Assembly (NCBI GenBank): GCA_041658625.1 | Contig: JBAZZW010000002.1 | Location: forward strand, 538,851 to 602,850 | Direction: 5' to 3' | From: Actinomycetota bacterium | GTDB lineage: Bacteria; Actinomycetota; JAHEXW01 | Length of the DNA stretch: 64,000 nucleotides | Part shown: positions 1 to 64,000 of the stretch, piece by piece | Position numbering within the stretch: position 1 is the stretch's first letter | How the letters are laid out: every line of letters starts with the position of its first letter | Program-made: the position numbers and the translations under genes | The notes under the pieces: generated by a model | Told to the model about the DNA's origin: nothing | The model's database searches: none | What the model saw: only the letters and a program-made list of their open reading frames with translations

Positions 1-510
1 GCCGGCGCGCGTTTTTACGTCTCCTATGGCGACAACGGCGCTCGCTATCTCGATGCCGAATTCGCTCAAAAGTCTTTTAGCCACGGCTCCGACGGCTACC
101 CTGGCCGCTGTTTCACGCGCCGACGCCCTTTCCAGAACGTTTCTGATATCCCCGAAACCGTATTTGATCGCGCCCGCCAAATCGGCGTGACCCGGCCGTG
201 GTTGGGTAAGTATGTCTTCGCTGAGTGGTTTAACCTCGACGTTCATCAGGTCCTGCCAGTTTACCCAGTCCTTGTTTCTAATGATGAGAGAAATCGGGCT
301 GCCTAAAGTCGTTCCGCCGCGGATACCGCTTAAGATATCCACTTCATCGCGCTCGATCTTCATCCGACCGCCGCGACCGTAGCCAAGCTGCCGGCGAGCC
401 AGATCCTTGTTAATGTCGTCCGACGTGACCGGCAGGTTCGCGGGAACGCCGTCAATAACTGTTACCAGCGCCAAACCGTGAGATTCGCCGCCCGTCAAAA
501 ACCTCAACAT
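1..510 (-). CDS. aroC: chorismate synthase, N-terminal part (gene runs off the window start)
   Basis: Reverse-complement of 1..510 translates [26 protein letters not shown]..., the classic chorismate synthase N-terminus; ATG at 510..508 with GGAG upstream. Not in the ORF track because it is edge-truncated. Confidence 0.85.
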
Positions 511-543
511 CTTAAACTCCAGGGGGATAATTTACTTGTTTTG

Positions 544-1065
544 TCAGCCTACATTAATTGTTTCGCCAAGGTAAATCGTATATTGGTTGTCGCCGTACTG
601 AATGACGACGCTACCAGTGCCTATCGACAGCAGCTTAAAGTATTCCGCGAAGGTGTCGCCGACTCTCAAGCCCTCGTATAAAGTCCCGTTGACTTCGATC
701 GCCGCGGACGCCCCAAGCGGAATCGTTACCAGTTTTACCGTCGCGGACCCGGTTGGGGCAGCCCCGGTTGTGCTGGTTGTCCCGTCTTTATTTCTCCCTA
801 CATTGCTGGGACTACTGGACGATCCGCCAACCAACGGAGAAAAGGGGTCCTTGTTCTCATAAATCTCGTAGCCCTCGATCTTCCCGGCGGGCGTGGGCGT
901 TGTCTGTTGGGTTTCAGCTTTGGTTTTCGACGACGGTGTGGTTTCTTTTTGAAACTCGCTTCCGGTCGGCGTGGCGGCCAGGCACCCGCCCAGCGTAAAC
1001 GATATTCCCAGCAGGGCGCAAATCAACCATATCGAGACAGTTCGCTTTCCGTTAACCCTGATCAT
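544..1065 (-). CDS. PilP-like lipoprotein (type IV pilus assembly)
   Basis: 173 aa; signal peptide with lipobox LGGC, Thr/Pro/Ser-rich linker, C-terminal beta-domain; lies directly after pilM/N/O-like genes. Confidence 0.5.
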   Translation of the reverse strand: MIRVNGKRTVSIWLICALLGISFTLGGCLAATPTGSEFQKETTPSSKTKAETQQTTPTPAGKIEGYEIYENKDPFSPLVGGSSSSPSNVGRNKDGTTSTTGAAPTGSATVKLVTIPLGASAAIEVNGTLYEGLRVGDTFAEYFKLLSIGTGSVVIQYGDNQYTIYLGETINVG

Positions 1066-1715
1066 TGGGCGGCTCCTGTCGATGAACCGCCTGCGCTAGT
1101 CGCGGCGCCTTGAGCCGATCCTGTCTCCCCTGTAGTTCCGCTGGGGGCGGCGGTTTTCGCGCCGGTAACGCCGGGGGAAATTATATATGCGTTGGCTTTT
1201 ACCGTTACCTCGATGTTCGGCAACTTAGCCTTGCCTTCCTTGACGTCGATACCGGTTACGTTGATAATCCGCTGTAGCTTCTCCAGTCTGTAGATGAAGT
1301 CAAGGAGCGAGAAGAAGTATCCGTCTATCTGCATTTCCATCGTCACTTCTTTAAAGTCCGTCTTCTGGACCGGATTCGAAGGTTTAATCGATAACAGCGC
1401 GATACCGGATTTTACTGAGACATCTTCAATCTGGACGAGCAAGGCCGGTAGTTCCGCGCCGCTTTCCGGTGCCTTCTTGTCCAAGCGCAAGAGTTCGTTG
1501 TCGGTTTTGCGGCTGGCTTTCTTGAGCTCTTCCAGTTGGCTGTATGTAGCCTTTGAGCTGTTTAGCTCGGTCATCGCCGACTGTTCCTCGACTCCCAGCG
1601 TTCCCAGCCGTAGTATCTGCGGAACAACAAAGAAACCGATAAACAAGAGCAGTATCGCCGCTAAGATTACACCGATCAATGCTATTTGTTGTTTTGGAGT
1701 CAGCTTAAAACTCAT
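1062..1715 (-). CDS. pilO: type IV pilus assembly protein PilO-like
   Basis: 217 aa; N-terminal TM helix, coiled-coil, periplasmic domain; 4-nt overlap with pilN-like gene. Confidence 0.65.
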   Translation of the reverse strand: MSFKLTPKQQIALIGVILAAILLLFIGFFVVPQILRLGTLGVEEQSAMTELNSSKATYSQLEELKKASRKTDNELLRLDKKAPESGAELPALLVQIEDVSVKSGIALLSIKPSNPVQKTDFKEVTMEMQIDGYFFSLLDFIYRLEKLQRIINVTGIDVKEGKAKLPNIEVTVKANAYIISPGVTGAKTAAPSGTTGETGSAQGAATSAGGSSTGAAQ

Positions 1716-2380
1716 GGCGTCGCCTTGTTTGTGGTCGAGGTTTCTTTGAACTTGGTCAAATAAACCGTCGTCTGAAACTCAATGACCTTTACCGGCTGCG
1801 CGGCCACGGCCGTAGGCGCGGACGTGGTTTCAGCAGCCAGCGTCTGTTCCGTCGCATAATCCAGCCATACGCCCCGGAACTGGTTAATTTCGTTCAAATG
1901 AACCAGCCATCTCGCGACCGCCGCGTGGTTAAACGCGTAACCGATGATCGTAATCGGAGGCTTGGGCGCGGTTTTCGCCGCGGCGCCGGAAGCTTCCTTA
2001 GCTGTCAGAATCTCGCCCAGGTCCACCTTGACGCTCTTTAACCAGATGTCGTTTGGCACGACCATGCTGATATCGTTCAGGATGCTCGACCATTGAACCT
2101 GGTTCTCGGTCATCTTTACGATAATCGCCTGGCGTTCGTCCAAGGCCTTCTTTCTATCCTGGTACGGCTTTAACTTCTCTGTATATTGCTGAACTTTAAC
2201 GTTTTCGCTTTTGATTATATCGACGCGCTCGCTGGCCATCATGGCCTGGGCTAACGTGATTAAATATACCGCTAGGGCAACCCCGAAGACCGCGGCGAAG
2301 ACGATTCCCATGAGCGCGATAATCCGCCGCGATTTATGTTTCTCAACTACTTCAGGTGGGATTAGGTCTATGCGGGTCAT
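1712..2380 (-). CDS. pilN: type IV pilus assembly protein PilN-like
   Basis: 222 aa; N-terminus MTRIDLIPPE then single TM helix, typical PilN architecture; overlaps pilM stop. Confidence 0.7.
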   Translation of the reverse strand: MTRIDLIPPEVVEKHKSRRIIALMGIVFAAVFGVALAVYLITLAQAMMASERVDIIKSENVKVQQYTEKLKPYQDRKKALDERQAIIVKMTENQVQWSSILNDISMVVPNDIWLKSVKVDLGEILTAKEASGAAAKTAPKPPITIIGYAFNHAAVARWLVHLNEINQFRGVWLDYATEQTLAAETTSAPTAVAAQPVKVIEFQTTVYLTKFKETSTTNKATP

Positions 2381-3498
2381 TTCTCGGTCTCCCGTAACGC
2401 CAATCCTATCGGCACGGCCAACGCCGGCTCGATTTCCTGGAACTCGGTTTCAGTCAGCTGCATTTTCCCGACTTTCACGTTCTGTAGGGGCATGCCGTAC
2501 CTGACATTGATCTGCAAGGCTTTTTCCAGTTCGTCTCGTAGCCCGCCGATCTTCGCCCCACGCCCGCTAAGGACGATTGATTCCGGCGGCTTGCACCCTG
2601 TCTGGTCCAAACAGTAGTCTATGGACCGGCGGATTTCCCTGACAAACGATGCGATCCGGTTGCGCAGAATCTCCTGGGCCGCTTCTTTCTTCTCCAGCGA
2701 AGGCTTGGGAATCGCGGGGTTTTCGCTTTCCGCTAGCGAAATCTTCAACTCCTCCGCTTCTTCCTCGGTGATATTCATGTTATCGGCCAGGGCTCTCGTA
2801 AAGTCGTTCCCGCCGAACAGAAGAATTCTGACGAAGTATGGCAGACCTTCCTCGACGATAATCATGTTGCTGACGCCTGCGCCGATGTTCAACAAGCAAG
2901 ACGTTTCCAGAGCTTCCTTGGCTTGTTCGTCGGATGGAAAAGCCGGCAGACGCGGAATCAACGAGCGCATAAGCGCGAATGATTTGACATCTATGGAGGC
3001 CGGGTACAGACCGGCGCCCGACAATGCTTCCACAAACGATTGGATCATTTCCCTCTGCGCTGCGACCAAGAGCACTTTGATGTTTTTCTCGTCCTCTTTG
3101 ACTTGATATTCCTTAAGGATCTCGAAATCGATAATGGTTTCTTCCACCGGCATCGGGATGTAGTCGGCTGCCTGGAATTTGATCGCGCCCTTGAGCTCTT
3201 CATCGCTCATTTGCGGCATATCGATAACGCGCACGATTACTTTTTGGTTGGCCACGCCGAGGACGATGTTCTGTTTCGGGAACTTGTTCTTAGCCCAAAG
3301 GTCTTTGAGGATGGCCGAAACCGCTTTGGCGTCGGCTATTTCGCCGTCGACAACCAGGTTTTCGGGAATGCGGACGATTCCGACCTTGTCTAATACCGGC
3401 GGTTGCTTGCCTGTTTGAATCTCCACCACGCGAATCGACCTGGTCCCTATGTCAAGACCTATGGCCTGCGTCGGTTTGCCTAATGAGAAAAGCGCCAC
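2377..3498 (-). CDS. pilM: type IV pilus assembly ATPase-like protein PilM (actin-like fold)
   Basis: 373 aa; N-terminal IGLDIGTRSIRVVE sugar-kinase/actin-like motif, PilM-like length. Confidence 0.85.
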   Translation of the reverse strand: MALFSLGKPTQAIGLDIGTRSIRVVEIQTGKQPPVLDKVGIVRIPENLVVDGEIADAKAVSAILKDLWAKNKFPKQNIVLGVANQKVIVRVIDMPQMSDEELKGAIKFQAADYIPMPVEETIIDFEILKEYQVKEDEKNIKVLLVAAQREMIQSFVEALSGAGLYPASIDVKSFALMRSLIPRLPAFPSDEQAKEALETSCLLNIGAGVSNMIIVEEGLPYFVRILLFGGNDFTRALADNMNITEEEAEELKISLAESENPAIPKPSLEKKEAAQEILRNRIASFVREIRRSIDYCLDQTGCKPPESIVLSGRGAKIGGLRDELEKALQINVRYGMPLQNVKVGKMQLTETEFQEIEPALAVPIGLALRETEK

Positions 3499-3499
3499 G

Positions 3500-3682
3500 T
3501 TAACCTCCGCGGGCTGCGTTTGATTCTTTGGAGAGATACTTGTTGACGGCTAGGGATTTAATACGGTAGCCGCGACCGACGCGAACTGCCGGAAGCTGCC
3601 CCACTTTGATTAGCCGGTAGACCGTCATCTTTGAAACACGAAGATGTGTCGCGACCTCAGATACCGTCATCAGCGTCTTCAT
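3500..3682 (-). CDS. excisionase-family helix-turn-helix DNA-binding protein
   Basis: 60 aa; LMTVSEVATHLRVSKMTVYRLIKVGQLPAVRVGRGYRI matches HTH_17/excisionase-type domain; 2 nt upstream of pilM. Confidence 0.6.
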   Translation of the reverse strand: MKTLMTVSEVATHLRVSKMTVYRLIKVGQLPAVRVGRGYRIKSLAVNKYLSKESNAARGG

Positions 3683-3736
3683 TAAGCCACCTCATGTGTA
3701 TTGCCTGCTCAAGCTACACTTAGGAATATTATCACT

Positions 3737-3817
3737 AGTTAACATTAGTTGTCAATCGTTACCAGTTCTTAACAACTGTATTACCTCGTTAACACGAGTT
3801 AACATCAGTAACATCGG
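3737..3817. promoter_or_regulatory. cluster of GTTAACA direct repeats (three copies at 10-bp spacing) upstream of HTH-pilMNOP operon
   Basis: GTTAAC at 3738, 3788 and 3798, GTAACA at 3809, plus GTTACC/TTAACA variants; sits 55-135 bp upstream of the 3682 start codon. Confidence 0.35.
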
Positions 3818-4126
3818 GCAATGCAAGTGAACACTTTAGTGTTTTCTTGGTTTTTTTATGAGCATTGCGGGGACGCCATATTAGATAGTAAGAGCTAAAT
3901 TCTTTCCAGCGGCCGGTTACCGCTGACCGTTGTCTGATTATTCTTCTCTTAGAATATTCGACAGGGCTTCCGTTGGCTGCATGGTGGTTCTTGAATTGGT
4001 CTATAAAGCTTTCATTCGCACCTGGTAACCTTTGCATCCTTCGTCTTCGAGTTTAGGTTCGAGCATCCCTTTCAGTTTTCAGATGCGGAGGGCTCACAGT
4101 CTCTTCAAACTTGGCATATTGCCTGG

Positions 4127-4591
4127 TTAGCTGCCTGTTGGATAAACCTTTATCCGGCCGATGCTTGTGGTTCTGATTACCATAGAGCGCTTGTTGACGA
4201 GCGCAGAGAACAAAAGCGGCACCCGTGCCCGACTCTCCACCTCAACATATACTTCAGTGTTAACAACTTTGACGTCTAACAGCTCCGCACCGCACAAACC
4301 ATCCAGGTTCTTCTCTACCCATTCCATGGCATCTTCATCGGAGGCATAGTTGTTTCGCGACCCGGATTCCGCCGCCTCACGTAGATCGATTTCCTCAGCA
4401 ACCTCACGCGCCGCGACGTCACTTGCCTTATATAGTTCCGCCTTAGCCGCCATCACCCGCCCGGCATCAATGCTCCACCCCATAAACAACAAAACCACCG
4501 GCATTATCGCCACAATCAAAACCGTAATTGACCCTTCTTGTGGCTTATGTTCTAAGTTCGTTCTCTTTTTACATGCATCAATTATTTTCAT
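4127..4591 (-). CDS. TadE/TadG-like pilus assembly (pseudopilin-like) protein
   Basis: 154 aa; N-terminal GSITVLIVAIMPVVLLFMGWSIDAGR...AAREVA resembles the TadE-like N-terminal domain. Confidence 0.45.
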   Translation of the reverse strand: MKIIDACKKRTNLEHKPQEGSITVLIVAIMPVVLLFMGWSIDAGRVMAAKAELYKASDVAAREVAEEIDLREAAESGSRNNYASDEDAMEWVEKNLDGLCGAELLDVKVVNTEVYVEVESRARVPLLFSALVNKRSMVIRTTSIGRIKVYPTGS

Positions 4592-4610
4592 TTTACGTCC
4601 ATGATTTTAC

Positions 4611-4634
4611 GGACACATTCCCGGGAATGTGTCC
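4611..4634. promoter_or_regulatory. 24-bp perfect palindrome GGACACATTCCCGGGAATGTGTCC (copy 1), between arsR-like gene and TadE-like gene
   Basis: Read directly; identical to copy 2 at 5041..5064; candidate operator or RNA hairpin. Confidence 0.5.
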
Positions 4635-4639
4635 GTCGA

Positions 4640-5038
4640 CTAATGGAGATATTTCCTAAAGAGACTGCTAAGGTTGCCTAGCATCACGTCCGTGACCACC
4701 CGACTGTCTTTGTCTTCTATTTCTCTGTTAAAGGAGTGTATTACAAGAAATAGCAGCATTTCATTCCTTAACGACAATCTGACCTTGCGAACTCTATAAT
4801 AGATAAACGATCCCCTGTTTCTATAGGTAACAAATCCGGCTTTGTTCAGGTCGCTTAGATTCCGCGAAACTGTTTTAACAGGCCACCCGCCCCGAATGCT
4901 GATTTCACCAACAGTTAGCGGTCCTGTATTGTTGAGCATTTCAAGTATCTCCAAACGTTTTCTGAAGCCAAGGACTTTGAAAATATTCGCCAAATCATCA
5001 AGTTCGTTCTTCTTTGTCATTTTCTCCTTTGCAAACAT
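4640..5038 (-). CDS. ArsR/SmtB-family transcriptional regulator
   Basis: 132 aa; winged-HTH LEILEMLNNTGPLTVGEISIRGGWPVKTVSRNLSDLNKAGFV; alternative start at ATG 5020 with AGGAG RBS. Confidence 0.8.
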   Translation of the reverse strand: MFAKEKMTKKNELDDLANIFKVLGFRKRLEILEMLNNTGPLTVGEISIRGGWPVKTVSRNLSDLNKAGFVTYRNRGSFIYYRVRKVRLSLRNEMLLFLVIHSFNREIEDKDSRVVTDVMLGNLSSLFRKYLH

Positions 5039-5040
5039 CA

Positions 5041-5064
5041 GGACACATTCCCGGGAATGTGTCC
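5041..5064. promoter_or_regulatory. 24-bp perfect palindrome GGACACATTCCCGGGAATGTGTCC (copy 2), immediately upstream of arsR-like gene
   Basis: Read directly; exact duplicate of 4611..4634. Confidence 0.5.
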
Positions 5065-5070
5065 TTACTT

Positions 5071-5835
5071 TTAAAAACTTACACTTCCGGTGTCTTGGAG
5101 AGAACGTGCAAAAGGCAGTTCGGGGGCCTTCTGCCCGGTTTCATTTATGTTTACGCCACGGAATGAGTTAATCGGGATTTCAAAATAAACAGTTGCCGTT
5201 GAGCCGTCTATCGCGGTGATTTGGACATAGTGCGTGCCTTGACCGCCGAAATCATATTCGCCCCTGGCTGTTATGTTGTTTGATAGTTGCGGATCCGTGA
5301 ATTGTCCAGTCGCCAGCGTAACCGTGTAATGCGATCCGTTTCGATCCTGCCGCCCGACAACAGCGTACACTCGATAAGACTGGATTGGTTTGTTTGCGGA
5401 GAACGCGATATTTAGGTCTAGGTGGGCCGGTTCGTCATTTTGACTCTGCCGGCGCCCGTCTTCTGTTAAATAATGCCAGCGGGTAAAAACATACGGTGGC
5501 GACTTTGCCACAGAAACCGTCACCTGCAACGGTTCTGCCCAATACCCGCTGGCCGCCCACTCTTGATAGGTCTGCCAATATCCGCTTGCAACCCAGGTTG
5601 AATATGGCGCCCAAGCCCAGTAGCTTGTGTCCACCCACGTCCAGTAGCTCTTATCGTGCCATTGCCACCAAGCCCCGACCCAGCCGGCACCAGGGCAATA
5701 CACGTCGCTTCGATGCTTATGATACCCCCATGCATAAGCGAAATACATCGGCCCCCAATTCATGCCAATTAGGGAGTCATCCTGAGGAGCAGAAGAGATG
5801 ACTGGCGACGAGGGAACTCTCACGATTCTACTCAT
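5071..5835 (-). CDS. hypothetical protein with Trp/Tyr-rich repeats (SYW/GYW every ~8 residues) and a C-terminal beta-rich domain
   Basis: 254-aa longest ORF in the region; unusual composition; no family recognised. Confidence 0.4.
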   Translation of the reverse strand: MSRIVRVPSSPVISSAPQDDSLIGMNWGPMYFAYAWGYHKHRSDVYCPGAGWVGAWWQWHDKSYWTWVDTSYWAWAPYSTWVASGYWQTYQEWAASGYWAEPLQVTVSVAKSPPYVFTRWHYLTEDGRRQSQNDEPAHLDLNIAFSANKPIQSYRVYAVVGRQDRNGSHYTVTLATGQFTDPQLSNNITARGEYDFGGQGTHYVQITAIDGSTATVYFEIPINSFRGVNINETGQKAPELPFARSLQDTGSVSF

Positions 5836-6200
5836 TCAGCCACAATCGTGCCTTGAGAATCGCTGGACAGTGAGGCAATCGCTTATAGAATCATCCGAAT
5901 GCTTGCCGACAAGTTTAATCCGATGTTGGCTCCCCGGGTTGTATGTTTTTCGCACATTCCGAGCTTGCATAAGACAAACCGAGGTCGTCTTCGACGCATC
6001 TACGAAAAAGCATATCCTTAAAAATGCCAATTGCTGCTTCGTCAAAATACACGTTTTCACACCTTCTGCCCGATGCTGGGCAAGGAGGCAATAAAGAACT
6101 TGGACGCATTGATAAAAGAGAATAGCGAGAAATGCCTGGACGTTGCCTCATAGTAATTGGCTGCAAAATCGACAAACAGAACTTACATAATAATGCGAGG

Positions 6201-8945
6201 CTACTTGGGCGGTTTAGCTGCTTTCAGTCGTTGTACGGCCCACTCGTTTGAAAGATCAAGCGATTGGTTTAGCTCGAACGAGGTGTCAGCTCGTTTCTTC
6301 TCAGCATTTCGAACTTCTTTGACGGAATCGTAGAACTGTTTGCCAATCAGACGTTGTTTCTCAATTGGAATTACCGGTACTGGTATTGCTCCAAGATCAT
6401 CCCATTCAACGCGGTGTCTACTAATACCTGTGGATTGAGATAAAAGGCGGGCTCGGACTTCGGGGCTTCGAAGAAATCCCCATAAAAACCAAACATCGAA
6501 TCTTGCGTCCTTAAGTCGCATAATAGTAAACTCCGACGAGGCAATTACACCCGAGAGGTCAGCAGGAATCACGGCAATGGAACCGAGGGCAGCAGCAATG
6601 TTGCTTGCTACAATATCATTTTCTTTTGGGTTTTGAACTTTACTATATGTAAGTTCTTCTCCGAGCGCCTTATCGCCTTCCTCGGGGATTCCGTCATATC
6701 GAACACGCAGTAATGTGTTTAGTTTGCTAGGCTCGTTTTTCGGATTGAAGCCCTCATTTTCAATCTTGTCGACTATTGTGTGTAGGGGAACAACATTAAG
6801 GCCATCGGCACGCCATTTGTCAGAAATGTCATTTGGGCGGGGGAGACACGACTTAACATCAAGACGATCTCCAATAAGGCCGCTCCTGACCCGCCAAGGG
6901 CCCTTTATCCCCTGCATAAAAAGATTAAAAGCCTCAAAAAGGTCCCTAGTTTCGTCTTCAGCTGCGGTACGAGCTTCAGCTGCTTTACTAGGCCGTGTCT
7001 TCATGGGCACATCATCAAGGCCTACGTAGCGACATTCATACATAAAGGCATCCGGCTGACTTTGCTTTTTCGCGTCCCGCCGAATGAGGTATAGGACCGA
7101 TGTCTTTGCACGAGCTCCAACACGTTGAAATGCGTCCCCAGGGATACTGATTACGGCACGAACTATAAAGCGATCCCTTATAAAATCTCGTGCGAAACGA
7201 TTATTTGAGGAACTCAAGATTGAGTCGTCAATTACAGTTACGAGTTTACCGCCTGGCTTAAGAATGTCTGCATATCGTTCTAAGAACATAATGCTCGACT
7301 TTAATGATGGGCGTTGTCTATTTGTTTTCCCAAAGCCAAAGGTCCTTAGAGCGTACTGGTTGAGAATTAAAGCCTCGTCTGGCAGCGTCTCTGAGTAATC
7401 CATCGAGAATGGTGGATTTGTTAGAACGATATCGAAACCTCGTCTGCTTCCATTTGATATTTCGAAAATAAGTTTCTGAAGCTCTTCGAGCTCAAAACGC
7501 GATTGCTGATCATCTCCGACACCATGAGACACTGTCTTATCAAGGCTGTCCGCCGCATATATCCGGCTACCGCCGTCTCCATGGAGATACATGTTGATTC
7601 GTGAAATCTTTGCTAATGGTGGTTCTTTACCTGCATCAATGCCAAATATGGAATCGTTGGCGACCCTTTCTAACAAGGCGTTTTGTTCGCTGTCGCTCAG
7701 AGAAGTGTTAGATCGAATTTGATTCCGCATGTCGGTGAGGGCTTCAATAAGGAAGCCTCCTGAACCACAACAGGCATCAATTACATGGTCAATATGGTCT
7801 TTTGATGCAATTGGGGCAGCGAGTTGTTCCATCATTTTTACAATAGACCTGGGTGTAAAGTATTGCCCCAAGGCTTGTCCCCGCATGGTGGCACTTAAGA
7901 ACGTCTCAAACAAACGACCGTTAAGGTCCTCATCAATGCTGTACAAATCAAGTGATTCTAGTTTCGAGACAACTTGTCTGATTGTTCCTATCTGGAGTTC
8001 AATATGGTCATTTGGCCCAAATATCGGTTTCTTCTTTCCTCGGGCAACGTCCTCTCTAAGAACTTCATTAAGCCTGGCAAAAAGGGTCTCATCAACTGGA
8101 TTCTTTACCCCCTGTGACTGCAGAGCATCAATCCAATGCGTTGAGAAGATAACATTGTCCCGTGGTATTGGTTTCTCGTCTCGTAGTAAAGGCCCCATTA
8201 TGGGGTCATCGTGTAGTTTTCGATCCTCCCAAAGCTTTACGAACATTATTTTTACGAACTCAAAGAAAGCAGGTTGAGGATTCATCTTCTCAGCTTTCCA
8301 TATAAGTCTATGACAGCTGTTAAAAACCCTTTTGATCTCCTCAACAGAAGGCTTTTTCATTAGAAAGCGTGGCTTTTGTATCGAAGGCTTCAGGCCTTGC
8401 CTAATAGTAGTAGCCTGAAGTAACGAGCGTACCGAAAAGAAGCTTATGTTGTCATCAGCAAAGTCGGAAAATTCCAGGCTGATTATAGGCTTGCTCTCAT
8501 CCCATTTATAAAGGTCAAATGCGAGACCATTAGTTATTACGTAGTATGAACAGGGGTTTTGATTGCTAAACTCTTGATTAAGCCCTAACGCATATCCAGC
8601 ACCTTGAAAAGCCCACTTGTCGATATCTTCCCCTGGTGATTTTGCATCGATTAGCCACATAGGCTTCTCGTTACAGTAGATGACGTAATCTGGCCTATAG
8701 CCTTCTTTTTTTCTGCCTCTGGCTACAACAATCTCTTTAAGAGATACCTTTGGCCGGATTTCAGAGTCTTTGTAGCCGAGATCCTTTAGCAAACGATTTA
8801 TAAAGAATGTCTCGACTGAAGACTCATCAACTAAAACCGCTTTATCACAGTATTTGTTTGACTTCGCGTCCTTGCCAGCGCGACTCAAAGAGTCTAGGAG
8901 CGTAGGGCGAAGTAGGTCACTTTGCGGGGTTTTTGACTGTTTCAT
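6201..8945 (-). CDS. single-chain restriction-modification enzyme: PD-(D/E)xK nuclease + gamma-class N6-adenine methyltransferase + HsdS-like target-recognition domain (Type IIG-like)
   Basis: 914 aa; N-terminal RPDYVIYCNE...WLIDAKSPGE nuclease core; MTase motif I VIDACCGSGGFL then motif IV NPPF; C-terminal IPVPVIPIEKQRLI typical of HsdS TRD ends. Confidence 0.75.
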   Translation of the reverse strand: MKQSKTPQSDLLRPTLLDSLSRAGKDAKSNKYCDKAVLVDESSVETFFINRLLKDLGYKDSEIRPKVSLKEIVVARGRKKEGYRPDYVIYCNEKPMWLIDAKSPGEDIDKWAFQGAGYALGLNQEFSNQNPCSYYVITNGLAFDLYKWDESKPIISLEFSDFADDNISFFSVRSLLQATTIRQGLKPSIQKPRFLMKKPSVEEIKRVFNSCHRLIWKAEKMNPQPAFFEFVKIMFVKLWEDRKLHDDPIMGPLLRDEKPIPRDNVIFSTHWIDALQSQGVKNPVDETLFARLNEVLREDVARGKKKPIFGPNDHIELQIGTIRQVVSKLESLDLYSIDEDLNGRLFETFLSATMRGQALGQYFTPRSIVKMMEQLAAPIASKDHIDHVIDACCGSGGFLIEALTDMRNQIRSNTSLSDSEQNALLERVANDSIFGIDAGKEPPLAKISRINMYLHGDGGSRIYAADSLDKTVSHGVGDDQQSRFELEELQKLIFEISNGSRRGFDIVLTNPPFSMDYSETLPDEALILNQYALRTFGFGKTNRQRPSLKSSIMFLERYADILKPGGKLVTVIDDSILSSSNNRFARDFIRDRFIVRAVISIPGDAFQRVGARAKTSVLYLIRRDAKKQSQPDAFMYECRYVGLDDVPMKTRPSKAAEARTAAEDETRDLFEAFNLFMQGIKGPWRVRSGLIGDRLDVKSCLPRPNDISDKWRADGLNVVPLHTIVDKIENEGFNPKNEPSKLNTLLRVRYDGIPEEGDKALGEELTYSKVQNPKENDIVASNIAAALGSIAVIPADLSGVIASSEFTIMRLKDARFDVWFLWGFLRSPEVRARLLSQSTGISRHRVEWDDLGAIPVPVIPIEKQRLIGKQFYDSVKEVRNAEKKRADTSFELNQSLDLSNEWAVQRLKAAKPPK

Positions 8946-9354
8946 GTGTTCATTATCATTTGACGGAAGAACTGCGTCAAGGTTCGGCCAAACACTGTCC
9001 TATATAGCGGTCAAGTGACAGACAACTAGACAACCCATTGCTAGGCGCATTGTTCATAGAAAAGGTCAGCCAAGTAAGTTATTTAATTTCTATCTAATAA
9101 GCCATGGCAAAACCTCATCACTCTTCGGTAATCATAGAGAATGTTCGAAGACGCTCCGGCGGCCGCTGTCGCGTCACTGTAAAGTGTCAACAGAAACGGG
9201 GGAACTCCAACTCCAGTTTGTTGTTTATTGTAGCCGAGTGGGCTACGAGTCTTCTTCAAAAGAATATTCCATATACATAGCGTTTCCTCAGCTCTTGAGG
9301 TTTAGCACTTGAAAGTACATAATGAACCTAATCTTGTCTACTGGGGAGTTAATT

Positions 9355-11817
9355 ATGCCTTTGAAGATTAAGCTTAAGAATCAGTTTCGTGAGCCCCTCA
9401 ATACGGATGCGGGTTTCGTCGGTCGTGAAGACGAATTGGCGCGACTCATTACGATATTTCAGCAGAGGCAAGCCGCAACAGTCCTAGTCGCTGGACATCG
9501 AGGGGTAGGCAAGAGCGCACTGGTTGACGAGGCCTTAAAACGCTCGCAAGCCGACAAGAAAAAGCGCGTAGTTGCTCGATTGACGTTGCCCCATCTATCG
9601 CCCGGTAGTTCGGATATTCGAGATCAAATACTTCAATCGCTGGCGCGCTCGCTATATTTCTCTATCAAAGACGACAATAGCGTTCCAAAACCTCTTCGCG
9701 AAGTCAGCAAGGTTCTATATGATAAGACCTATTTGAAGGAACTACACGAGCAGACTGGGGTCGAGTCATTATTCGAAACCGAAGCTAAAGCCCGATCAGC
9801 GACAAAGACAAAGACTTCAATCGCTTTTGGCAAGATAGTTTCACTTATTGTCGGAACGTCGCTCTCTGGTGTGGTTGCTATCGGAGGAATCGCGGTTATT
9901 TCGAGAATCGTTACGGATCATGGCCTGAGTTGGGGAATAGTGGCTAGCGCTGTCGTGTTGGTTACGGTTGTGCTTTCAGCTTATCAACTTAATCTCGAAA
10001 AAGAGGATGAGAATACGACTATTGACAAGGCAACGGCTTCTAACAAGATAAACCGAATCGGTCTTTACGACGTATCTCCCGAGACCCTTGAATTTGAGCT
10101 TCGCGATCTTATAAAGGAGCTTGCAGCTAAAGGTCATCCTTGTGTCTTCGTGATTGACGAACTTGATAAGCTAGAGGCTTTTCCCAAAGGCGTTCAGCAG
10201 GACCCTGAAAGCGCTGGGCAGGATTTTAAAAAACACATCATATTCAGGATTTTGTCCAGTTTGAAAAACTTCTTTACATTGGGTTCTGGAATATTTGTGT
10301 TTATTTCAGGGGAAGATTTCTACGCCCAACTAAATGGACCCATTGAAACAGACATCTATTCGTTAGCTCATACCTTGTTCACTGATCAGGTTTTTGTTCA
10401 GGTTCTCTACTATCAGGACGTGGAGCGCTTGATTGAGCAGATTATTGCCGAAACGCCTGCGGACGAGGAGGAGTACCATCGCTTCAGGAACTATTTGTGT
10501 TGGCGCTCTCGAAATCATGTGTTTGATCTCTTATCACTCATCGGGGAATTTGTCAGATTTGATAATCGAGGCCAGCCATTTCTTTGGGGAGAGAAATCAG
10601 GAGCTCAGGACGGGCATTGGCATGAAGGCAATCTACCGACGAACTGGGAAGTTGCTGCTGCTCTGCAGAAAATAGTGGGGGCCGCTTATGATGAATCGGC
10701 GAGGCCGTCTGCTGGAGAGCAGCGTTTCAATCAAGCATTGTGGCTTACCCAACTGCGAACGGCCTATGATCTGTTCGCTGATATGCCCGTGAAGGTGCCA
10801 GAGGCTGGTTTTGAGTTGCCTGCTGCTTATGCCTGGGTAAAGAATCTAACGCCAAACGATCTTGATGACCTTGCTGGCGCAGTCGAGCGTCTGCTGGCTA
10901 AACTTGAGAGGTATGGTGCGGTAAGAGTAGTCTCGGAGACACTCACTCCCGAGACAGAAGGCCAGCCCGATGTCTCTGTGACTAGCTATACACTAGTTGA
11001 AAACCCACCTTATCCGCCCACGTCAGTCAACTCTGAAGTACAAAGAATCCCACTTGAGGATTATTATCTCGATATCGGGGCGAAAGCGGAGCACCTCGCA
11101 AAGAATCTATCCGTCTTGGGCATTGAGACACCGCAGTTATCCGATGAAATCAACGCTGTCGTCGATCTAATACTCGCAGTCAAGAACATTTCGCCACGAA
11201 ACACAGTACCGAGAAGCAGGGTCAAAGAAGGAATTAAACGAGCAGACGTTCTTGCCGAACAGATGGTCGAGACCGGCGTTAATGCAGTTATTACAAAATG
11301 GGCGGCGGATCACGGGATGCAGCTTAGTCAGGCACTTTCAGAAATTGAAAACAAAACTGGCACGCCCTGGCAAGACTCGCTTACCAGTGAGTTCCCAGAG
11401 TTTGTTGAGGCTTTGGACATAAGCGAGGTTGAATACTTCATCATCGGAGGTTCAACTTCCGAGAACCAGGTTTTAGTGCTGAATAATCGACGAGATCGTG
11501 ATTTGACGGCAGTAAGCGAGGCTTATTCAAAATCCTTGCCTGGTGAAAAGGGTCGCGATAGACGGAAACAACGTCTTCCGATAGTTGTAGTGAGCCAGTT
11601 GTCTCCCGGCAAAAATCCTCAGATTCCACGCGAAGTCGTTGAGGTTATCCAAGAAACCGAAGGTTGGTCTTTCTTCTCTGCCGTACTTGGACTTTTACCG
11701 AAAACGAAGAGAGTCAAAACGAATCTGGCAGGATGGACTGTCTTTTCTCTCGATCCTAGCTTGGATAATTTGGAAGACCTACCAGCTGAACTAGAAACGG
11801 TCTCATACATTACATAG
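9355..11817 (+). CDS. KAP-family-like P-loop NTPase with two TM helices inserted between Walker A and Walker B; ~550-aa uncharacterised C-terminal region
   Basis: Walker A VLVAGHRGVGKSAL (about 9484-9510), two hydrophobic helices (about 9814-9997), Walker B CVFVIDELDKLE (about 10135-10170). Start taken at ATG 9355 (GGGGAG RBS) rather than track start 9322. Confidence 0.65.
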   Translation: MPLKIKLKNQFREPLNTDAGFVGREDELARLITIFQQRQAATVLVAGHRGVGKSALVDEALKRSQADKKKRVVARLTLPHLSPGSSDIRDQILQSLARSLYFSIKDDNSVPKPLREVSKVLYDKTYLKELHEQTGVESLFETEAKARSATKTKTSIAFGKIVSLIVGTSLSGVVAIGGIAVISRIVTDHGLSWGIVASAVVLVTVVLSAYQLNLEKEDENTTIDKATASNKINRIGLYDVSPETLEFELRDLIKELAAKGHPCVFVIDELDKLEAFPKGVQQDPESAGQDFKKHIIFRILSSLKNFFTLGSGIFVFISGEDFYAQLNGPIETDIYSLAHTLFTDQVFVQVLYYQDVERLIEQIIAETPADEEEYHRFRNYLCWRSRNHVFDLLSLIGEFVRFDNRGQPFLWGEKSGAQDGHWHEGNLPTNWEVAAALQKIVGAAYDESARPSAGEQRFNQALWLTQLRTAYDLFADMPVKVPEAGFELPAAYAWVKNLTPNDLDDLAGAVERLLAKLERYGAVRVVSETLTPETEGQPDVSVTSYTLVENPPYPPTSVNSEVQRIPLEDYYLDIGAKAEHLAKNLSVLGIETPQLSDEINAVVDLILAVKNISPRNTVPRSRVKEGIKRADVLAEQMVETGVNAVITKWAADHGMQLSQALSEIENKTGTPWQDSLTSEFPEFVEALDISEVEYFIIGGSTSENQVLVLNNRRDRDLTAVSEAYSKSLPGEKGRDRRKQRLPIVVVSQLSPGKNPQIPREVVEVIQETEGWSFFSAVLGLLPKTKRVKTNLAGWTVFSLDPSLDNLEDLPAELETVSYIT

Positions 11818-11994
11818 CTATGTTGCCTAGCATTCTTACAACAGATTTCGAAACAGCAATGAAAACTATCGAGTGCATCTAATGTTCATCGAATAAGTCA
11901 CCGCAAAACTCCGCTACTCCTCGTTAATCACAGAGTACTCTCTTTAAAGACAATCCGCAGACAAGGACAGCCATCGGGTGATATAGTAATACAT

Positions 11995-12059
11995 TGTTGG
12001 TTGCGCTGGAGGGACTACGAATCCGTAGGTTGGAGGTTCGGCTCCTCTCGGGCGCGCCA
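11995..12059 (+). other. tRNA-like 3' fragment (T-arm-like GGAGG-TTCGGCT-CCTCT, acceptor-like CGGGCGC, G, CCA); no matching 5' acceptor strand
   Basis: Read directly; antisense ORF 11924..12130 translates to the RSRTSNLRIRSP-type peptide typical of tRNA-derived DNA. Possible degenerate tRNA or integration-site remnant. Confidence 0.25.
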
Positions 12060-12161
12060 CATCTCACCTGGGCAACAGATGATGATTTCTTTAATTGACA
12101 AGGTATTATCTGGGGCAATCTAATACTCATCTAATATTGATTGTCGCCGACAAGGAAGGCA

Positions 12162-13028
12162 ATGATATACAAAGGCTTGTACTCTCAGCGCAAGAAAATA
12201 AACCCTGATGAAGATGTTTTTTCATATTCGCTCCCTGCCCCAGTAAGAGCTGCAATATTTAATATTATTAAAAACACCAATCCGAATTGGTCATCTCACG
12301 GCAAAACCCGAAGGCCTTTAAAGGCCATTGTTAAGGATTTTTGTGAAAATCATTTATTTCACGGGATTACACCAAGAGCAGAAGACGCTTTTGCATCTGG
12401 GTACCAATACGCCGACCACCAACTTACCGATGACCTTAAGGCATGGATCCAAACGACTCCACAAGAATCTTTGTTTGATTTTATTGAAGTAGCAATTATT
12501 AATATGAGCGAGTCTAATTTAACGACGCTTGTTAAAGATATTAATGATTTGTTTCAAAGGGAAATGATTGGATTTGAGATTGTAAACGGAAACATTATTG
12601 ACAAGTCTGATGAATTCCTTCATCAAGAAGTTGTTCTGCAGCCAATTCTTGGGCTAAAAGCAGGAGGATTTGAAAAAGCCGAACAAGACTTCATGAAGGC
12701 ATTGCAGGAATATGCCCACAAAGATTATGCGGGAGCCCTTACAAGTGCTAATACTGCGCAGGAAAGCGTTATGAAGAGGATTCTTGGAGTCGAAAAAGGT
12801 GTGTCAAGTGATTTGGTTAAGACATTAGTTGAAAGGGGCATAATCCCTTCATATATGCAGAATAAAATGTTACTGCCCGTTTCGATAAGAAACAAAGATA
12901 GCGACGCACACGGCAGGCTTGATCCAATTGACGTCACGCCGGAACTAGCTCAATACGCGATTCATTGTGTCGGGGCTAATGTTGTGTTCTTGCTCAAAGT
13001 TACGAATATGGACGGCACCCAACAATAG
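12162..13028 (+). CDS. hypothetical protein with C-terminal HEPN-like Rx6H motif (candidate abortive-infection/RNase-type effector)
   Basis: ATG 12162 preceded by AAGGAAGG RBS (track start 12141 is TTG); C-terminal SIRNKDSDAHGRLD fits the HEPN Rx4-6H motif; AT-rich gene. Confidence 0.45.
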   Translation: MIYKGLYSQRKKINPDEDVFSYSLPAPVRAAIFNIIKNTNPNWSSHGKTRRPLKAIVKDFCENHLFHGITPRAEDAFASGYQYADHQLTDDLKAWIQTTPQESLFDFIEVAIINMSESNLTTLVKDINDLFQREMIGFEIVNGNIIDKSDEFLHQEVVLQPILGLKAGGFEKAEQDFMKALQEYAHKDYAGALTSANTAQESVMKRILGVEKGVSSDLVKTLVERGIIPSYMQNKMLLPVSIRNKDSDAHGRLDPIDVTPELAQYAIHCVGANVVFLLKVTNMDGTQQ

Positions 13029-13070
13029 CTGTTTATCGGTTTTGGGTTTCTCGTTTTTAGGAATAATTGC

Positions 13071-13118
13071 AACCAGACTCATAATCCGCGGCAAGTTCGA
13101 GTCCTGCTGTGTTCCCCA
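13071..13118 (+). other. second tRNA-like 3' fragment (CTCATAA loop-like segment, T-loop TTCGAGT, terminal CCCA); no 5' acceptor strand
   Basis: Read directly; GGCAAGTTCGAGTCCTGC resembles a T-arm; lies just downstream of the HEPN-motif gene. Confidence 0.25.
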
Positions 13119-13192
13119 AACAGGAGCTAATAAAAAGGCCGACTCCAATAAACAGACGTCTCTTCTCCTATTAGTTCATGTTTATCGCCTTG

Positions 13193-13591
13193 CTATTTCA
13201 AAGATCGCGCCCTTTGCGAGGCGACATATTCTTCTAGGTCGCTTTTCTGTACTCTCCACGACCCCGCTCCAGCGCCAATCCTGAAGCCTAGCAAGAGCTT
13301 CTTGTTTAGCATGTCGTAGACCTGCGCCTCAGAGAACCGCAACAGCTTGGCGACCTCGCTGACTGTCAGCAAACGATTAGGGTCAGCCATCTTGGCGGCT
13401 TCTTTTTCCGCCGCCTTTTCGTGATACTTTCTGGCGTCCTCGGCGTTAATGAACTTACGCCGGCCGAAGCGAGTGGTCCGGAATTCCCCGCGGCGCATCA
13501 TCTTGCGAACCGTGTTCGGCTCCATTTGTAAAATCTCCGCAACTTCCTCAACACTTATATATCCCGTTTTGTTAGACATATTCATGACCAC
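13193..13591 (-). CDS. DNA-binding protein with two tandem excisionase-type HTH domains
   Basis: 132 aa; YISVEEVAEILQMEPNTVRKMMRRGEF and LLTVSEVAKLLRFSEAQVYDMLNKK are both HTH_17-like. Confidence 0.6.
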   Translation of the reverse strand: MVMNMSNKTGYISVEEVAEILQMEPNTVRKMMRRGEFRTTRFGRRKFINAEDARKYHEKAAEKEAAKMADPNRLLTVSEVAKLLRFSEAQVYDMLNKKLLLGFRIGAGAGSWRVQKSDLEEYVASQRARSLK

Positions 13592-13650
13592 TTTCGTTTG
13601 CTTCAGTCTTCCGTTATCTTCATATATATCAACAATATATCATATTTCAT

Positions 13651-14472
13651 TTAACTTGTTACTAATCCGCCGTAGCCAACGACACTCGCCGTATCCATGC
13701 TGAAGTCGGCGCTGGTCGCGTACTTAATTAGCTCCGCCTTGGTGGCGCCCAGTTCTTTGGCCGCGTATAGCATGATCGCCACAGGTCCTACTCCGCACAT
13801 AGTGATGTCGTTTTCATAGACGGTCTGAAGCAGAAATTCCGGATCCAAGGCCAGAATCGCGTCTATCGCCAGCTTGTCCAATGATTCGGCAACCGATAAA
13901 GGCTCATAATGGGTGAAATCAGTCGATGCGACGATTAAGACGTCTTCTTTTTCCTGACGGATCGCCTCCGCGATGGCGTGCCCAACCTCCCGGTAGACGG
14001 TTATGTCAGGGAGTCCCTTAATAGCAACCGGCACGAAGGTAAAGTCATTACCGGTTATCACCTGCAGGAAGGGCAACTGAACTTCAACGGAATGCTCCAG
14101 CCGATGAGCGTCATAGCTGACTTTGATGTTCTTGCTGTTGGCCATCATACGCGCGGCCAGCGCTTCGTCTATGTCTGCGTTTCCCAGTGGGGTCTTCCAG
14201 GTCCCCGTGTCTTCGATTGAAATCGGGAAGCCGAACCCTGAGTGATTAGGCCCGATAACAATAAACCGTTTTGGAGGCTCGATCGCTCCATATACGCTGC
14301 CGGCAACCGGGCCGGAATATTCGTAACCCGCGTGAGGAACGACGATCCCTTTGGCTTTTACTTTCGACTCTCGCTCGGCTTGTGCCTTTAGAAGCTTCTT
14401 GACGTCCCTTGTCAGCCCTTCTTCGTAACCCAAGTAGAACAGTCCGGCCGCGTAAGGTGTCCGCTTATTCAT
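13651..14472 (-). CDS. AmmeMemoRadiSam system protein B (MEMO1-family)
   Basis: 273 aa; motifs VVPHAGYEYSG, HSVEVQLPFLQ, STDFTHY, CGVGP. Confidence 0.85.
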   Translation of the reverse strand: MNKRTPYAAGLFYLGYEEGLTRDVKKLLKAQAERESKVKAKGIVVPHAGYEYSGPVAGSVYGAIEPPKRFIVIGPNHSGFGFPISIEDTGTWKTPLGNADIDEALAARMMANSKNIKVSYDAHRLEHSVEVQLPFLQVITGNDFTFVPVAIKGLPDITVYREVGHAIAEAIRQEKEDVLIVASTDFTHYEPLSVAESLDKLAIDAILALDPEFLLQTVYENDITMCGVGPVAIMLYAAKELGATKAELIKYATSADFSMDTASVVGYGGLVTS

Positions 14473-15382
14473 TGGTTGGGTTCCCCCTCCCTACGTTCAT
14501 CATGGCAATATAGTCTCCGTCAATCGATTTGCTGACGAGTTTCGCCATTTCAAGTACCACCAAAATACTACTTACTTTTCCACATTGCAAGCCCGTTTCA
14601 TAAATAATTTTTGTTATCGCTTTTGGAGTTCCTTCTATCGCAGATAACACGGCATTTTCTTCTGCTGTTAGAGTTCCTCTAAAATGACTAATATCTACTT
14701 TGCCTTGTCCTTTTTCTGATTTGCTTGTAGGTATTTCAAGTTCTTCCAGGATGTCCTCGGCGGATTCAACTAAACAGGCTCCTGCTTTTAGAAGCTTGTT
14801 TGGAGTTGCGCTGTTCCGACTGGTAACTGATCCGGGTAGCGCGTAAACGTCTCGACCCTGCGACAAGGCCATATCAGCTGTAATTAGCGTCCCGCTTCTG
14901 GCCGCGCCCTCAACGACCAAAACGCCTATGGACAATCCGCTGATAATCCGGTTTCGCGAGGGAAAATGGTCGCCGCGAGGTTGGGTACCCGGGGGATGCT
15001 CACTTACAAGAGATCCGGCCGAAGCGATCGCTCTTTGCAGTTTCCGGTTGACTGCCGGGTAGTAAACGTCTGCTCCGCAGCCAAGGACGGCCACGGTTCC
15101 GCCTCCGCCGTCCAAGGCGCCCCGATGAGCGGCGGCGTCAACACCTTCTGCCAGACCACTAATTATCAACATTCCATTTTCGCTTAACTCTCGAGAGATT
15201 GAGTAGGCCATATCAAGCCCGTACTTAGTCGCCCTTCTGGAGCCCACAACAGCAAAACCGGCCCGATTGTCCCTGTTAACTGTGTTGATAAGATTCCCGA
15301 CAACATAGAGTTTCTCCGGCGGATCAGGAATCAGTCTCAGCATTTCCGGGTACCGCGTATCGGTTTTTCTAAGAATCATCAA
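14465..15382 (-). CDS. dprA: DNA-processing protein DprA (Smf family)
   Basis: 305 aa; Rossmann-like core VVGSRRATKYG...SGLAEGVDAAAHRGAL...VAVLGCG. Confidence 0.85.
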   Translation of the reverse strand: MMILRKTDTRYPEMLRLIPDPPEKLYVVGNLINTVNRDNRAGFAVVGSRRATKYGLDMAYSISRELSENGMLIISGLAEGVDAAAHRGALDGGGGTVAVLGCGADVYYPAVNRKLQRAIASAGSLVSEHPPGTQPRGDHFPSRNRIISGLSIGVLVVEGAARSGTLITADMALSQGRDVYALPGSVTSRNSATPNKLLKAGACLVESAEDILEELEIPTSKSEKGQGKVDISHFRGTLTAEENAVLSAIEGTPKAITKIIYETGLQCGKVSSILVVLEMAKLVSKSIDGDYIAMMNVGRGNPTNE

Positions 15383-16921
15383 CTAAATAATCCTTACCTC
15401 TCTATCAAGCGCCCGATATTGAACAGCCTCCGCGATATGTTCTATGCGTATGTCGTTTTCGCCAGCCAGATCCGCGATTGTCCGCGCGAGGCGCTTAACC
15501 TTTGAATAAGCCCGCGCAGTCATGCCGAACCGATCAATCGCTTGACCCAAGAACTCTTGTGCCTGAGAATCAAGACGGCAGAATTCACGCATCATTCTCG
15601 GTTTAAGGCGCGCGTTAACCCTAACGCCCGTTCCTTTCATTCTTTCAATCTGCCGCCGTCTGGCTTCGACCACCCGCGCCCTTATGCACCCAGAGGCTTC
15701 TCCATCCTGCTCAGACAACATTTGTTCCTTGCTGACCCTTCCGATCTGAACATGCATGTCAATCCGGTCTCTTAGCGGCCCGCTCATTTTTGAGCGGTAG
15801 TGTCTTATCTCTTGCGGCGTACAATCACAATCCCTAACGGTATCGCCAAGAAATCCGCACGGGCAAGGATTCATAGCGGCTATTAACATGAATTCGGTCG
15901 GGTAATCCACGATGCCTGCCGCGCGTGATACTGTTACCCGGCCGCTTTCAATCGGCTGCCTCATGACCTCTAGTACATGCCTTTTAAACTCGTTCACCTC
16001 GTCCAAGAAGAGAACTCCGTTATGACTTAAACTGACCTCGCCCGGCTTTGGCACTGTTCCGCCGCCGATTAATCCGATATCCGAAATCGTGTGGTGCGGG
16101 CTGCGGAACGGCCGTTCCGTAATTAGCGGACAATCCGCTGTAAGCATTCGCGCCGTACTGTAGACTTTTGTCGTCTCGATAGCCTCTTCGATGTCAAGTT
16201 CCGGCAGAATTCCTGGAAACGCTTCTGCCAGCATAGTTTTTCCAGATCCTGGCGGACCGAACATAAGAAGGTTATGTCCGCCGGCCGCGGCTATTTCCAT
16301 CGCCCGTTTGGCCTGGTCTTGACCGCGGATCTCGCACATATCTTGAGATTCCGTCGACATATCTTTCAACAGCCGTTCTACGTCAATCTTCACCGGCTTT
16401 ATGCTCGACTCGGCAGATAAAAACGTTGCGGCTTCTAAAAGATTGTTCACGGGGATAACATCGACTCCCCTGACAAGCGCGGCTTCCGGCGCGTTTTCTG
16501 CCGGGACGATAATCCCTGCGCGTCCGGACCCCCTGGCATATAGAGAAAAAGGCAAAGCTCCGGCAACTCGTCGTACAGATCCATCCAGAGCGAGTTCTCC
16601 GACAACAACATAGCTGTCAGGCTTTTTTTGCTTAATTTGCTTTGTGGCTATTAAGATTGACAAGGCGATCGGCAAATCGAAAGATGGTCCTTCCTTACGA
16701 AGATCAGCGGGTGCCAGGTTTACCGTTATTCGTCGCTTGGGAAATATAAACTCCGAATTTGTGATACCCGCCTTAACGCGCTCCCTTGATTCCCTAATTG
16801 CCGTGTCGGGTAGGCCGACAACGATAAATCCGGGAAGCCCGCCAACGACATGCGCCTCAACCTCTACCCCGCAAGCGTCTATCCCAATGACAGATGATGA
16901 TGTGATTCTAGCGATCATCAA
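15383..16921 (-). CDS. comM: YifB/ComM-family Mg-chelatase-like AAA+ ATPase
   Basis: 512 aa; N-terminal Lon-like domain, Walker A GPPGSGKT, Walker B VLFLDE, C-terminal ChlI-like region. Confidence 0.9.
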   Translation of the reverse strand: MMIARITSSSVIGIDACGVEVEAHVVGGLPGFIVVGLPDTAIRESRERVKAGITNSEFIFPKRRITVNLAPADLRKEGPSFDLPIALSILIATKQIKQKKPDSYVVVGELALDGSVRRVAGALPFSLYARGSGRAGIIVPAENAPEAALVRGVDVIPVNNLLEAATFLSAESSIKPVKIDVERLLKDMSTESQDMCEIRGQDQAKRAMEIAAAGGHNLLMFGPPGSGKTMLAEAFPGILPELDIEEAIETTKVYSTARMLTADCPLITERPFRSPHHTISDIGLIGGGTVPKPGEVSLSHNGVLFLDEVNEFKRHVLEVMRQPIESGRVTVSRAAGIVDYPTEFMLIAAMNPCPCGFLGDTVRDCDCTPQEIRHYRSKMSGPLRDRIDMHVQIGRVSKEQMLSEQDGEASGCIRARVVEARRRQIERMKGTGVRVNARLKPRMMREFCRLDSQAQEFLGQAIDRFGMTARAYSKVKRLARTIADLAGENDIRIEHIAEAVQYRALDREVRII

Positions 16922-17300
16922 TTACCGCGTTCCGGACGTGTTCGAGGTTTCTAATGCGGCCGTCATGTGACATCAAGATTGAGATAACGTCAATGCGCGT
17001 GTCTTCAAACATCGATCGAAGATTGTTTATCCCACCGTAAGTCAGATATCCATCCGCCAGCTTCAACAACTTTTTACGCTTCTTTTTATCTACGGCCTCG
17101 AATGGCTCGCCGACCGTGTTCCCGGATCTTGTTTTTACTTCAACGAAAACTAGAGTCTTGTCTTTGGCTGCGATTAAGTCGAGCTCGCCGACCTTAGTCC
17201 TATAATTACGTCCAAGAATTCGATAGCCTTTACGACGGAGATAGTCTGCGGCAAGAGATTCCCCTAGTCGTCCGAGGGCGTGGTCGTTTCTTTCATTCAT
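16908..17300 (-). CDS. yraN: YraN-family (UPF0102) endonuclease-like protein
   Basis: 130 aa; GESLAADYLRRKGYRILGRNYRTKVGELDLIA...VFVEVKTR motif. Confidence 0.8.
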   Translation of the reverse strand: MNERNDHALGRLGESLAADYLRRKGYRILGRNYRTKVGELDLIAAKDKTLVFVEVKTRSGNTVGEPFEAVDKKKRKKLLKLADGYLTYGGINNLRSMFEDTRIDVISILMSHDGRIRNLEHVRNAVIDDR

Positions 17301-17368
17301 ATTGATAATGTGTCAAATATTCTCTAATCTGTCAAGTTATATTTGACATTATTTGAGATATTGGAAAG

Positions 17369-17815
17369 TTAATTAAGTCTAGCGGCGTATTCCTCGAGGG
17401 TCATTATGTCGGTGAGACCGCGGACGACCCTGGCGAGCTTTTTATCCGCTGTTATAAGTCGGAGTCCTTCAAGGTCGGCTTGGGCGACGAAGTAGGCGTC
17501 ATAGACTGTTATGCCCGCCTGCATCGCTAACTCGATCGCTACGTGCAAAACATTTGAGTCAAATGCTATAGTTGGCAGGCCTTCGTCTTGAAGAGCTTGA
17601 ATCGCGCGATTAATCTCTCTTGGCTTGTCAATACTCGACCATCGCAAACCATTCGCGATTTCATAGAAAGAGAGCTCGGTAATAGCCGTTAGGATTCGGC
17701 CTTTGTTGATGGCCGCTTTAAGCCATAGGGCCTGATAAGAGTCTTCTTCCTCAAGGAACCATTTTATTAGTATGCTTGAATCCAAGAGAATAGGTGTGCT
17801 GCTTTTATTTGCCAA
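17369..17815 (-). CDS. vapC: PIN-domain toxin VapC-like
   Basis: 148 aa; N-terminal ILLDSSILI strand with conserved Asp, later acidic residues (DAYF, ITAD); overlaps upstream antitoxin by 11 nt. Confidence 0.7.
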   Translation of the reverse strand: MANKSSTPILLDSSILIKWFLEEEDSYQALWLKAAINKGRILTAITELSFYEIANGLRWSSIDKPREINRAIQALQDEGLPTIAFDSNVLHVAIELAMQAGITVYDAYFVAQADLEGLRLITADKKLARVVRGLTDIMTLEEYAARLN

Positions 17816-18068
17816 TAGGACCTCTCATCGCGCGGATAATCTCTGTGGAATCACCATGCCAATGGCCTTTTGTCGACTCTCGTATTTCATCCATTATCTT
17901 GCCTGCCTGTTTTCGGCGGGCTTTCAGTTCCTTTTCGTTCTTCCTCTCTTCTATCCCGGCGCGAATATACTCACGGATAATCTCGCTCCGCGATCTGGAT
18001 TCTTCTTTTGCCGTTTGATCGAGCTCATTAATATATGCGTCGGGCATGGTCAGAATAATCCTGGACAT
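17805..18068 (-). CDS. vapB: ribbon-helix-helix (CopG-like) antitoxin VapB-like
   Basis: 87 aa; N-terminal RIILTMPDAYINELDQTAKEESRSRSEIIREYI is a classic RHH fold signature. Confidence 0.65.
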   Translation of the reverse strand: MSRIILTMPDAYINELDQTAKEESRSRSEIIREYIRAGIEERKNEKELKARRKQAGKIMDEIRESTKGHWHGDSTEIIRAMRGPIGK

Positions 18069-18124
18069 TGTTACCTCCTCTTGAATGATATCTTTCTGGT
18101 ATCAATTGTATATCTCTTGTTTGT

Positions 18125-18146
18125 ATCAGGCAATACATTGCCTGAT
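18125..18146. promoter_or_regulatory. 10-2-10 inverted repeat ATCAGGCAAT-AC-ATTGCCTGAT about 57 nt upstream of vapB-like start; candidate TA operator
   Basis: Read directly; a second palindrome CCTCTCCCC-GGA-GGGGAGAGG lies at 18183..18203. Confidence 0.3.
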
Positions 18147-18471
18147 TATGATCAGCAAATATATTTGGCCCCTCACCTCAATCCTCTCCCCGGAGGGGAG
18201 AGGCAGTAACAAAACTCGAGCACCTATTCTGCGAGTCAAGACTGAGGGTGGGCGGGAGCCTCGAACATGGGTTTCCTTGAAGTTTTTCGCGCCGCCAGCC
18301 GCCGATTAATATAAAGGATCGAGCATGCGGACATTCCACGACTCGAGCGGAGAGCATTGTTTGCTCGCCGTGGCGACCTGAAACACGGGGTCAGGCCCTA
18401 TCTCATAAGAAGAAAGGGCCTGACCCCATAGCACTAACGATGGTAGGCCGCGAGCGGCATGCTCGTCTATT

Positions 18472-18933
18472 TTACCGGCGGGTTGTGCTTAGTGTTTTGT
18501 ATTCTTTTTGCGAGATGAGGCGGCGGGAGTGGGCTTCTTTGAGAATCCAGCGGGAGTCGTTGACTTCCAGGTCGGCGGACATTAGGTCTTCCCTCGCCCG
18601 CCGGTCGTCTGTGATAAGCGTGTATAGGTGGGTTAAGGCAAGAGCGGCGGAGTCGCGCTCGCCGGCGTGCATGAAATCGGTTTTGTATTCGGCAATCACG
18701 CGATCCTCGGCGGGGCTTACGTCAATTGTGCGGATCCTTCCGGCGGCGAGGTCGCGAGTGAAATCTTCTTTCCCGGGACCGAAGCCGTGGTACTCAAACT
18801 CTCGTTTGACCCGCTCGGCAACTGTTATGCCGCCTAATACGCGGTGGAGAATGTCAGGCCGGCCCAGATGGCAGTAGAACTTCATTAAGACGTCGGTATC
18901 GACGATATATCCGTTCTGAGTCATTTTACTCAA
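18472..18933 (-). CDS. PIN-like domain protein (putative nuclease/toxin)
   Basis: 153 aa; YIVDTDVLM N-terminal strand and GERDSAALALTH...LITDD acidic motifs. Confidence 0.45.
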   Translation of the reverse strand: MSKMTQNGYIVDTDVLMKFYCHLGRPDILHRVLGGITVAERVKREFEYHGFGPGKEDFTRDLAAGRIRTIDVSPAEDRVIAEYKTDFMHAGERDSAALALTHLYTLITDDRRAREDLMSADLEVNDSRWILKEAHSRRLISQKEYKTLSTTRR

Positions 18934-19495
18934 AAGGGCGTGCTTCTTTTTGCACTTCAGCCCACTCTTTATCTAGTTCCAATTCTGTAATCCAATGAGA
19001 AATATATTCTTCGTCCAAGTCACCGTACTGAACTTCGTAAACGCGTATTGCATCGACGATTTGTTTTCGGCTACCTGCGGATAGCTTTGACCATTGAAGC
19101 TTGACTAGAATCGTATCCTCCGGGCTGGCTACGCTAATGCCAACTCCCGCGAACTCTTCGAGCCGCCGACGCTTGAAACGTGAAAGATCAAAGGGTTTGT
19201 CGGTCAAGAGCCAGAAGTCGGCTTTGTCACCTGTTTCGGTATCTATCAGGTTGAACATCGTCGTTGCTTCGATGGCTTGGCTGATGGCTTCCGGATCAAG
19301 ATAAAACCGAGGTCCGGGAAAAGCTGTAACAAGCGAATCTATGTCGTTTTTCTTAATATTGACTACTACGTCCACGTCGTGGGTGGCCCTAGGCTCTCCG
19401 TAAAGGCTTGACGCAATCGATCCTGATACGAAATAGTTGATGCCTGCTTTATAAAGAGCGCTGCATATCTCTACTAGTAGTTGTTGTTGCGACAT
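18926..19495 (-). CDS. nucleotidyltransferase-fold protein (Pol-beta-type GS...DxD motif)
   Basis: 189 aa; GSIASSLYGEPRATHDVDVVV minimal NTase motif; 8-nt overlap with downstream PIN-like gene. Confidence 0.45.
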   Translation of the reverse strand: MSQQQLLVEICSALYKAGINYFVSGSIASSLYGEPRATHDVDVVVNIKKNDIDSLVTAFPGPRFYLDPEAISQAIEATTMFNLIDTETGDKADFWLLTDKPFDLSRFKRRRLEEFAGVGISVASPEDTILVKLQWSKLSAGSRKQIVDAIRVYEVQYGDLDEEYISHWITELELDKEWAEVQKEARPFE

Positions 19496-19691
19496 CGTTC
19501 GATAATCTCCCTCGAGCGGTTTGTCAGTTCTTCGTCAGAATACTGAGGATAGCGCCTTCTTAGCCCCTGCATGAGAAGCCTATCTGACAAATCTGTCAAC
19601 TCAAAAGCCTTGTCTAGTCTTTCTTGTGGAGTCATACGGCGAAGTGTTTTTATGTAAATTGCGTGATTGGGGCGCGGTTTTAATTCCATTT

Positions 19692-20030
19692 CTACCGGAC
19701 TTTTGTGAGTTCGCGGGCGGTGGTGCGCTGGCCGCAGTTGGGGCACTTAAGGTACTTCCAGCTTCCCGACTTGTTAACGCCTTGAAAACTAAAGAGGTCT
19801 TTGAGCATCGATATTTCAAAGTCTTCGTCGCAGTTGGCGCAGCGATAGCCGAAGGTTCTGGCATGCCAGCGGACCAGAAGTAACAAGCAGCCGGCGACGA
19901 GGATGCCTCCGGTCAGCATGTTTTCCGGCCAGGACATAGCCAAGATGGCGATGATACCGACGAGGAAAATGCCGACGAGGATGAAGGTTTGGATGGCGTC
20001 TGATTTGTTGGGTTCCCTTAGTTTAACCAT
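19692..20030 (-). CDS. small membrane protein with C-terminal zinc-ribbon (CxxC...CxxC)
   Basis: 112 aa; two TM helices then CANCDEDF...CPNCGQ. Confidence 0.45.
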   Translation of the reverse strand: MVKLREPNKSDAIQTFILVGIFLVGIIAILAMSWPENMLTGGILVAGCLLLLVRWHARTFGYRCANCDEDFEISMLKDLFSFQGVNKSGSWKYLKCPNCGQRTTARELTKVR

Positions 20031-20033
20031 AAC

Positions 20034-21074
20034 TTAGATTCTAAGGGTCAGGCCGCGCCGATTCAAGAAGTGCACGACAGTCCAGGTGATAACGATCAAA
20101 CCGCCGGCCACAATCGTGCCGTATTCCCAGGGTAGTCTGGCGCCATGCCGGTATAGGTCGTAGATAATGGGAGCAGCCAGGATATACTGCAGAATCCAGA
20201 CAGTCAACGCCGCGATACCGAAATCGCGCAGCGGTTTCATGATGCGTATCAACCACTTCCAGTGCAGCACTTCAATCAGACCGTATAGAAACATGAAGAC
20301 AAGCACCGACACGCCGGATGACAGCAGCGCGTAGCTGATTGACACCTCGTTCTTACTAAACGGCTCGAACGTATTGACGATGACTCCCAGCAACACGAGA
20401 GAGCAACCTACCTTGTACAGCCACCACTCGTAATCGACCGCCCCCACAACAAGGTGCTCGCCCGCTATCATGCCGAAGATTGAAATAACGGCCCAACCTA
20501 GAACCCCGAACGGGCTTCCGTGGGCAAAGGTGTTAAGGATATGAACATATGAATCCAGCTGGGACAACAGGAAATGCGTTGTCAGGAGGCCGGTGATCGC
20601 GGCAATGCGCCAGAATATGTTCAGCCTTAGCGCGAGATAGGTAATCAGATAGCTGACGCCGAGGGTTTCCAGAACACCCCAGCGCAATCCGAAATTCATC
20701 CCCACCAACATCGCTTTGGTCTCGTCCACCAGCAGCCCTATGACAATCAGCATGACAGCGCGATACAGAACCTGCTTTAATATTTCCCGCTCGGGGACGC
20801 CCTTACTGCGCCTGTTCGTCCAGGTAAACGCCAGCGACATGCCCATCGTAAAGAGGAAGAACGGGGCCACGAAGTCGCCGGGGAGAAGAAAATCGGTGCG
20901 GCCGTGCTGCAGAATCCGCGGCTCGTTGTAGGAAAAGAAAGGAACATAATCATAAATCAGCATGCCGAGAACGGCCAGGCCCCGGAATAAATCGACTACG
21001 AGCAGGCGCGGAATCTTGAGTGGCGCGAAGTTGTCTGCGAGCTGGGAGTTGTCTACACTCTGGATTTTAGCCAC
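20034..21074 (-). CDS. polytopic membrane protein, DUF1624/HGSNAT-like acyltransferase family (tentative)
   Basis: 346 aa; about 10 TM helices; family assignment from memory only. Confidence 0.45.
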   Translation of the reverse strand: MAKIQSVDNSQLADNFAPLKIPRLLVVDLFRGLAVLGMLIYDYVPFFSYNEPRILQHGRTDFLLPGDFVAPFFLFTMGMSLAFTWTNRRSKGVPEREILKQVLYRAVMLIVIGLLVDETKAMLVGMNFGLRWGVLETLGVSYLITYLALRLNIFWRIAAITGLLTTHFLLSQLDSYVHILNTFAHGSPFGVLGWAVISIFGMIAGEHLVVGAVDYEWWLYKVGCSLVLLGVIVNTFEPFSKNEVSISYALLSSGVSVLVFMFLYGLIEVLHWKWLIRIMKPLRDFGIAALTVWILQYILAAPIIYDLYRHGARLPWEYGTIVAGGLIVITWTVVHFLNRRGLTLRI

Positions 21075-22261
21075 ATCAACAGTATAGCAATCAGACTGGT
21101 TGACGTAACCAACAAATAGACCGAGGTGTAGCCGAAGGCGTCAATAATAGCGCCTCCCAACAAAGAGGCCGGCACTTGCGAGAGGGTGATCGAGATTGTG
21201 TCCAGGCCGTAGAACTCCCCTTCCCGGCCTTTGGGAACGAGCTCGGCGAGCAGCGCGAACGGTTCGTTGAAAAGAGGCGCGGCTCCGACGACGACAAAGA
21301 GCGCGGCCACGTAAAACATGGTCAGGTCGCGGAAGAAAAAGGCGATGACGCTGCCGATGGTAAGCGAGACCAAGCCGACCGTGACGATCTGGCGATGCCC
21401 CCACCTGTCGCCCAGCGCCCCAGCCGCGACGATGGCCCCGATTAAGAGAACGGCTCCGATAATGACGCCCGGGCCGAGCCGAAACAGTTCGGATACCTCG
21501 ACGCCGTATAGTTCTTTCAACATGATGGTCGCGAACGGCATCAGCGAGCCCAGGCCCAACCACCAGAAGAACTGCGCCGCGAAGAACAGAAGGATCTTCT
21601 TTTGCGATACCAGATCACGCATATACCGGCGAAAGTTTTTGAAGATTGAAATCTTGTCCTGGTCGGGAAGCTCCCCGCCCCTGTCTTCCCTAACCGATAT
21701 GAATGTGATGGCGGCCGTGAAGACGATAACGAAAGCCGTCAGGTAAAACAGCCAGGCCGGATTCTTAGCCCAGAACCAGCCGCCGAAACCAAGCACCAAG
21801 GCGGCTCCGAGCAGGCGCAGAAGTCCGGTGAACGTCGAATAAGCGCCGCGCCGGCCTTCCCCCGACATCTCCGGAATAAGGGCGTAGAATGGTATCTGGT
21901 AGGCGACCGAGAAGGTGAAAAACAGGCTTACCAGGAGCAGAAACACCCAGTAGTTAAGGGTGTGCGGCATGGCCGCGACGCATAGCGCCGCCAGAATAGA
22001 ACCTGCCAGTATATACGGCCGGCGCCGGCCCCACGGCGTCCAGGTGTTATCGGACAGCGTGCCCGCCAGCGGGGATAGGATGACGGAGATAACGTGCGAC
22101 AGGCTGGCCGCCACCCCGACCATAAAGTTGGACACGTTGATAAAGTCGTGCAGGTATAAGGTCGCGAAACCGAAGATAAGCGTTGTCGACATGGTGATAC
22201 CGACAACAGCGGAATTATGCCAGAGAAAACTAATAAGACGCGATGACTGTTTTTCCGCCAT
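21053..22261 (-). CDS. MFS transporter
   Basis: 402 aa; 12-TM topology with MFS-like loop motifs. Confidence 0.8.
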   Translation of the reverse strand: MAEKQSSRLISFLWHNSAVVGITMSTTLIFGFATLYLHDFINVSNFMVGVAASLSHVISVILSPLAGTLSDNTWTPWGRRRPYILAGSILAALCVAAMPHTLNYWVFLLLVSLFFTFSVAYQIPFYALIPEMSGEGRRGAYSTFTGLLRLLGAALVLGFGGWFWAKNPAWLFYLTAFVIVFTAAITFISVREDRGGELPDQDKISIFKNFRRYMRDLVSQKKILLFFAAQFFWWLGLGSLMPFATIMLKELYGVEVSELFRLGPGVIIGAVLLIGAIVAAGALGDRWGHRQIVTVGLVSLTIGSVIAFFFRDLTMFYVAALFVVVGAAPLFNEPFALLAELVPKGREGEFYGLDTISITLSQVPASLLGGAIIDAFGYTSVYLLVTSTSLIAILLMWLKSRV

Positions 22262-22934
22262 ACACTTGTTGGCCTTCCGTAATCTTGATTTCGATGTCGG
22301 TTTTGTAAATGATCAGGTCGACCTGGCTGCCGCGGTCTATAAATCCGACTTTGTCGCCGGTTTTAAGGTTCTGCCCCTCTTCCACGTAGCAGGTGATCTT
22401 GTTGACGAATTTGTCCGCTATCTCGATGACGGCGTAGTCGAAACCCGGGCCTTCGACCAGCAGACTGTTCCGCTCGTTCACCAGATGAAACTTGGCGCTG
22501 AAGTTGTCTATGGCCTGCCTTAGGTACGTAAACTTGATGTATTCCCACAAGTCGACCATGGGCACATTGGCCTTGGCTTTGGTGTAAGCGATTCGTTTTA
22601 TCTTGCCCGGCGCCGGCGCGTAGTTAAAGTGCACGTCGAAAGGCGACATGTAGATCCCGACGATCCAGCCGTCCGCGTGCTCCGGAAGATCAAGGTCGGT
22701 CAATTCGGTCAGCTTGATGTCTCGGCCAAGCTTGCTAGAAACAACCTTGCCGCCGGTGAACTTCTTGACATAGACGACCTGTCCGTCGGCGGGAGAGATG
22801 AAGACGTCGCCGGTGGCGTCGGCCGTCCGCGGCGGGTCGCGGTAGAACCAGACGAAGCGGTTCAGGAGGTATAGCGTCGTCAAAACGACTATAACCAGTA
22901 ATAAGACTATGAGGACAATATACAGTGGTTTCAT
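22230..22934 (-). CDS. psd: phosphatidylserine decarboxylase-family protein
   Basis: 234 aa; N-terminal TM anchor, PSD-like core, C-terminal region ending ...GGKTVIASY. Confidence 0.75.
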   Translation of the reverse strand: MKPLYIVLIVLLLVIVVLTTLYLLNRFVWFYRDPPRTADATGDVFISPADGQVVYVKKFTGGKVVSSKLGRDIKLTELTDLDLPEHADGWIVGIYMSPFDVHFNYAPAPGKIKRIAYTKAKANVPMVDLWEYIKFTYLRQAIDNFSAKFHLVNERNSLLVEGPGFDYAVIEIADKFVNKITCYVEEGQNLKTGDKVGFIDRGSQVDLIIYKTDIEIKITEGQQVYGGKTVIASY

Positions 22935-22941
22935 CTGCTAA

Positions 22942-22984
22942 CTTCTCGATTCCCTCGCTGCCACTCGCTCACTCGAAGAATATT
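22942..22984 (-). repeat. 43-bp conserved intergenic element (copy 1), 8 nt upstream of psd start
   Basis: CTTCTCGATTCCCTCGCTGCCACTCGCTCACTCGAAGAATATT; 41/43 identical to 24670..24712; shares AATATTCTTCGAG(T/C)GAGCG with 59915..59933. Confidence 0.5.
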
Positions 22985-23000
22985 CTTCCCTTATTCCCTG

Positions 23001-23981
23001 TTACTTTTCTTTAAGATACTTCCAGATAACGTACGGAAGTTTCGGAACGTAATACCCCGCCAACCCTGCCATCGATTTTAGCGCGGCGGCTTTGTTCTCC
23101 GGGATCGGACCTTGCTCGAAAACGCCGGTCCGGTAGCCGCTGTCCAGCGCCGTATAGGTCGCTTGGTACCCGAACTTTTCGTTAAAAGCTTTGACCTCGT
23201 CAGACGCCGTCCGTTTTATCAAATCTTCCGGGACATCGGCGATTGAGGATAACTCATTATACAGGGGAATAAGTTCTTCGACATAGCCTTTCGCGGCGAC
23301 GCCGGCGCGCACCTTGTTGTACCATTGCCGATCGAACGGCAAGCGCCTGTCCAGCTTGGCGATTGCCTCGACAGCGCGGGCCAGGACGGCGACGCGGTTT
23401 AAGTCCCAGACAGGATCTAGCACCCTTAGCTCGACCGTGCCGAGACGTTTGGCGATGATAATGTCCTGGAAGCGGTCCCGCGGATCTTCGCGCAGCTTGC
23501 CGATGGCGTAACTGTGGGCCATTCTGAAGGACTGCCCCATATATGTGCCACCCGCGTAAGGCGCGTTAATTGTCAGCAAGGTTAAAACGGGTAAGAAATA
23601 AGCCAGGTTGGCATAGGTAAGCTCTATGTCGGGGACCCCTCCGACGTGCAGCTGCAGCGCGCAGACGTTCGTCGGCGTACTTAGGTTGATCAAATGTCCG
23701 ATCGGCGCGATCAAGCCTTCCGAAACGCCGGCCAGTTCCCGCCGGCGCGCGGCCAGATCGTCCAGCAAAGAGGCGGCGTCGCCATGAACTTGCGTCGCTA
23801 CCTCCACCCCGCTCATCAACCCGTATTTTACGTCGGGACCCCGGCTGAAATTAGAGGCCGTCAGGCGGTAGTGCCGCCCCGGGTCACTCCACATAAGTTT
23901 GGACAGGTAATACAGGGATTTGAGAGAGGGCCTCTCCGGCTCGACAACGAAGACCTCTTCTTCCAGGCCGAAGGTAGCCAT
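23001..23981 (-). CDS. GCS2-family carboxylate-amine ligase-like protein (tentative)
   Basis: Start taken at ATG 23981 (MATFGLEEEVFVVEP), 1 nt after scpB stop; the track's 389-aa TTG-initiated form adds a Pro/Arg-rich extension overlapping scpB. LEEEVF and LQLHVGG motifs. Confidence 0.5.
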   Translation of the reverse strand: MATFGLEEEVFVVEPERPSLKSLYYLSKLMWSDPGRHYRLTASNFSRGPDVKYGLMSGVEVATQVHGDAASLLDDLAARRRELAGVSEGLIAPIGHLINLSTPTNVCALQLHVGGVPDIELTYANLAYFLPVLTLLTINAPYAGGTYMGQSFRMAHSYAIGKLREDPRDRFQDIIIAKRLGTVELRVLDPVWDLNRVAVLARAVEAIAKLDRRLPFDRQWYNKVRAGVAAKGYVEELIPLYNELSSIADVPEDLIKRTASDEVKAFNEKFGYQATYTALDSGYRTGVFEQGPIPENKAAALKSMAGLAGYYVPKLPYVIWKYLKEK

Positions 23982-23982
23982 C

Positions 23983-24654
23983 TTATTCCGCAGGCTTGTC
24001 CGCCGGAGCTTCAGCGGCGGCGGGCGTTTCGGCGGGCCTGCCCTCCGAAGCTTCAGCGGCGGAGGGTTCTTCCGTAGCGGCTTCCGCGGTTTCGCCGGCG
24101 AGCTTGAACCTGATCTTGCGCTGCGTCTCCTCGTCCGGTTCAAAACCTTCCAGTTCCGGCAGTTCGTCAAGGTTCTCCAACCCGAAGCTTTCTAAGAAAC
24201 GCTCGGTTGTGCCGTAGAGTGTCGGCCGGCCGATGACGTCGTCCTTGCCGATCTCTTTAACCAAGCCTTTGGCCAGCAGATTGGCCAGAACCGAATCGAC
24301 GCTGACGCCACGAATCGCCGCGATTTCAGCGCGGGTGATCGGTTGCCTATAGGCGATAATGGCCAGGGTTTCCAGACCGGCTTGGGTAAGCCTCCTGAAA
24401 TCTGATGAGAGAACCAGCTTCTCCACGTAGACGCGGTTCTTGGGATCGGTATAGAGCCGGTATCCGCCGGCGATCGCTTTCAATCTTATGCCCCGGCCGC
24501 CTTTGGCCATGTCTTCCTTAAGGTCGGCCAGCGCCTGCTTAACCTCATCTTCGTTTCTGCCGGTAAAGTCGGCCAGCTTCTTTAGAGGCAAAGGTTCATC
24601 GGTAACAAATAGTAGCGACTCTATAATTGATTTCAATTGTTGGTCATTGCCCAT
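23983..24654 (-). CDS. scpB: segregation and condensation protein B
   Basis: 223 aa; winged-helix ScpB core with Ala/Glu/Pro-rich acidic C-terminal tail. Confidence 0.85.
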   Translation of the reverse strand: MGNDQQLKSIIESLLFVTDEPLPLKKLADFTGRNEDEVKQALADLKEDMAKGGRGIRLKAIAGGYRLYTDPKNRVYVEKLVLSSDFRRLTQAGLETLAIIAYRQPITRAEIAAIRGVSVDSVLANLLAKGLVKEIGKDDVIGRPTLYGTTERFLESFGLENLDELPELEGFEPDEETQRKIRFKLAGETAEAATEEPSAAEASEGRPAETPAAAEAPADKPAE

Positions 24655-24669
24655 TTCTGATATCCTCAG

Positions 24670-24712
24670 CTTCTCGATTCCCTCGCTGACGCTCGCTCAC
24701 TCGAAGAATATT
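24670..24712 (-). repeat. 43-bp conserved intergenic element (copy 2), 16 nt upstream of scpB start
   Basis: CTTCTCGATTCCCTCGCTGACGCTCGCTCACTCGAAGAATATT; near-identical to 22942..22984. Confidence 0.5.
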
Positions 24713-24742
24713 TACTAACTACTAACCACTAACTGCTAACAG

Positions 24743-24784
24743 CTCTTGGCTCTTGGCTCTTGGCTCTTGGCTCTTGGCTCTTGG
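24743..24784. repeat. heptanucleotide tandem repeat (CTCTTGG)x6, preceded by TAAC-rich reiterations (24712..24740)
   Basis: Read directly in the 135-bp scpA-scpB spacer. Confidence 0.7.
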
Positions 24785-24789
24785 CTATT

Positions 24790-25569
24790 CTAGTCCTCAC
24801 TCCAGTGGTTTGAGTTAATCGCGGCCTCATCAACAAGCTTAACTTCGATGTCGCCGAACGTCTTGGCCTGACTGACGCCGATGACCCCGCGTTTGAAAAG
24901 CTCGAGGATGGTCAGAAAGACTACGATCTTCTCGATCCTGGACTCGGCTTTCCGGCAAAGGTAGCGGAAAGAACACGTTGGCTTCTTCTTAAGCTCTTTT
25001 AATAGGTCGACAGCCTTCTCGCCGACCGACAAGCTGTACAAAGCGATGTGGGAGGTATCAATCTCGAACGTCGGCTTAATCTGCAGAAGCTCCTGCGCCA
25101 TGATGGACAAATCGGTCAACCTTATGCCCTGCAGAAAATCGGGCGCCAGGTCGGCGAAATCCTCTTCCGGCGCCGCCACCCTCATGAAGTGATAGCTCTG
25201 CTCTTCGGCCCGCCCTGACAGTTCCGCCGACATCGCCTGGAAAGTCATGTATTCGATCAAGTGGTCTATCAGGCTTTCCCGCGACTCCATTTCCCCGCGG
25301 ATCTGTTCGATCTGGGCGGCTTCGTCGACCGGCAGCAGCGCGAAAGACTTAAGCTCCAGGAGCGTCGCCGCGATGACCAGGAACTCGCTGGTCAAATCCA
25401 GGTTAAGCTCCTTCATTTTGGTGACGTATTTCAGATAGTCGTCGGTGATCTTGGCGATGGGGACTTCGTAGATATCGACCTCTTGTTTGAGAATCAGGTC
25501 GAGCAGAAGGTCAAAAGGACCCGCGAAAACATCAAGTTTGATTTCGTAGGCCAGGGTGTCCGTGCTCAC
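24790..25569 (-). CDS. scpA: segregation and condensation protein A
   Basis: 259 aa; ScpA-like sequence; start overlaps trpS stop by 4 nt. Confidence 0.85.
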   Translation of the reverse strand: MSTDTLAYEIKLDVFAGPFDLLLDLILKQEVDIYEVPIAKITDDYLKYVTKMKELNLDLTSEFLVIAATLLELKSFALLPVDEAAQIEQIRGEMESRESLIDHLIEYMTFQAMSAELSGRAEEQSYHFMRVAAPEEDFADLAPDFLQGIRLTDLSIMAQELLQIKPTFEIDTSHIALYSLSVGEKAVDLLKELKKKPTCSFRYLCRKAESRIEKIVVFLTILELFKRGVIGVSQAKTFGDIEVKLVDEAAINSNHWSED

Positions 25570-26552
25570 TCTACATTCATCCGCCCGCGAACGTCGTGCA
25601 GTGTTTTCTGGGCTTCCGGCCGGGCTTTCGCCAAACCGGCCGCCAGGACTTCATCGATGAATCCTTTCTTGGCGAGGAGCTCCCGGCGTTTCTCGCGGAA
25701 GCTTGCCAGCTGATTGATGATGTTTTCCGCCAGCTTGTCTTTGCAGACGGTGCAGCCGATACTGCCCGCCCGGCACTGTTTGGCGACTTCCTTGACGTCT
25801 CCGGGCGAGAACACGCCATGGCCGGCGAACACGCTGCACACTTCGGGATGGCCCGGATCGGTCGCCCTGACGCGCGCCGGGTCGGTAATCATCGAGCGGA
25901 CCTTTTTGGTGATGACCTCCGGTTCGTCGCTTAAGTAGATGGCGTTGTCGTAGCTCTTGCTCATCTTCCTTCCGTCGAGGCCGATAACCTTGGGCGTCGC
26001 GGACAGAACGGCTTGCGGTTCGGTCAGGTTGGCTTTATACAGATGGTTGAAACGTCGGGCAATCTCCCTGGCCAGCTCGAGGTGCGGCAGTTGATCCTCG
26101 CCGACCGGAACCACGTTCGCGTGCATGATCAGAATGTCGGCCGCCTGCAAAACCGGATAGCCGAGGAAACCATAGGTAGCCACCAGCCTCTCGCCCAACT
26201 CCCTTAACTGATCTTTATAGGTGGTGTTGCGTTCCAGCCACCCCAGCGGGGTGATCATGGACAGATACAGATGGAACTCGGCGATTTCCGGGACGTCGGA
26301 TTGCCGGTAAATTAAGCATTTATTGGGGTCGAGACCCATGGCAACCCAGTCGATGACCATCTCTTTGGTGTCATCCTGGAGCCTGCTCGTGTCTTTATAC
26401 TTGGTCGTCAGGGCGTGCCAGTCGGCGATGAAGAAAAAGCAGTCGTACTTGTCCTGGGCGTCCAGCATGTTCTTAAGGTTGCCCTCGTAATGGCCGAGAT
26501 GCATCCGTCCTGTCGGACGGTAGCCCGTTAACAGCCGCTTCCTTGTCGTCAT
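25566..26552 (-). CDS. trpS: tryptophan--tRNA ligase
   Basis: 328 aa; class I HIGH-type TGYRPTGRMHLGHY and KMSKS motifs. Confidence 0.9.
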   Translation of the reverse strand: MTTRKRLLTGYRPTGRMHLGHYEGNLKNMLDAQDKYDCFFFIADWHALTTKYKDTSRLQDDTKEMVIDWVAMGLDPNKCLIYRQSDVPEIAEFHLYLSMITPLGWLERNTTYKDQLRELGERLVATYGFLGYPVLQAADILIMHANVVPVGEDQLPHLELAREIARRFNHLYKANLTEPQAVLSATPKVIGLDGRKMSKSYDNAIYLSDEPEVITKKVRSMITDPARVRATDPGHPEVCSVFAGHGVFSPGDVKEVAKQCRAGSIGCTVCKDKLAENIINQLASFREKRRELLAKKGFIDEVLAAGLAKARPEAQKTLHDVRGRMNVE

Positions 26553-26567
26553 GTTTGTCCTCTTTCG

Positions 26568-27068
26568 CTAGAAACGGTCGTCCGCGTCGCGCAAGACTCC
26601 GAGGTCGCGTTGCACGTCGGTCGGCGCTTCGCCGTTCTGGTGGAACCTGACCAAGCCGATAATATACGGATCCGCGGCCAACTCCTCGAGAATAGCCGCG
26701 CCAAGTTCCGGATGGTTCTTATGTACGTTGATCGCCCTGGCCAGCTTTCCTTTTCCCTTTTTGGCCAGCACGTCAGCCTCTTCGGGCTTATAGGCCTCGA
26801 TCGCTACGCAGACGCTTCGTCGGATCAGCGTCAGCTCCGGACAATTGGCCTTGCCGATATCGTGCAGCAAACCGGCCCTGATGAGCGGCAGACCGGCTCC
26901 GTGTCCGGCCAGATACCGGCCGACGTCCAGGGCGTGCTTGCGGTCGTATCTGGACATGGTTTTGAACAGGTCAAGCTCGTCTTTGGTCAGGTAATCCGCT
27001 ATGAAAGTATAGTCATTTTCGGTAAGCCTCGCAAACAGGCCCCGGATGAATTGTTTAACTCTTTTCAC
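26568..27068 (-). CDS. HD-domain phosphohydrolase
   Basis: 166 aa; H...HD motif LLHDIGK. Confidence 0.7.
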   Translation of the reverse strand: MKRVKQFIRGLFARLTENDYTFIADYLTKDELDLFKTMSRYDRKHALDVGRYLAGHGAGLPLIRAGLLHDIGKANCPELTLIRRSVCVAIEAYKPEEADVLAKKGKGKLARAINVHKNHPELGAAILEELAADPYIIGLVRFHQNGEAPTDVQRDLGVLRDADDRF

Positions 27069-27072
27069 GGCG

Positions 27073-27735
27073 TCACAGTCCGAAAAGCGACAGCAATCTC
27101 AGCGGCCAGGTCATAAAGAAAGTGGCCAAACCGTCCACAATCGGCAGAATAATCAAGTTGAAAAAGCCAGGTACCAAGAAGAACAGGCCGAAGATGATAA
27201 AGATGCCGAAAGGCTCGATGGACATGTAGCCCTTCAACCATTTGTCGGGCATATAAGCCTCGACCAGGCGACTGCCGTCCAAGGGCGGCAGCGGGATAAG
27301 GTTAAAAACGGCCAGCACGCAATTCACTATGACCATCCGCCCCATTATCATAACGATCGCTCCCGGCGCCCATGAGTATACGGCAGCCAGAATAATTCCG
27401 GAAACGAACGCGATGGCCAGGTTGGAAATCGGCCCGGCAATTCCGACCCAGAAGAAATCCCGCCGGCCCCGTTTGAAGAACATCGGATTGACCGGCACCG
27501 GCTTAGCGGCCGCGAATAAAATCGGGGACCCGGTCAGGATCAGTAAGATCGGCAAAAGGATTGAGCCGAAGGGATCCAAGTGCGGCAAGGGATTGAATGT
27601 CAACCGTCCGGCGTTGCGGGCCGTCGGATCGCCCATAAGCTCGGCGACGCGGCCGTGCGCGTATTCGTGGACTACCACGCCGACCAGAAGCGCCGGCAGA
27701 CTGTATAGCATGGCGGAAAGGCGCGTTAAATCCAC
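27073..27735 (-). CDS. site-2 protease family (M50) zinc metalloprotease
   Basis: 220 aa; HEYAH zinc-binding motif in a TM helix, polytopic. Confidence 0.8.
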   Translation of the reverse strand: MDLTRLSAMLYSLPALLVGVVVHEYAHGRVAELMGDPTARNAGRLTFNPLPHLDPFGSILLPILLILTGSPILFAAAKPVPVNPMFFKRGRRDFFWVGIAGPISNLAIAFVSGIILAAVYSWAPGAIVMIMGRMVIVNCVLAVFNLIPLPPLDGSRLVEAYMPDKWLKGYMSIEPFGIFIIFGLFFLVPGFFNLIILPIVDGLATFFMTWPLRLLSLFGL

Positions 27736-27736
27736 T

Positions 27737-29014
27737 CTACGCGTCCTTAAGAAGACTCGAGGCCATCTCCCGCTCAGCTTCGCGGGTGCTGACCTTGCCG
27801 TCCAACTGCGCTTTTAGAACCTCTTTCAGAACACCGGCGAACAAAGCAGAGGGCTGGTAGCCCATAGCCACCAGATCGTTCCCATTGATAAGCGGTTTAG
27901 TTTTTCGAATCTCCATGAACCGCTTGACGTTCCGCCTGACCTCCGCGCCATACATAGCGTAGACATAAACAAGCGTCTCATTGGTTTTTCCGTGCAGTTC
28001 TTCCCAGACGGCGCTGGCCGACAGGTCGGCGTTTTCTAGACGCCGGCACGCTTCCGGCGCCCAGGCCATAGCGGCCAGAATCTCTTTTTGGCGGGTTTGG
28101 CTTAAGTTGATAAGGCAACCGAAAGCCTCTGCTACATCTTTATCGGCCGGCGACAATAACGCTTTCAAAAAAGCGGCGCTCCTTTTGTAGACATGCGTAA
28201 GACCGGGTTTCAGTTCATTCTCAGCCTTAACGATCTCGCGGAACAGTTTCATCGTTCCCGTATCTGCGTGCAAGCCGGGCGCGAGCGCGTTCCAGACGCC
28301 GAATTCCTCGAGGCGTTCAACCGCGGCCGCGGCGTCCTTTTCGTCGAAAATAGCCATAATCTCGTTCCGGATGCGAGCCCCCGAGATCGTTCGTAGAAGG
28401 TCGTCCTCTACACCGGCTTTGACCAGCTTCTCCGTTTCCTTCGTCATCCGGAAACCGAACCTTTGCTCAAAGCGGACGGCGCGGAATATCCTGGTGGGAT
28501 CGTCAATGAAACTGCCGTGGTGAAGAACCCTGACGCGTTTCTTCTTGATGTCCTCGATACCTTCAAAATAGTCGAGCAACTCGCCGAAATTCCCTTTGTT
28601 TAAGGAAACGGCCATCGCGTTGATGCTGAAATCCCGGCGGTCCAAGTCGGCCTCGATGGGCCCGAACTCCACCTTCGGTAAAGCGCCGCCGGTCTCGTAA
28701 GTCTCGGTTCTGGCCGTGGCTACGTCGACGCGCCGCTTGCCCGGCAGCATCACCACAGACGTGCCGAAGCGATCGTGCATAACGACGTTGCCGTTTTTCC
28801 TGTCCGCCAGAAGGGCGGCGTAGGCCGGTCCATCGCCGTCGATGACCAAGTCGATATCCAGGTTCGGCCGGTCCATTAATAGGTCTCTGACGATTCCGCC
28901 GACCAGATAGACACGCACGCCGGCCTCTTCGGCCAGCGAACCAGATTCTTCAAGCAGTTCAAGGATTTCACGGGGCAACATGCCGCGGATGCGGTCGATT
29001 ATTTCCATAGACAA
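27737..29014 (-). CDS. cca: CCA tRNA nucleotidyltransferase / poly(A) polymerase-family protein
   Basis: 425 aa; RVYLVGGIVRDLLMDRPNLDIDLVIDGDG head-domain motif. Confidence 0.8.
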   Translation of the reverse strand: MSMEIIDRIRGMLPREILELLEESGSLAEEAGVRVYLVGGIVRDLLMDRPNLDIDLVIDGDGPAYAALLADRKNGNVVMHDRFGTSVVMLPGKRRVDVATARTETYETGGALPKVEFGPIEADLDRRDFSINAMAVSLNKGNFGELLDYFEGIEDIKKKRVRVLHHGSFIDDPTRIFRAVRFEQRFGFRMTKETEKLVKAGVEDDLLRTISGARIRNEIMAIFDEKDAAAAVERLEEFGVWNALAPGLHADTGTMKLFREIVKAENELKPGLTHVYKRSAAFLKALLSPADKDVAEAFGCLINLSQTRQKEILAAMAWAPEACRRLENADLSASAVWEELHGKTNETLVYVYAMYGAEVRRNVKRFMEIRKTKPLINGNDLVAMGYQPSALFAGVLKEVLKAQLDGKVSTREAEREMASSLLKDA

Positions 29015-29033
29015 CAGTTTAGCATTTAAGGGA

Positions 29034-30305
29034 TTAGGCGGGGGCGTTGACGGTTTCCAGGATGAGCGACCTGGGCTCCAAACGTTCCGGCCCGATCTCT
29101 ATAAAGAGGCTCAAGCCCTGGGCCGTCGCCTCCGCGCCGACCTGGGAATCGCTGAACGCGTAGGCGATTTGCTCGCCTTTCTTGACCTCGTCGCCAATTT
29201 TCTTTTCCAGCATCAGACCTTGGCTTCTCTTCGCCAGCCAGCCGATATGCTCGGTGTCCATGGAACGCACAAAGCCGTTCTCTCTGGCTGCTACGCCTTC
29301 GAATATAACCGGTGACGGCAGTCTGGCCGGTTCTTTTATCATTGCCGGATCGCCGCCTTGCGCTTGTACCATCTCCGCCAGCTTGGCCGTCGCTTTCCCG
29401 CTGGCAATCGCCTCATCTATTTGCGCAGACGCTTCTTCCTTGTTGTCGGCGTAGCCGGCTTTTATCAGCATCATCGAAACGATCTCGTGTGACAGTTTTG
29501 ACAAGTCGGCCGGTCCCCGACCGTTCAATGTCTGAATCGCCTCTCTGACTTCCAGAATACCCGTAACCGCGCGTCCGAGCGGCTGGCTCATATCGGTGAT
29601 CAGCGCCGATACGCCGCGGCCGGCCGCCGCGCCCAGTTTCACGCACAGCTCCGCCAACGCTCTTGCGTCTTCAGTCGACTTCATGAAAGCGCCGCTGCCG
29701 GCTTTGACGTCCAGAACTATGTAGTCCGCGCCGGCGGCGATTTTCTTACTCATCACGCTGGAGGCGATCAGGGGTAGGCTGGCAACGGTCTTTGTTTTGT
29801 CTCTCAAGGCGTAAATCTTCTTATCCGCCGGCGCCAGCGTTTCGCTCTGTCCCGTGATGGCGACCCCGATCTCGTTAATCTGGTCGATAAATCGCTCTCT
29901 GGTCAGCTCCACGGACAATCCCGGAATCGCCTCGAGTCTGTCCAATGTCCCTCCGGTATGTCCTAATGACCGGCCGCTCATTTTGGCCACTTTCAAACCG
30001 CACGCGGCCGCCAGCGGGGCCACAACAAGCGTTGTCTTGTCTCCGACGCCGCCCGTCGAATGCTTATCCACTTTGAACCCATCTATCCCGGACAGGTCGA
30101 CGGTCTCTCCCGACGCGACAAACGCGTGAGTCATCGCCAACGTTTCGTTGAAATCCATGCCTTTGGCAAAAACCGCTTTAAGCCAAGCTGTCATTTTCTC
30201 TTCGGAAATGATGTCCTTGGTGTATCCCAATACCACCCAGGCAATCTCTTTTGCCGTTAGCGCTTCCCCATTTATTTTCTTGTCGGTTATGTCGTCGATA
30301 TTCAC
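29034..30305 (-). CDS. pdp: pyrimidine-nucleoside (thymidine) phosphorylase
   Basis: 423 aa; HSTGGVGDKTTLVVAPL motif and length typical of the family. Confidence 0.85.
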   Translation of the reverse strand: MNIDDITDKKINGEALTAKEIAWVVLGYTKDIISEEKMTAWLKAVFAKGMDFNETLAMTHAFVASGETVDLSGIDGFKVDKHSTGGVGDKTTLVVAPLAAACGLKVAKMSGRSLGHTGGTLDRLEAIPGLSVELTRERFIDQINEIGVAITGQSETLAPADKKIYALRDKTKTVASLPLIASSVMSKKIAAGADYIVLDVKAGSGAFMKSTEDARALAELCVKLGAAAGRGVSALITDMSQPLGRAVTGILEVREAIQTLNGRGPADLSKLSHEIVSMMLIKAGYADNKEEASAQIDEAIASGKATAKLAEMVQAQGGDPAMIKEPARLPSPVIFEGVAARENGFVRSMDTEHIGWLAKRSQGLMLEKKIGDEVKKGEQIAYAFSDSQVGAEATAQGLSLFIEIGPERLEPRSLILETVNAPA

Positions 30306-30306
30306 T

Positions 30307-31512
30307 TTACGCCTCTTGTTCTATATATCTAATATCATTGTAGAAACTATTTCCCGCTACGGGCACCTTGAACCCCATCAGGTCTGAAATCGTCTTGCCG
30401 ACATCTGAGAAACTCGACCTTTCTCCCAAGGATACGCCCCTTCTTATGCCTTTTCCATAGACCATCAAAGGTACATATTCACGCGTATGATCTGTGCCAG
30501 GCATTGTCGGGTCGCAGCCGTGATCTGCGGTTATTATTAAGACGTCTGTTTGTCTCATCTCGCCCAGCAGTGTTTCCAGCATACTATCCGCCTCAAGTAA
30601 ACCTTTAGCATACCCCTCTACGTCGTTGCGGTGGCCCCAGACCGTGTCGAATTCTCCGAGTATGGTGAACACTATCCCCGGCTCCCCCTCCTTCAACAAT
30701 AAACCGGTTTGAGTAAACGCGTCGGCGTTGTTCTTGGTCTTAACCGCCTCAGTGATCCCGCGTCCGCTAAAAACGTCCCAGACCTTGCCGACCGACCACA
30801 CCTTGACGCCTGCTTCCTTGGCATAGTCCAAAACCATTTTCTCCGTCGGGGCCAAACCAAAATCCTTGCGCCTTTCCGTCCTGACGAAATGCCCTTGCTT
30901 GCCCTTAAACGGCCTCGCGATGACCCGGTCGACGCCCAACGATCCTGTTAGAATGTTCCGTGCCGTAAGGCACATCTCATATAACCGCGGCACAGGAACG
31001 ACGTCTTCGTGAGCCGCAATCTGCCAGACGCTGTCGGCCGATGTATAGACGATCGGAGAGCCGGTCGCCATATGCTCCGCGCCCAGTTCTTCGATGATTT
31101 CGGTGCCGCTGGCCGCTTTGTTTCCCAAAACGGGACAACCGATGCGGCGTTCGAACTCGGCCACGACTTCAGCTGGGAATCCGGCCGGAAAAACTGGAAA
31201 CGGATTCTCCGTAACCAAGCCCATCATCTCCCAAAGGCCGACCGTCGTGTCCTTGCCGTGAGACCGTTCGGCCATTTTCCCGAAACAACCCAAAGGTGCC
31301 TTGACCGGCGGGACTCCTTTGATATCGGTGATTAAGCCGAAACCAAGCTTTGTCAGCGCCGGCAGCCTTAAGCCCCCGACGGCCGCGGCTATGTTGGCGA
31401 TCGTATTGGCGCCGACGTCTCCGTATGCCGCCGCGTCGGGCAAAGCGCCGACGCCGAGACTATCGAAAACCAGGATTATTACTCGTGAAATAGGAGTCTT
31501 TTCTTCCCCCAT
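30307..31512 (-). CDS. deoB: phosphopentomutase
   Basis: 401 aa; alkaline-phosphatase-superfamily motifs (VLIITADHGCDPT). Confidence 0.85.
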   Translation of the reverse strand: MGEEKTPISRVIILVFDSLGVGALPDAAAYGDVGANTIANIAAAVGGLRLPALTKLGFGLITDIKGVPPVKAPLGCFGKMAERSHGKDTTVGLWEMMGLVTENPFPVFPAGFPAEVVAEFERRIGCPVLGNKAASGTEIIEELGAEHMATGSPIVYTSADSVWQIAAHEDVVPVPRLYEMCLTARNILTGSLGVDRVIARPFKGKQGHFVRTERRKDFGLAPTEKMVLDYAKEAGVKVWSVGKVWDVFSGRGITEAVKTKNNADAFTQTGLLLKEGEPGIVFTILGEFDTVWGHRNDVEGYAKGLLEADSMLETLLGEMRQTDVLIITADHGCDPTMPGTDHTREYVPLMVYGKGIRRGVSLGERSSFSDVGKTISDLMGFKVPVAGNSFYNDIRYIEQEA

Positions 31513-31516
31513 TCCC

Positions 31517-32482
31517 CTATTCCCTTCTTCCCTTGATGTTTGCTCTTGGATGCGTGCTCATGTATTCCTCTTTCAGGTGATCCTTGGCCACGTGCGTATA
31601 GACCTGCGTCGTCGAGATCGAGGCGTGGCCTAACATCTCCTGAACCGCGCGCAGGTCGGCGCCTCCTTTAAGCAGATGCGTAGCGAAACTGTGTCGCAGC
31701 GTATGTGGCGTCAACTCCGGAAACCCGGCTTTGCCTCCCTGATTCTTTATCGTCTTCCACATTGTCTGGCGGCTCAAGCCGCGCCCTTGTCTGTTCAGAA
31801 ACAGATGATCGTCGCGAGTCTTTCCGACGAGTTTTGGACGGCCGCTCATCAGGTATTTCTGCACCGCTCTGACCGCCGTTCCGCCGACCGGAACCAGACG
31901 TTCTTTTGAACCTTTGCCGAATACCCTCACGAACCCCTCTTCCGAGTCCAGGTCGCCCATTGTCAAGCCCGCCGCCTCGGAAACGCGTAAGCCGCTCGCG
32001 TACATAAGCTCCAGGATGGCCTTATCTCGCCAGCCCCGTGGCGTTTCCGGAAAGTCTCCGTCAAGCAGCTTGGCCACGTCCTCTATTGATAAAACCCTTG
32101 GCAGACGTTGGCTTTTTTTAACGTTAGCCACCGTTGCCATCGGATCGTTTGTTTGATAACCCTCTCTGACCAGGAACTTGAATAAGCCTCGGATAGCCGC
32201 GTGAGCCCTTCCGACCGACGCGGCGTTTAACGGAGTCCCTTCGGCCGTAAACGCTCCGTCGGCTAGTTCCCGGGAGTAGTCCAGGATATGCGTCTTAGTC
32301 ACGTCCGAGAAATCGGTTATGCCCGCGCGCCCCAACCAGCGCATGAAGTTATTCAAATCAAGGGCATACGCTGAGGCCGTATTCTTGGCCAGACCTTTCT
32401 CCACCGAAAGAAAATTAAGGTACTCTCCGGCTTGGGCGGCCAGCTCCGGCGGGACCGGCAATTCTTTATTTCTCCCGTCCAC
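31517..32482 (-). CDS. xerD: site-specific tyrosine recombinase XerD
   Basis: 321 aa; C-terminal HTLRHSFATHLL...LGHASISTTQVYTHV with catalytic Tyr; downstream of NUDIX gene as in Actinobacteria. Confidence 0.85.
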   Translation of the reverse strand: MDGRNKELPVPPELAAQAGEYLNFLSVEKGLAKNTASAYALDLNNFMRWLGRAGITDFSDVTKTHILDYSRELADGAFTAEGTPLNAASVGRAHAAIRGLFKFLVREGYQTNDPMATVANVKKSQRLPRVLSIEDVAKLLDGDFPETPRGWRDKAILELMYASGLRVSEAAGLTMGDLDSEEGFVRVFGKGSKERLVPVGGTAVRAVQKYLMSGRPKLVGKTRDDHLFLNRQGRGLSRQTMWKTIKNQGGKAGFPELTPHTLRHSFATHLLKGGADLRAVQEMLGHASISTTQVYTHVAKDHLKEEYMSTHPRANIKGRRE

Positions 32483-33020
32483 TTCCGCCGGCCTCCAGAT
32501 AAATCTTGATCATCCCGATGGCGGCTATTGTCTTGCCGTCCTCTATTCTGCCATCGTCGATCATTTTAATCGCTTCGGCCACGGTGACATCTACCGTACC
32601 GACGATTTCTTCCTCCGGTTCGTCCGCTACTTCAACAGACAGATCCTCGGCGGCATAGAGATGGAAAATCTCGTTGCTGTAGCCCGGAGAGGTGAAAAAC
32701 GACGATATCGGGATCAGGCGGCCAGGGGCTTGACCGGTTTCTTCGATAAGCTCGCGCCGGGCGCAATCCTCAGGAGTTTCACCCGGGTCGAGTTTGCCGG
32801 CCGGTATCTCCAACAGCATCTTGTCGACGGCGTGACGGTACTGCTCGACCAGGATAATCTTATTGTCATCTGTCACGGGGATGATTCCGACCGCGCCGCC
32901 GTGCGTAATCACCTCGCGCTCGACGATTTTGCCTGACGGCATCCTTACCTCGTCGACCCTTACTTTAAGAACTTCCCCGTTGAATACCGATTTAGACCCA
33001 ATAACCTCATAATCGTTCAA
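32466..33020 (-). CDS. NUDIX hydrolase (ADP-ribose pyrophosphatase-like)
   Basis: 184 aa; Nudix box GKLDPGETPEDCARRELIEETG. Confidence 0.8.
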   Translation of the reverse strand: MNDYEVIGSKSVFNGEVLKVRVDEVRMPSGKIVEREVITHGGAVGIIPVTDDNKIILVEQYRHAVDKMLLEIPAGKLDPGETPEDCARRELIEETGQAPGRLIPISSFFTSPGYSNEIFHLYAAEDLSVEVADEPEEEIVGTVDVTVAEAIKMIDDGRIEDGKTIAAIGMIKIYLEAGGSGREK

Positions 33021-33043
33021 AGTATACTCTCCGCTCTCTGGTC

Positions 33044-34132
33044 TTAGCTCTTAGCTCTTTTGATCATCTTCGCAGCGACATATCCCGCGGCGCCGGCCGC
33101 CCGGAAAAATTCAGGCTCTTCTTTAAACCCTCGCTTCATGGTCGATGGCTTCAGGTCGAACATGTCCAACGCTTCCTCGGTATTGTCGCCCGCAATTATG
33201 GCAATCCTGTGTTTAGCGGCCAGCCCCGACATATTCATTTTCATCATGACCGCTTCGTGTTTGGAAGTGTCCATCCTGGGAATCGGGACATCGCAGGTTA
33301 CCAGCGCCGCCAGCCCTAACGCGGCCACCGTTTGATCGCTAAGCCCTTGATGGCGGGCTCTTTTATCGGCAAAGTTGAGGCGCGGAATAGCGATCGGCCG
33401 GCCGCGCATCGCGGCCACCGCATTGACTATCTCGCCCTGTTCTATCCCTGAAAAACCCAAAAAGGTCTCTGTGCCCGCCACGCCGACGCCCATCGTCACA
33501 ATGGCCGCCTCCGCTCCGCCTATCGCCTTGGCGGCCGCCAGGCCGCTGAAGACGTTTACGGCCTCCAGGTCGCCGCCGAAGGCTTGTCCCGTTGTGACCG
33601 TAATATCGATCAGTTCTTTCCGTTTCAGATGCCGAACCTGTTCGCTCAAAGCCATCGGCAGAGCCGCGCGGTCAGTCATTATATAGGCGAGTTTTTTATT
33701 CATGCCCGCCTGTTTCTTGAAAACCGCGGCTGCCGGGCCGAGCTGGCTGTGGAGCGTACCGACTATTACCGGCATACCAAAAAGGTCTTTGAAATCGCGC
33801 AGCTTATCCATGTTGCCGGCGGTTTGTTCCTCAGCCGCCAGGACGTTTAACTGAAGGGGCGAGTAACGGAGCTTCATGATATGCCCGTCGGCAGGCAGGT
33901 CCAGGTCGCCATGCTTTAGGTTCCACACTACGAAATGCCAACCGCCGCTCCCCAGGGCAAGTTCGCCGGCGGTTGTATTTATGATAACCTCGTCGCCGGC
34001 GGCGACCGGTCCGGTAAGATCGGGATAGGCGATAGCTTTAGCCTCCTCGCCTGACGTCTCCACGACAAGTCTGATTATGCCTTTTTCGTCCGCGAGGATA
34101 TTCTTCACTGTCGCTTTGCGGTAAGAGGCCAT
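33044..34132 (-). CDS. conserved hypothetical protein (possibly DUF3866-like)
   Basis: 362 aa; continuous ORF, no motif I can name confidently. Confidence 0.5.
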   Translation of the reverse strand: MASYRKATVKNILADEKGIIRLVVETSGEEAKAIAYPDLTGPVAAGDEVIINTTAGELALGSGGWHFVVWNLKHGDLDLPADGHIMKLRYSPLQLNVLAAEEQTAGNMDKLRDFKDLFGMPVIVGTLHSQLGPAAAVFKKQAGMNKKLAYIMTDRAALPMALSEQVRHLKRKELIDITVTTGQAFGGDLEAVNVFSGLAAAKAIGGAEAAIVTMGVGVAGTETFLGFSGIEQGEIVNAVAAMRGRPIAIPRLNFADKRARHQGLSDQTVAALGLAALVTCDVPIPRMDTSKHEAVMMKMNMSGLAAKHRIAIIAGDNTEEALDMFDLKPSTMKRGFKEEPEFFRAAGAAGYVAAKMIKRAKS

Positions 34133-35091
34133 TATCTCAACTCCAGGTTGGCGCTCCGGATTGACAGCTTGGGCGCGTTCGCTCCCTTGCCCGTCAACAA
34201 GCCCTTATCCAGCTGAGTATAGTACATCCGCATCTTGCCCAGGCTGACCAGGACCACGTCCGGATCCAACACCATGATGGCTCCTTTGTCCGCGGATACC
34301 CGAGCGCCCTTTTCCACTTCCCAATCATATCCGTTGGTGCTGCGCGCGCTTATGATGACCGCGCCGGTCAGCTTCTCTTCCGATTCCGATTTTACAAAAT
34401 ACATCCTGAACACGCCATCAGACATGACGATGACGCTGGGGTCCAGGCAGGCGTTTGGAAGACCGCTTAGCGTCCGTTTGCGCCAACTCTCGCCTTCGTC
34501 ATCGGAAACCGCCAGTTTGATCGTGTCACCGTCCGAGTAATACATGTACCAGCTGCTGCCTCGCGGCTTTACGACGTCGGGCGTCGCGGCGATCTTCTGG
34601 TCAAAACGGTTGGTATCCTGCAGCCGGACGCCCTTTTCCTTCTTCCAGGTCGATCCGTCCGTGCTCACGGCGCTGAAGATGGCAAAGTTTTTCTGGGTGG
34701 CGTCGCTGCCTTCGTAAAGCATTCTGTAGCCGCCTTCTTTCAGTTTAATTATCGCGGGATTGTCGACCAACCTTTGGTCCTTGCTTTTCTTATTGGGATT
34801 TATCCTGACGCCCTCTTCTTTGCTCCACTTCAATCCATCCTGAGAAATGGCGCTTACTATCCCTTCCTCGACGGCGTAATACATTCGCCAACTGGCGTCT
34901 GGCAACCTGACGACGTCCGGAGAGATACCGACGTCTATACGGGCGCTTTCTTCCTTAGCCCAAACCTCTTCAGGCTCAGGGAAGGTTGTCTCGGCTTGCT
35001 TTAAGCCGAACTGGTAACCCGTATAGAAGAAAACGGAGAAGAGGACAACAGCCGAGGCTGCGACGGTCAGTTTAACCTTGTTGATTTTCAT
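34132..35091 (-). CDS. signal-anchored protein with BNR/Asp-box repeats (beta-propeller, sialidase/glycosidase-like)
   Basis: 319 aa; N-terminal TM/signal; repeated S-x-D-x-G-x-x-W motifs (SQDGLKWS, STDGSTWK, SDDEGESWR, STNGYDWE). Confidence 0.55.
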   Translation of the reverse strand: MKINKVKLTVAASAVVLFSVFFYTGYQFGLKQAETTFPEPEEVWAKEESARIDVGISPDVVRLPDASWRMYYAVEEGIVSAISQDGLKWSKEEGVRINPNKKSKDQRLVDNPAIIKLKEGGYRMLYEGSDATQKNFAIFSAVSTDGSTWKKEKGVRLQDTNRFDQKIAATPDVVKPRGSSWYMYYSDGDTIKLAVSDDEGESWRKRTLSGLPNACLDPSVIVMSDGVFRMYFVKSESEEKLTGAVIISARSTNGYDWEVEKGARVSADKGAIMVLDPDVVLVSLGKMRMYYTQLDKGLLTGKGANAPKLSIRSANLELR

Positions 35092-36717
<1,626 letters not shown>

Positions 36718-36964
36718 TCACCCTTCTGACCCCATTAAGGCCACAAACGGTTTTTTACATTATAGCCATAATTAGCTCTTAAATGTAGACATTTATTGCG
36801 TCATCCTGGGCTCGCGTCATGCGAACAGTCATCTTGGGGCTGCGGTTTGCAGCCGCAAGAACTAAGACGCTACTTACTTTACCAACTAAACTCGTGCCCT
36901 GTAGGACAGAAACATAATTCAGCTAAAATCGTGCATGGTGGATCGCTTTAACAAGAGATGCGTC

Positions 36965-37750
36965 TTATATTCGGCGGCCGGCTTCGTCGAGGCGTTTCAG
37001 AAAAGGCGTCGCCTCGATCACTTTGGAGAAAGACCAGCGTTCGCTAGCTAGGTTTAGGGCGACCAGAAGAACCGCCAGCGCGATCTTGAGCAAAGGCCCA
37101 GCCATCACCATCAGAATGAAACCTATAGAGGCGCCAAGTACGTTCGATCCGGCGTCGCCAAGCATATACCTTTCACGCAGGTCTCCGGCGAACAACCCGG
37201 CAGCTATGGCGACGAGCGGCATAGAAAACGGCCAGATAACAGTCTTTGACGCGTAAATGCCCCAGCCCGCCAAGGGCAATAAAGAGGTGAAGTACCCTTT
37301 AAAAGCACGTCCAGGACGCAGGTCCAACAAGTTGAAAACGTTTATTGCCAAGGCGACGACAAGGCCGTTCAATATAACCTCGGGCAGAGTTGGCTGGGTT
37401 GGCACCCACCAGCCGACCGCCAGACCGGCCAAGCCGCCGCCCACGGCTTTTATCAAACCGGTCGTGACGCGTCCTTTAAACAGTGCTGCTATATGGCCCT
37501 TGAAGCCCCTAGCCTGGCCGCCTCCGATTACGTCGTCAAGCAGCCCCAACAGACAGACGAAGACCACCAATCCGTAATAAGCCACCCACATCCGGTTATC
37601 TATGTTCTCGAAGTTTGTTATTCCGGACCATCCAAGGTCTGACAGGTTTATCAATAATGGTATGAATAAAAGAATCCCCGGAATGAAGACCACGCCTAGA
37701 CTTGTCGGAATAAGGCGGCCTTTGTAGTTCTCTTTTGTCGGCCAAAACAT
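36965..37750 (-). CDS. polytopic membrane protein (MraY/WecA-like fragment or related; tentative)
   Basis: 261 aa; many TM helices; NVFNLLDL resembles a glycosyl-phosphate transferase motif. Confidence 0.4.
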   Translation of the reverse strand: MFWPTKENYKGRLIPTSLGVVFIPGILLFIPLLINLSDLGWSGITNFENIDNRMWVAYYGLVVFVCLLGLLDDVIGGGQARGFKGHIAALFKGRVTTGLIKAVGGGLAGLAVGWWVPTQPTLPEVILNGLVVALAINVFNLLDLRPGRAFKGYFTSLLPLAGWGIYASKTVIWPFSMPLVAIAAGLFAGDLRERYMLGDAGSNVLGASIGFILMVMAGPLLKIALAVLLVALNLASERWSFSKVIEATPFLKRLDEAGRRI

Positions 37751-38416
37751 CTATTTTCTCCCCCTCAGGGCGACCTTGAGGATGGCAAGAAACTGCCGGC
37801 CGCGATGTATGAAGCCCCGGACGTTGCGATAAGTATAGCTATGCGCGAAGGCCGCCGGCACTTCCTTTACTTTTAAGCCCGACCGTAAAACATCGACGGT
37901 CATAGCCGTCTCCAGGCCGTAACCCTGGGCGAATGGATACGCCGCCTTGAAAGCCTTTTCATTCAAAGCCCGCTGTCCGCTAAGAGGCGCTTCCGCCTCG
38001 GATCCCGTCTTGCTCTTTATGACCCGCCTGGCCAACCCGAGCGCCAGTCCGAAGCCGCCGGTGCCCTCTTTCTTAGGCAGCACGGCCACGGTCATGTCCG
38101 TCTGTCCGCTGAGAATGGGGTCAAGCAGTTTGCCGGCCTCGGACGCGGTTTTTCCGGTATCACCGTCTATCAACAAGATCACGTCGAAGGGTACGCCGCC
38201 GCTTAGCGCTTTGTTGACGGCGCCGCCTTTTCCCAGATTGCGGCTCAACCGGACGACGTCGGCCCCGGCCGTTTCGGCAGCGTTCGCGGTGTCGTCCGTT
38301 GAAGCGTCGTCGACCACGATAACATTATTTATGCCGGGGACGGCGCGCAGAGCTTGAACCGTGGCGCCGATCCGGTCCGCCTCATTGTAAGCGGGTACGA
38401 GGGCAACGGTTTTCAC
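37751..38416 (-). CDS. family 2 glycosyltransferase (dolichyl/polyprenyl-phosphate sugar transferase-like)
   Basis: 221 aa; VALVPAYNEADRIGATV...VIVVDDASTDDT GT-A motifs. Confidence 0.8.
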   Translation of the reverse strand: MKTVALVPAYNEADRIGATVQALRAVPGINNVIVVDDASTDDTANAAETAGADVVRLSRNLGKGGAVNKALSGGVPFDVILLIDGDTGKTASEAGKLLDPILSGQTDMTVAVLPKKEGTGGFGLALGLARRVIKSKTGSEAEAPLSGQRALNEKAFKAAYPFAQGYGLETAMTVDVLRSGLKVKEVPAAFAHSYTYRNVRGFIHRGRQFLAILKVALRGRK

Positions 38417-39285
38417 TACTGGTTTTTGGTCGGTTCCGGCATCAGCGTGTCGGCGGTCGCCTTCTCGCCGAAATCGCCTGCTTGTCCGGCCAGGATGTAA
38501 ACGACAGCTATCTGGCCTGACGCTTTATCTATATTGTCAACCGTGTTTATGTTTAACCCCTGATACGTCTTCATATATGAGGTTTTGACATTCGACGTCT
38601 CGACGCCGGCCAGGGTAACCGGCAATTGCTTTAACGTTTTGATAATTTGCTCGTCCAGTTGTTCCGGAGGCAGATTCTTGCCGCCGTTTTGCGAGCCGCC
38701 GATGACGATAACCGCTTGCACGGTCTTATCGAAGGTGCCGCTGGTCTGCATAAAGCCCGCATCGACAAGATCGTTAATCCCCTTCGGGTTCAGTCCGTCG
38801 GCAATCCAGCGGGCTGTTTCCTCCAGCGCCTTATTCCGCGTCGCGGCCTGGCCTTGGGGGTTACCGCCGACGATGGCGGCAACCTTCTCCGCCGTGTTCT
38901 TGTTGTCCAAACCAAGCTTGCCGGAGAAAGTGGTCACCGATTGCTGCGTCGCGCCGGCCTGTTCCAAAGAAGCCTTTAGGTTCTTCAACGTCGTAGCGTC
39001 GACATCACCCGTTACGATGACTGCAACATTTTGTTGAGCCAGTTTGCCTTCGGTAAGAAGCGCGATGGCCCCTTCCTGAAATCTCGTCGCTACCGCCAGC
39101 TGACTGTTTAATTCGGCATTCGACGAGCGGAGTTTCTCGAAATCCTTTTCCATGGTGGCGATCAAAGCACGCTCCTGCTCGCTGACGACGCCGCGCTCGG
39201 CGCTCATTGAGCCCATGACGACGCCTATGCCCAGGGCCAGAAAAACGGCCACCAGCGATACGATATGGTATTTGAAATCGAACAT
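38416..39285 (-). CDS. SteB/MctB-like protein (actinobacterial copper-transporter/DUF3186 family)
   Basis: 289 aa; N-terminus MFDFKYHIVSLVAVFLALGIGVVMGS typical of this family; directly downstream of steA-like gene. Confidence 0.55.
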   Translation of the reverse strand: MFDFKYHIVSLVAVFLALGIGVVMGSMSAERGVVSEQERALIATMEKDFEKLRSSNAELNSQLAVATRFQEGAIALLTEGKLAQQNVAVIVTGDVDATTLKNLKASLEQAGATQQSVTTFSGKLGLDNKNTAEKVAAIVGGNPQGQAATRNKALEETARWIADGLNPKGINDLVDAGFMQTSGTFDKTVQAVIVIGGSQNGGKNLPPEQLDEQIIKTLKQLPVTLAGVETSNVKTSYMKTYQGLNINTVDNIDKASGQIAVVYILAGQAGDFGEKATADTLMPEPTKNQ

Positions 39286-39294
39286 TATGTCCTC

Positions 39295-40413
39295 CTAGAT
39301 CCCCAAAAGCAATCTTATTTTCAATATTATGAGCCTTGTGAAATCACGCAGCGGCGGCGAACTCTGAACTATCAACAATAGCGTGAAGACAGCCGCCAGG
39401 ATAACCACCAACAGATAGGACGGCTTTACCGTCGCCCGATACAACTTGTTGACGCCCTTGGCGTCGACCAGCGCCGGCCCGATCCGCAACCGGACCAGGA
39501 ACGTACTGGCCATCCCCTTTCGACCTTTGTCCAGGAACTCAACCATATTGGCGTGGCTGCCGACCGCCACGATCAGTTCGGCCCCCTGCTCGTAGGCCAA
39601 CAGCATAGCTATGTCTTCGCTGGTGCCCGGACTCTTAAAAACCAGGTGAGTCAAACCCAGCGTCTCAAGACGCTTGACGCCCGGCGCTCTTCCGTCCGGA
39701 TATGCGTGCACGACAAGTTCTTTGGCGCTCCGCAGCGCTTTCTCGGTGACGCTGTCCATGTCGCCGATTACGACATCCGGGGTATAATTCGCGTCCAGCA
39801 GCGCGTCGGCTCCGCCGTCTACGCCGATAAGCACCGGTTTGAATTCACCTATATACGCCTTAAGCGTTTTTAAGTCCTCTTTGTAATCATAGCCGCGGGC
39901 GACGACCAAAGCGTGGCGGCCCCGAAAACCAACCTTTGTCTCGGGCACCAAAACGCCTTCGAAAAAATGTTTTTCCTTCTCGATGAATTCCAAAGTGTTT
40001 TGGGCAAACTTCTCAAGCTCGTTGCCCATATTGGCCTGGGCTGCCTCCATCGCTTCCTCGACTTTGGCTCTGGTCAGGATAACGCCCCGGCAGACCGCTT
40101 TATGGTTCAGGACGACCGTGTCCTTGCTTATTTGGACTATGTCGCCCTCCTTGATTTGCGACATAGCTTCCTTGCCGACGTTGTCCAGAAGGTATATCCC
40201 GGCGTCGGTCAGGATTAACGGGCCCAGGTTCGGATAACGGCCGCTGATACTCTTGGCCGCGTTCACAACGACGTCGACACGGCTGTCGACCAGACTTTCG
40301 GCTGTGACGCGATCGATGTCCTCATGATCGATAAAAGCGATATCCCCCGGCTTGAGACGCTTCACCAGGTTCTTGGTTTTCTTATCTAATTTCGCCGTCC
40401 CCTTGTACTTCAT
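39295..40413 (-). CDS. steA: putative cytokinetic ring protein SteA-like
   Basis: 372 aa; GDIAFIDHEDIDRVTAESLV...SISGRYPNLGP matches the SteA N-terminal region as I recall it; C-terminal TM helix. Confidence 0.6.
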   Translation of the reverse strand: MKYKGTAKLDKKTKNLVKRLKPGDIAFIDHEDIDRVTAESLVDSRVDVVVNAAKSISGRYPNLGPLILTDAGIYLLDNVGKEAMSQIKEGDIVQISKDTVVLNHKAVCRGVILTRAKVEEAMEAAQANMGNELEKFAQNTLEFIEKEKHFFEGVLVPETKVGFRGRHALVVARGYDYKEDLKTLKAYIGEFKPVLIGVDGGADALLDANYTPDVVIGDMDSVTEKALRSAKELVVHAYPDGRAPGVKRLETLGLTHLVFKSPGTSEDIAMLLAYEQGAELIVAVGSHANMVEFLDKGRKGMASTFLVRLRIGPALVDAKGVNKLYRATVKPSYLLVVILAAVFTLLLIVQSSPPLRDFTRLIILKIRLLLGI

Positions 40414-40443
40414 TACTCTCTGCTCTCCGCTCTTTGCTCTCGG

Positions 40444-41229
40444 CTATTGCCCCGGTTCCGGCGTGTTCACTTGTACGTGAACGTGCGGCGTCGGAGGTTT
40501 CACGTAATCGTCAAGCTCCGAGGCAAAATACGGGCGCCAGTCACGAGGAATCCCCATAACGGTTTTCCCCTGCTTCACCTTATCGCCCGGTTTGACCTTG
40601 ATTTGATCTATATGCAAGAACGCCACCCGGACGTTTGGCAATCCGTCCGGCACCACTTCCACTTGCAGGTCCTCGAATTCTTCGTAGATGACTTTCGATT
40701 CGATTTTTATGACCGTCCCGCTGACCGGGGCCAAAACCGGTGTGCCCGGGTCCATGGCGATGTCGGCCACGGTCGTGCCGTACGCATATTCGCCGCGAGT
40801 CTCCATTATATAATACGTCGGAAGTTGAGCCTTACTATCGAGCGACACGTCTACGTCCGAGCCGTTGTCGTTTATAAGACACTGCCCGATCGGCGTCAGG
40901 GAATAAGCCCGCAAATGGCTTGATTCATGGTACCCGATGCCCCGAATGTTCTTATACGGGGCATATAGGTATAACGTCAGCCCGAGTTCCGGCACGGTCG
41001 CGAACGGTAGAATCAGTTTTGATGTCCGCTTTTTAGCGGTGTCGGTGGCCGTTTCTATGGTGTCTGAGGCCGGCTTGATCGTCATGGCCGATTTGACCGC
41101 TTTGGCGGCCCAGGCGGAACGGGCGACTCTGGTCACCGTCCAGGCTCCGGCAACCAGCGCAAGCACGACGACCGCGCCTAGTGCCCAATACAACGACCAG
41201 ATCCGGAAGTGTTCTCTGACGGGGTTCAT
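40444..41229 (-). CDS. hypothetical membrane-anchored protein (possibly metallopeptidase-like)
   Basis: 261 aa; N-terminal TM helix, extracytoplasmic domain; no confident family. Confidence 0.45.
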   Translation of the reverse strand: MNPVREHFRIWSLYWALGAVVVLALVAGAWTVTRVARSAWAAKAVKSAMTIKPASDTIETATDTAKKRTSKLILPFATVPELGLTLYLYAPYKNIRGIGYHESSHLRAYSLTPIGQCLINDNGSDVDVSLDSKAQLPTYYIMETRGEYAYGTTVADIAMDPGTPVLAPVSGTVIKIESKVIYEEFEDLQVEVVPDGLPNVRVAFLHIDQIKVKPGDKVKQGKTVMGIPRDWRPYFASELDDYVKPPTPHVHVQVNTPEPGQ

Positions 41230-42881
41230 TCGCTTTCTTGGCGCGCGGTTTTCGCGCGCGCGGCGGTTAAGAGTTCTCGCGCATGCTGTTTTGACGTCTC
41301 TGCTGTAGCTTCTCCTCCGGTCAGCATCCTGGCCAGCTCGTTTACCCGGCCTTCCTCGCTAAGAACCTTGACTGAAGTATAGGTCGCGCCGTCCCTCACG
41401 GATTTTGAGACAAATAAATGCGTCCCCCCGTAGGCGGCGATTTGCGGTAGATGGGTAATACAGATTACTTGGTGATTCGCGGAAAGCTGTTTTAATTTGG
41501 CGCCGACCGCCGCGGCGGTTTCCCCGCCGATGCCTGAGTCGATCTCGTCAAAAATCAGAATCGGCACAGGGTCCGCTTGGATGAAAGCGATCTTGAGCGC
41601 CAGCATGATACGTGAGACCTCGCCGCCGGAGGCCACCTTGGCGAGCGGTTTCAGACCTTGCCCCACGTTCGGGCTTAACAGAAACTCGATTCTGTCTTTG
41701 CCGGCTGGGGTCAAATCCAAAGTCTCCCCGAAGCCCACCTTGAACCTGCACCCTTTGAGGTTTAATTCGGCCAGCTCCGCCTCTACCCGTTTTTCCAGGA
41801 CGCCAGCCGCTTGCCGCCTTTTGGCGGTCATGTCCTCGGATAGAGCGTACAGGGACGCTTCCAGCTCGCGCCGGCGCGCGTTTAGCTCGTCCATCCGGGC
41901 GCTGCTATCTTCTATTTTCTCAAGCTCTGCTTTAGCCTTATCTTTGTATTTAAGTACTGCCTCTATCGTGTCGCCGTATTTCTTCTTTAGTATTTTGATG
42001 TACTCGAGCCGGGCCTCCGCTTCGTTTAACCTGGCCGCGTCGTACTGGATGCCGGCGCGATAACCGTATAAATCCCGCGCGATCTCGTCGGCCTCAATGG
42101 CCAGGCTTTCCAGCTTCTCGGCTTGGTTTTTTAGGTTCTCCTCGATCTGGGCGACCGGTTGGATTTCCCTGGCCGCCGTGTTTAAAGCGTCGACTCCTCC
42201 CGCCGTTTCATCCTCGCCCCTTAAGGCTTCAATGGCTCCGGAGACTGCTTTAGCCAGTGTCCCGGCGCTTCTTTGAATCAGCAACTCCTTCTCCAGCGTC
42301 TCGTCCTCGCCCAGTTCAGGCGCTGTCCGCTCGATCTCTTCCACCTGGAAACGCATCAGGTCCAGCTGGCTCAAACGACTGCGCTCGGCCGCCGATATCG
42401 CGTTCAGCTCGTCTTCAATCCCGGAGAACTCCGCGTAAGCCTCTTCGTAATTGGCTCTCACGCCTAACAGCTCTTCCCCGCCAAAACCGTCTAAATAGTT
42501 CAGGTGCGTGGAGACCTTCAAAAGCGCCTGGTGTTCGTGTTGCCCATGAAAATCGACCAGTCCGTCGGCTATTTCGGCGAGCATGCCGACGTTGGCCAAC
42601 TGCCTGTTTATAAAGCACTTGTTCTTGCCGGCGGCGGTCACGGACCGCGCCAGGACCGTCTCCTTGCCGTTTACGTTAATCAACGCCTCTACTTCAGCCT
42701 CGTCACCCGCAGCCCCGATCAAAACGGGGTCGGCCCTTTTTCCCAGAAGCAGATTCATCGCCTCAAGGACGATGGTCTTGCCCGCGCCGGTCTCTCCGGT
42801 CATTATGTTCAGGCCGGCCTCGAACTTTATATGCGCTTCGTCAATCAACGCGAAGTTTTTTATGCGCAGGTCTGTTAGCAT
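41226..42881 (-). CDS. recN: DNA repair protein RecN
   Basis: 551 aa; N-terminal Walker A GETGAGKT, long coiled coil, C-terminal SMC-like signature/Walker B. Confidence 0.9.
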   Translation of the reverse strand: MLTDLRIKNFALIDEAHIKFEAGLNIMTGETGAGKTIVLEAMNLLLGKRADPVLIGAAGDEAEVEALINVNGKETVLARSVTAAGKNKCFINRQLANVGMLAEIADGLVDFHGQHEHQALLKVSTHLNYLDGFGGEELLGVRANYEEAYAEFSGIEDELNAISAAERSRLSQLDLMRFQVEEIERTAPELGEDETLEKELLIQRSAGTLAKAVSGAIEALRGEDETAGGVDALNTAAREIQPVAQIEENLKNQAEKLESLAIEADEIARDLYGYRAGIQYDAARLNEAEARLEYIKILKKKYGDTIEAVLKYKDKAKAELEKIEDSSARMDELNARRRELEASLYALSEDMTAKRRQAAGVLEKRVEAELAELNLKGCRFKVGFGETLDLTPAGKDRIEFLLSPNVGQGLKPLAKVASGGEVSRIMLALKIAFIQADPVPILIFDEIDSGIGGETAAAVGAKLKQLSANHQVICITHLPQIAAYGGTHLFVSKSVRDGATYTSVKVLSEEGRVNELARMLTGGEATAETSKQHARELLTAARAKTARQESE

Positions 42882-43706
42882 TTACTTCTTCTCCAGCGCC
42901 TCATGCGCCTCATCAACAACCTTTTTGATACGAGTCTCGATTTCCAGCTCTTTGCTCTCCGCTCTCCGCTCTCCGCTACTTTGCTTCATCCAGGCCAAGA
43001 ATTCTATGTTCCCCTCGGCCCCGGTCACGGGCGAATAGGTCAATCCCATAAGCCTTAATCCGCGGCCGTTCAAACGCGAAATCACGTCCGCGAGTATCTC
43101 TTCGTGCCGGGAAGCCTCCCTTATTATACCGCCTTTGCCGACCTTGCCTTTACCGGCTTCGAACTGGGGTTTTATTAGAAAAATAAAATCCGCGTCTGGC
43201 TCGCTTAGACTAACCAAAGCCTCCGCGACCGTAACCAAAGATATGAACGACAGATCGGCCGTTATAACCTCGGCTTTGGCGGGCAGGTCTTCGGATGTAA
43301 GGTGACGGACGTTGGTCCTTTCCAGAACCAGCACGCGCGGGTCTTGCCTGAGCTTCCAGGCCAGCTGGCCGTAACCGACGTCTACGGCCATGACGCTGGC
43401 AGCCCCGCGCTCAAGCAGGACTTCGGTGAAGCCTCCCGTTGAGGCGCCGGCGTCCAGAGCGACGCGTCCCTTAACCTCAAGGTCGAAAACATCCAGCGCC
43501 CTGTTTAGTTTGTCCGCGCCTCGCGACACATACGCGTTATCAGGCTCGACATAAACAGAAGCCCGGTTATCCGTAGCGGCTCCGGGCTTATCGGCGATAT
43601 TGTTTTCGATTCTAACCCGCCCGGCCATGATGGCCCGGCGCGCTTTCTCCCTGCTCTCAAAGATGCCCCGCTCGACCAGCAGGGCATCCAGCCTCATCTT
43701 AGTCAT
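42882..43706 (-). CDS. tlyA: TlyA-family rRNA (cytidine-2'-O)-methyltransferase
   Basis: 274 aa; N-terminal S4 domain (RLDALLVERG) and FtsJ-like MTase domain (LDAGASTGGFT). Confidence 0.85.
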   Translation of the reverse strand: MTKMRLDALLVERGIFESREKARRAIMAGRVRIENNIADKPGAATDNRASVYVEPDNAYVSRGADKLNRALDVFDLEVKGRVALDAGASTGGFTEVLLERGAASVMAVDVGYGQLAWKLRQDPRVLVLERTNVRHLTSEDLPAKAEVITADLSFISLVTVAEALVSLSEPDADFIFLIKPQFEAGKGKVGKGGIIREASRHEEILADVISRLNGRGLRLMGLTYSPVTGAEGNIEFLAWMKQSSGERRAESKELEIETRIKKVVDEAHEALEKK

Positions 43707-45678
43707 TCACTCCGTTTATCCTGGACAAAAAGACTTTGCGGATACCTTTCATGAGCCGGCCGTTGCCGCCTGAAGCAACCGCGGCGCGGGGCGTCTGCGC
43801 GTGGATAAAACGCTCCTCGATGGCGTCGGCTATTTTCTTCGGGCTTAAGCCCAGTTTATCCAGGAGTTTGTCGATCGCGCCGTGTTCGATAAAACCATCG
43901 GGCAGGCCCAGCGTCAACGCGTCGACTTCAATACCGCGCTTAGCCAGCGCGCCTAGAACGCTTTCTCCGAAACCCCCGCTTAAAGCGTTTTCCTCGATAG
44001 TTACCAGCAACTTATGGCGGGTGGCGGTCGCGGCGATCAAGTCTTCGTCAATAGGTTTGGCGAATCTGGCGTTGATAATGCTCGCCGAAATACCGCGTTT
44101 GTCTAACAACTCCGCGGCGCGTTTCGCCGCTTCGACCATAGTGCCTATGGCGACTATGGAGACATCATCGCCTTCTTTTTCGATTTGAGCCCTTCCCGGC
44201 TCCAACGGCACGATCGGCCCGGAAATATCGACGCCGATACCGTTGCGCCTCGGATAGCGGATGGCCACCGGGCCGGACAGCTCGAAAGCCGTTTTGAGCA
44301 TCCGCCTTAGTTCGTTTTCATCCTTTGGCGCCATAACGGTCATGCCCGGCACGACTGCCAGATAAGTTAAGTCGAACACGCCGTGATGCGTCGGCCCGTC
44401 CTCGCCGACCACGCCCGCGCGGTCTACAGCCAAGACAACGGGTTGGCCTTGAAGACAGACATCGTGAATCACTTGATCATAAGCGCGCTGTAAGAAGGTG
44501 GAATAGATGGCGGCCACCGGTTTCAGCCCGCCCAGCGCCAGCGCCGAGGCGAAAGCGACCGCATGCTGTTCGGCAATACCTACATCATAGAATCGGTCAG
44601 GAAACTCGTCAGCAAATTTGTCCAAGCCGGTACCACTCTTCATAGCCGCCGTTATGGCGACTATGCTGTCGTCCTCGCGCGCCAGCTCGACTAAGGCCTC
44701 GCCGAAAACCTTGGTGTATGACGGCGGAGTCGACTTGCCCTTGATGGGCTCTCCGGTGGCGATATCGAAAGGAGTAGTCCCGTGAAACTTGTCGGGAAAA
44801 TTCTCGGCCGGTGGGTAGCCCTTGCCTTTCTTGGTGACTACGTGCAGCAAGACCGGCGTATTTAATTCCTTGGCCAGCCTAAGGTTCTTAGCCAGGAGTT
44901 CGATATTGTGTCCGTCGATGGGGCCGACATAGGTGAACCCGAGTTCTTCAAAAATCATACTAGGCACAACCATCTGCTTAATGCTGCTCTTAACATGCTT
45001 CCCGAACTCGTAGACTTTCTCGCCGACACGCGGGATCTTCTTCAAATCGTCCTCAAAACCCTCTTCAGCGCGACGATAGCGGCGATCCAGCCGTATCCTG
45101 CCCAAATAGCTGGCGAAAGCGCCGACGCTCGGGGATATAGACATCTCGTTGTCGTTCAAGACTACCAGGACGTTGCTTTTGATATGGCCGGCGTGATTCA
45201 GCGCCTCGTAAGCCAAGCCCGCTTGAATCGAACCATCGCCGATAACCGCGATGGCCTTCCCTTCCACGCCGCGTTGGCGCATCGCTTCGGCCAAGCCGAC
45301 GGCGAAACTGATGGACGTCGAACTATGCCCGGTGTCGACGATATCGTGCTCGCTTTCGGCCCGTTTCGGAAATCCGCTTATCCCCCCGAACTGGCGGAGG
45401 TTGTCGAACGCGTCATTCCGTCCAGTGATCATTTTATGGACGTAACACTGGTGTCCCACGTCCCAGATGATCTTGTCTTTCGGACTGTCGAAAACGTAGT
45501 GGAGGGCTAAGGTAAGTTCGACGACGCCTAAACTCGGCGCGAGATGCCCGCCGGTCTTGGATACGTCCTCGATCATCTTGGTTCGAATCTCACCGGCCAG
45601 GACATCCAGCTCTTCAGCTGATAGGTCCTTAATGTCGGCGGGGGATTTTACCTTATCCAAAAGTTGTGTGTCGGCCAT
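43699..45678 (-). CDS. dxs: 1-deoxy-D-xylulose-5-phosphate synthase
   Basis: 659 aa; TPP-binding GDG motif region and transketolase-like domains. Confidence 0.9.
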   Translation of the reverse strand: MADTQLLDKVKSPADIKDLSAEELDVLAGEIRTKMIEDVSKTGGHLAPSLGVVELTLALHYVFDSPKDKIIWDVGHQCYVHKMITGRNDAFDNLRQFGGISGFPKRAESEHDIVDTGHSSTSISFAVGLAEAMRQRGVEGKAIAVIGDGSIQAGLAYEALNHAGHIKSNVLVVLNDNEMSISPSVGAFASYLGRIRLDRRYRRAEEGFEDDLKKIPRVGEKVYEFGKHVKSSIKQMVVPSMIFEELGFTYVGPIDGHNIELLAKNLRLAKELNTPVLLHVVTKKGKGYPPAENFPDKFHGTTPFDIATGEPIKGKSTPPSYTKVFGEALVELAREDDSIVAITAAMKSGTGLDKFADEFPDRFYDVGIAEQHAVAFASALALGGLKPVAAIYSTFLQRAYDQVIHDVCLQGQPVVLAVDRAGVVGEDGPTHHGVFDLTYLAVVPGMTVMAPKDENELRRMLKTAFELSGPVAIRYPRRNGIGVDISGPIVPLEPGRAQIEKEGDDVSIVAIGTMVEAAKRAAELLDKRGISASIINARFAKPIDEDLIAATATRHKLLVTIEENALSGGFGESVLGALAKRGIEVDALTLGLPDGFIEHGAIDKLLDKLGLSPKKIADAIEERFIHAQTPRAAVASGGNGRLMKGIRKVFLSRINGVND

Positions 45679-45685
45679 CTTAAGA

Positions 45686-46564
45686 TCAACCTGTTCTTTC
45701 TACCACAAAAGCGGCTAGATTTCTGAGCGGCCCTGTTTCCAAGTCAATATCTTCCACGGCGGCCACGGCGGCTTTAGCCTCCTCGGCGGCCTTTTGCCTG
45801 GCCGCGTCAAGACCCGCTACGGCCGGATACGTCGCCTTATGTTTGGCTCGATCCTGACCCGGCCTTTTTCCTAATTCCTCAACGCTCCCGGTCTCGTCTA
45901 AAATATCGTCTGTAATCTGAAAAGCCAGACCTAAGTGGTTCCCGTATTCGGTCAGCGCATTGAGGTCTTTGTCTCCAGCTCCGGCCAGTATGGCTCCCGC
46001 CCTAACCGAGGCCCGGATCAGCCGGCCGGTTTTGTGGGTGTGGATATATAGAACGGTATCCAGATCTACGTGCCGCCCGGTCGACTCCATGTCGACAAAC
46101 TGTCCGCCGACCATGCCTCCCGGTCCGGCCGCTTCGGCCAGCTCGTTGATTGTCTTTATAATACTACGCTGTTCAGATGCCTTCTGCAACCTGCTTACAA
46201 GGGCAAACGCCTCGGCGAACAGGGCATCTCCGGCCAGAATCGCGATGTCCTCGCTGAATTTCCGATGGCATGTAGGCAGACCCCTTCTTAAGTCATCGTT
46301 ATCGATAGCCGGTAGGTCGTCATGAATGAGCGAGTATGTGTGGATATACTCGATCGCGCAAGCGGTTGGCATGACCGACTCGCCCTCGGCGCCGCAGGCT
46401 TCGGCTGCCAGGATGGTGAGTATGGGCCGGAATCTTTTGCCTCCGGCAAAAAGGCTGTAGCGCATAGCGCGATAGATTATCTCAGGGTAGGTATCGGCCG
46501 GCGGAAAGAAGGTTTCCAGCGCTTCCTCAACCAGCTCGCGTATATCATCCGGGTATCGGGGCAT
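45686..46564 (-). CDS. ispA: polyprenyl (farnesyl/geranyl) diphosphate synthase
   Basis: 292 aa; first Asp-rich motif LIHDDLPAIDNDDLRRG and second FQITDDILD. Confidence 0.85.
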   Translation of the reverse strand: MPRYPDDIRELVEEALETFFPPADTYPEIIYRAMRYSLFAGGKRFRPILTILAAEACGAEGESVMPTACAIEYIHTYSLIHDDLPAIDNDDLRRGLPTCHRKFSEDIAILAGDALFAEAFALVSRLQKASEQRSIIKTINELAEAAGPGGMVGGQFVDMESTGRHVDLDTVLYIHTHKTGRLIRASVRAGAILAGAGDKDLNALTEYGNHLGLAFQITDDILDETGSVEELGKRPGQDRAKHKATYPAVAGLDAARQKAAEEAKAAVAAVEDIDLETGPLRNLAAFVVERTG

Positions 46565-46570
46565 TAAAAT

Positions 46571-46711
46571 TTAAGCGCACTCCCCGGCAAGTCTGATGCA
46601 CTCGTCGATCAGTTCGAGCGCTTCGTCGTCGCCGATTTCGCCGGCCTCCAATATGGCCAACTTCTGTCGCAGTTCTTGCATGATGTCTTCGCGCTCGTCC
46701 TTGGCTTTCAT
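46571..46711 (-). CDS. small ORF (46 aa) translationally coupled to nusB; possibly a short XseB-like protein (uncertain)
   Basis: ATGA overlap with nusB stop; translates MKAKDEREDIMQELRQKLAILEAGEIGDDEALELIDECIRLAGECA; below the ORF-track length cutoff. Confidence 0.3.
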   Translation of the reverse strand: MKAKDEREDIMQELRQKLAILEAGEIGDDEALELIDECIRLAGECA

Positions 46712-47121
46712 TTCGCGCCGACCTCCGTATCCTTTACGATATGGCCTAAAATGCCGTTGACGAAACGGCCGGAATCGTCCGTGCTGTACGCGTTCGCCAG
46801 CTCAACCGCCTCGTTAATGGTTACGCTCGCCGGCACGTCGTCTTCGTTCTCCAATTCGTATATGCTCATCCTCAAGATGTTCCGGTCGAGGATAGGCATT
46901 CTGTTCAAAGACCATCTATCCGCGTATTTGTCTATGGTCGCGTCGAGTTTCGGTTTCTCCCTCATAACGCCGTTGATTATCCGTTCGACAAAAGGGCGGA
47001 TGTCCTTGCCCGCCAAAACATCGTTATAACGTTCCAGCGCCACCGCCGGTTCACAGCCTTCGATTTCCAGCCGGTATAAGACTTCGATGATTATCTCGCG
47101 CGCCCGATGCCGGCGGTTCAA
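46708..47121 (-). CDS. nusB: transcription antitermination factor NusB
   Basis: 137 aa; NusB-like helical protein beginning MNRRHRAREIIIEVLY. Confidence 0.85.
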   Translation of the reverse strand: MNRRHRAREIIIEVLYRLEIEGCEPAVALERYNDVLAGKDIRPFVERIINGVMREKPKLDATIDKYADRWSLNRMPILDRNILRMSIYELENEDDVPASVTINEAVELANAYSTDDSGRFVNGILGHIVKDTEVGAK

Positions 47122-47124
47122 AAT

Positions 47125-47427
47125 CTATTCCCCGCTAAAGTCGAGGCGTTCGATCATGATATTGACTTCCTCGACTTTTGCCCCGGTCATGCAGTTTACA
47201 TCGTTTGAGACAGCTTTTTGGGCCACCTCGGCAACTTCGGGGTAGACCGTATTATGGTGGACGACTAAGTTGATATCGAATGTCAGCGCGTCGTTCTTGG
47301 GGGTGATTGTTATGGATTTAATCTGGGAGACGCCGCTAACGCGCCCAATGCTCTCCCTGACCATTCTCTCCAGCGCGCTGCCGGCGATCTGTATCTCGCC
47401 GATCGTAATCTCGTCGGTATCGGCCAT
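47125..47427 (-). CDS. Asp23/Gls24-family envelope stress response protein
   Basis: 100 aa; typical position between accC and nusB. Confidence 0.8.
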   Translation of the reverse strand: MADTDEITIGEIQIAGSALERMVRESIGRVSGVSQIKSITITPKNDALTFDINLVVHHNTVYPEVAEVAQKAVSNDVNCMTGAKVEEVNIMIERLDFSGE

Positions 47428-47429
47428 CT

Positions 47430-48776
47430 TTACGCCCCCTTATAATTCTCTTCCACAAAATTAGTGTACGCTTTCCCAGTCAGGAATTCACGGTTCGTTA
47501 GGATCCATTTGTGAAACGGGATGGTTGTTTTAAGCCCGTCGATGCGCAGCTCGTCAAGCGCCCGCAAACCCCGGGCGACCGCTTCGTCCCGGTCTCGGCC
47601 CCAGACGATGAGCTTCGCCAGCATCGAGTCGTACTGCGCGGGCACTTTATATCCCGAGTACAGGTGGGTGTCGACGCGAACGCCCGGTCCACCCGGCGGG
47701 CTGTAAAAGTCTACCGTGCCTCCGGCGGGCTTAAACCCGTTCTCGGCGTCTTCGGCGTTAATCCTGAACTCTATGGCGTGGCCCTTTAGCTCTATATCCC
47801 GCTGCGACACCGACAATGTCTGCCCGGCCGCTATGCGCAATTGTTCTTTGATTATATCCACGCCTGACACCATTTCGGTCACGGAGTGCTCAACCTGCAC
47901 GCGCGTATTGGCCTCTATGAAATAGAAATCTCCGTGCGGATCTACCAGGAACTCGATCGTTCCCGCCCCGACATAGTCGGCCACCCTGGCGGCCTTTATG
48001 GCGATCTTTCCCATCGTGTTCCTCAACCTGTCTTCAATATACGGACAAGGCGCTTCCTCCAGAAGTTTCTGATGACGCCTTTGAATGCTGCAGTCGCGGT
48101 CCCCGACGTGAACGATATTGCCGTGCTCGTCGGCGAGTATCTGAAATTCAATATGACGGGGTTCCAGGATATATTTCTCGATATATACGTCCGGGTTGCT
48201 GAAATACGCGCCGGCCTCGGCCTGGGCTGTCTGGAGCGCCTGCCTGAGTTCTTTGTCCGTATAACAGATGCGCATGCCGCGCCCGCCGCCGCCGCCCGCC
48301 GCTTTAACGATAACCGGGTAGCCGGCTCCAGCGGCGAACGAGAGCGCGTGTCGTTCTTTCTCGACAGCCTCGCCCGTTCCGGGGATTACGGGTATCCCGG
48401 CCTTCGCCATTATGGAGCGCGCCGATACCTTGTCACCCAAGGTATCTATGACCTTATGGGACGGACCGATAAAGGTGATGCCGCAGGTCGCGCAGACGTC
48501 GCTGAACTTCGCGTTTTCCGACAGGAAGCCGTAGCCCGGGTGGATAGCGTCTACGCCGGTGACTTCGGCGGCGCTAATAATATTCGGGATGTTCAAATAA
48601 CTCTTGTCGGCCGGAGGAGGCCCGATACAAACCGCGACGTCAGCCTCGGTTACGTGCAGAGAATACTTGTCGGCTTCCGAGTAGACGGCGACGGATTCGA
48701 TACCCATCTCGCGGCAAGCCCTTATTATTCTGACGGCGATTTCGCCCCGGTTGGCGATAAGGATACGTTTAAACAC
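47430..48776 (-). CDS. accC: acetyl-CoA carboxylase, biotin carboxylase subunit
   Basis: 448 aa; MFKRILIANRGEIAVRIIRACREMGI N-terminus and ATP-grasp motifs. Confidence 0.9.
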   Translation of the reverse strand: MFKRILIANRGEIAVRIIRACREMGIESVAVYSEADKYSLHVTEADVAVCIGPPPADKSYLNIPNIISAAEVTGVDAIHPGYGFLSENAKFSDVCATCGITFIGPSHKVIDTLGDKVSARSIMAKAGIPVIPGTGEAVEKERHALSFAAGAGYPVIVKAAGGGGGRGMRICYTDKELRQALQTAQAEAGAYFSNPDVYIEKYILEPRHIEFQILADEHGNIVHVGDRDCSIQRRHQKLLEEAPCPYIEDRLRNTMGKIAIKAARVADYVGAGTIEFLVDPHGDFYFIEANTRVQVEHSVTEMVSGVDIIKEQLRIAAGQTLSVSQRDIELKGHAIEFRINAEDAENGFKPAGGTVDFYSPPGGPGVRVDTHLYSGYKVPAQYDSMLAKLIVWGRDRDEAVARGLRALDELRIDGLKTTIPFHKWILTNREFLTGKAYTNFVEENYKGA

Positions 48777-48798
48777 GCTTTTTGTTTCTCCCGGTCTG

Positions 48799-49263
48799 CT
48801 AGGTGACCGGCTCGTAGAAAAACAAAGGCTGGCCGAATTCTACGGCTTCCCCGTTCTCGGCGGAGATCTTGACGATTCTTCCCTTTTCCTCGGCTTGGAT
48901 TTCGTTCATGAGTTTCATCGCCTCGATAACGCAAAGGGTTTGTCCCTTGTCGAAGACGTCTCCTTCCTCGACAAAAAAGTCCGCGTCCGGCGAGGGCGAG
49001 CGATAGAACGTTCCCACCATCGGGCTGTCGATCTTGCAGTAAGAAGCCTCAAGCTTCTGCAGTTCTTTATCTTCCGCGTGGCCGGGGATGTCCATCGCGG
49101 GTGGCGAACTTAACCCGACGGCAGGCGCCGTCCCACCCTCGACAATGGTGATATCGCCCCGGCGGACCGTTATCTTAACGCCCTTCTCCTCCACCGTGAC
49201 TTCGCTTAAATCATTGTTTTTTAGTATTTTTATTAGTTCATCAATCTTCTTTTTGTCCATCAA
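48799..49263 (-). CDS. accB: acetyl-CoA carboxylase, biotin carboxyl carrier protein
   Basis: 154 aa; biotinylation motif EAMKLMN. Confidence 0.85.
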
Positions 49264-49271
49264 GCCCCTCG

Positions 49272-50993
49272 CTAAAGAACTTTGTCCTTAACCGCCGACT
49301 GGACTTCGCTTATAAAATCGGCCAGTTTAACGCCGCGGTGATCCTTGCCTTCTTTGTCGCGCACGGCGACGGTGCCATCCTTTTCTTCGTTATCGCCGAC
49401 GACCAGCGCAAATGGAATCTTCTTCATTCTGGAGTCGCGAATTTTCGCGGAAACCGTCTCGTTCCTGTCATCCAGCTCGACTCGTAAGCCGGCGTTTTTC
49501 ATAATCCGCGTGGTCGAAGCGGCATAGTCGGCGTGTTTCTCCGATATCGGCAGGACGGCCGCCTGGACCGGCGCCAGCCATAACGGAAATTCGCCGCCGT
49601 AGTGCTCGATCAAGGCCCCGATGAACCTTTCCATACTGCCCAGAACTACGCGGTGTATCATAACCGGCCTGTGCTGGGCATTGTCCGCCCCGTAGTAGAC
49701 CGCGTCGAAGCTTTCCGGCAGATTGAAGTCTACCTGCACAGTCGGGCCTTGCCAGAGACGGCCCAGCGCGTCCTTCAATTTGATATCGATCTTCGGGCCA
49801 TAGAATACACCTTCGCCCGGGTCGACCTGATAGTTTATCTTGTGATGCTCCAGGGCTTTGATCAAAGCGTTTGTCGCCTTCTCCCAGTTCTCGTCGGAGC
49901 CGACCGACTTTTCGGGACGCGTCGAGAGCATAACCTCGTAATCCTCAAACCCGAATGTTTTTAAGCAGAAAAAGGCGAAATCCAGGACACCCAGTATTTC
50001 TTCCTCCGCCTGTTCGGGCAGGCAGAATATGTGAGCGTCGTCCTGGGTGAAACCGCGCACCCTGAGCAGGCCGTGCAGCACGCCGCTTCTTTCGTGCCGG
50101 TAGACGGTTCCCAGTTCAAAATACCTGATCGGTAAGGTCCGGTAGCTCCGAGGCTCCGACTTATAGACCATTATGTGGGCCGGGCAATTCATCGGTTTTA
50201 TGCCGTATTCCTGGCCTTCGATCTCAAAGAAATACATCGGGTACCGCATCTCGAGATGTCCGCTCGTCTTCCAGACGCTCGTCTTCATGATGTGCGGCCC
50301 GACGACAAAATCGTAGCCCCGCTTGCGATGCTCCTCTTTTAAAAAGTCCTCGATCAACCCGCGAAGGATCGCGCCTTTGGGGTGATAGACGACCAAACCC
50401 GGGCCTAATTCTTCCGGCAGGTCGAACAGACCGAGTTCTCGCCCGAGTTTACGGTGATCGCGCTTGGCGATCTCCTCCAGCTTGATCATGTACTCGGCCA
50501 GTTCGTCGGCCTTGCCCCAGGCTGTTCCGTAAATCCTCTGCAGCATCGGTCTGTGTTCGTCTCCCCGCCAGTAGGCCCCGGCAAGACTTAGCAGTTTGAA
50601 GTGCTTAACCTTCTTGGTATACGAACAATGAGGACCGCGGCAAAGGTCGATGAAGTCTCCCTGGCGGAAAACGGTGACGGTTTCGTCGGCCATGGCGTTT
50701 AGCAGCTCGACTTTATACGGCTGATGAAGCTCTTCAAAAAGGGCGACGGCGTCGGCTTTGGCCAGCTCCGCCCGGGTAATCGGCAAGTTTCGCTTGGCGA
50801 TCTCCCGCATCTTAACCTCGATCTTCTCAAGGTCGTCGGGCGCGAAGGTGTGCGGAAGTTCAAAATCGTAGTAGAAGCCGTCTTCAATGGTCGGGCCGAT
50901 ACCCAGCTTGACGTCTCCGAACAACTCGGTGACCGCTTGAGCCATGACATGCGCCGTAGAATGCCGGAGAATATCCAGTTCTGTCGCGTCCAC
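49272..50993 (-). CDS. thrS: threonine--tRNA ligase
   Basis: 573 aa; class II synthetase core and C-terminal anticodon-binding domain; GTG start at 50993. Confidence 0.9.
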
Positions 50994-51110
50994 GTTATTT
51001 ACGGTGATAGTAGATTTGCAGGCAATTTAGCACGATCGGCGGGATCATCAGGCCGACCAGCAACACAATATATATCGGTTTCATTTGTAGAATTATACTA
51101 TACTTTCCCT

Positions 51111-51914
51111 ATGTTCATAGACACACACGTGCATCTAGATTTTGCTGATTTCCAGCGCGACCGGTCGGAGACCGTAGCGCGGGCCGAGGCGGCCGGCGTA
51201 AGCAAGATGATCAACGTCGGTTCCAGCCTGCAGGGTTCCCGGGATTCCATTAAATTGTCTAAAGAATTTCCAGGCGTTTACGCGACCGTCGGCATCCATC
51301 CCCATGACGCCGGAGAGGCTACTCAGCGGAATCTGGCCGAACTGTTACTCCTGGCATCTAAGCCCAAGGTCGTCGCCATCGGAGAGATCGGTCTGGATTA
51401 CTTCAAATCCAAGACCAGCCCTCAGCTGCAAAAGGAAGCCTTTCTTCGTCAGCTGGATATGGCCATAAGGTTAAATAAGCCGGTCATCATACACTCGCGA
51501 GACGCCGAGGAAGACATGTTAGATGTCTTCTGGCAATTCCAAGGCGTGCGCGGCGTCCTGCACTTTTTCTCCGGCTCTCCGGATTTTGCCAAAGCCGCGG
51601 TTTCATACGGTTTATACGTGTCGTTTACGGGTGTTATCACTTACAAACCCCGCCAGCCCGGCCGCGGCAGCGGAGCCGAATACGACGCTCTCCGCGAGGA
51701 GATTATTAACAGCATTCCTGCCGACCGGCTGATGATTGAGACGGATTGTCCCTTCGCCGCGCCCGAACCTTACCGCGGGAAAAGATGCGAACCGGCCTAC
51801 GTCGTCGAGGTTGCCAGGAGGCTGGCCGAAGTCCGCGGTATTTCCCTGGATGAGATCGAACGTGTGACCACCGAGAACGCCGAAAGGTTTTTCGGACTCT
51901 CCGACCAGCCTTAG
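51111..51914 (+). CDS. tatD: TatD-family metal-dependent hydrolase
   Basis: Start at ATG 51111 (MFIDTHVHLDF); the track's 50724 start is an antisense-overlap extension into thrS. Confidence 0.85.
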   Translation: MFIDTHVHLDFADFQRDRSETVARAEAAGVSKMINVGSSLQGSRDSIKLSKEFPGVYATVGIHPHDAGEATQRNLAELLLLASKPKVVAIGEIGLDYFKSKTSPQLQKEAFLRQLDMAIRLNKPVIIHSRDAEEDMLDVFWQFQGVRGVLHFFSGSPDFAKAAVSYGLYVSFTGVITYKPRQPGRGSGAEYDALREEIINSIPADRLMIETDCPFAAPEPYRGKRCEPAYVVEVARRLAEVRGISLDEIERVTTENAERFFGLSDQP

Positions 51915-51915
51915 A

Positions 51916-52737
51916 CTAACGGCCGACCTCGGCGTAAACGTCTTCGTCGCTCGTTAACCTCAAAAACGCTCCCAAGAATACGAACACATAACAGCCCATC
52001 CAGAATACGTCAATTACGTTTGAAACCAGCGTGCCGGGCTGGTAAGCGTCAGCTACGGAAAAGAACGTAAAAGCCATGTCTCCGACCGCATATAACGCGA
52101 TCCCCGTAATGACAGCCGTGACCCACGACGGCCACTTGGAGACGTTTGAAAAGATTGCGGTCGATATGAACCCGACCAGCAGGGCTACGTCAAAGACCGG
52201 GTATAAGGCGTTGATCAGCTCGTCATACATCTGTTGCTGGATATAGGTCGAATAGATTGCCAGGTACTGGAAGAACCAAACCGCGGCCGCCGTCGTTATC
52301 ATTAAGGCTATTATTACGATTACACCGAACAGATGTTGGTTCTTTTTGCGCGAAATCCGCCAGAAGGCGAATTAGAGACAGAAACATAAACGCATAACCG
52401 GTTAGAAACGCGTACGTCCCGAATGAGGACGAAGCGGGCTGGCTTAAGCCCTTGAATATCTGAAGATAAACCCAGTATAATTCCGCGGCCGTCAGCGCAA
52501 TCATTGACAAAGCCAAGGACCCCCAAAAGAATCCTTCGTAGGCGCGCTTCTTAATGAACGCGGCGGTCGTTCCGATTACAGCGATAACCGGCGGAAACAC
52601 ATACGCGACGCCGAGGACTTTGTTTTTCGCATCTAAAGAGACCGGCCAAAAGGCCGCGCCCACATACATAAGAATATAAAATATGTGAAACACTAAAATT
52701 GCACTGATTCTTTTCGGGTCTATCCATTTATGCATAA
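51916..52737 (-). pseudogene. polytopic membrane protein gene interrupted by a frameshift at a homopolymer run (two ORFs 52223..52870 and 51916..52302)
   Basis: Both ORF halves are TM-helix-rich in different frames; frames cross between about 52302 and 52374, with a T5/A5 run at 52343..52347; sequence after the shift in the upstream frame is non-membrane-like. Confidence 0.4.
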
Positions 52738-52806
52738 TGTATTTATAATAGGATGTTATTATCGGCAAGCCAATAAGAATTTGGCAATCGAACGGAAGGA
52801 GAGAAA

Positions 52807-53745
52807 TTGGAAGCGACAGTCGAAGCCGGTCAGAGACCGCCTCTGGCCAAAGTGTTGTTCCTGGAGACAAGGCCGCAGTTCTTAACTCTTATCCCCTGCG
52901 TGCTAACCCCGGGCGTCGCGCTGGCTTATGCCGGCGGGCATTTTAACTGGGCGCATTTAATTCTTGCGCTGATCGGTTCGTTGTTGGTACACATATCGGT
53001 TAACGTACTGAATGACTATACCGACTGGGTGCGCGGTACTGACAAACTGGTCCAAAGGACGCCTTTCTCGGGCGGCAGCGGATTAATCAAGGCCGGCATG
53101 ATTTCCCCGCGAATGGTGCTTATTGAAGGCGTTGCTGCTTTATGTTTGTCCCTTGTAATCGGCATCTATTTTGTGTATCTGTATCCGGTCCTCTTATGGT
53201 TCGTGGTAGGCGGTGCATTGCTGACCGTGTTCTACACGCCGGTGTTGACCAAGACTGTCATCACGGAGATCTTCCCGGGCTTAGGTTTCGGCGTCATCCC
53301 CGTTATCGGCGCTTACATCGTAATGCAGCCGGTCGGCAAGGTCGCGATTACCCCGGAAGTCATCTGGCTTAGCATCCCCGCCACCATCCTCGTGTCGGGA
53401 CTCCTTTGGATAAACGAGATTCCCGACATCCAGGCGGACAAGGCCACCGGTCGGCGTCACGCGGTCCTGTTGATGGGCACACAGAAAGCCGCTTGGGGTT
53501 ACGTCGCTTTGTTGGTCATGACCTACGTCTCGATAGTAACGCCGATCGCCCTGGGCATCCTGCCTGTCTGGTGTCTGGCAGGCTTATTGACCATACCCCT
53601 GGCCGTAAAAGCCGGAACCGGCGCGGTCAAGAACCACGACAGCATCGAGGGCATAACCCCGGCGCTCGGCCAGAACATTTTAACCGTTCTCGCCACTCCG
53701 GTGCTATTGGCCATCGGCTTGGTTGTCTCCAAACTGGTCGGATAA
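52807..53745 (+). CDS. UbiA-family prenyltransferase (MenA-like)
   Basis: 312 aa; NVLNDYTDWVRGTD Asp-rich motif, about 8 TM helices. Confidence 0.8.
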   Translation: MEATVEAGQRPPLAKVLFLETRPQFLTLIPCVLTPGVALAYAGGHFNWAHLILALIGSLLVHISVNVLNDYTDWVRGTDKLVQRTPFSGGSGLIKAGMISPRMVLIEGVAALCLSLVIGIYFVYLYPVLLWFVVGGALLTVFYTPVLTKTVITEIFPGLGFGVIPVIGAYIVMQPVGKVAITPEVIWLSIPATILVSGLLWINEIPDIQADKATGRRHAVLLMGTQKAAWGYVALLVMTYVSIVTPIALGILPVWCLAGLLTIPLAVKAGTGAVKNHDSIEGITPALGQNILTVLATPVLLAIGLVVSKLVG

Positions 53746-53845
53746 GTTTCACAGTATATTCACAAACGGTTCACGGGATATTCTTGTGAGCCCTTGATAA
53801 TGGGCATTAGAGGTAGCCAAGGCTACCCCGCCCATCAGACAAAAG

Positions 53846-53886
53846 AAAAAGAGCAGGATAACAGACCACCTGCTCTTTTTCTTTTA
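53846..53886 (+). terminator. rho-independent terminator candidate after UbiA-family gene
   Basis: AAAAAGAGCAGG / CCTGCTCTTTTT inverted repeat with 12-nt loop, followed by CTTTT. Confidence 0.5.
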
Positions 53887-53955
53887 GCTGAAACTCCTAC
53901 TATGATACAATCATTACAAACATTTCGACCTTACCCGAATATCGAGAGACGGCAA

Positions 53956-56172
53956 ATGCCAAAAGTCAGTATAGTCATAACGTGTCATAACCATGGACGG
54001 TTTTTACCATTTGCGATAAAGAGCGCGATCTCGCAGACATATAAGGACTTTGAAGTTATTGCCGTGGATGATGGGTCCACCGACAATACAGCCGCTGTTT
54101 TAGTGAAATATGAAAACGACCCGCGATTCACAATAATACACCAGGAAAGAAAAGGACCTGCGTCGGCTCGTAACCTCGCCATTGAGCAGGCAAACGGCGA
54201 TTTCATCCTGCCCCTGGACGCAGACGATATTATAGAAAAGAACATGCTCGAAGAAACCGTGCCGGTTCTGGAGAAGAATCCAGATCTTGGTGTTGCATAC
54301 ACCCAATGGAAGACTTTTGGCGATGTCATCAAATTGGTTTTGCCAATCGAGTACAACTTTTTGGTCCTCGCCTATCATGCCAACTTCATTCCCGGGTGCT
54401 CGCTTTATCGTAAACAAGCCTGGAAAGAAGCTGGCGGATACAACACTGATATGGAATATGGAGGTGAGGCCTGGGATCTATTTGTCAGAATGGGCGAAAA
54501 AGGTTGGTGTGGTGGGTTAGTGTCTAAGACACTATTAATGACTAGAATCCATTCAGAATCAATGCAGGGTTTATCTGACAAGCATAAACAAGACATAATC
54601 AACCAGGTTGTCGCGAATAACAAAGACGTATACTCAAAGAATGTCGAAGCGAAAGACTGGTTTGAGGCAAAGCAACTAGCCCGTGAAAACAGATATCCAT
54701 TTTCTGATGTACCAATACCCGAGCTTAACGATGTATTAATAAAAAACTTGGCTTGGCCGAAACCTGCGAGTGCTCCAAAGGTCAGCATTATTATCCCCTG
54801 TTATAACCAGGCCGACCTGCTTGATGAGGCAGTTAATAGCGCTCTATGCCAAACCTATCAGTCGTTTGAGATCGTGATCGTCAATGACGGCTCAACGGAT
54901 AACATTGGTGAAGCGCTAAAGAAACATGCAAATAATCCAAAAATACATATCATCAACCAGGAGAATCAAGGAGTGGCAAGTGCAAGAAACAATGCAATTC
55001 TGACAGCTGGGGGCGAGTATATTTTGCCTCTTGATGCCGACGATATGATTGAACCTACATACCTCGAAAAGACAGTTGCCTCCCTCGACGCAGAAGAAAA
55101 AGCTGGAATTGCGTATACATACATTAAGTTCTTTGGCAACGCAGAAAGAGAAATACAACAAATTGACTTTGATTTCATGGTTCTGGCCTATCATGGTAAT
55201 TTTATGACATGCACATCTTTGTTTAGAAAGACAGCCTGGGAAGATGCGGGTGGCTATAACCCAAACATGAGGTATGGATATGAAGATTGGGATCTATGGC
55301 TTGGAATTTCCGAACGGGGTTGGGGTGTTACATTTGTGAAGGAACCACTGATCCACTATCGCCAGACTGAAACATCCAGGTCTGATGAAGCACACAGACA
55401 TCTCCCTGAGCTATACCGCCAGCTGATTGCGAATCACCCTATCACGTACGCTCAACCTCTTGCCGAGAAGAAATGGCTACGCTTTGTGAAACAGGTTAGT
55501 GATGAGACGCGTTTTCCTATCGGAAATGCGACATCTCCATGTTTTCAGACCTATATAGATAACATCATTTTTGAACCAGTCGACAAGCCGGATGTAAGCG
55601 TCATCATCACTTGCGATCACCGTGCCAATACAATTATGGAGAGTGTCAGGAGCATCCTTTTCCAGGATTACCGCAGCTTCGAGATAATAATCGTTGATCT
55701 AGGAATAGCTGGAGACGCTAAGGGTGAGCTTGAAAAGCTAAAAGCAAATCCACGTGTTGCGATCATTGATGCGACTTTTTCGAGAGACTTGATATCATCT
55801 ACCAGCAAAGCAGTTTCAGGAGCGCGAGGTAAGTATATATTGATGCTGAGTAATGGTGATGTAGTACACAAAACATTGCTTAGTAAAGCAACGCGAGAGT
55901 TCAATAAAAGAACCAAACTAGGCATTGTCTATGCGAATGAACAAGAACGCAATGGAGAAGAGGCTGCAAGAAAAATCCAGTATAGCTACGCTGCCCTAAA
56001 GCGCCAAAATTATATTGGGCGACACGCAGTTTTTAGCAAGCATGCCTGGCTGGAAGCGGGCGGCTTTAAGAAGGAGACTCTGAATCCTGACATTCTATGG
56101 GGCCTATGGCTAAGAATGGGCGACCTTGGCTGGGCGGGGAAATTGATTGATGAACCCCTGGTGCTTCAATAA
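53956..56172 (+). CDS. multi-domain family 2 glycosyltransferase (three tandem GT-A domains)
   Basis: Start at ATG 53956 (MPKVSIVITCHNHGRFL), downstream of the terminator; GT2 signatures at SIVITCHN...VIAVDDGSTD, SIIIPCYN...IVIVNDGSTD and SVIITCDH...IIIVDLG. Confidence 0.8.
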   Translation: MPKVSIVITCHNHGRFLPFAIKSAISQTYKDFEVIAVDDGSTDNTAAVLVKYENDPRFTIIHQERKGPASARNLAIEQANGDFILPLDADDIIEKNMLEETVPVLEKNPDLGVAYTQWKTFGDVIKLVLPIEYNFLVLAYHANFIPGCSLYRKQAWKEAGGYNTDMEYGGEAWDLFVRMGEKGWCGGLVSKTLLMTRIHSESMQGLSDKHKQDIINQVVANNKDVYSKNVEAKDWFEAKQLARENRYPFSDVPIPELNDVLIKNLAWPKPASAPKVSIIIPCYNQADLLDEAVNSALCQTYQSFEIVIVNDGSTDNIGEALKKHANNPKIHIINQENQGVASARNNAILTAGGEYILPLDADDMIEPTYLEKTVASLDAEEKAGIAYTYIKFFGNAEREIQQIDFDFMVLAYHGNFMTCTSLFRKTAWEDAGGYNPNMRYGYEDWDLWLGISERGWGVTFVKEPLIHYRQTETSRSDEAHRHLPELYRQLIANHPITYAQPLAEKKWLRFVKQVSDETRFPIGNATSPCFQTYIDNIIFEPVDKPDVSVIITCDHRANTIMESVRSILFQDYRSFEIIIVDLGIAGDAKGELEKLKANPRVAIIDATFSRDLISSTSKAVSGARGKYILMLSNGDVVHKTLLSKATREFNKRTKLGIVYANEQERNGEEAARKIQYSYAALKRQNYIGRHAVFSKHAWLEAGGFKKETLNPDILWGLWLRMGDLGWAGKLIDEPLVLQ

Positions 56173-56175
56173 CTA

Positions 56176-56838
56176 TTACTTTCGTACTTTTCGTGCAACA
56201 ATGCAGGCTACAGCTTGGACATAGCCATTTGAAACAGAATCAATATCGAGCAAGTCTGTTTTTGTTGCCGGAATCCAGTGGAGCCTTTCTAGGCCTTTAA
56301 AATACTTTTCTTTTTCTATTGTGAATCCATCAAGCAACGATACCAGCGCTTCATCGTCATATACTCTATACCAACTTGATTGCATCCTTCTCCCAAACGG
56401 GATAGTCAGAATGAACATACCATCGTTTGTTAAAACTCGGCTTATCTCTTGAACTACCTTAAAGTCACCATTGCTAAGAGGCTCTTCTCCATAGGCGCCA
56501 AGTCCGCAGTGCTCAATTGCTGAAACTGCACTTACAACGTCGAAAGAACCGCTTTGAAAGGAGTCTTTCAGAAAATCGCCTTTTACGAATTCGAAGTTTG
56601 GATGCTTAAGATCGTAATCTGTTAAGTCAACTCCTACTACTCTATGCCCCAGACTTGCTAGTTCAATAGGAAGTCGGCTTCTAGCGCAACCAAAGTCAAG
56701 AATCCGCAATTCCTGATTGCTCGGAATATTTTGAAAAACGAATGGAATCTCGACAATTCTTTCATTTGTAAGAAGTTGATCTGAAGGACCATCGTAATAT
56801 ATTGACTCTTCAAAAAGGGATTTTAGGTCTTTATCCAT
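56176..56838 (-). CDS. class I SAM-dependent methyltransferase
   Basis: 220 aa; motif I ILDFGCARSRLPIELASLGHRVVGVD. Confidence 0.75.
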   Translation of the reverse strand: MDKDLKSLFEESIYYDGPSDQLLTNERIVEIPFVFQNIPSNQELRILDFGCARSRLPIELASLGHRVVGVDLTDYDLKHPNFEFVKGDFLKDSFQSGSFDVVSAVSAIEHCGLGAYGEEPLSNGDFKVVQEISRVLTNDGMFILTIPFGRRMQSSWYRVYDDEALVSLLDGFTIEKEKYFKGLERLHWIPATKTDLLDIDSVSNGYVQAVACIVARKVRK

Positions 56839-56958
56839 GCTCCAAACTTAATATAGCAAACAGTGGCTGTCAACATAGCTTGTAAGAAATGTTACTTTTA
56901 TGGATAATTGAAAGTAATTTCATGTCAGCGCGTTGATCTCTTTATTTGGGTATGTTCA

Positions 56959-59355
56959 ATGACGAGAAAAGGAAAAAAGAGGCTAAATCTTGGGTGTGGG
57001 CCGGATATCAGAGAGGGCTTTATAAATGTTGACGCACGGTCACTTCCCGGCGTCGATCTAGTTTCTGATGTAAGGAAGCTGCCTTTCCCTAAATCAAGTA
57101 TTTCGGAAATTGTCGCTATCGATGTACTTGAACATTTGTCTAGACTTGAAGCGCCTGAGGCGCTTAGATATTGGGTTTCACTTCTAACCAAAGAAGGATC
57201 GATCTTTGTTCAATCACCAGATATCCGATTGCTAGCAGAGGTTATTGAAGATGACGATGAGCTTTCGCGAAGACTATACGGGGATCAGGATTATCCCGAG
57301 AATCTCCATAAAAGTGGGTTCACTTTATCGCGTCTTAGGGAATTATTAGAAGCTGAAGGCTTGAAGATCGTAAAAGGAACTTATATTAATGGGAATTTTA
57401 GAATTTGGGCTACCTATCCACGCTCAAGAATAAAAAAATGTCTTTGTCTCGGCAAAACCGATCCATACCCATCAGGTCAGATTCCAGATGAAACGCTAAT
57501 AGTTGAAGGACTAAAAGATAATGGGATCGATGTTGATTTCTATGATTATAAAGATTTCGACCCAGAATTAACTGATATCTACGATTTTGCACTACTAATT
57601 TATCATTACGACATTCCTCTTCAAGGGTATCGTTATCTTCTGGATCAAGTCGTTGCTGACAAGACCGCACTAATGACATTTGACTGGGTTCTATCTGAGG
57701 CGAGAAGAACTGGGTTTCTAGAGGTGGCGAGACTCTTCGACATTGTTTTTACAACAGACGATGTTGTTGACTGGCGTTCCTTGGGAGTGAACCAGGCAAC
57801 AATTCGACAAGGAGTTAGTTCACCTCATAAGCGCGGTCACAAGAGAAACGATCTCGATTTTGATATAGCGTTCATCGGCGGCCTAAATGACTCAAGCAGG
57901 GTTGAAAACCTTAGAACGATTATGAAGAAATATAAGGTCGCTCATTTTGATAATCAGGTAAATCAAGAATTTAGTTCCATCTATATGGGGCCTGCTCACA
58001 ATGAAAGGTTCTGTGATATATGCAGTTCAGCAAAAATCATTCTGGGCGGCGGTTTCCCTGAAACTACGAAGGGTTACTGGTCAAATCGTGTTTACATGGT
58101 CCTTGGATGTGGGGGATTCTTCCTTTCGCCATATGTTGAAGGTATGGAGAGCGAATTTGAAGATAAAAAGCACCTGGTTTTTTTTCGCTCAGAATCTGAA
58201 CTAGAAAAGAATGTTCAGTACTATCTAAAGAATGATGCCGAAAGGGAAAACATAGCTAGAAACGGAAGAGCGCTTGTGCATCAAGAGTATTCATACAAAA
58301 AGCGAACTAGAAGTTTGGTTAAAGAGATAAACGAAATGCGGCGCAAAATCGGTCTTGTGTCATACACTGAACGACAAAGCGGATTAGGCATTATGGCAAA
58401 TGAGCTAGTTGACAGCTTGAATATAACAAACATCCTATCGATAGACTCTGCCAAGGGGAAACGAGAAACTTGGAGAGAAAACCAAGTTAATGCCAACAAT
58501 CCACCGGATCAAGAATCCATATTTGAGTTTTTGTCACAGAATTTTAAGGTCCTACTCTTGCTGGAGACGCCGTTTAATCAACATATTCCGTATGTGGCAA
58601 AAAAAGCAGGCAAAAAGGTAGTCTGCTATGTTCACCATGAGTGGTTGCCACTAGATGCACCGTGGCTGCAATACGTTGATCTATTCTTGTGTCCAAATAG
58701 TATTGCCGAAGAGAAAATGAATAGTTATGTAAGAAAACAAGTCAATTGGCCAATCAATCTTTCCCAATATGAGTTTAAAAAAAGAGAGGGTCATGTCTTT
58801 ATACATAATGCTGGATATATTGGACCCTTTAATAGAAAAGGAACAGCTGATGTAATACAAGCTTTCTGTGCATCAAAGGCAGGAAAGCTGATTCTAAGAA
58901 GCCAAATCCCTCTAGAACAAGAGATTGATTTGGATCTTGTAAAAATGGCAAGAGATGATAGTCGTATAGATATCAGAATTGGCGCGCTTGATAACTATCA
59001 GGACTTGTTTAGCGAAGGTGACATTGCGTTACAGCCTAGCCGTTTTGAAGGATATGGGAGAGCAATAGCTGAGGCTATGGCTTCAGGCTTGGTAGTTGTA
59101 ACAACAGATGCTCCACCCATGAAGGACTTTGTCGGAGATTCTAAGCTTCTAGTCAAAGTGTCTTCAGAACAACCATTAAGATCCGGCCCATTTGACGCTA
59201 TATCATATGTACCAGACATAGATTCGATGACAGAGATAATTGATTCTTTGTCAAGATCAAGTGATATTGGAAAGTTTAGTCTCGAGGCCAGAGAGAGAAT
59301 TGAGTCAGGATATAGCCGGTGGGACAAAATAATTGAAATACTACAAAATGTCTAG
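56959..59355 (+). CDS. fusion protein: N-terminal SAM-dependent methyltransferase + central and C-terminal glycosyltransferase (GT1/GT4-like) domains
   Basis: Start at ATG 56959 (MTRKGKKRLNLGCGPD); MTase motif LNLGCGPD...AIDVLEHL; C-terminal EGYGRAIAEAMASGLVVVTTD typical of GT4. Confidence 0.7.
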   Translation: MTRKGKKRLNLGCGPDIREGFINVDARSLPGVDLVSDVRKLPFPKSSISEIVAIDVLEHLSRLEAPEALRYWVSLLTKEGSIFVQSPDIRLLAEVIEDDDELSRRLYGDQDYPENLHKSGFTLSRLRELLEAEGLKIVKGTYINGNFRIWATYPRSRIKKCLCLGKTDPYPSGQIPDETLIVEGLKDNGIDVDFYDYKDFDPELTDIYDFALLIYHYDIPLQGYRYLLDQVVADKTALMTFDWVLSEARRTGFLEVARLFDIVFTTDDVVDWRSLGVNQATIRQGVSSPHKRGHKRNDLDFDIAFIGGLNDSSRVENLRTIMKKYKVAHFDNQVNQEFSSIYMGPAHNERFCDICSSAKIILGGGFPETTKGYWSNRVYMVLGCGGFFLSPYVEGMESEFEDKKHLVFFRSESELEKNVQYYLKNDAERENIARNGRALVHQEYSYKKRTRSLVKEINEMRRKIGLVSYTERQSGLGIMANELVDSLNITNILSIDSAKGKRETWRENQVNANNPPDQESIFEFLSQNFKVLLLLETPFNQHIPYVAKKAGKKVVCYVHHEWLPLDAPWLQYVDLFLCPNSIAEEKMNSYVRKQVNWPINLSQYEFKKREGHVFIHNAGYIGPFNRKGTADVIQAFCASKAGKLILRSQIPLEQEIDLDLVKMARDDSRIDIRIGALDNYQDLFSEGDIALQPSRFEGYGRAIAEAMASGLVVVTTDAPPMKDFVGDSKLLVKVSSEQPLRSGPFDAISYVPDIDSMTEIIDSLSRSSDIGKFSLEARERIESGYSRWDKIIEILQNV

Positions 59356-59392
59356 AAACTCACCGGTATTTAAAAGCCAAGTTCTCTTGTTG

Positions 59393-59402
59393 CCCCCCCC
59401 CC
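59393..59402. repeat. homopolymeric C10 tract about 40 bp upstream of the hicB -10 box (TATAAT at 59441..59446)
   Basis: Read directly; a second tract C8T8 at 59889..59904 follows hicA. Confidence 0.6.
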
Positions 59403-59453
59403 GTTCTCTGATTTTGGTGTTCTTATCTGCTGTCTTCTGATATAATAACGACT

Positions 59454-59675
59454 ATGAAGAGCACATTTACTGCTGTTTTCGAGAAAACGGACGATTGGTA
59501 TATCGGCTATGTCGAAGAACTTCCTGGTGCCAACTCACAGGGAAAAACTCTTAACGAGGCGCGCGAAAACCTAAAGGAAGCTATAGAGCTTACCCTCAAA
59601 TCTAACCGCGAGATTGCCGAACGCGGCCTAACGGGCAAAAAGGTAATCAGGGAATCCATTCAGATAGCCGTCTAA
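59454..59675 (+). CDS. hicB: HicB-family antitoxin
   Basis: 73 aa; FEKTDDWYIGYVEELPGANSQGKTLNEARENLKEAIEL resembles HicB/UPF0150; -10 box only 7 nt upstream of ATG (leaderless-like). Confidence 0.65.
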   Translation: MKSTFTAVFEKTDDWYIGYVEELPGANSQGKTLNEARENLKEAIELTLKSNREIAERGLTGKKVIRESIQIAV

Positions 59676-59864
59676 ATGAAAAGGCGCGCTCTGCTAGCCC
59701 ATCTTAAGAAGCACAACTGCGTCCTGTTAAGACAAGGCGCACGTCATTCTGTGTTCATCAACACCGCGAACAATAAAGTCTCGACCGTCCCCCGACATTC
59801 TGAGATTGTCGATCTTCTTGCTAAGAAGATTTGTCGCGACCTCGAAATCCCCGCCCCTCTATAA
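59676..59864 (+). CDS. hicA: HicA-family toxin (mRNA interferase)
   Basis: 62 aa; LKKHNCVLLRQGARHSVFIN...HSEIVDLLAKKICRDL fits HicA/YcfA-like fold; start abuts hicB stop. Confidence 0.7.
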   Translation: MKRRALLAHLKKHNCVLLRQGARHSVFINTANNKVSTVPRHSEIVDLLAKKICRDLEIPAPL

Positions 59865-59988
59865 AAACATACCCTCTCCACTCAAGAACCCCCCCCTTTT
59901 TTTTGAGCTCGCAAAATATTCTTCGAGCGAGCGCTAATTACGAGCTTGCCCTGAGCTAGTCGAAGGGTCGAGAAGGGAGGGCGCCGCT

Positions 59989-60159
59989 CGCTGGACAAAC
60001 CCGGCTATGCTCTTTAATATTGTTTAAGTGCGAATACGGGTGATTAGCTCAGGGGGGAGAGCGCTTCCCCTGACACGAAACTCGTGTACCATGCCCAAGC
60101 CCCATCTCATCTGCAGGTATAACACTCTTTTGGAATCCGCCGTCGCTATGTAAGTGCAC
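59989..60159 (+). repeat. ~170-bp direct repeat, copy 1 (contains tRNA D-arm-like TAGCTCAGGGGGGAGAGCGC)
   Basis: Aligned by eye with copy 2 at 62542..62710; high identity over most of its length with a few indels. Confidence 0.6.
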
Positions 60160-60333
60160 AAAAAGCGAGCAATTGGAAGTTTGTCAATTGGAAGATTCCG
60201 AATCAGGCTTCTTTTTCGTTGCCGCTTCTTCTTCCTCGCGTTCCCATTTGGGCTTGATTCAATTCGGGACCTTGAACATCGTGAAGATTGCTAGGAAGAC
60301 GACAACTTGCCAATCTTAGTCTTGGATATTGCC

Positions 60334-60657
60334 TTAGACTACACGCTTGTAATATTTGAAACTCCCTCCAGTTGAAAGTATTGACCCCATCCAAGTACGT
60401 CGGTCGATTCCTGCTAATTCTTCATCACTTCTTGATGCCAAGTCGTCATACATCGCATAACCGAACAAAAATAGATACGATAACCCAAAACCGGCTGTAA
60501 ACGCAAACAAAGTAAAGAAAAGTGTTTCTATTGCGTCAGTTTTGTTCATCGCCATGAGAATTAAGACCACAGCAGCAATAATTGATGCTACGATGAGCGA
60601 GATTGTTCTCACGCGCTTTTGGAGTTTGCTGATTTTCATATTCGTATCATATTTCAT
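60334..60657 (-). CDS. small two-TM membrane protein, immunity-like (downstream of RHS remnant)
   Basis: 107 aa; start overlaps the RHS-fragment stop by 4 nt; two hydrophobic helices. Confidence 0.45.
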   Translation of the reverse strand: MKYDTNMKISKLQKRVRTISLIVASIIAAVVLILMAMNKTDAIETLFFTLFAFTAGFGLSYLFLFGYAMYDDLASRSDEELAGIDRRTWMGSILSTGGSFKYYKRVV

Positions 60658-61023
60658 ATTGCCCTAGTCTTCCCTTTATAATCCACACCTCGGCCGTTAC
60701 CGTGAATTGCAGAGGAGTTATTCCCGCAATAGAGATAAGGATTGAGCGCCAACCTGTCCGTCGCCTGCTGCGGCATAGCGTCCCGGGAGATGAACCTGCC
60801 GGTCGCAGGATTGTAATACCTGGCGTTTAAGTAATACATCCCGGTCTTGTTACCTGGGGTCAGGCCCTGTCGCTTAAGAGGAGAGGGCCTGACCCCAAAG
60901 CCGACCCAATGGATTCCCGAAGGTGCCTGTCGCAACGATATTCTTGGCTGTCAAGTTGCTTCCGTCCCAGACCCAGGCATATTCCGTCGGGTTCCCCCGG
61001 GCGTCATAAGCCCAGCTCCGTCA
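60654..61023 (-). pseudogene. RHS/YD-repeat protein C-terminal remnant (frameshifted), ending in a short C-terminal tip
   Basis: ORF 60654..60935 encodes MYYLNARYYNPATGRFISRD...NPYLYCGNN (RHS core end); upstream a different frame encodes YDARGNPTEYAWVWDGSNLTAKNIVATG; no intact N-terminal RHS body. Confidence 0.55.
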
Positions 61024-61202
61024 TGGCGTCATCCTGGGCTCCGTGTCTTCTAGGAGCGCAGGAACTCAGACGCTGCTATTCATTCAAGTATAATCGTGCC
61101 CTGAGAGTCAAGACCTTGCCGCCAAGACATCCCCATGATTATTCAAAACACAATAATGAGTGATCCAGTACTTGACTTTTCACATGCAATATTGCATTAT
61201 GA

Positions 61203-62453
61203 ATGCAATGCTGTAAAAAGGAGACGCGCGTGCCTAAGCATTATATAGAACGAACAATTGAGCCTTTACTGTTGCGATCGTCGCAAGAGTCACCCGCCAT
61301 CGTTCTGACCGGCCCCAGACAGTCAGGCAAAACGACGCTCCTTAAGCATGTCTTCTCCAAAACTCATCGATATATTTCCCTTGATCTGCCGGACGTCGCA
61401 GCGTCGGCGACCGCCGACCCGCGAGGTTTCCTCGATATAAATCGTCCGCCGGTAATCTTCGACGAGATCCAGTATGTACCCGGACTCCTTCCTTATATAA
61501 AAGAGCTTGTCGACGCAGACAGGCAGAGTATGGGCCGGTTCATTCTTACGGGTTCACAGAACTTGATGTTGCTCAACAGCGTGACCGAGACTCTAGCCGG
61601 GCGAGCCGCACTCTTGCGTCTCCTGCCTCTCTCATATAACGAGGCGCTCGGTCGTCCGTTGACTTCTCTGCCGTGGGAGTCGAAAAAGAGCCATGAGATC
61701 TTGCCTGAGCTTACGCATTCCAACCTCTACCAGAAGCTCATCATCGGGTCTTTTCCGGAACTCGTTGCCACTCCTAAATCCGATCCGACAATCTGGCAAG
61801 GCAGCTATATCCAAACATATCTTGAACGCGACGTGAGAAGCTTAAGACATATCGGCGATTTGTCGACCTTCCAGAACTTCTTGCGGGTCATCGCAGCGCG
61901 CTCGGGTCAGCTGTTCCAGCTTGCTGATGTATCTCGCGACCTGGGTGTCGCTTTCAACACGGCTAAGCAATGGCTCTCCATTCTGGAAGCCACCTACCAG
62001 GTCGTGGTCGTACGACCGTATTTCGAGAACGTAGGTAAACGGCTTGTCAAAACGCCGAAGGTTTACTACCTCGATACAGGGCTCTTGGCATATCTAGCGC
62101 AGATACGCGACGCGGATCAAGCATCTACAGGCCCTTTCAGCGGTGCGTTCTTTGAGACTGCGGTCTTGGCCGAGCTTACCAAGAGCTATGTTCACAGAGG
62201 GAAAGAGGCCCGGATCTTCTTCTGGCGCACAGCGGCCGGCAAAGAAGTCGATTTCGTGATAGAGGTCGGCGGGACATTGATTCCGATTGAGGTCAAAGCA
62301 TCAGCAACCCCGCGCCCAGAGATGACGACTGGCTTGCGTTCATTTATGGAAGACTACAGCCCTAGGGCAAACAAAGGTTATGTCGTACACCCGGGCAATA
62401 TCCGACTACCGCTCGCGCCGGACATCGAAGCCTTACCGTTCGCCCTTCTGTGA
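61203..62453 (+). CDS. AAA+ ATPase with C-terminal DUF4143-like domain
   Basis: 416 aa; Walker A LTGPRQSGKTTLL, Walker B VIFDEIQ, C-terminal region typical of this ATPase family. Confidence 0.7.
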   Translation: MQCCKKETRVPKHYIERTIEPLLLRSSQESPAIVLTGPRQSGKTTLLKHVFSKTHRYISLDLPDVAASATADPRGFLDINRPPVIFDEIQYVPGLLPYIKELVDADRQSMGRFILTGSQNLMLLNSVTETLAGRAALLRLLPLSYNEALGRPLTSLPWESKKSHEILPELTHSNLYQKLIIGSFPELVATPKSDPTIWQGSYIQTYLERDVRSLRHIGDLSTFQNFLRVIAARSGQLFQLADVSRDLGVAFNTAKQWLSILEATYQVVVVRPYFENVGKRLVKTPKVYYLDTGLLAYLAQIRDADQASTGPFSGAFFETAVLAELTKSYVHRGKEARIFFWRTAAGKEVDFVIEVGGTLIPIEVKASATPRPEMTTGLRSFMEDYSPRANKGYVVHPGNIRLPLAPDIEALPFALL

Positions 62454-62541
62454 CGACTCTTTGGCTTATCTTAAAAGTTCACTTCGATTTGGGGAATATC
62501 TTATAGATTTCTGACACCGCTATGTTCGCGAAGGATTTGCC

Positions 62542-62710
62542 CGCTGGACAAACAAGCCTATGCTCTTTAATATTGTTTAAGTGCGATTACGGGTGATTAG
62601 CTCAGGGGGAGAGCGCTTCCCTGACACGGAATTCGTACACTGACTTCATTCCCCTTCCCATCTGCAGGTATAACACTCTCTGGGAATATATAGCGCGTCC
62701 GTAAGTGCAC
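62542..62710 (+). repeat. ~170-bp direct repeat, copy 2
   Basis: Aligned by eye with 59989..60159; followed at 62738..62793 by a tail element that also occurs at about 5925..5980. Confidence 0.6.
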
Positions 62711-62909
62711 CGTAAGTGCTATTGAGGTAACAAAAAAGCTGGCTTCCCGGGTTATACGTTTTTCGCACACTTAGGATTTTGCATAAAGCCAGCTGAGAGT
62801 GGCTTCTTGTTGCATACGGGGGCGTAGATCACGCAAATCCGGGCGCCGACGCCGTAAAAACCTTACGCTTCACAACCTGGCCTTATAGGCAAGAAAGGGC
62901 ATTTAAACG

Positions 62910-63887
62910 TTACTGTGACTTCTTGATAAATTCTCGAATTGGCTCAAACTGTTGATAGTCAAAAGCCGCAATATGATAAGGCAATGCGCTCAAGGAGCTA
63001 CATGAATCGTCTAAATGGTTCTCCACATAAGAATTTATTAACATATCTAAAGTGTCATCCATGTTGACGACATCCATGTAGTACGGATCAAGTTCCTTAC
63101 CCGTTTCATAGATATTCAAAAACCGCCCCTTCGAGTCAACGTGATTAGCGTAGAAAGCACCTATACCTATTTTGGCAGCTGAAATCTTCTCGTAACGGTC
63201 CTTGAATCCTCCGAACACCCGTGGCTCCAGATGCCGAAACTTCCATATTCGAAATTCCCCGGTTTTCATTGTTAAATCTCTCAATTCTGCAACTATTTTG
63301 AGGAATCCTTCGCGAGTCCTTTCTGAAAAAGCCTTAATAATAGTTCCCGATTCTTCTCTTTTGACAATATCATCCGGAGCAATAACGTTCGTCCTTGAAA
63401 AGACAGATTGTGTAATATCATCTATCAATAGACAACACGTTTTCAGGTATTCCGGATTGTCAGTCGAGTGTCGAAAAACATCTGAGATTCCTGGGATCAA
63501 ATCATATATATATCCAAGCTCCTCACTTTTCTCAACACAAGCATCGATCAATTCAAGCATATTTGTGTCGCTTAGGTTTGAATGAATGACTAGCTTCATA
63601 GCGTCCCAATGACCTTCGTAGTCTGAAAAAAGACAGAGTCCACGTAAGAACCAAGACTCCTTGATGTTTGGATTTTCATCAATGATTTCTTCCAAGATCG
63701 CATTGGCCTTTTTGAAGTCTCCGAACGACATATAGGTTCTGGCTATATCAATATTCCTGCCACCCTTTTTTGTGGCCGAGTCAAACTCAAGTGCTGAATC
63801 ACAATAGGGGCATCTTGTTATACTGGCATTCGATGCTGGATCGAGTTGACCACCACAGCTGGGGCAGGAAAGCTTTCGTACCTCCAT
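62910..63887 (-). CDS. hypothetical protein with N-terminal zinc-ribbon (CPSCGG...CPYC) and helical (TPR-like) region
   Basis: 325 aa; AT-rich gene; no family recognised. Confidence 0.5.
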   Translation of the reverse strand: MEVRKLSCPSCGGQLDPASNASITRCPYCDSALEFDSATKKGGRNIDIARTYMSFGDFKKANAILEEIIDENPNIKESWFLRGLCLFSDYEGHWDAMKLVIHSNLSDTNMLELIDACVEKSEELGYIYDLIPGISDVFRHSTDNPEYLKTCCLLIDDITQSVFSRTNVIAPDDIVKREESGTIIKAFSERTREGFLKIVAELRDLTMKTGEFRIWKFRHLEPRVFGGFKDRYEKISAAKIGIGAFYANHVDSKGRFLNIYETGKELDPYYMDVVNMDDTLDMLINSYVENHLDDSCSSLSALPYHIAAFDYQQFEPIREFIKKSQ

Positions 63888-64000
63888 TGTCGTCTCCTAT
63901 CACAACCCACTTCACGGGAATCCGGACTTCTGGCTTATCCCCTTTTGGGGAATCTCACCTTAAGAGCCGATTAAGCTGGCTCCGCAATCATTGCAGAACT

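Follow-up and report, generated by a model that had tools for sequence, protein, structure and literature searches.

The left border of a defence island

The stretch under study, 5861-5980, is part of a window of 64,000 nucleotides and is situated within a 7.4-kb defence island, about 100-220 nt from its left end. At this end the island has a non-coding border of 440 bp (5758-6200), a mosaic of unrelated short repeats made up of a copy of a repeat that we call M, a promoter-like site and a module referred to as the block. The features of this region, with the island genes assigned by domain matches, are the following.

5071-5757, minus strand: 5'-truncated remnant of an ancestral conserved gene of ~350 aa (349 aa)
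5758-13202: defence island, 7.4 kb, delimited by the synteny breaks at 5757 and 13203
5761-5862, plus strand: M, copy A (nhmmer E=1.4e-24), starting 3 nt from the island junction
5863-5891, plus strand: sigma-70-like site, CTGGACA-N16-TAGAAT (10/12 matches), pointing toward the block and containing CGCTGGACA
5927-5972, plus strand as written, with somewhat better structure on the minus strand: block, copy A, with the ~47-nt conserved core TGGCTCCCCGGGTTGTATGTTTTTCGCACATTCCGAGCTTGCATAA
5971-5991, plus strand: hairpin directly 3' of block copy A, AAGAC-N11-GTCTT, read from the sequence and from folds
6201-8945, minus strand: N6-methylase/type IIG-like gene
9322-11817, plus strand: STAND/KAP-like ATPase gene
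12141-13028, plus strand: AbiJ-like/PDC-S32 gene

The ancestral gene order was read from two syntenic relatives, L035 (GCA_040960625.1, ~80% nucleotide identity) and L039, which both display the succession ComM, DprA, Memo, TadE, CpaE-like, HTH_17, CpaF, TadB, TadC, Flp, DUF5666, the 349-aa protein, ArsR-like, Tad and PilMNO. Nucleotide homology to these relatives ends at 5757 and restarts at 13203, and 5758-13202 can therefore be considered as an island that stands in place of tad genes, the 5' end of the 349-aa gene having been lost. Compared with L035 and L039, the genes lost to the island are CpaF, TadB, TadC, Flp and DUF5666, together with the 5' third of the 349-aa gene, of which a 254-aa ORF (5071-5835) remains; its orthologues have 331-376 aa, and its first ~25 residues are non-homologous. 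The island is flanked by the HTH_17 protein. TadE and the CpaE-like gene, located between Memo and HTH_17 in the relatives, are also missing (window 13571-13660). The junction at 5757/5758 bears out the statement of an earlier note on this DNA that 5861-5980 marks the left edge of the island.

A strain of the same species that is free of the island was sought; all retrieved same-species contigs carry the island, and the border sequence is identical among them. No direct repeats were found between the island ends (5758-6200 and 13029-13202) by BLAST of the window against itself, and no block-like or other repeat was found at the right end. The promoter-shaped site of the 5863-5891 type occurs once in the window, where 0.02 are expected. 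At the right border, 13070-13118 resembles the 3' half of a tRNA-Met/Ile(CAT), with a CTCATAA loop, a T-loop GTTCGAGTCC, an acceptor strand and CCA. This likeness is weak (E=0.5 in a BLAST search against phage tRNA-Met genes, with no Rfam match and no matching 5' half), and a BLAST search of the right junction against phage and plasmid collections returned weak tRNA-Met matches only, at 13069-13120.

The block is a short intergenic repeat

The earlier note had stated that 5925-5980 matches the tail that follows the second copy of a 170-bp repeat (R170) near the right end of the window, and this match is fully supported. In a local alignment, block copies A and B agree at 83% of 47 nt and differ in length by a single 1-nt indel; the score of 52 was reached by 0 of 500 shuffles (mean 16.7, sd 2.2, maximum 27), and BLAST of the window against itself gives the pair E=4.5e-5. 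A 24-nt core, CCCGGGTTNTANGTTTTTCGCACA, occurs in the window in copies A and B only, with 0 occurrences expected. Copy B is the sole partner of copy A in the window and is found 57 kb away, with about 30 kb of core genes in between. The idea that one 57-kb element includes both copies was considered and rejected, as its interior consists of core genes: the ~30 kb of housekeeping genes between the copies exclude a single large element. The known copies besides copy A are:

62740-62786, plus strand: block, copy B, placed by alignment to copy A, with a hairpin next to it at 62786-62805
L022 948-993: block, copy C, detected by a pattern scan and BLAST, 91% identical to copy A over 34 nt and 87% identical to copy B over 46 nt

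L022 is a stretch of a related landfill-metagenome contig at JGI, Ga0265292_1000002 (968 kb), the sample being IMG 3300028032, a landfill (SWC) metagenome (bioRxiv 10.1101/2024.05.30.596742). L022 was retrieved by scanning JGI metagenomes with a pattern in which variation was allowed solely at third codon positions. This codon-degenerate pattern returned two stretches, L023, which is locus A itself, and L022 with the new copy, a yield from which no copy number can be inferred since the collection missed the contig known to carry copy B. The similarity of copy C reaches beyond the search pattern, and copy C is therefore considered genuine.

All three known copies, two in the window and one on L022, are intergenic. 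They display a sharp left edge at TGGCT, while on the right side the similarity fades past GCATA. The hairpin that follows copy A has equivalents after copy B (AAGCCA-N8-TGGCTT) and after copy C (AAGAC-N7-GTCTT). We describe 5927-5991 as one copy of a lineage-specific, non-coding intergenic repeat of ~50-65 bp, which is composed of the ~47-nt core and a hairpin.

Chance similarity of copies A and B, with no common origin, could draw on a scan of species-representative genomes (GTDB set, 596 Gb), in which the relaxed pattern CCGGGTTNNNNGTTTTTCGCAC gave 20 unrelated matches, about the number expected by chance for 18 fixed bases; none of the 20 has shared flanks, and several are ordinary terminators. 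Against this stand the window-level E value, the shuffles and the independent copy C with its similarity past the search pattern, and the chance reading is effectively refuted. No block copy was found in the species-representative genomes scanned, nor, with an nhmmer profile, in 36 kb of syntenic sequence from the two relatives, so that the family may be very small. Likewise, nhmmer profiles revealed no further copies of the block, M or R170 in ~14 kb beyond the window ends, the CCGGGTTNNNNGTTTTTCGCAC pattern and an R170 pattern had no match in viral contigs, and BLAST of the block against phage and plasmid collections gave no match.

The block is distinct from the 170-bp repeat

The earlier note had presented the whole of 5861-5980 as a short relative of R170, which occurs twice at the right side of the window and encloses a segment that varies between strains:

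59986-60166, plus strand: R170, copy 1, with the block absent after it
60034-62586: strain-variable segment of 2,553 bp between the R170 copies, absent from contig L024
62539-62739, plus strand: R170, copy 2, with a promoter-like site, a tRNA-Val(GAC) 5' half and TAAGTGC repeats, ending at the left edge of the block

Both R170 copies possess the promoter-like sequence TGGACA-N17-TAATAT. Their tRNA-Val part comprises the acceptor, the D arm and the anticodon arm with GAC, with no recognisable 3' half, and is flanked at both ends by TAAGTGC direct repeats. It was recognised through Rfam (tRNA, 23.6 bits, E=0.088) and through BLAST matches to phage tRNA-Val genes (E=1e-5), while ARAGORN was negative on R170; tRNA-Val matches were also all that R170 returned in BLAST searches of the phage and plasmid collections. 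The core of the tRNA-Val 5' half, GGGTGATTAGCTCAGGGGG, has two matches in the window with three mismatches allowed, both of them the known R170 copies, and no tRNA-like match was found in 5700-6250 at E<=10.

The pairwise alignment that the earlier note had proposed divides the stretch in two, the tail being far above chance and the head at chance level. Concerning the head, the 9-mer CGCTGGACA that had been taken as the start of the 170-bp repeat is indeed present at 5861-5869, as it is at 59989-59997 and 62542-62550, but homology does not follow from it: the best local alignment of 5855-5924 with either R170 copy consists of the 9-10-mer alone, and of 1000 shuffles 74-231 score as high. Two further occurrences of the 9-mer, at 9489 and 23141, fall within coding regions. 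Its three intergenic sites have in common the shape of a sigma-70-like promoter, TGGACA-N16/17-TAGAAT or TAATAT. As for the tail, its description as the sequence following the repeat holds at copy 2 and fails at copy 1. The similarity between the R170 copies runs ...GTAAGTGCAC...AAAAAGC and ends immediately before the TGGCT with which block copy B starts; since R170 copy 1 lacks the block, the latter adjoins the 170-bp repeat without belonging to it. With no collinear similarity and no tRNA-Val core in 5861-5980, the assignment to the R170 family is not upheld, and the flagged stretch is a separate module, not a truncated 170-bp repeat.

A strain-variable segment between the R170 copies

The 2,553-bp segment carries an orphan RHS C-terminal fragment (60654-60935, minus strand), a 107-aa ORF, a copy of M (61021-61117) and a DUF4143 ATPase gene, the product of which matches PADLOC PDC-S01 (E=7.9e-115). 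As a defence candidate, PDC-S01 is unvalidated, although very common and often transferred horizontally (PMC12988326). No homologues of the segment's ATPase above 63% identity were found outside this organism. The idea that PDC-S01 ATPase genes at other loci neighbour tRNA genes or are enclosed by direct repeats was discarded after two loci had been examined, neither of which showed this arrangement.

L024, an ENA contig (ERZ27247322) of the same species with 99.7-99.8% identity to the window, displays the order HicB, HicA, one hybrid repeat, block and 325-aa gene, and is devoid of the 2,553 bp. The hybrid repeat has its left flank from R170 copy 1 and its right part from copy 2, with the crossover inside an identical 28-bp core, TATGCTCTTTAATATTGTTTAAGTGCGA (60006-60033 and 62559-62586). 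Block copy B, which lies 150 nt outside this crossover, is unchanged in L024. As the R170 copies are 85% identical and the strains only ~0.2% apart, we favour a recent RecA-type deletion over the 28-bp core, or an exchange of the pre-existing two-copy arrangement, as the probable origin of the difference, which may also be an assembly collapse. The recombination in this window would have occurred in the 170-bp repeats and not in the block.

The proposal that repeats bound the accessory regions is therefore to be retained in part: the R170 copies do bound a present/absent segment, and the block is not R170. Because the block lies outside both the repeat and the variable segment and is kept unchanged in L024, there is no single element family that marks the boundaries of both accessory regions, as had been suggested.

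Left of R170 copy 1, 59454-59870 encodes a HicB-like antitoxin (UPF0150), followed by a short HicA-like ORF (~62 aa, MKRRALLAHLKKHNCVLLRQGARHSVF...), which is too short for the ORF-length cut-off that was applied to the window. Past the window end at 64000, positions 1-9800 of L024 encode ~13 tandem zinc-ribbon (DZR/Zn_Ribbon_1) paralogues, which continue from the 325-aa gene at 62910-63887.

A possible 3'-flank module beside accessory genes

The three block copies have the same orientation to their right-hand neighbour, which is in each case an accessory gene on the minus strand, and are located 25-230 nt past its stop codon. This gene encodes the methylase at copy A (208 nt), a zinc-ribbon/TPR protein at copy B (124 nt) and, at copy C (25 nt), the HEPN toxin of a HEPN/nucleotidyltransferase pair. 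Read on the minus strand, the block would form a two-tier hairpin, in which UGUGCG-AAAAA-CRUAYA is enclosed within an outer stem of 4-5 bp and preceded by a second hairpin. The inner 6-bp stem UGUGCG/CRUAYA is kept in all copies via G-U pairs, which on the plus strand are A-C mismatches. Copy B possesses an additional closing stem of 8 bp, GCTGGCTT/AAGCCAGC (also read as GCUGGCUU/AAGCCAGC), followed by UUUUUU, and would thereby have the shape of an intrinsic terminator; copies A and C are without the U-run. Compared with shuffled sequences, the minus-strand folds of copies B (-29.6 kcal/mol, z=-2.07) and C (z=-2.00) are more stable, whereas the plus-strand folds of B and C are not better than shuffles (z=+0.17 and -0.85).

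Based on the terminator shape of copy B and on the minus-strand folds, the block may be a hairpin or terminator-like module of the 3' flank of accessory genes, a reading that we hold at a probability of roughly 0.5. Such a module would act as a terminator or as a hairpin stabilising the 3' end, and might have been copied together with accessory genes when these were moved or duplicated, the block then being a marker left by gene traffic and not its agent. Several observations fit this reading poorly: copy A is not folded more stably than its shuffles on the minus strand (z=-0.03) or on the plus strand, the 208 nt that separate it from the stop codon of the methylase gene are a long way for a terminator, and the minus-strand RNA model leaves the third-position substitutions in the first 33 nt of the block unexplained. 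With only three copies known, the function is one that we infer, and covariation is nearly uninformative (one compensatory pair, consensus energy -8 kcal/mol). In favour of the reading, a simple scan of the minus strand with a loop limit of 3-8 nt detected no terminator between the neighbour genes and the block.

Rfam gave no match over the whole window at the gathering score and nothing over the block at E<=10, which led us to reject a tRNA-like or group II intron-like nature of the block. A promoter inside the block was likewise dismissed, no promoter-like site being present there.

The substitutions just mentioned raise the question of a coding relic, namely a 12-codon fragment, WLPGLYVFRT[L/F]R, of a mobile-element gene that was duplicated with its element. 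All substitutions in the first 33 nt of the three copies are at third positions of this plus-strand frame (5927-5962, 62740-62775 and L022 948-983), and none of the copies interrupts it. In the unbiased comparison of A with B, 3/3 differences in the first 30 nt are at third codon positions, and copy C adds a third-position difference at 33, outside the search pattern. The chance probability of this substitution pattern is, however, only about 0.01-0.04, and the pattern by which copy C was found varied at third positions only. The frame has no start codon, and in copy B a stop lies four codons upstream; the A/B alignment needs its 1-nt indel right after codon 11, no protein-level similarity extends past 12 residues, and a peptide search, run with a chimeric query for called ORFs over other block copies, gave no match at E<=10. 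A coding relic is consequently regarded as quite improbable. Transcription of the plus strand offers another explanation, in which a small RNA would start at the promoter-like site upstream of the block, namely 5863-5891 for copy A and that of R170 for copy B, converge into the 3' end of the defence gene and regulate it as an antisense or 3'-end RNA. The promoter-shaped plus-strand sites upstream of A and B are strong, and a plus-strand hairpin follows the block in 3/3 copies; copy C, on the other hand, has no upstream promoter-like site, promoter and block are separated by 35 nt at A but by 165 nt at B, the intervening sequences being unrelated, and the plus-strand folds and Rfam give the RNA no support. 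We consider a small RNA unlikely.

The role in mobilisation or recombination that the earlier note had attributed to the element corresponds to a recombination or attachment site, the block, maybe with M and R170, serving as the target of a recombinase acting in trans or as a homology patch for the exchange of defence cassettes. This would agree with the position of all three copies next to defence or toxin-antitoxin genes, of copy A within 170 nt of the mapped island junction, with the sharp left edge, and with the neighbouring R170 copies that bound the strain-variable segment. Yet the right end of the island carries no such repeat and its ends no direct repeats, no integrase or transposase gene is located in or beside either region, the block copies are merely 83-91% identical, and block copy B stayed outside the R170 crossover and unchanged in the insert-free strain. 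The sole tyrosine recombinase of the window (31517-32482, Phage_integrase) has a Phage_int_SAM_1 N-terminal domain and is located among core genes, and therefore looks Xer-like. Among the 5700-6250 sequence, the search for ends of a MITE or IS element yielded only a 12-nt inverted pair of 83% identity, and no transposase was found among the annotated ORFs of the window. The integron attC site was rejected as an identity of the block, since the RYYYAAC/GTTRRRY cores, sought 45-150 nt apart on both strands, are absent from all three block loci. The companion repeat M also occurs upstream of the core gene pyrG. None of these results connects the block with mobilisation, and a recombination site appears rather unlikely. 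A more far-reaching version, in which M, block and R170 would be the junction modules of an unrecognised cassette-exchange system for defence genes of this landfill lineage (PDC-S01 ATPase, type IIG-like methylase, AbiJ, HEPN/MNT) that operates without integron integrase and attC, R170 providing the crossover and the block the 3' boundary, is judged very improbable.

In comparison with these alternatives we retain the 3'-flank module. The block is an ordinary passenger sequence, with no sign of moving DNA itself. The outcome is mostly a correction, in that the flagged stretch should count neither as a member of the 170-bp family nor as evidence for mobilisation. Its by-products are an exactly mapped replacement of tad-pilus genes by the 7.4-kb defence island, a 2,553-bp present/absent polymorphism with a PDC-S01 candidate bounded by promoter-plus-tRNA-Val-5'-half repeats, and a few intergenic modules, specific to this lineage, which are concentrated at these borders. 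If it is true that such modules delimit strain-variable defence cassettes genome-wide, they would provide a handle on the exchange of defence genes in an uncultured lineage.

Comparison with known repeat systems

REP/BIME sequences, such as the BIMEs of E. coli, and the pneumococcal BOX elements are short (<150 bp), non-coding, hairpin-forming intergenic repeats that are often found after gene 3' ends or between convergent genes. The block resembles them in being short, non-coding and intergenic, with more than two dispersed copies (three), and its surroundings resemble them in the combination of separate modules in various ways, as seen here for M, block, R170 and a 24-bp palindrome. The likeness is one of description, as we know of no sequence similarity to the REP/BIME or BOX families. 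The block differs from them by its three known copies versus tens to hundreds, by its weak palindromic character and by its apparent confinement to one lineage of landfill metagenomes. Miniature elements of the Correia/ERIC type supply promoters or terminators to neighbouring genes, and the block likewise belongs to a small repeat beside genes with promoter- and terminator-shaped features; in contrast to these elements, there are no terminal inverted repeats and no target-site duplication around it.

Attachment-site remnants in the form of tRNA fragments, which flank genomic islands mobilised by integrases, are resembled by the tRNA-Val 5' half of R170 and by the weak tRNA-Met-like 3' half at 13070-13118, both at accessory borders. 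The differences are that the block is not tRNA-like, that no integrase is present, that the island ends are without matching direct repeats and that R170 carries 5' halves with a promoter instead of the usual 3' halves. With integron attC sites the block shares the form of an imperfect hairpin of 50-90 bp, in fixed orientation downstream of accessory or defence genes that look promoterless, but neither IntI nor a cassette array is present.

Repeat M and other short modules

M was found by BLAST of L022 against the window and is a new repeat family named here. Besides copy A at 5761-5862, copies are located at 36814-36945, at 61021-61117 and, on the opposite strand, at L022 858-718 (nhmmer E 1e-24 to 1e-36). 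In M, GTCATCCTGGG is followed by a hairpin, variable in sequence but compensated in its stems, and then by CGCAGGAACTCAGACGCTGC...TATAATCGTGCCCTGAGA (also read as CGCAGGAACTCAGACG...TATAATCGTGCCC). Two M copies abut 5'-truncated minus-strand genes, while the copy at 36.8 kb lies upstream of pyrG among core genes, so that M is not confined to accessory DNA. M adjoins the block both at copy A and on L022 but is inverted between them, which shows M and block to be independent modules. A BLAST search of M against the phage and plasmid collections gave no match. M also contains GGAACT-N16-TYCARS, a candidate sequence reminiscent of ECF-sigma promoters.

Several hairpin repeats are also common to the window and L022. 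A perfect 24-bp palindrome, GGACACATTCCCGGGAATGTGTCC, is present at 4611-4634 and 5041-5064, on both sides of the ArsR-like gene, and at L022 436-459, whereas the syntenic loci of L035 and L039 lack it; it might serve as an operator or terminate transcription in both directions. Positions 18387-18432 and 60856-60901 are two copies, 87% identical, of a hairpin repeat of 46 nt, GGGGTCAGGCCC...GGGCCTGACCCC, one site adjoining a PIN/RHH toxin-antitoxin region and the other being located within the strain-variable segment. The short repeat CTTCTCGATTC...CTCGAAGAATATT was found at 22942-22984, 24670-24712, 59915-59933 (reverse complement) and L022 623-646, with one copy directly upstream of R170 copy 1. 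An intergenic stretch of 65 nt shows 86% identity between 18213-18275 of the window and L022 517-581. Finally, runs of the 7-nt units CTCTTGG/CTCTCCG are located at 24729-24787, 33027-33057, 40416-40446 and 42934-42992, at or between the ends of genes of the core region.

Follow-up and report, generated by a model that had tools for sequence, protein, structure and literature searches.

A 914-residue protein uniting an HsdR-N-type nuclease, a gamma-class methylase and one HsdS-like target recognition domain is probably a self-sufficient, HaeIV-like restriction-modification enzyme

One open reading frame in a 64,000-nucleotide stretch of an Actinomycetota bacterium contig (the whole of which we call the window) encodes an R-M-S fusion protein in which a PD-(D/E)xK nuclease, a gamma-class N6-adenine DNA methyltransferase and a Type I-like target recognition domain (TRD) lie on a single 914-residue chain. 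The catalytic motifs are intact and conserved, there is no motor, and no partner gene recurs beside the gene or its homologues. We are confident that the protein is an autonomous one-chain restriction-modification (R-M) enzyme. The fuller account that we favor, held less firmly but still as the probable one, is that it is a self-sufficient enzyme of the Type IIB/IIC/IIG kind that resembles HaeIV, including a dimeric mode of action with cleavage on two sides. By analogy with described enzymes, the protein would form a homodimer, recognize a symmetric site and cut on both sides of it.

The ORF is real and intact (Table 1), and a database search showed that an identical protein is already public under the name “MAG: N-6 DNA methylase [Actinomycetota bacterium]”. 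A protein database search returned more than 2458 homologues, and relatives are encoded at at least 580 places in a species-representative genome collection that spans bacteria and archaea. Conservation was assessed in an alignment of 35 sequences with 46-65% identity to the window protein; given the invariance of the catalytic residues there and the number of homologues, the observation goes far beyond chance. The AlphaFold model of the protein has a mean pLDDT of 85.8 and a pTM of 0.75. The promoter-like site just upstream of the gene might give rise to a leaderless mRNA; the call is weak because such sites are no more numerous in this region than in shuffled sequence.

Table 1. Features of the R-M-S gene and its product; coordinates are those of the window, residues those of the 914-residue protein.
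Feature	Coordinates	Strand	Basis
Complete CDS, 914-aa R-M-S fusion protein, stop codon included	6201..8945	minus	ORF list and translation, ATG start
N-terminal PD-(D/E)xK nuclease domain, HsdR-N type, residues about 41-160	8466..8825	minus	Pfam, family profile, model
Nuclease catalytic core P85-D86 ... D100-A-K102	8640..8693	minus	35-sequence alignment and BsaXI alignment
Helical connector, nuclease to methylase, residues about 161-335	7941..8465	minus	AlphaFold helices; aligns with BsaXI RM subunit
Gamma-class N6-adenine DNA methyltransferase domain, residues about 336-640	7026..7940	minus	
Methylase motif I DACCGSGGF (AdoMet binding), residues 390-398	7752..7778	minus	Motif scan
Methylase motif IV NPPF (catalytic), residues 510-513	7407..7418	minus	Invariant in 35/35 sequences
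Long post-methylase helix, residues 652-677	6915..6992	minus	AlphaFold model
Single Type I HsdS-like target recognition domain, residues about 717-860	6366..6797	minus	
PVPVIPIEKQ (residues 855-864) and conserved-region-like 36-residue helix (861-896)	6258..6383	minus	HsdS alignment; AlphaFold model
Promoter-like TTGACG-17-GATAAT, 6 nt ahead of ATG	8952..8980	minus	Consensus scan

The initial annotation had described the N-terminal region as an HsdR-N-like PD-(D/E)xK nuclease core, and profile searches agree. The whole protein scores 24.1 bits against the Pfam model HSDR_N_2, just below its cut-off of 25, and the N-terminal 161 residues alone pass the cut-offs of both HSDR_N_2 (29.2 bits, cut-off 25) and HSDR_N (26.8 bits, cut-off 25.1), as do other members of the family (29 of 33 match HSDR_N_2 and 27 of 33 match HSDR_N). 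A profile built from the family gave weak matches in the PDB to the nuclease domains of BsaXI, BpuSI and HsdR (E values from 0.0085 to 0.15), and the domain is modeled with a pLDDT of about 90. Its core consists of R-P-D-Y at residues 84-88 and I-D-A-K at 99-102; none of the 35 aligned sequences departs from D86 or K102, and all of them have D or E at position 100. By both sequence and fold, the best match to the protein is the RM subunit of BsaXI, which covers residues 25-626 (nuclease, connector and methylase) at about 22% identity, and in this alignment D86, D100 and K102 fall on BsaXI D90, E105 and K107, each of which is required for cleavage according to mutagenesis (PMC11997821). BsaXI needs four catalytic residues, of which the window protein matches these three; the fourth, E73, cannot be matched unambiguously in the pairwise alignment, where E62, E71 and E81 are candidates.

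The methylase assignment of the initial annotation, which had cited motifs I and IV, is likewise well founded, with Pfam matches to N6_Mtase (E value 1.4e-28) and Eco57I (33.2 bits) that both exceed the cut-offs. The motifs run in the order X (GQYFTPR, residues 360-366), I and IV, and D390 and G394 of motif I are invariant across the alignment. We propose that the long helix that follows the methylase may be the counterpart of the C-terminal tail helix of HsdM, which packs on the conserved-region helices of the S subunit; the analogy is drawn from M2S complexes (PMC11997821).

The C-terminal part contains one TRD followed by one long helix, as indicated by profiles, the structure model and fold comparison, and no second S-like sequence was found in the window or in the 90 sources searched. 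The Pfam model Methylase_S matches the TRD below its cut-off. The PxPxIPxxEQ-type motif that the initial annotation had pointed out as HsdS-like is present as PVPVIPIEKQ, which aligns with HsdS IPLPPLEEQRRI. We propose that the helix beginning within this motif could be a dimerization helix, as such helices are dimerization elements in HsdS and half-HsdS proteins (PMC6158711). The TRD is not hypervariable: its identity between family members tracks that of the methylase (r = 0.70), unlike in families that diversify by swapping TRDs.

A different way to read this architecture, and the strongest of the alternatives although we consider it unlikely, is that the protein is a monomeric Type IIG or IIL enzyme like MmeI or BpuSI, whose one TRD would recognize a contiguous asymmetric site and which would methylate only one strand and cleave at a fixed distance to one side. 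MmeI, BpuSI and DrdV have the same domain order, a similar length and one TRD, and they cut on one side of contiguous asymmetric sites, but they match the window protein more weakly than BsaXI does in both fold and sequence. Apart from one weak match to MmeI_N, no Pfam model of the MmeI family was found, and with the whole protein there was none at E<=0.01. Moreover, the TRD has the HsdS-type “IPxPPxxEQ” junction and then a 36-residue helix of the sort that is a dimerization element elsewhere (PMC6158711).

In the HaeIV-like account that we favor, two chains would pair through the C-terminal helix, probably together with the post-methylase helix, and would thereby recreate an assembly equivalent to an (RM)2S complex like that of BsaXI. 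The dimer would recognize a symmetric bipartite site composed of two identical inverted half-sites separated by a few unspecified bases, and methylation of one adenine in each half-site, with AdoMet, would protect the DNA of the host.

If the nuclease were inactive or vestigial, the protein would instead be a solitary methyltransferase that regulates epigenetically or shields DNA from other restriction systems. The names given to the family point in this direction, since public records go no further than “N-6 DNA methylase” or “type I restriction enzyme M protein” and the best PADLOC models for the protein are methyltransferase models. The catalytic residues of the nuclease are, however, retained without exception in sequences that are only 46-65% identical to the window protein, and the nuclease is as conserved as the rest of the chain: mean identity in the alignment is 55% in the nuclease, 63% in the methylase and 49% in the TRD. 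Together, these observations argue for selection on catalysis and make a solitary methyltransferase improbable. Because the family is labeled as methylase despite a conserved nuclease and a TRD of its own, censuses of defense systems that rely on labels would miscount its members as orphan methylases.

No helicase or motor domain was detected in the protein with Pfam and NCBIfam models, no hsdR, hsdS or helicase gene was detected among the 19 ORFs of the window scanned against Pfam, and unbiased clustering of the ORFs that flank homologues at 80 genome loci recovered no HsdR, HsdS or helicase; transposases were the only recurring neighbor families. It is therefore highly improbable that the protein is part of a multi-gene system, either a Type I or MADS-like one with distant partners or a pair with the AAA_16/STAND-like ATPase gene at 9322-11817: such a reading could draw on sub-threshold NCBIfam matches to MADS MAD2 (182.8 bits) and MAD5 and on the position of the ATPase gene, which is divergent from the R-M-S gene and merely 376 bp away, but the MAD2 score is far under the cut-off of 720, relatives on transposons carry the R-M-S gene alone, and in organisms other than the source, none of 87 loci with a homologue has the ATPase, the AbiJ-like gene or the 254-aa ORF of the window nearby.

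Several specific memberships were rejected. A Type I system or a fragment of one does not fit, as there is no SF2 motor, hsdR and hsdS are not among the neighbors, and the hsdM model TIGR00497 yields 37 bits, short of its cut-off of 242.75. MADS was rejected on the MAD2 score given above, on a MAD5 score of 27.5 bits against a cut-off of 400 and on neighbors that are not mad genes; BREX PglX on a BREX_1_MTaseX score of 14.9 bits against a cut-off of 500 and on the absence of brx genes nearby; and Type ISP (LlaGI/LlaBIII) on the absence of a RecA-like ATPase motor from the chain. Membership of the MmeI family (Type IIL) was rejected because its Pfam models do not match the whole protein and the fold scores are lower, although an MmeI-like mechanism stands as the alternative considered above. 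A functional tie to the AAA_16 ATPase, the AbiJ-like gene or the 254-aa ORF was also rejected, as these accompany the gene only in contigs of the source organism.

These results bear out the central proposal of the initial annotation, that a single polypeptide holds an entire R-M enzyme: profiles and a confident structure model place nuclease, methylase and TRD in one chain, and the accompanying statement on missing genes and domains holds as well, since the protein lacks a helicase and hsdR and hsdS partners are absent both from the window and from the surroundings of 87 homologous loci. The two findings named in advance as capable of overturning it, an N-terminal region that is not a nuclease and a protein that is a fragment of a multi-subunit Type I system, were not obtained, given the profile matches, the alignment with the mutagenized residues of BsaXI and the lack of a recurring partner. 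With every domain element confirmed, the description as a Type IIG-like enzyme with a Type I-like specificity domain is supported. What the initial annotation omitted is that an R~gammaM~one-TRD architecture has already been described for HaeIV; the window enzyme is less unusual than was implied, because HaeIV is written “2R~gammaM~[GAY]” (PMC3874165). The window enzyme is an ordinary, uncharacterized member of a known self-contained R-M class.

The closest relatives of the gene are carried, as the only large cargo, by IS5-like (SWIM) transposons that end in GGCTTTGC inverted repeats and duplicate 9 bp of their target. At seven or more loci, inverted repeats bound a transposon whose sole large cargo is the R-M-S gene, accompanied by a small regulator-like ORF, and the target duplications were seen at six of these loci. 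The transposase of these elements has an N-terminal SWIM zinc finger, and the elements occur in Acidobacteriota, Chloroflexota, Alphaproteobacteria, Planctomycetota and Bathyarchaeia. In the elements examined, a small gene of the RHH, HTH or zinc-ribbon type also faces the R-M-S gene, in the manner of a controller protein. Other clades of the family lie inside IS1595 elements and also beside an IS6-like transposase. Since such a transposon unit moves without a separate methylase, the R-M-S enzyme must protect the host by itself.

The window gene sits in an island of low GC content, with unrelated defense-type genes as neighbors, and probably was acquired horizontally, since other members of its clade ride IS5-like transposons; it would mark a small, horizontally acquired defense island. 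A tblastn search with the transposases of the relatives found no transposase remnants in the window. Matches to the transposon ends, GGCTTTGCACAA, with two or fewer mismatches were at chance level and absent from the flanks of the gene. There is no tRNA gene in the window that might have served as an integration site and no small controller-like ORF in the 376-bp intergenic region upstream of the gene. A plausible but tentative reading, which we hold with clearly less confidence than the HaeIV-like account, is that a minimal R-M-S enzyme has repeatedly been recruited as a passenger of IS-type transposons and that the window copy is an immobilized descendant. If so, the passenger enzyme possibly stabilizes or defends its element. 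We found no description of an R-M-S gene as a passenger of IS5 or IS1595 elements in a limited search of the literature.

With a single TRD in 914 residues, such an enzyme is the smallest complete form of the Type I/IIB design. It would be a convenient model of the choice that one chain makes between methylating and cleaving DNA, and it might yield new Type IIB specificities for methods of the 2b-RAD type.

Several described systems share parts of this design. The closest solved relative, the RM subunit of the two-chain Type IIB enzyme BsaXI ((RM)2S; PDB 8w0p, 8w2p and 8w2q), works with a separate two-TRD S subunit and itself carries a C-terminal “paddle”, whereas the window protein has a fused single TRD and a helix. 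The single-chain Type IIB RMS enzymes AloI, TstI, PpiI and CjeI resemble the window protein in having nuclease, gamma-class methylase and Type I-like S region on one chain and in lacking a motor, but they are about 1250 aa long, are arranged as TRD1-CR1-TRD2-CR2 and recognize asymmetric bipartite sites (PMC3874165; PMC11997821); the window protein, at 914 aa, has a single TRD followed by one helix. In Type I half-HsdS proteins and M-half-S fusions (engineered constructs of EcoR124I-NT and of S. aureus), one TRD and one conserved-region helix are likewise combined with an HsdM-like methylase, either by fusion or by binding, and they dimerize and read symmetric sites (PMC6158711; PMC2877798). 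They restrict through a separate HsdR motor-nuclease, whereas the window protein lacks a motor and carries its fused nuclease at its own N-terminus. In architecture, the nearest described enzyme is the single-chain Type IIB/IIG enzyme HaeIV from Haemophilus aegyptius, a likeness that we draw from its published description (PMC3874165 Table 4; PMC4081073): one chain in which a nuclease at the N-terminus is joined to a gamma-class methylase and to one specificity domain, with, like the window enzyme, no separate methylase or S subunit and no motor (PMC3874165; PMC4081073). HaeIV is a dimer in solution, reads GAY N5 RTC and cuts on both sides (PMC3874165; PMC4081073; PMC3177199). The homodimer, the symmetric bipartite site and the two-sided cut that are known for HaeIV are the properties that the window protein would be predicted to share.

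The R-M-S gene is a single uninterrupted ORF (6201..8945, minus strand) that, according to the window's ORF listing and translation, begins with ATG and encodes 914 aa, and every motif named in the initial annotation could be located in this protein (see table). On the whole protein, the Pfam profile HSDR_N_2 scored 24.1 bits, slightly below its cut-off of 25, while the isolated N-terminal domain (161 aa) scored above the cut-off with both HSDR_N_2 (29.2) and HSDR_N (26.8); these profiles matched 29 and 27, respectively, of 33 family members. An alignment of 35 sequences that share 46-65% identity with the window protein shows no variation at E41, D86 or K102, and only D or E at position 100. 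Pairwise alignment with the RM subunit of BsaXI, the closest solved relative, places D86, D100 and K102 on BsaXI D90, E105 and K107, which, together with E73, are needed for cleavage according to alanine mutagenesis (PMC11997821); the counterpart of E73 is ambiguous, with E62, E71 and E81 as candidates. That the protein is an orphan methylase with an inactive nuclease is improbable, because the catalytic residues are invariant.

The C-terminal region scored 15.9 with Pfam Methylase_S, below the cut-off of 22. PADLOC Specificity_I profiles (up to 6.4e-14 across residues 717-881) and matches to the HsdS chains 5ybb_D and 3okg (up to 1.4e-9, with the query aligning to both TRD1 and TRD2 of each) support its assignment as a specificity domain. 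In an AlphaFold model (pLDDT 85.8, pTM 0.75), a beta-rich target recognition domain (TRD, 717-860) leads into a helix of 36 residues (861-896), and a second long helix (652-677) lies directly after the methylase. The protein contains one TRD, not two, and no further S-like sequence is present in the window. The TRD was recognisable in all 88 family comparisons and is not hypervariable, and its identity (mean 40%) follows that of the methylase (mean 54%; r = 0.70), so TRD swapping does not seem to be how this family diversifies.

To survey possible partners, we collected 80 homologous loci from species-representative genomes and 7 further contexts, and clustered the flanking ORFs. The ORF families seen in at least five loci comprised transposases or recombinases, one small ORF of actinobacteria lying downstream of the R-M-S gene, ABC-ATPase-like ORFs, and spurious reading frames that overlap either the R-M-S gene itself or the near-identical elements of Collinsella. 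None of the families recurring beside the gene at these loci was an HsdR, HsdS or helicase, and the window's ATPase, AbiJ-like and other neighbour genes adjoin no other R-M-S homologue, which marks the R-M-S gene as a stand-alone unit. The possibility, raised at the outset, that the protein is a fragment of a multi-subunit system was checked in this way and not borne out.

Of the seven closest relatives whose context is known, six (loci L004, L006, L008, L009, L023 and L025, 55-65% identity; L012 is the exception) adjoin a divergent transposase of ~415-435 aa that combines a SWIM finger at its N-terminus with an IS5-like DDE domain, and the same arrangement occurs in the more distant L018, L027 and L050. 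Inverted repeats starting GGCTTTGC enclose the transposase and R-M-S genes in at least seven loci, and 9-bp direct target duplications were found in six of eight examined, indicating that the two genes moved as one element. These elements are 4.4-5.6 kb long, carry the R-M-S gene as their only large cargo, and occur in Acidobacteriota, Chloroflexota, Alphaproteobacteria, Planctomycetota and Bathyarchaeia. All nine examined encode, between transposase and enzyme and pointing at the enzyme gene, a small protein that, varying with the locus, looks on inspection RHH-like, HTH-like or similar to a zinc ribbon of ~35 aa (C.RCG..W.PR...P.VCP.CKS.YW). These proteins resemble controller proteins and may control expression; GTAGCTAC palindromes occur in several of these intergenic regions.

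In ten further loci, representing a more distant clade of the family, the R-M-S gene is directly preceded on the same strand by an IS1595 transposase. Terminal inverted repeats of 24-34 nt surround both genes in all four elements examined, and in Collinsella aerofaciens whole 4.16-kb contigs consist of the element. At an archaeal locus, the transposase is IS6-like, carries a SWIM finger and lies downstream of the R-M-S gene. We tentatively suggest that a one-gene R-M enzyme has repeatedly been captured as a transposon passenger.

Features of the R-M-S protein, the window and homologous loci in other genomes (L handles; locus-internal coordinates)
Feature	Location	Strand	Remarks
Motif R-P-D-Y	residues 84-88		R-M-S protein
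Motif I-D-A-K	residues 99-102		R-M-S protein
Motif GQYFTPR	residues 360-366		R-M-S protein
Motif DACCGSGGF	residues 390-398		R-M-S protein
Motif NPPF	residues 510-513		R-M-S protein
Motif PVPVIPIEKQ	residues 855-864		R-M-S protein
ArsR-type regulator gene	4640-5038		
254-aa ORF	5071-5835	-	directly downstream of R-M-S gene; N-terminal part Trp/Tyr-rich
AAA_16 / STAND-like ATPase	9322-11817	+	831 aa; divergent from R-M-S gene; ~500 C-terminal residues uncharacterised
AbiJ-like / STM4504-family protein	12141-13028	+	AbiJ_NTD4, DUF7014
IS5-like element	L004 6385-10805		
IS5-like element	L009 4129-8920		
IS5-like element	L018 5207-10807		
IS5-like element	L023 6433-10799		
IS5-like element	L025 6397-10760		
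IS5-like element	L027 5924-10868		
IS5-like element	L050 6404-11036		
Small upstream gene	L004 7810-8001		
Small upstream gene	L023, L025 about 7800-8000		
Small upstream gene	L008, L009 upstream of 6001		
Small upstream gene	L006 7473-7577		
Small upstream gene	L027 7774-7893		
Small upstream gene	L050 7826-7921		
Small upstream gene	L010, L014, L028, L038		
IS1595 element	L057 1-4165		
IS1595 element	L068 6618-10781		
IS1595 element	L041 6931-10805		
IS1595 element	L086 6903-10770		
IS6-like transposase	L011 8979-10226		archaeal locus

A neighbour-joining tree places the window protein amid transposon-borne copies. The window contains no transposase, GGCTTTGC repeat or small upstream ORF, its R-M-S copy lacks the 9-bp target duplication, and the stretch holding the R-M-S gene has a GC content of 0.45 versus ~0.55; the window copy is therefore best seen as horizontally acquired and now immobile. 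Together with the ATPase and AbiJ-like genes it forms a small defence-type island of GC 0.45, flanked, along with its neighbours, by Memo and DprA genes on one side and pilus genes on the other. The 254-aa ORF had no match in Pfam, NCBIfam or PADLOC, and tblastn located it nowhere but in contigs of the source organism. Two copies of a perfect 24-nt palindrome, GGACACATTCCCGGGAATGTGTCC, directly flank the ArsR-type gene, one on each side (4611-4634 and 5041-5064), and may represent operators or terminator hairpins. A hairpin (GTAGCC-cactc-GGCTAC, 9228-9248) in the intergenic space between the R-M-S and divergent ATPase genes loosely resembles the GTAGCTAC palindromes of transposon-borne relatives, probably by coincidence. 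Elsewhere in the window, the large ORFs that were scanned encode housekeeping proteins or glycosyltransferases. GC content is low a second time, at 0.41-0.44, in 53794-59355, where two genes encode very large glycosyltransferases with multiple domains (792 and 815 aa); a DUF4143 / AAA_14 ATPase gene follows (61203-62453).

The chief practical point is that the R-M-S family is systematically under-annotated. The identical protein in public databases is named 'MAG: N-6 DNA methylase [Actinomycetota bacterium]', and NCBI, PGAP and JGI records label family members, including plasmid copies in Aeromicrobium and Gordonia, only as 'N-6 DNA methylase' or 'type I restriction enzyme M protein', labels that omit the conserved nuclease domain and TRD.

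Our data support the single-polypeptide reading proposed in the initial annotation: nuclease, methylase and one TRD were confirmed in one chain, with neither motor nor partner, and the protein is very probably an autonomous R-M enzyme. The same layout is already in the literature for HaeIV, tabulated as '2R~gammaM~[GAY]' (PMC3874165), which forms a dimer in solution and cleaves one side after the other (PMC3177199). Half-HsdS proteins, like engineered M-half-S fusions, dimerise and recognise symmetric sites (PMC6158711). By analogy, the R-M-S protein may well work in a HaeIV-like dimeric mode, in which two chains would pair via helix 861-896, probably along with helix 652-677, in imitation of the four-helix bundle of M2S complexes. 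Such a dimer would recognise two identical, inverted half-sites, methylate one adenine in each, and cut unmodified DNA on both sides with no need for ATP. HaeIV and the R-M-S protein are alike in layout, although the dimer is known for HaeIV and only inferred for the R-M-S protein, and since the architecture is already known, the window enzyme is an uncharacterised addition to it and not a separate type.

Follow-up and report, generated by a model that had tools for sequence, protein, structure and literature searches.

Beside a divergently transcribed R-M enzyme lies a gene for a large P-loop NTPase with strongly hydrophobic helices inside its ATPase domain. This locus raises the question of whether the protein is a defence system in its own right, a partner of one of its neighbours, or an NTPase with some other cellular role. 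The window (the whole stretch of 64,000 nucleotides of Actinomycetota DNA that was analysed) places the gene between the Type IIG-like R-M enzyme and an AbiJ-like gene, as follows.

6201 to 8945, minus strand: fused nuclease-methyltransferase-specificity protein of 914 aa, Type IIG-like R-M, MAD2-like (Pfam and PADLOC)
8946 to 9354, no strand: divergent intergenic region between the R-M gene and the ATPase gene, 409 bp
9355 to 11817, plus strand: KAP-type P-loop NTPase gene, complete (open reading frame and translation; 820 aa; MFA5867817.1)
12162 to 13028, plus strand: AbiJ-like protein of 288 aa (AbiJ_NTD4 and DUF7014, with sub-threshold Abi_C; PADLOC candidate PDC-S32)

The ATPase gene and its core

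The ATPase open reading frame (9355 to 11817) is genuine and uninterrupted, and an identical 820-aa entry from an Actinomycetota MAG is held at NCBI under MFA5867817.1. The ATG at 9355 is the better choice of start codon, as it is preceded at 7 nt by a GGGGAG Shine-Dalgarno sequence, homologue N-termini begin to align at residue 1 of the protein that starts there, and the database entry has the same 820 residues. Starting instead at the ATG at 9322, which is in frame, would lengthen the ATPase by 11 residues. The choice affects the spacing to the restriction gene, which a preliminary description had put at 376 bp; that figure is valid only for the ATG at 9322, and the gap measured from 9355 is 409 bp. 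The same description proposed a promoter region shared by the two genes. While the divergent layout is indeed present, promoter-like matches on both strands of the 409-bp region are no commoner than in shuffled sequence, so that a shared promoter is a geometric possibility only.

The protein had been assigned to the KAP family from its motifs, and Pfam bears this out, if only just: KAP_NTPase (PF07693) scores 22.3 bits against a curated cut-off of 20 (E 8.9e-5), with protein residues 28-274 aligned on profile positions 8-164. AAA_16 outscores it in the window protein (1.3e-13), and sub-threshold matches to nSTAND1, nSTAND6 and NACHT are found in the ATPase family. KAP_NTPase is matched by 24 of 34 close homologues (best 6.4e-10) and by 51 of 60 distant relatives (best 1.1e-13). 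It is the top family, at 40-50 bits, in four of the ten distant relatives scanned in detail, and in these four the alignment runs as one unbroken stretch across the insertion described below. Both the Walker A motif GxxGxGK[ST] and the KAP-type Walker B motif hhhhD[DE]LD[RK] are present and invariant in the family. Many KAP members, not all, reportedly carry two or four transmembrane helices inserted in the NTPase domain, as described by Aravind et al. in 2004 and in Pfam.

The motifs and the module that contains them lie at the following positions.

9415 to 10548, plus strand: ATPase module, an AAA+/STAND-like alpha/beta core with helical lid and insertion (residues 21-398)
9493 to 9516, plus strand: Walker A or P-loop, GHRGVGKS (residues 47-54, read from the sequence)
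10144 to 10170, plus strand: Walker B, VFVIDELDK, of the hhhhD[DE]LD[KR] type (residues 264-272, catalytic Glu269)

In the alignment of 34 homologues the Walker A residues G47, R49, G50, G52 and K53 are unchanged, with G52 and K53 unchanged also across the 60 distant relatives, and F265, D268, E269, L270, D271 and K272 of Walker B are invariant. From the invariant Walker A lysine and the Asp-Glu pair of Walker B, the core is predicted to be hydrolysis-competent. The two motifs had been described as about 200 residues apart, and the measured separation agrees at about 210 (215 aa from K53 to D268). The AlphaFold model gives the order b1, P-loop, a1, b2, a2, insertion, b3 (Walker B), b4, b5 and lid. 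Foldseek matches for the ATPase module include Cdc6/Orc1 (2qby, 5.6e-4), ORC4, TnsC, CED-4, RdrA and MuB, and profile positions ~20-410 are common to the distant relatives.

Searches against catalogued defence systems place the family outside them, and it is not in PADLOC or NCBIfam. PADLOC v2 returned no significant defence model for the window protein, the only match being PDC-S27 (7.4e-5) over 44 N-terminal residues. The PADLOC tmn models gave no match to the window protein at E<=0.01, and tmn is absent from all ten PADLOC families matched by the 60 distant relatives (E<=1e-3). YobI is likewise absent from the full Pfam list of the close family and from the top 25 families of the distant relatives. 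The PADLOC PifA model matches 12 of the 60 distant relatives weakly and the window protein not at all. In hhalign comparisons with F-plasmid PifA, A1 and A4 reached probabilities of 3.8% and 8.0% over a Walker A or Walker B stretch only, a comparison of low sensitivity because PifA was represented by one sequence. The possibility that the family is DS-41 (DefensePredictor) was rejected, as DS41_1 gave 17.5 bits, far below its cut-off of 370.

The hydrophobic hairpin and the C-terminal region

Two strongly hydrophobic helices had been noticed between the Walker motifs. They are present, in an insertion that immediately precedes the Walker B strand.

9835 to 9984, plus strand: hydrophobic helical hairpin, predicted membrane anchor (residues ~161-210, between alpha2 and the Walker B strand)

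The hairpin consists of two Gly/Ala-rich helices, at about 161-183 and 190-210, with a loop of ~10 residues, and the Kyte-Doolittle value is 2.22 for each of two hydrophobic 19-mers in the window protein. Equivalent segments occur in 34/34 close homologues, with values of at least 1.6-2.8 over 19 residues; across these proteins it is the hydrophobicity that is kept and not the sequence, which drifts. Among the distant relatives, 51 of 60 have at least one hydrophobic segment between the Walker motifs, as do most of the others once failures of the motif regular expression are allowed for. The AlphaFold model places the hairpin helices at 173-189 and 191-208, outside the alpha/beta core. The segments are thus modelled as helices in an insertion, and the buried core strands that would have been the alternative are not seen. 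The K+R count is 0.65 in the hairpin loop compared with 3.2 and 3.8 in the flanks. Charged flanks around a short loop fit an arrangement that would leave both the ATPase and the 420-aa C-terminal module on the cytoplasmic side.

Could the insertion instead be peripheral or re-entrant, or provide a surface for oligomerisation, in an essentially soluble STAND/AAA_16-type ATPase? The segments are rich in Ala and Gly, and their free energies on a simple Hessa scale (+0.6 and +0.9 kcal/mol) are marginal for membrane insertion. Many homologues have a weaker second segment, its median Hessa dG being +1.95 in the close and +5.2 in the distant relatives. The pLDDT of the hairpin region is low, and AAA_16 is the best Pfam match. 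Against this, every close homologue keeps a high Kyte-Doolittle value despite the sequence drift, and the charged flanks and short uncharged loop are what a hairpin that enters and leaves the membrane on the cytoplasmic side would be expected to show. The insertion also occupies the same position in KAP proteins and in Tmn, and Tmn is membrane-embedded by experiment (PMC13001434). We consider the soluble reading very improbable, and take membrane anchoring through the hairpin as the working model in what follows.

Beyond the ATPase module lies a second region.

10549 to 11814, plus strand: C-terminal region of 422 aa, bundles of helices and then a small alpha/beta domain (residues ~691-820)

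This region had been described as 550 aa long and of no recognisable motif. The length proved too great, as the earlier figure took in the remaining ATPase core and lid, and about 420 aa (399-820) is correct. The lack of a recognisable motif stands: these 420 aa match no Pfam family, no PDB sequence and no PDB fold (Foldseek against PDB). Structure prediction, which had been suggested for the region, was run on the 420 aa and gave a confident model (pLDDT 89). In the alignment no enzymatic motif is apparent, the invariant residues being mostly W, P and G with a few polar ones, and no repeats were found. The first ~320 C-terminal residues are conserved over a superfamily of about 1,180 clusters, even at ~20% identity, so that the region helps to define the family and is not a domain swapped into it. 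The last ~100 residues are more variable, and some distant members end in LuxR, pentapeptide-repeat, WD40 or TPR C-termini.

Genomic context and distribution

The island in the window has a GC content of 0.45 against 0.55 in its flanks. Pfam finds N6_Mtase and Eco57I in the 914-aa protein, with HSDR_N_2 below threshold (24.1 bits for a cut-off of 25), and PADLOC finds MTase_II (2.6e-49), REase_MTase_IIG and Specificity_I. The AbiJ-like gene, for which the database entry begins at 12162, was considered as a partner of the ATPase and rejected, since it is absent beside the homologues in loci L001-L008.

All seven independent contexts of the close family are of defence or mobile-element type. In L001 the homologue directly follows a Type III mod-res-GmrSD cluster on one strand, with gaps of 4-16 nt, and in L002/3 it directly follows Type I R-M genes (hsdM-S-R). 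In L004, L005, L010, L011 and L013 it lies within a Type I R-M locus that also has toxin-antitoxin genes, and in L004/L005 and their relatives it sits between hsdM and hsdS-hsdR. The five Acidimicrobiia cases represent one evolutionary event, given that they are syntenic copies of one locus, sharing UvrA as a flank. The homologue adjoins a Type I R-M system and an integrase in L008, a reverse transcriptase and a NACHT protein in L006, and an integrase and a relaxase in L007, with no adjacent R-M genes in the last two. The close family clearly sits in a defence setting. No partner gene was found to be conserved across the close-family loci, and the protein therefore fits a self-contained unit. 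In the wider superfamily, 142 neighbour open reading frames from 20 loci (searched with Pfam and PADLOC) included few defence genes, and one recurring Type I R-M locus was dominant. The contigs that carry the distant relatives P0097 and P0074 are too short for their contexts to be read.

The repeated company of R-M genes nevertheless raises the possibility that the ATPase monitors, or is held inactive by, a neighbouring R-M system, and fires with a membrane output upon phage anti-restriction. PrrC sets the precedent, as it guards EcoprrI, with an anticodon nuclease as its output. Five of the seven independent contexts are beside or within an R-M locus, including the divergent Type IIG enzyme here, the Type III system of L001 and the Type I systems of L002/3 and L004/L005. 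That the type varies from locus to locus (IIG, III or I) nonetheless argues against a dedicated guard, as do the two contexts that have no R-M neighbour (L006 and L007) and the counting of five Acidimicrobiia loci as a single event. No other genes are as common in defence islands as R-M genes, and Type I loci are known hot-spots of insertion, so that adjacency of this kind is expected by chance. Tmn, for its part, acts in synergy with PrrC and other ATP-sensing systems (10.1101/2022.08.21.504612), which speaks for the guard reading. On balance, guarding of an R-M system seems to us quite improbable.

Members of the family turn up sporadically: a search of 5.8 billion clusters gave only ~40 close homologues. 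The superfamily (~1,180 clusters at E<=1e-10) is spread over Actinomycetota, Chloroflexota, Bacteroidota, Bacillota and Patescibacteria. Neither a tblastn search of phage genomes nor a scan of viral contigs found relatives, and a plasmid search found a single distant one, of 774 aa, on Priestia pFDU301C. A housekeeping assignment, which would have spoken against the preliminary description, can be set aside, given this sporadic distribution and the location in defence islands.

Signalling or assembly, with no part in immunity, was the original general proposal for KAP NTPases, and a membrane-tethered NTPase of this kind might regulate a membrane complex or serve the maintenance or exclusion of a mobile element. 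The core does resemble initiator or switch ATPases (Cdc6/Orc1, TnsC, MuB and CED-4), the C-terminal region has no enzymatic motif, contexts in the wider superfamily are heterogeneous, and the LuxR, pentapeptide-repeat, WD40 or TPR ends of some distant members point the same way. The close family, however, is sporadic at ~40 members, its contexts are consistently those of defence or mobile elements, the island here is of low GC, and there is no conserved partner or operon to regulate. A non-immune function is, in our estimation, unlikely.

Proposed function and related systems

Taken together, the architecture, the family assignment, the genomic contexts and the precedents suggest that the product is a KAP-type P-loop NTPase which is anchored in the membrane and works without partners, probably defending on its own against phages or mobile elements. 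As a likely relative of known single-protein phage defences, it would enlarge an established group and not found a new type of system. If it works as Tmn and PifA do, the C-terminal module, perhaps through its variable last ~100 residues, could detect a phage-derived cue, upon which nucleotide binding or hydrolysis would drive the protein to oligomerise or to change its conformation. Either the clustering of hairpins or uncontrolled ATP turnover might then disturb membrane or ion homeostasis, and phage replication would be stopped through abortive infection or a reversible arrest.

A more specific reading, which we put forward only tentatively, is that these proteins form a third, unnamed lineage of membrane-inserted P-loop defence NTPases, apart from Tmn/YobI and PifA, in which the hairpins of an ATP-driven oligomer would act together as a gated leak for ions or solutes. 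The markers of such a lineage would be a Gly/Ala-rich, glycine-zipper-like hairpin in the ATPase and the conserved ~320-aa cytosolic module.

Membrane-anchored P-loop NTPases have only recently come to be understood as phage defences, with the KAP fusions described in 2025 and the Tmn mechanism posted in 2026. The superfamily considered here comprises more than 1,000 clusters in groups that are undersampled for immunity, among them Chloroflexota, Patescibacteria, Actinomycetota MAGs and the Acidimicrobiia that live as sponge symbionts. If the defence role is correct, it would extend the principle of Tmn and PifA to a new lineage and would offer, in a compact protein of 820 aa with a predicted cytosolic module of confident model but unfamiliar fold, a means to examine how sensing is coupled to membrane or energy collapse by an ATPase with an internal hairpin.

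Among known systems, the STAND/Avs proteins share the AAA_16 match that is the best in Pfam here, a Cdc6/ORC and CED-4-like fold, and the logic of a switch ATPase joined to a C-terminal module. The tripartite STAND layout (N-terminal effector, NBD-HD-WHD and C-terminal repeat sensor) is not found in the window protein. It has ~20 residues before the ATPase and thus no N-terminal effector, and it has no repeat-type sensor; unlike in those proteins, its Walker B carries a catalytic Glu and its core a hydrophobic insertion.

PifA, the F-plasmid T7 exclusion protein and founding bacterial KAP NTPase, resembles the protein in its KAP-type P-loop (by Pfam) and in being one protein whose gene a mobile element carries. 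The PifA sequence VVMDDLDRLE aligns to the Walker B here, MDDLDR resembling IDELDK. The spacing of Walker A and B differs (~148 aa in PifA and ~215 aa here), and profile comparison gave local motif matches only, at 4-8% probability. As cited in PMC13001434, the output of PifA is membrane-associated abortive infection, and according to the same paper PifA is without transmembrane helices, for which reason Tmn is the better analogue.

KAP NTPases with uncharacterised C-terminal regions defend Enterococcus in a manner that requires Walker B (PMC12632615). EF_KAP and the metagenomic KAP fusions likewise combine a KAP NTPase, transmembrane helices and a domainless tail of several hundred residues, and they defend as single open reading frames (PMC12632615). 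To judge by description only, EF_KAP differs in that two N-terminal transmembrane helices precede its KAP domain and in its 322-aa tail (PMC12632615). The EF_KAP-type proteins come from Bacillota gut bacteria, whereas the protein described here belongs to an Actinomycetota MAG.

Tmn, a YobI-family P-loop NTPase, is said to have been reported first by Gao et al. in 2020. It differs from the window protein in length (~1270 aa in its best-studied clades, 820 aa here) and in its C-terminus, which consists of variable solenoid-like arms, the determinants of specificity in Tmn, where the present family has a conserved, compact bundle and alpha/beta module. The PADLOC tmn models are unmatched by the window protein and its 60 relatives, a comparison made through models and not by direct alignment. 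The likenesses are considerable all the same. Tmn defends as a single gene, forming a decamer that exports Mg2+ and depletes ATP when triggered by phage RIIB (PMC13001434; 10.1101/2022.08.21.504612), and it carries two transmembrane helices inside its P-loop domain (PMC13001434). Like Tmn, the gene described here is a single-gene unit found in defence islands with no conserved operon partner, and its product has two hydrophobic helices, predicted here to enter the membrane, that lie within the P-loop domain in the stretch from Walker A to Walker B. The two proteins also share a Walker B of the D-L-D-R/K type and a long remainder, predicted here to be cytosolic, and their Walker motifs are spaced almost alike, at ~209 aa in Tmn (K67 to D276) and 215 aa here (K53 to D268).

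The ATPase gene resides in a defence island

The ATPase gene resides in a defence island of about 9 kb (window ~4600-13600), distinguished by its low GC content (~0.45, 0.44-0.47, against ~0.55 in the flanks) and bordered by pilMNO on one side and Memo/dprA/comM on the other. A second low-GC stretch lies at ~54000-60000 in the window (0.41-0.44 against ~0.55 elsewhere). The island ORFs scanned yielded no integrase, and tRNA genes are absent.

Genes of the island, in order
4640-5038, minus: ArsR-type HTH (HTH_5) ORF
5071-5835, minus: 254-aa ORF, co-oriented with the R-M gene and directly downstream of it
6201-8945, minus: Type IIG-like R-M gene, a 914-aa single-chain fusion divergent from the ATPase (Pfam, PADLOC)
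9322/9355-11817, plus: ATPase, intact ORF (ORF reading)
12162-13028, plus: AbiJ-like gene, 288 aa, 344 bp downstream of the ATPase (AbiJ_NTD4 and DUF7014, sub-threshold Abi_C)
13193-13591: HTH_17 excisionase-like ORF at the island end

In the 914-aa fusion the N6 adenine methyltransferase domain is significant, PADLOC recognises a Type I-like specificity domain, and the HSDR_N-type nuclease match stays below threshold; on this basis the protein is classed as a Type IIG-like restriction-modification enzyme. It also resembles the MADS MAD2 methyltransferase, with an NCBIfam match (9e-54) that falls far under the model's cut-off. The 288-aa protein matches the PADLOC candidate PDC-S32 (1.3e-15), scores below the NCBIfam cut-off for STM4504/CBY_0614, and has the look of a self-standing, single-gene candidate for abortive infection. 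The 254-aa ORF, which matches nothing in Pfam, PADLOC or NCBIfam, could be a further cargo gene. A perfect 24-nt palindrome, GGACACATTCCCGGGAATGTGTCC, occurs at 4611-4634 and 5041-5064, exactly flanking the ArsR-type ORF; the pair could be operators, terminators or the boundary of a small cassette.

Two in-frame ATGs, at 9322 and 9355, are available to the ATPase. The second is the likely start, as GGGGAG precedes it at 7-nt spacing, its first residue is where homologue N-termini begin to align, and the identical database protein (MFA5867817.1, 'MAG: AAA family ATPase [Actinomycetota bacterium]', on a 611-kb contig) has 820 aa. The preliminary description had placed a 376-bp gap between the ATPase and a divergent restriction gene; the divergent R-M neighbour stands, and the distance is 376 bp from ATG 9322 but 409 bp from the likely start.

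Motifs, hairpin and family of the predicted protein

Landmarks of the ATPase (residues of the 820-aa protein, plus strand)
47-54: Walker A, GHRGVGKS
~161-183 and ~190-210: hydrophobic stretches, each peaking at 2.22 (19-residue Kyte-Doolittle window)
264-272: Walker B, VFVIDELDK

On the basis of K53 and D268-E269, invariant in the family, the predicted protein is shown to be a hydrolysis-competent ATPase of the switch type. Its Walker motifs had been described as about 200 residues apart, with two strongly hydrophobic helices in between, and this holds: the spacing is ~210 residues, the helices are modelled, and two hydrophobic segments occupy the same position in all 34 aligned close homologues. 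At least one such segment lies between the motifs in 51 of 60 distant relatives, and in most of the rest when motif-regex failures are allowed for.

In the AlphaFold2 model built with the close-family alignment (pLDDT 81.7, pTM 0.72) the elements run b1, P-loop, a1, b2, a2, long helix, hairpin, two helices, b3 (Walker B), b4, b5 and helical lid. From this order the hairpin (173-189 and 191-208, low confidence) is predicted to be an insertion directly before the Walker B strand, outside the sheet. Across the close family its sequence drifts while hydrophobicity is kept, as expected of lipid-facing helices rather than a packed protein core. Its loop of ~10 residues carries a mean of 0.65 K+R, whereas the two 20-residue flanks have 3.2 and 3.8, a distribution that fits a cytoplasmic location for both ends. 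In the close family the hairpin is rich in Ala (22%) and Gly (18%), and 32 of the 34 members have small-xxx-small-xxx-small patterns. A hairpin that fails to cross the membrane would agree with the simple position-independent Hessa scale (+0.6 and +0.9 kcal/mol for the two segments, the second helix being weaker in many homologues); given the drift and charge patterns we consider it highly doubtful. The Hessa values do mean that membrane spanning is described here as probable only.

Full-length close homologues are few, with only ~40 proteins in a database of 5.8 billion clusters (34-55% identity, ~810-890 aa). Searching 1.84 billion representative proteins with a profile, we obtained 2,699 clusters with E<=1e-3, of which 1,180 reach E<=1e-10 and 198 reach E<=1e-30, so that by sequence the close family forms one small corner of a large superfamily. 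Most of the relatives listed are ~740-800 aa long and have profile positions ~20-410 in common.

The KAP assignment proposed earlier is supported at the level of this superfamily and marginal for the window protein itself, whose best Pfam match is the generic AAA_16 (1.3e-13) and whose KAP_NTPase (PF07693) score is 22.3 bits against a cut-off of 20; both alignments run across the insertion. The superfamily-level support comes from KAP_NTPase matches in 24 of 34 close homologues (best 6.4e-10) and in 51 of 60 distant relatives at ~20% identity (best 1.1e-13), from insertion-spanning alignments, and from structural neighbours. In four of ten distant relatives examined closely KAP_NTPase is the top-scoring family (40-50 bits, a single alignment through the insertion), and in these ten AAA_16 is usually restricted to the P-loop end. 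A Foldseek search of the PDB with the full model returned Cdc6/Orc1, ORC4, TnsC, CED-4, RdrA and MuB, members of the AAA+/STAND-like neighbourhood to which KAP NTPases are assigned.

The long C-terminal region is again without a recognisable catalytic constellation among its invariant residues, although at ~420 aa (399-820) it is shorter than the 550 aa first put forward. W, P and G make up most of these, joined by a few polar residues (Q438, K439, D446, R450, N459, E518, R519, E568 and R737). Its profile aligns to 59 distant relatives, query removed, over 276 columns (residues ~402-722; 96.8% probability, E 2.3e-10), which rules out a shuffled domain and indicates that the ~750-aa architecture is one conserved unit; the final ~100 residues alone are not common to the distant relatives. 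The module is predicted to be cytosolic, with a fold not matched to known ones. In a few members of the distant-relative alignment (e.g. 890-1,146 aa) the C-terminus is extended by WD40, TPR, pentapeptide-repeat or LuxR-type HTH domains, and some lineages thus seem to have added STAND-like sensor/output modules to the same transmembrane-ATPase core.

Genomic contexts of homologues

Neighbours of the ATPase at homologous loci
L001, 1640-10454: directly after Type III mod-res and GmrSD, one strand, overlaps or 4-16 nt gaps
L002/L003: after hsdM-S-R and YgjP
L004/L005: between hsdM and hsdS-hsdR, with toxin-antitoxin genes
L006: adjoining a reverse transcriptase and a NACHT protein
L007: adjoining an integrase and a TrwC relaxase
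L008: adjoining Type I R-M and an integrase

The first arrangement suggests a single transcription unit of three defence modules: mod and res, the GmrSD-family enzyme, and the ATPase. The hsdS-hsdR arrangement recurs in three more Acidimicrobiia genomes (L010, L011, L013), and we counted these with L004 and L005 as one event because flanking genes are held in common. The five come from sponge-associated and other Acidimicrobiia MAGs, with PhdYeFM and VapBC toxin-antitoxin pairs at the Type I R-M locus, and look like an hsd-embedded cargo slot kept across several species.

The recurrence of R-M genes would suit an R-M guard following PrrC-like logic. The reverse transcriptase and relaxase loci would not, and we regard this reading as quite improbable. 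No neighbour is conserved across the window and L001-L008, the AbiJ-like gene included, which argues for a self-contained protein.

A pooled scan of 142 neighbour ORFs from 20 loci gave no clear defence signal for the wider superfamily, searches of phage genomes and viral contigs turned up no relatives, and the one relative found on a plasmid, Priestia pFDU301C, is distant. The ATPase might be a non-immune membrane-tethered switch; set against the island and the defence genes beside close homologues, this appears unlikely. A defence role is reasonably probable.

KAP genes tend to decay, and a match to residues 3-79 only (48% identity; L020, 10001-10225, mid 634-kb contig of an Acidimicrobiales MAG) may be a truncated remnant that fits this tendency.

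Proposed action and likeness to known systems

Following the precedents of Tmn, PifA and KAP fusions, a phage cue would be sensed by the C-terminal module, the ATPase would drive assembly or a conformational change, and clustered Gly/Ala-rich hairpins and/or ATP consumption could then collapse membrane or ion homeostasis. This specific output is held with much lower confidence than the defence role. [quoted passage not shown] Tmn also acts in synergy with systems that sense ATP (10.1101/2022.08.21.504612). On T7 infection PifA makes the membrane leak, as cited in PMC13001434, and KAP NTPases fused to uncharacterised C-terminal regions protect Enterococcus in a manner that needs Walker B (PMC12632615).

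PifA had been offered as the reference for the KAP type. Its Walker B (VVMDDLDRLE) is indeed of the same type, but its Walker A and B lie ~148 aa apart and those here ~215 aa, the excess being about the size of the hairpin, and Tmn is the better comparator. When profiles are compared with F-plasmid PifA, the alignment is confined to the stretch of Walker A or that of Walker B (4-8% probability), no PADLOC tmn model was matched by the window protein or the 60 distant relatives, and no YobI-type family appears among the Pfam and NCBIfam matches listed for close family and distant relatives; by these searches the protein has no detectable membership in the Tmn/YobI or PifA groups. The architecture itself is already known from bacterial KAP NTPases, with Tmn as an example. 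What is new is a family unnamed in PADLOC and NCBIfam, of ~1,180 clusters mainly in under-studied phyla, together with its C-terminal module, which is conserved here, whereas in Tmn the C-terminal arms are the variable part (PMC13001434).

Follow-up and report, generated by a model that had tools for sequence, protein, structure and literature searches.

An orphan 3' copy of a tRNA-Arg(ACG) gene, most likely a relic attachment site, in a defence hot spot of an uncultured Actinomycetota lineage

Islands that carry tyrosine integrases enter tRNA genes; sequence brought in by the island regenerates the gene, and the displaced fragment marks the island's other end (PMC4383910). A 3' fragment accompanies 3760 of the 3919 islands in Islander, the site is anticodon-centred in 2083 of the 3919, and tandem arrays of islands hold one fragment per member (PMC4383910). 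The feature described here is most likely of this known kind and involves no new principle. It lies at 12012-12059 (+) of a 64-kb window (the whole stretch of DNA that was analysed) and is a 48-nt partial copy of a tRNA-Arg(ACG) gene, positions 29-76, spanning the last 3 nt of the 5' anticodon-stem strand through to the encoded CCA. The letters of 11995-12059 (+) are TGTTGGTTGCGCTGGAGGGACTACGAATCCGTAGGTTGGAGGTTCGGCTCCTCTCGGGCGCGCCA, and the stretch divides as follows:

11995-12011 (+): stretch of 17 nt upstream of the fragment, not tRNA-derived (no homology upstream of 12012 in alignments)
12012-12059 (+): tRNA-Arg(ACG) copy, an att-core-like identity block (47/48 identity to the intact gene of locus L045; 83-85% to plasmid and phage tRNA-Arg)
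12015-12021 (+): anticodon loop CTACGAA, 7 nt, with middle triplet ACG = Arg (sequence; alignment to ARAGORN-called tRNA-Arg(acg) genes)
12032-12048 (+): T-arm GGAGG-TTCGGCT-CCTCT (sequence and alignment), in which G12041 is the sole mismatch to the intact gene
12049-12055 (+): 3' acceptor strand CGGGCGC (sequence and alignment)
12056 (+): discriminator G (sequence and alignment)
12057-12059 (+): encoded CCA (sequence and alignment)

Between the anticodon loop and the T-arm stand the 3' anticodon-stem strand (TCCGT) and the variable loop (AGGTT, 5 nt), and every part from the anticodon loop to the CCA, with the variable loop, T-arm and acceptor strand included, is in register with tRNA-Arg in the alignments. 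A sequence-only reading of this DNA had listed a T-arm-like stem-loop, a 7-nt acceptor-like strand, a discriminator and CCA, all of which are present at 12032-12059; its list was right but left out the anticodon loop, the 3' anticodon-stem strand and the variable loop, and its span of 11995-12059 contained the tRNA-derived block but began 17 nt too far upstream. Alignment to ARAGORN-confirmed tRNA-Arg(acg) genes found no homology upstream of about 12012, and in blastn against plasmid and phage records the matches, to tRNA-Arg genes with 83-85% identity over 47-50 nt, were confined to window 12013-12059/62. A 28-mer of the fragment occurs once in the window (0 expected). The loose pattern of a T-arm plus CCA is not rare in the window (5 occurrences vs. 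1.2 expected), which would favour a chance resemblance of the block to a tRNA 3' half; the probability of this is negligible, as it is excluded by the agreement of 47 of 48 nt, encoded CCA included, with a real tRNA-Arg gene (E = 4e-20 by local alignment) and by the register of all parts.

ARAGORN calls no intact tRNA or tmRNA in the whole 64-kb window; Rfam gives no match in the window at gathering score and no tRNA-like match at E <= 10 in 11700-12500. On 11975-12075 (101 nt) the Rfam tRNA model RF00005 stops at 11.0 bits, short of its threshold of 29, and the fit requires deletion of the D arm and of the 5' anticodon-stem strand; in it, Infernal takes GCGCTGG (12003-12009) as a pseudo 5' acceptor strand with one mismatch. 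Six of seven pairs with the acceptor strand are possible for this 7-mer, with one G-U, and by our own arithmetic about one such 7-mer is expected by chance per 90 nt. A mini-tRNA with GCGCTGG as its 5' acceptor strand was rejected on this chance-level match, the absence of a D arm and the Infernal score. A functional tRNA gene was rejected on the ARAGORN, gathering-score and RF00005 results, and a tmRNA, including a permuted two-piece one, because neither ARAGORN nor Rfam (at gathering score or at E <= 10) finds one. The earlier reading was correct that the 5' half is absent, since upstream there is only the chance-level complement and no D arm; its statement that no complementary 5' acceptor strand lies within 90 nt has to be amended for the partial 6/7 complement at 12003-12009. 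Its alternative of an unusual tRNA is contradicted by ARAGORN and the Rfam covariance models, neither of which calls an intact tRNA at the fragment.

A degenerate-pattern scan of metagenomes returned four loci, three with an intact tRNA-Arg(ACG) gene called by ARAGORN and a fourth that runs off the end of its locus. The gene that matches the block lies on contig Ga0265292_1000002 (968,577 bp), at L045 3885-3960 on the minus strand. The source tRNA is tRNA-Arg because of the ACG anticodon loop and the near-complete identity to this gene. The remaining tRNA-Arg(ACG) genes from the scan have several differing positions and no CCA; the match of the fragment to L045 is therefore lineage-specific. 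At the single mismatch, T-loop position 58, the window has G12041 where the L045 gene has A (A58G). T-loop A58 is conserved in most tRNAs, and its change here fits a lack of selection on the block.

Composition and accession numbers both place L045 close to the window. L045 has a GC content of 0.536, and the tetranucleotide correlation between its contig and the host part of the window (13.6-53 kb) is r = 0.96, compared with 0.935 for two halves of the window host part, 0.88-0.90 for the family-level relatives L006 and L007, and 0.27 for the island. By exact-sequence look-up, the L045 proteins are GenBank MFA5866812-MFA5866823, and Memo and YraN of the window are MFA5867820 and MFA5867823; the proteins of both are named 'MAG: ... 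[Actinomycetota bacterium]', and the window's contig is 611,753 bp long. Such a distance, about 1000 protein accessions, is compatible with two contigs from a single MAG. It is well supported, though not proven, that L045 is the same genome as the window or a very close relative, the support coming from composition and accession proximity and not from a closed assembly. The block is thus nearly identical to an intact tRNA gene of what we infer to be its own genome. The att remnant that the sequence-only reading had raised as a possibility, with an intact tRNA sharing the 3' end elsewhere in the genome, is supported by this gene, on a contig that is very probably of the same MAG, and by the anticodon-centred extent of the block.

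At its native locus in L045, the tRNA-Arg gene is accompanied by SerRS, four tRNA-Ser genes, TadA and a small four-helix-bundle-type ORF; the locus is apparently unoccupied, with no island, and neither flank of the fragment matches the native flanks. As a separate observation, tadA, for the tRNA adenosine(34) deaminase, lies at L045 2192-2638, about 1.2 kb from tRNA-Arg(ACG), its substrate, and the four tRNA-Ser genes lie between and around the two.

The extent of the block is that of a described class. It runs from position 29, within the anticodon stem, as far as CCA, as in Islander class A; a start in the anticodon stem with a run to the 3' end fits the anticodon-centred class (PMC4383910). 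As in the anticodon-centred 'A' sublocation fragments of Islander and Williams 2002, the block is the 3' part of the tRNA from the anticodon stem onward (PMC4383910), and like displaced 3' tDNA fragments and attP blocks it is near-identical to a host gene, lies in low-GC acquired DNA and has a tRNA strand sense. Most likely, then, the fragment represents the identity block of an attachment site that targets a tRNA and belongs to the anticodon-centred class. A similar piece is found in Pseudomonas phage Dolphis (L043, MT711888.1), where 40280-40326 is an unannotated 47-nt 3' piece of tRNA-Arg(ACG) with no 5' half. It shares with the window block the tRNA species, the extent (GACTACGAA... to ...GGGCGCGCCA, about 47 nt) and the lack of an ARAGORN call. 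The Dolphis piece differs in lying in a complete phage genome, presumably beside the integration module, and is only 83% identical to the window block because it matches the tRNA of a different host. It is probably the core of the phage attP.

The fragment lies inside a low-GC stretch (0.40-0.48 vs. 0.51-0.57 for host DNA) with the pilMNO operon on one side and the Memo/DprA/ComM/YraN genes on the other. The edges of the variable cargo were set by comparison with L005 (JBBAAE010000029.1), a relative with a 95% identical Memo protein and 85% nucleotide identity. Homology to L005 by blastn stops at window 13227 and resumes at 5877, with different cargo between (L005 1281-7743: a DUF3800 protein, a PglX-like methyltransferase and a KAP/PifA-like NTPase). 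L005 is labelled Candidatus Paceibacterota in spite of this similarity to an Actinomycetota locus, and its contig is probably mis-binned. The features of the window locus are as follows:

5071-5835 (-): left flank, conserved; 254-aa protein with no family match (L005 comparison)
5878-13226 (no strand): variable low-GC defence cargo, 7.3 kb (blastn to L005; GC; tetranucleotide r = 0.27 to host)
6201-8945 (-): restriction-modification (RM) enzyme, type IIG-like, with N6-adenine methyltransferase domain (Pfam N6_Mtase, Eco57I, HSDR_N; PADLOC MTase, REase_MTase_IIG)
9355-11817 (+): AAA_16/STAND-type ATPase, 820 aa, directly upstream of the fragment (homologs adjoin RM operons)
12162-13028 (+): AbiJ_NTD4 + Abi_C (abortive-infection-like) gene, the first 3' of the fragment (lowest GC of the island, 0.40)
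13193-13591 (-): right flank, conserved; double HTH_17 (excisionase-family) DNA-binding protein (family match and L005 comparison)

Both flanking genes are also kept in L006 and L007, about 5 kb apart; the locus is a defence hot spot with cargo that differs between relatives. The fragment, 1.17 kb from the right edge of the cargo, is not present in L005, and a scan of contigs with the Memo protein found no tRNA at the Memo-anchored locus in relatives. A resident tRNA-Arg gene that was destroyed in place is ruled out, as no relative has a tRNA at the locus. An identical locus occurs in ENA ERZ27247322 and ERZ27249422, JGI 3300028032, and Logan SRR8449812 and SRR8449827; the fragment is unchanged in copies L001-L003, and all copies examined are identical. 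Two genes of the locus also show similarity to the methylation-associated defence system (MADS), the double HTH_17 protein (13193-13591, -) matching MAD1 weakly and the methyltransferase-containing enzyme (6201-8945, -) matching mad2, in each case partially or below the NCBIfam cut-off.

Two modules meet at the fragment. Homologs of the ATPase (L055-L058, next to P0005-P0007) consistently stand directly after type I or type III RM operons, which suggests that the 820-aa AAA_16/STAND homologs are an RM-associated accessory ATPase family; since they adjoin RM operons, the RM enzyme and the ATPase form one module. GC steps from 0.476 in this left module to 0.404 in the AbiJ-like gene, a distinctly lower value, and the fragment thus marks the junction of two separately acquired modules. 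A breakpoint exactly at the junction of modules that differ in GC would also suit a truncated pseudogene, what is left at the 3' end of a second tRNA-Arg gene that was once intact on the island and lost its 5' 28 nt on insertion of the RM/ATPase module or by deletion. Phages and mobile elements often carry tRNA genes, examples being the plasmid and phage tRNA-Arg matches above, and A58G suggests that the block is not under tRNA selection now. However, the tRNA of a low-GC foreign cargo would not be expected to match the host tRNA-Arg at all but one of 48 positions, a breakpoint at position 29 is that of the anticodon-centred att class and of the partial copy in Dolphis, and no trace of a D arm or 5' acceptor strand was found upstream. 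We consider such a truncation, by either route, unlikely, and favour an origin of the block as an attachment site.

The position of the block relative to the AbiJ-like gene has a parallel at a tRNA gene. In L049 (ENA ERZ23486233), an element at 3740-9067 with a tyrosine integrase, HTH_17, a small-terminase-like Terminase_4 and an AbiJ homolog lies at the tRNA-Ala(TGC) 3' end and is similar in gene content to a phage satellite. As in the window, an AbiJ_NTD4 + Abi_C gene comes first beside the 3' end of a tRNA-derived att, within about 100-150 nt. The L049 element differs in that its tRNA is intact and is tRNA-Ala, not Arg, and in that an integrase is present; its AbiJ gene converges on the tRNA, whereas the AbiJ-like gene of the window follows the fragment on the same strand. 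The AbiJ homolog (P0002, 49% identical) is the last gene of the integrase-bearing element adjoining the tRNA-Ala 3' end, and this att-proximal position indicates that the gene family does travel at such ends of tRNA-integrating elements.

The same proximity could reflect function, with the block acting as a tRNA-like RNA (a decoy, an antitoxin or a processing signal) together with the AbiJ-like (HEPN-type) gene or the ATPase gene. The block shares its strand with both neighbour genes and precedes the AbiJ-like gene by about 100 nt, a sigma-70-like match (CAGACA, 18 nt, TG-TATAGT) at 11958-11987 (+) ends 7 nt before 11995, and a 68-nt stretch folds at -31.4 kcal/mol (z = -3.0 vs. shuffles). Promoter-like matches in the region are, however, at chance level (4 vs. 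3.1 expected), the inherited T-arm and GC-rich acceptor strand would by themselves give such fold stability, and the conserved T-loop A58 is mutated. No fragment lies beside two AbiJ homologs of about 50% identity (P0002, P0003) or three ATPase homologs (P0005-P0007), there is no Rfam match, and the copies are all identical, so that covariation lends no support. With respect to type III toxin-antitoxin RNAs and defence ncRNAs, the block is a single copy with no tandem repeat and no terminator-like site on its 3' side. A functional RNA is accordingly a very improbable account of the block, well behind truncation and further still behind a relic attachment site.

Integrase and partner sites were sought around the block. 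Pfam identifies no integrase among the sizeable ORFs of 1.7-14.5 kb, and none was found in the island (3.5-13.6 kb); tblastn with a tyrosine integrase query matched only 31589-32218 in the window, which is 19 kb from the island and encodes XerD, a housekeeping protein, above the NCBIfam cut-off. There is no second copy of the fragment, copy of the anticodon-loop core, direct repeat or 5' half within the 64-kb window, and the exact 28-mer has 0 matches in IMG/VR viral contigs. A canonical tRNA-integrated island in the sense of Islander (PMC4383910) contains an integrase and is bounded by tDNA and fragment, which share one replicon and are correctly oriented to each other; the window island is without the former, and the window has no tRNA, the cognate tRNA being on another contig. 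The locus thus departs from the displaced tDNA fragments of tyrosine-integrase islands in four respects: its island is without an integrase; the intact tRNA is not adjacent but, judged by accession, about 1000 genes distant on a different contig; the block is foreign on both flanks (P-O-P'-like) instead of separating an island from a native tRNA flank; and the defence hot spot that holds it is not at a tRNA gene. The fragment is an orphan scar, not the boundary of a currently definable tRNA-integrated island.

A hot spot with a tRNA-type block at a module junction, and with cargo that differs between close relatives, might alternatively have grown with the help of that block, were it still usable as a secondary attachment site (a pseudo-attB or landing pad) for integrases that target tRNA-Arg(ACG). 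The whole of the block from the anticodon stem-loop to the 3' end is kept, and its one change is far from the anticodon-loop crossover region. Yet L005 has different cargo without the block, and turnover there is explained by the conserved flanks alone; neither an integrase nor an excised form was observed, and with just 3 nt of the 5' stem strand a symmetric core may be incomplete. Continued use as an attachment site is therefore a slim prospect, somewhat below that of a truncated gene.

Just past the stop codon of the AbiJ gene there may be a second tRNA-like piece, to be listed as follows:

13070-13118 (+): possible second degenerate tRNA-like 3' piece with a CAT anticodon-like loop, GTTCGAGTCC, ...CCA (weak, uncertain)

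This stretch has a CTCATAA loop, a T-arm GCAAG-TTCGAGT-CCTGC with one mismatch, and TGTGTTC-C-CCA; between loop and T-arm it is short by 4 nt. The right edge of the variable cargo is about 110 nt further on, and the AbiJ gene is thereby bracketed by two same-strand tRNA-like 3' pieces. Its blastn match to phage tRNA-Met has E = 0.2, it goes undetected by the Rfam tRNA model, and loose patterns of this type are not rare in the window; we regard a second, Met-like fragment as a weak proposal. Elsewhere in the window, a perfect 24-nt palindrome, GGACACATTCCCGGGAATGTGTCC, occurs twice (4611-4634 and 5041-5064) and brackets an ArsR-type HTH gene at 4640-5038; its copies may be operators or terminators of this regulator. 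A second low-GC stretch (0.40-0.44) at 53794-59355 encodes large multi-domain glycosyltransferases as well as methyltransferases and is probably a variable cell-surface polysaccharide cluster.

Taken together, the block can with good confidence be read as a relic att copy, orphaned and probably inert today, of an element whose target was the tRNA-Arg(ACG) of the lineage. Tyrosine-integrase elements have the 3' part of the target tRNA gene in their attP; on integration the tRNA is rebuilt, and a displaced 3' fragment stays behind at the distal end of the element or, in a tandem array, between neighbouring elements. The arrangement of the block, with foreign DNA on both sides, is that of P-O-P', as in attP or at an island-island junction, and the block sits exactly between two compositionally distinct modules, RM and ATPase to the left and AbiJ-like to the right. 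A site-specific integration or accretion event is likely to have created the block, which would then have reached its present locus together with its cargo and is now probably inert. The absence of an integrase from the island, the absence of a tRNA or second copy from the 64 kb and the apparently unoccupied native locus in L045 count against this explanation.

It is a long shot that the orphan block serves as a working extra attachment site or as a tRNA-mimicking RNA used by the AbiJ-like defence gene; if either were true, a stretch derived from a tRNA, but not located at a tRNA gene, would promote the accumulation of defence genes at this hot spot or would itself have a part in defence. For annotation, the fragment should not be called a tRNA gene. 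It marks horizontally acquired DNA and identifies tRNA-Arg(ACG) as a gene that integrative elements target in this uncultured Actinomycetota lineage. It also shows that leftover attachment sequences of the tRNA type can occur in the defence cargo of a hot spot outside tRNA genes, and it gives a slight hint that some of this cargo, if not all, passed through a tRNA-integrating element.
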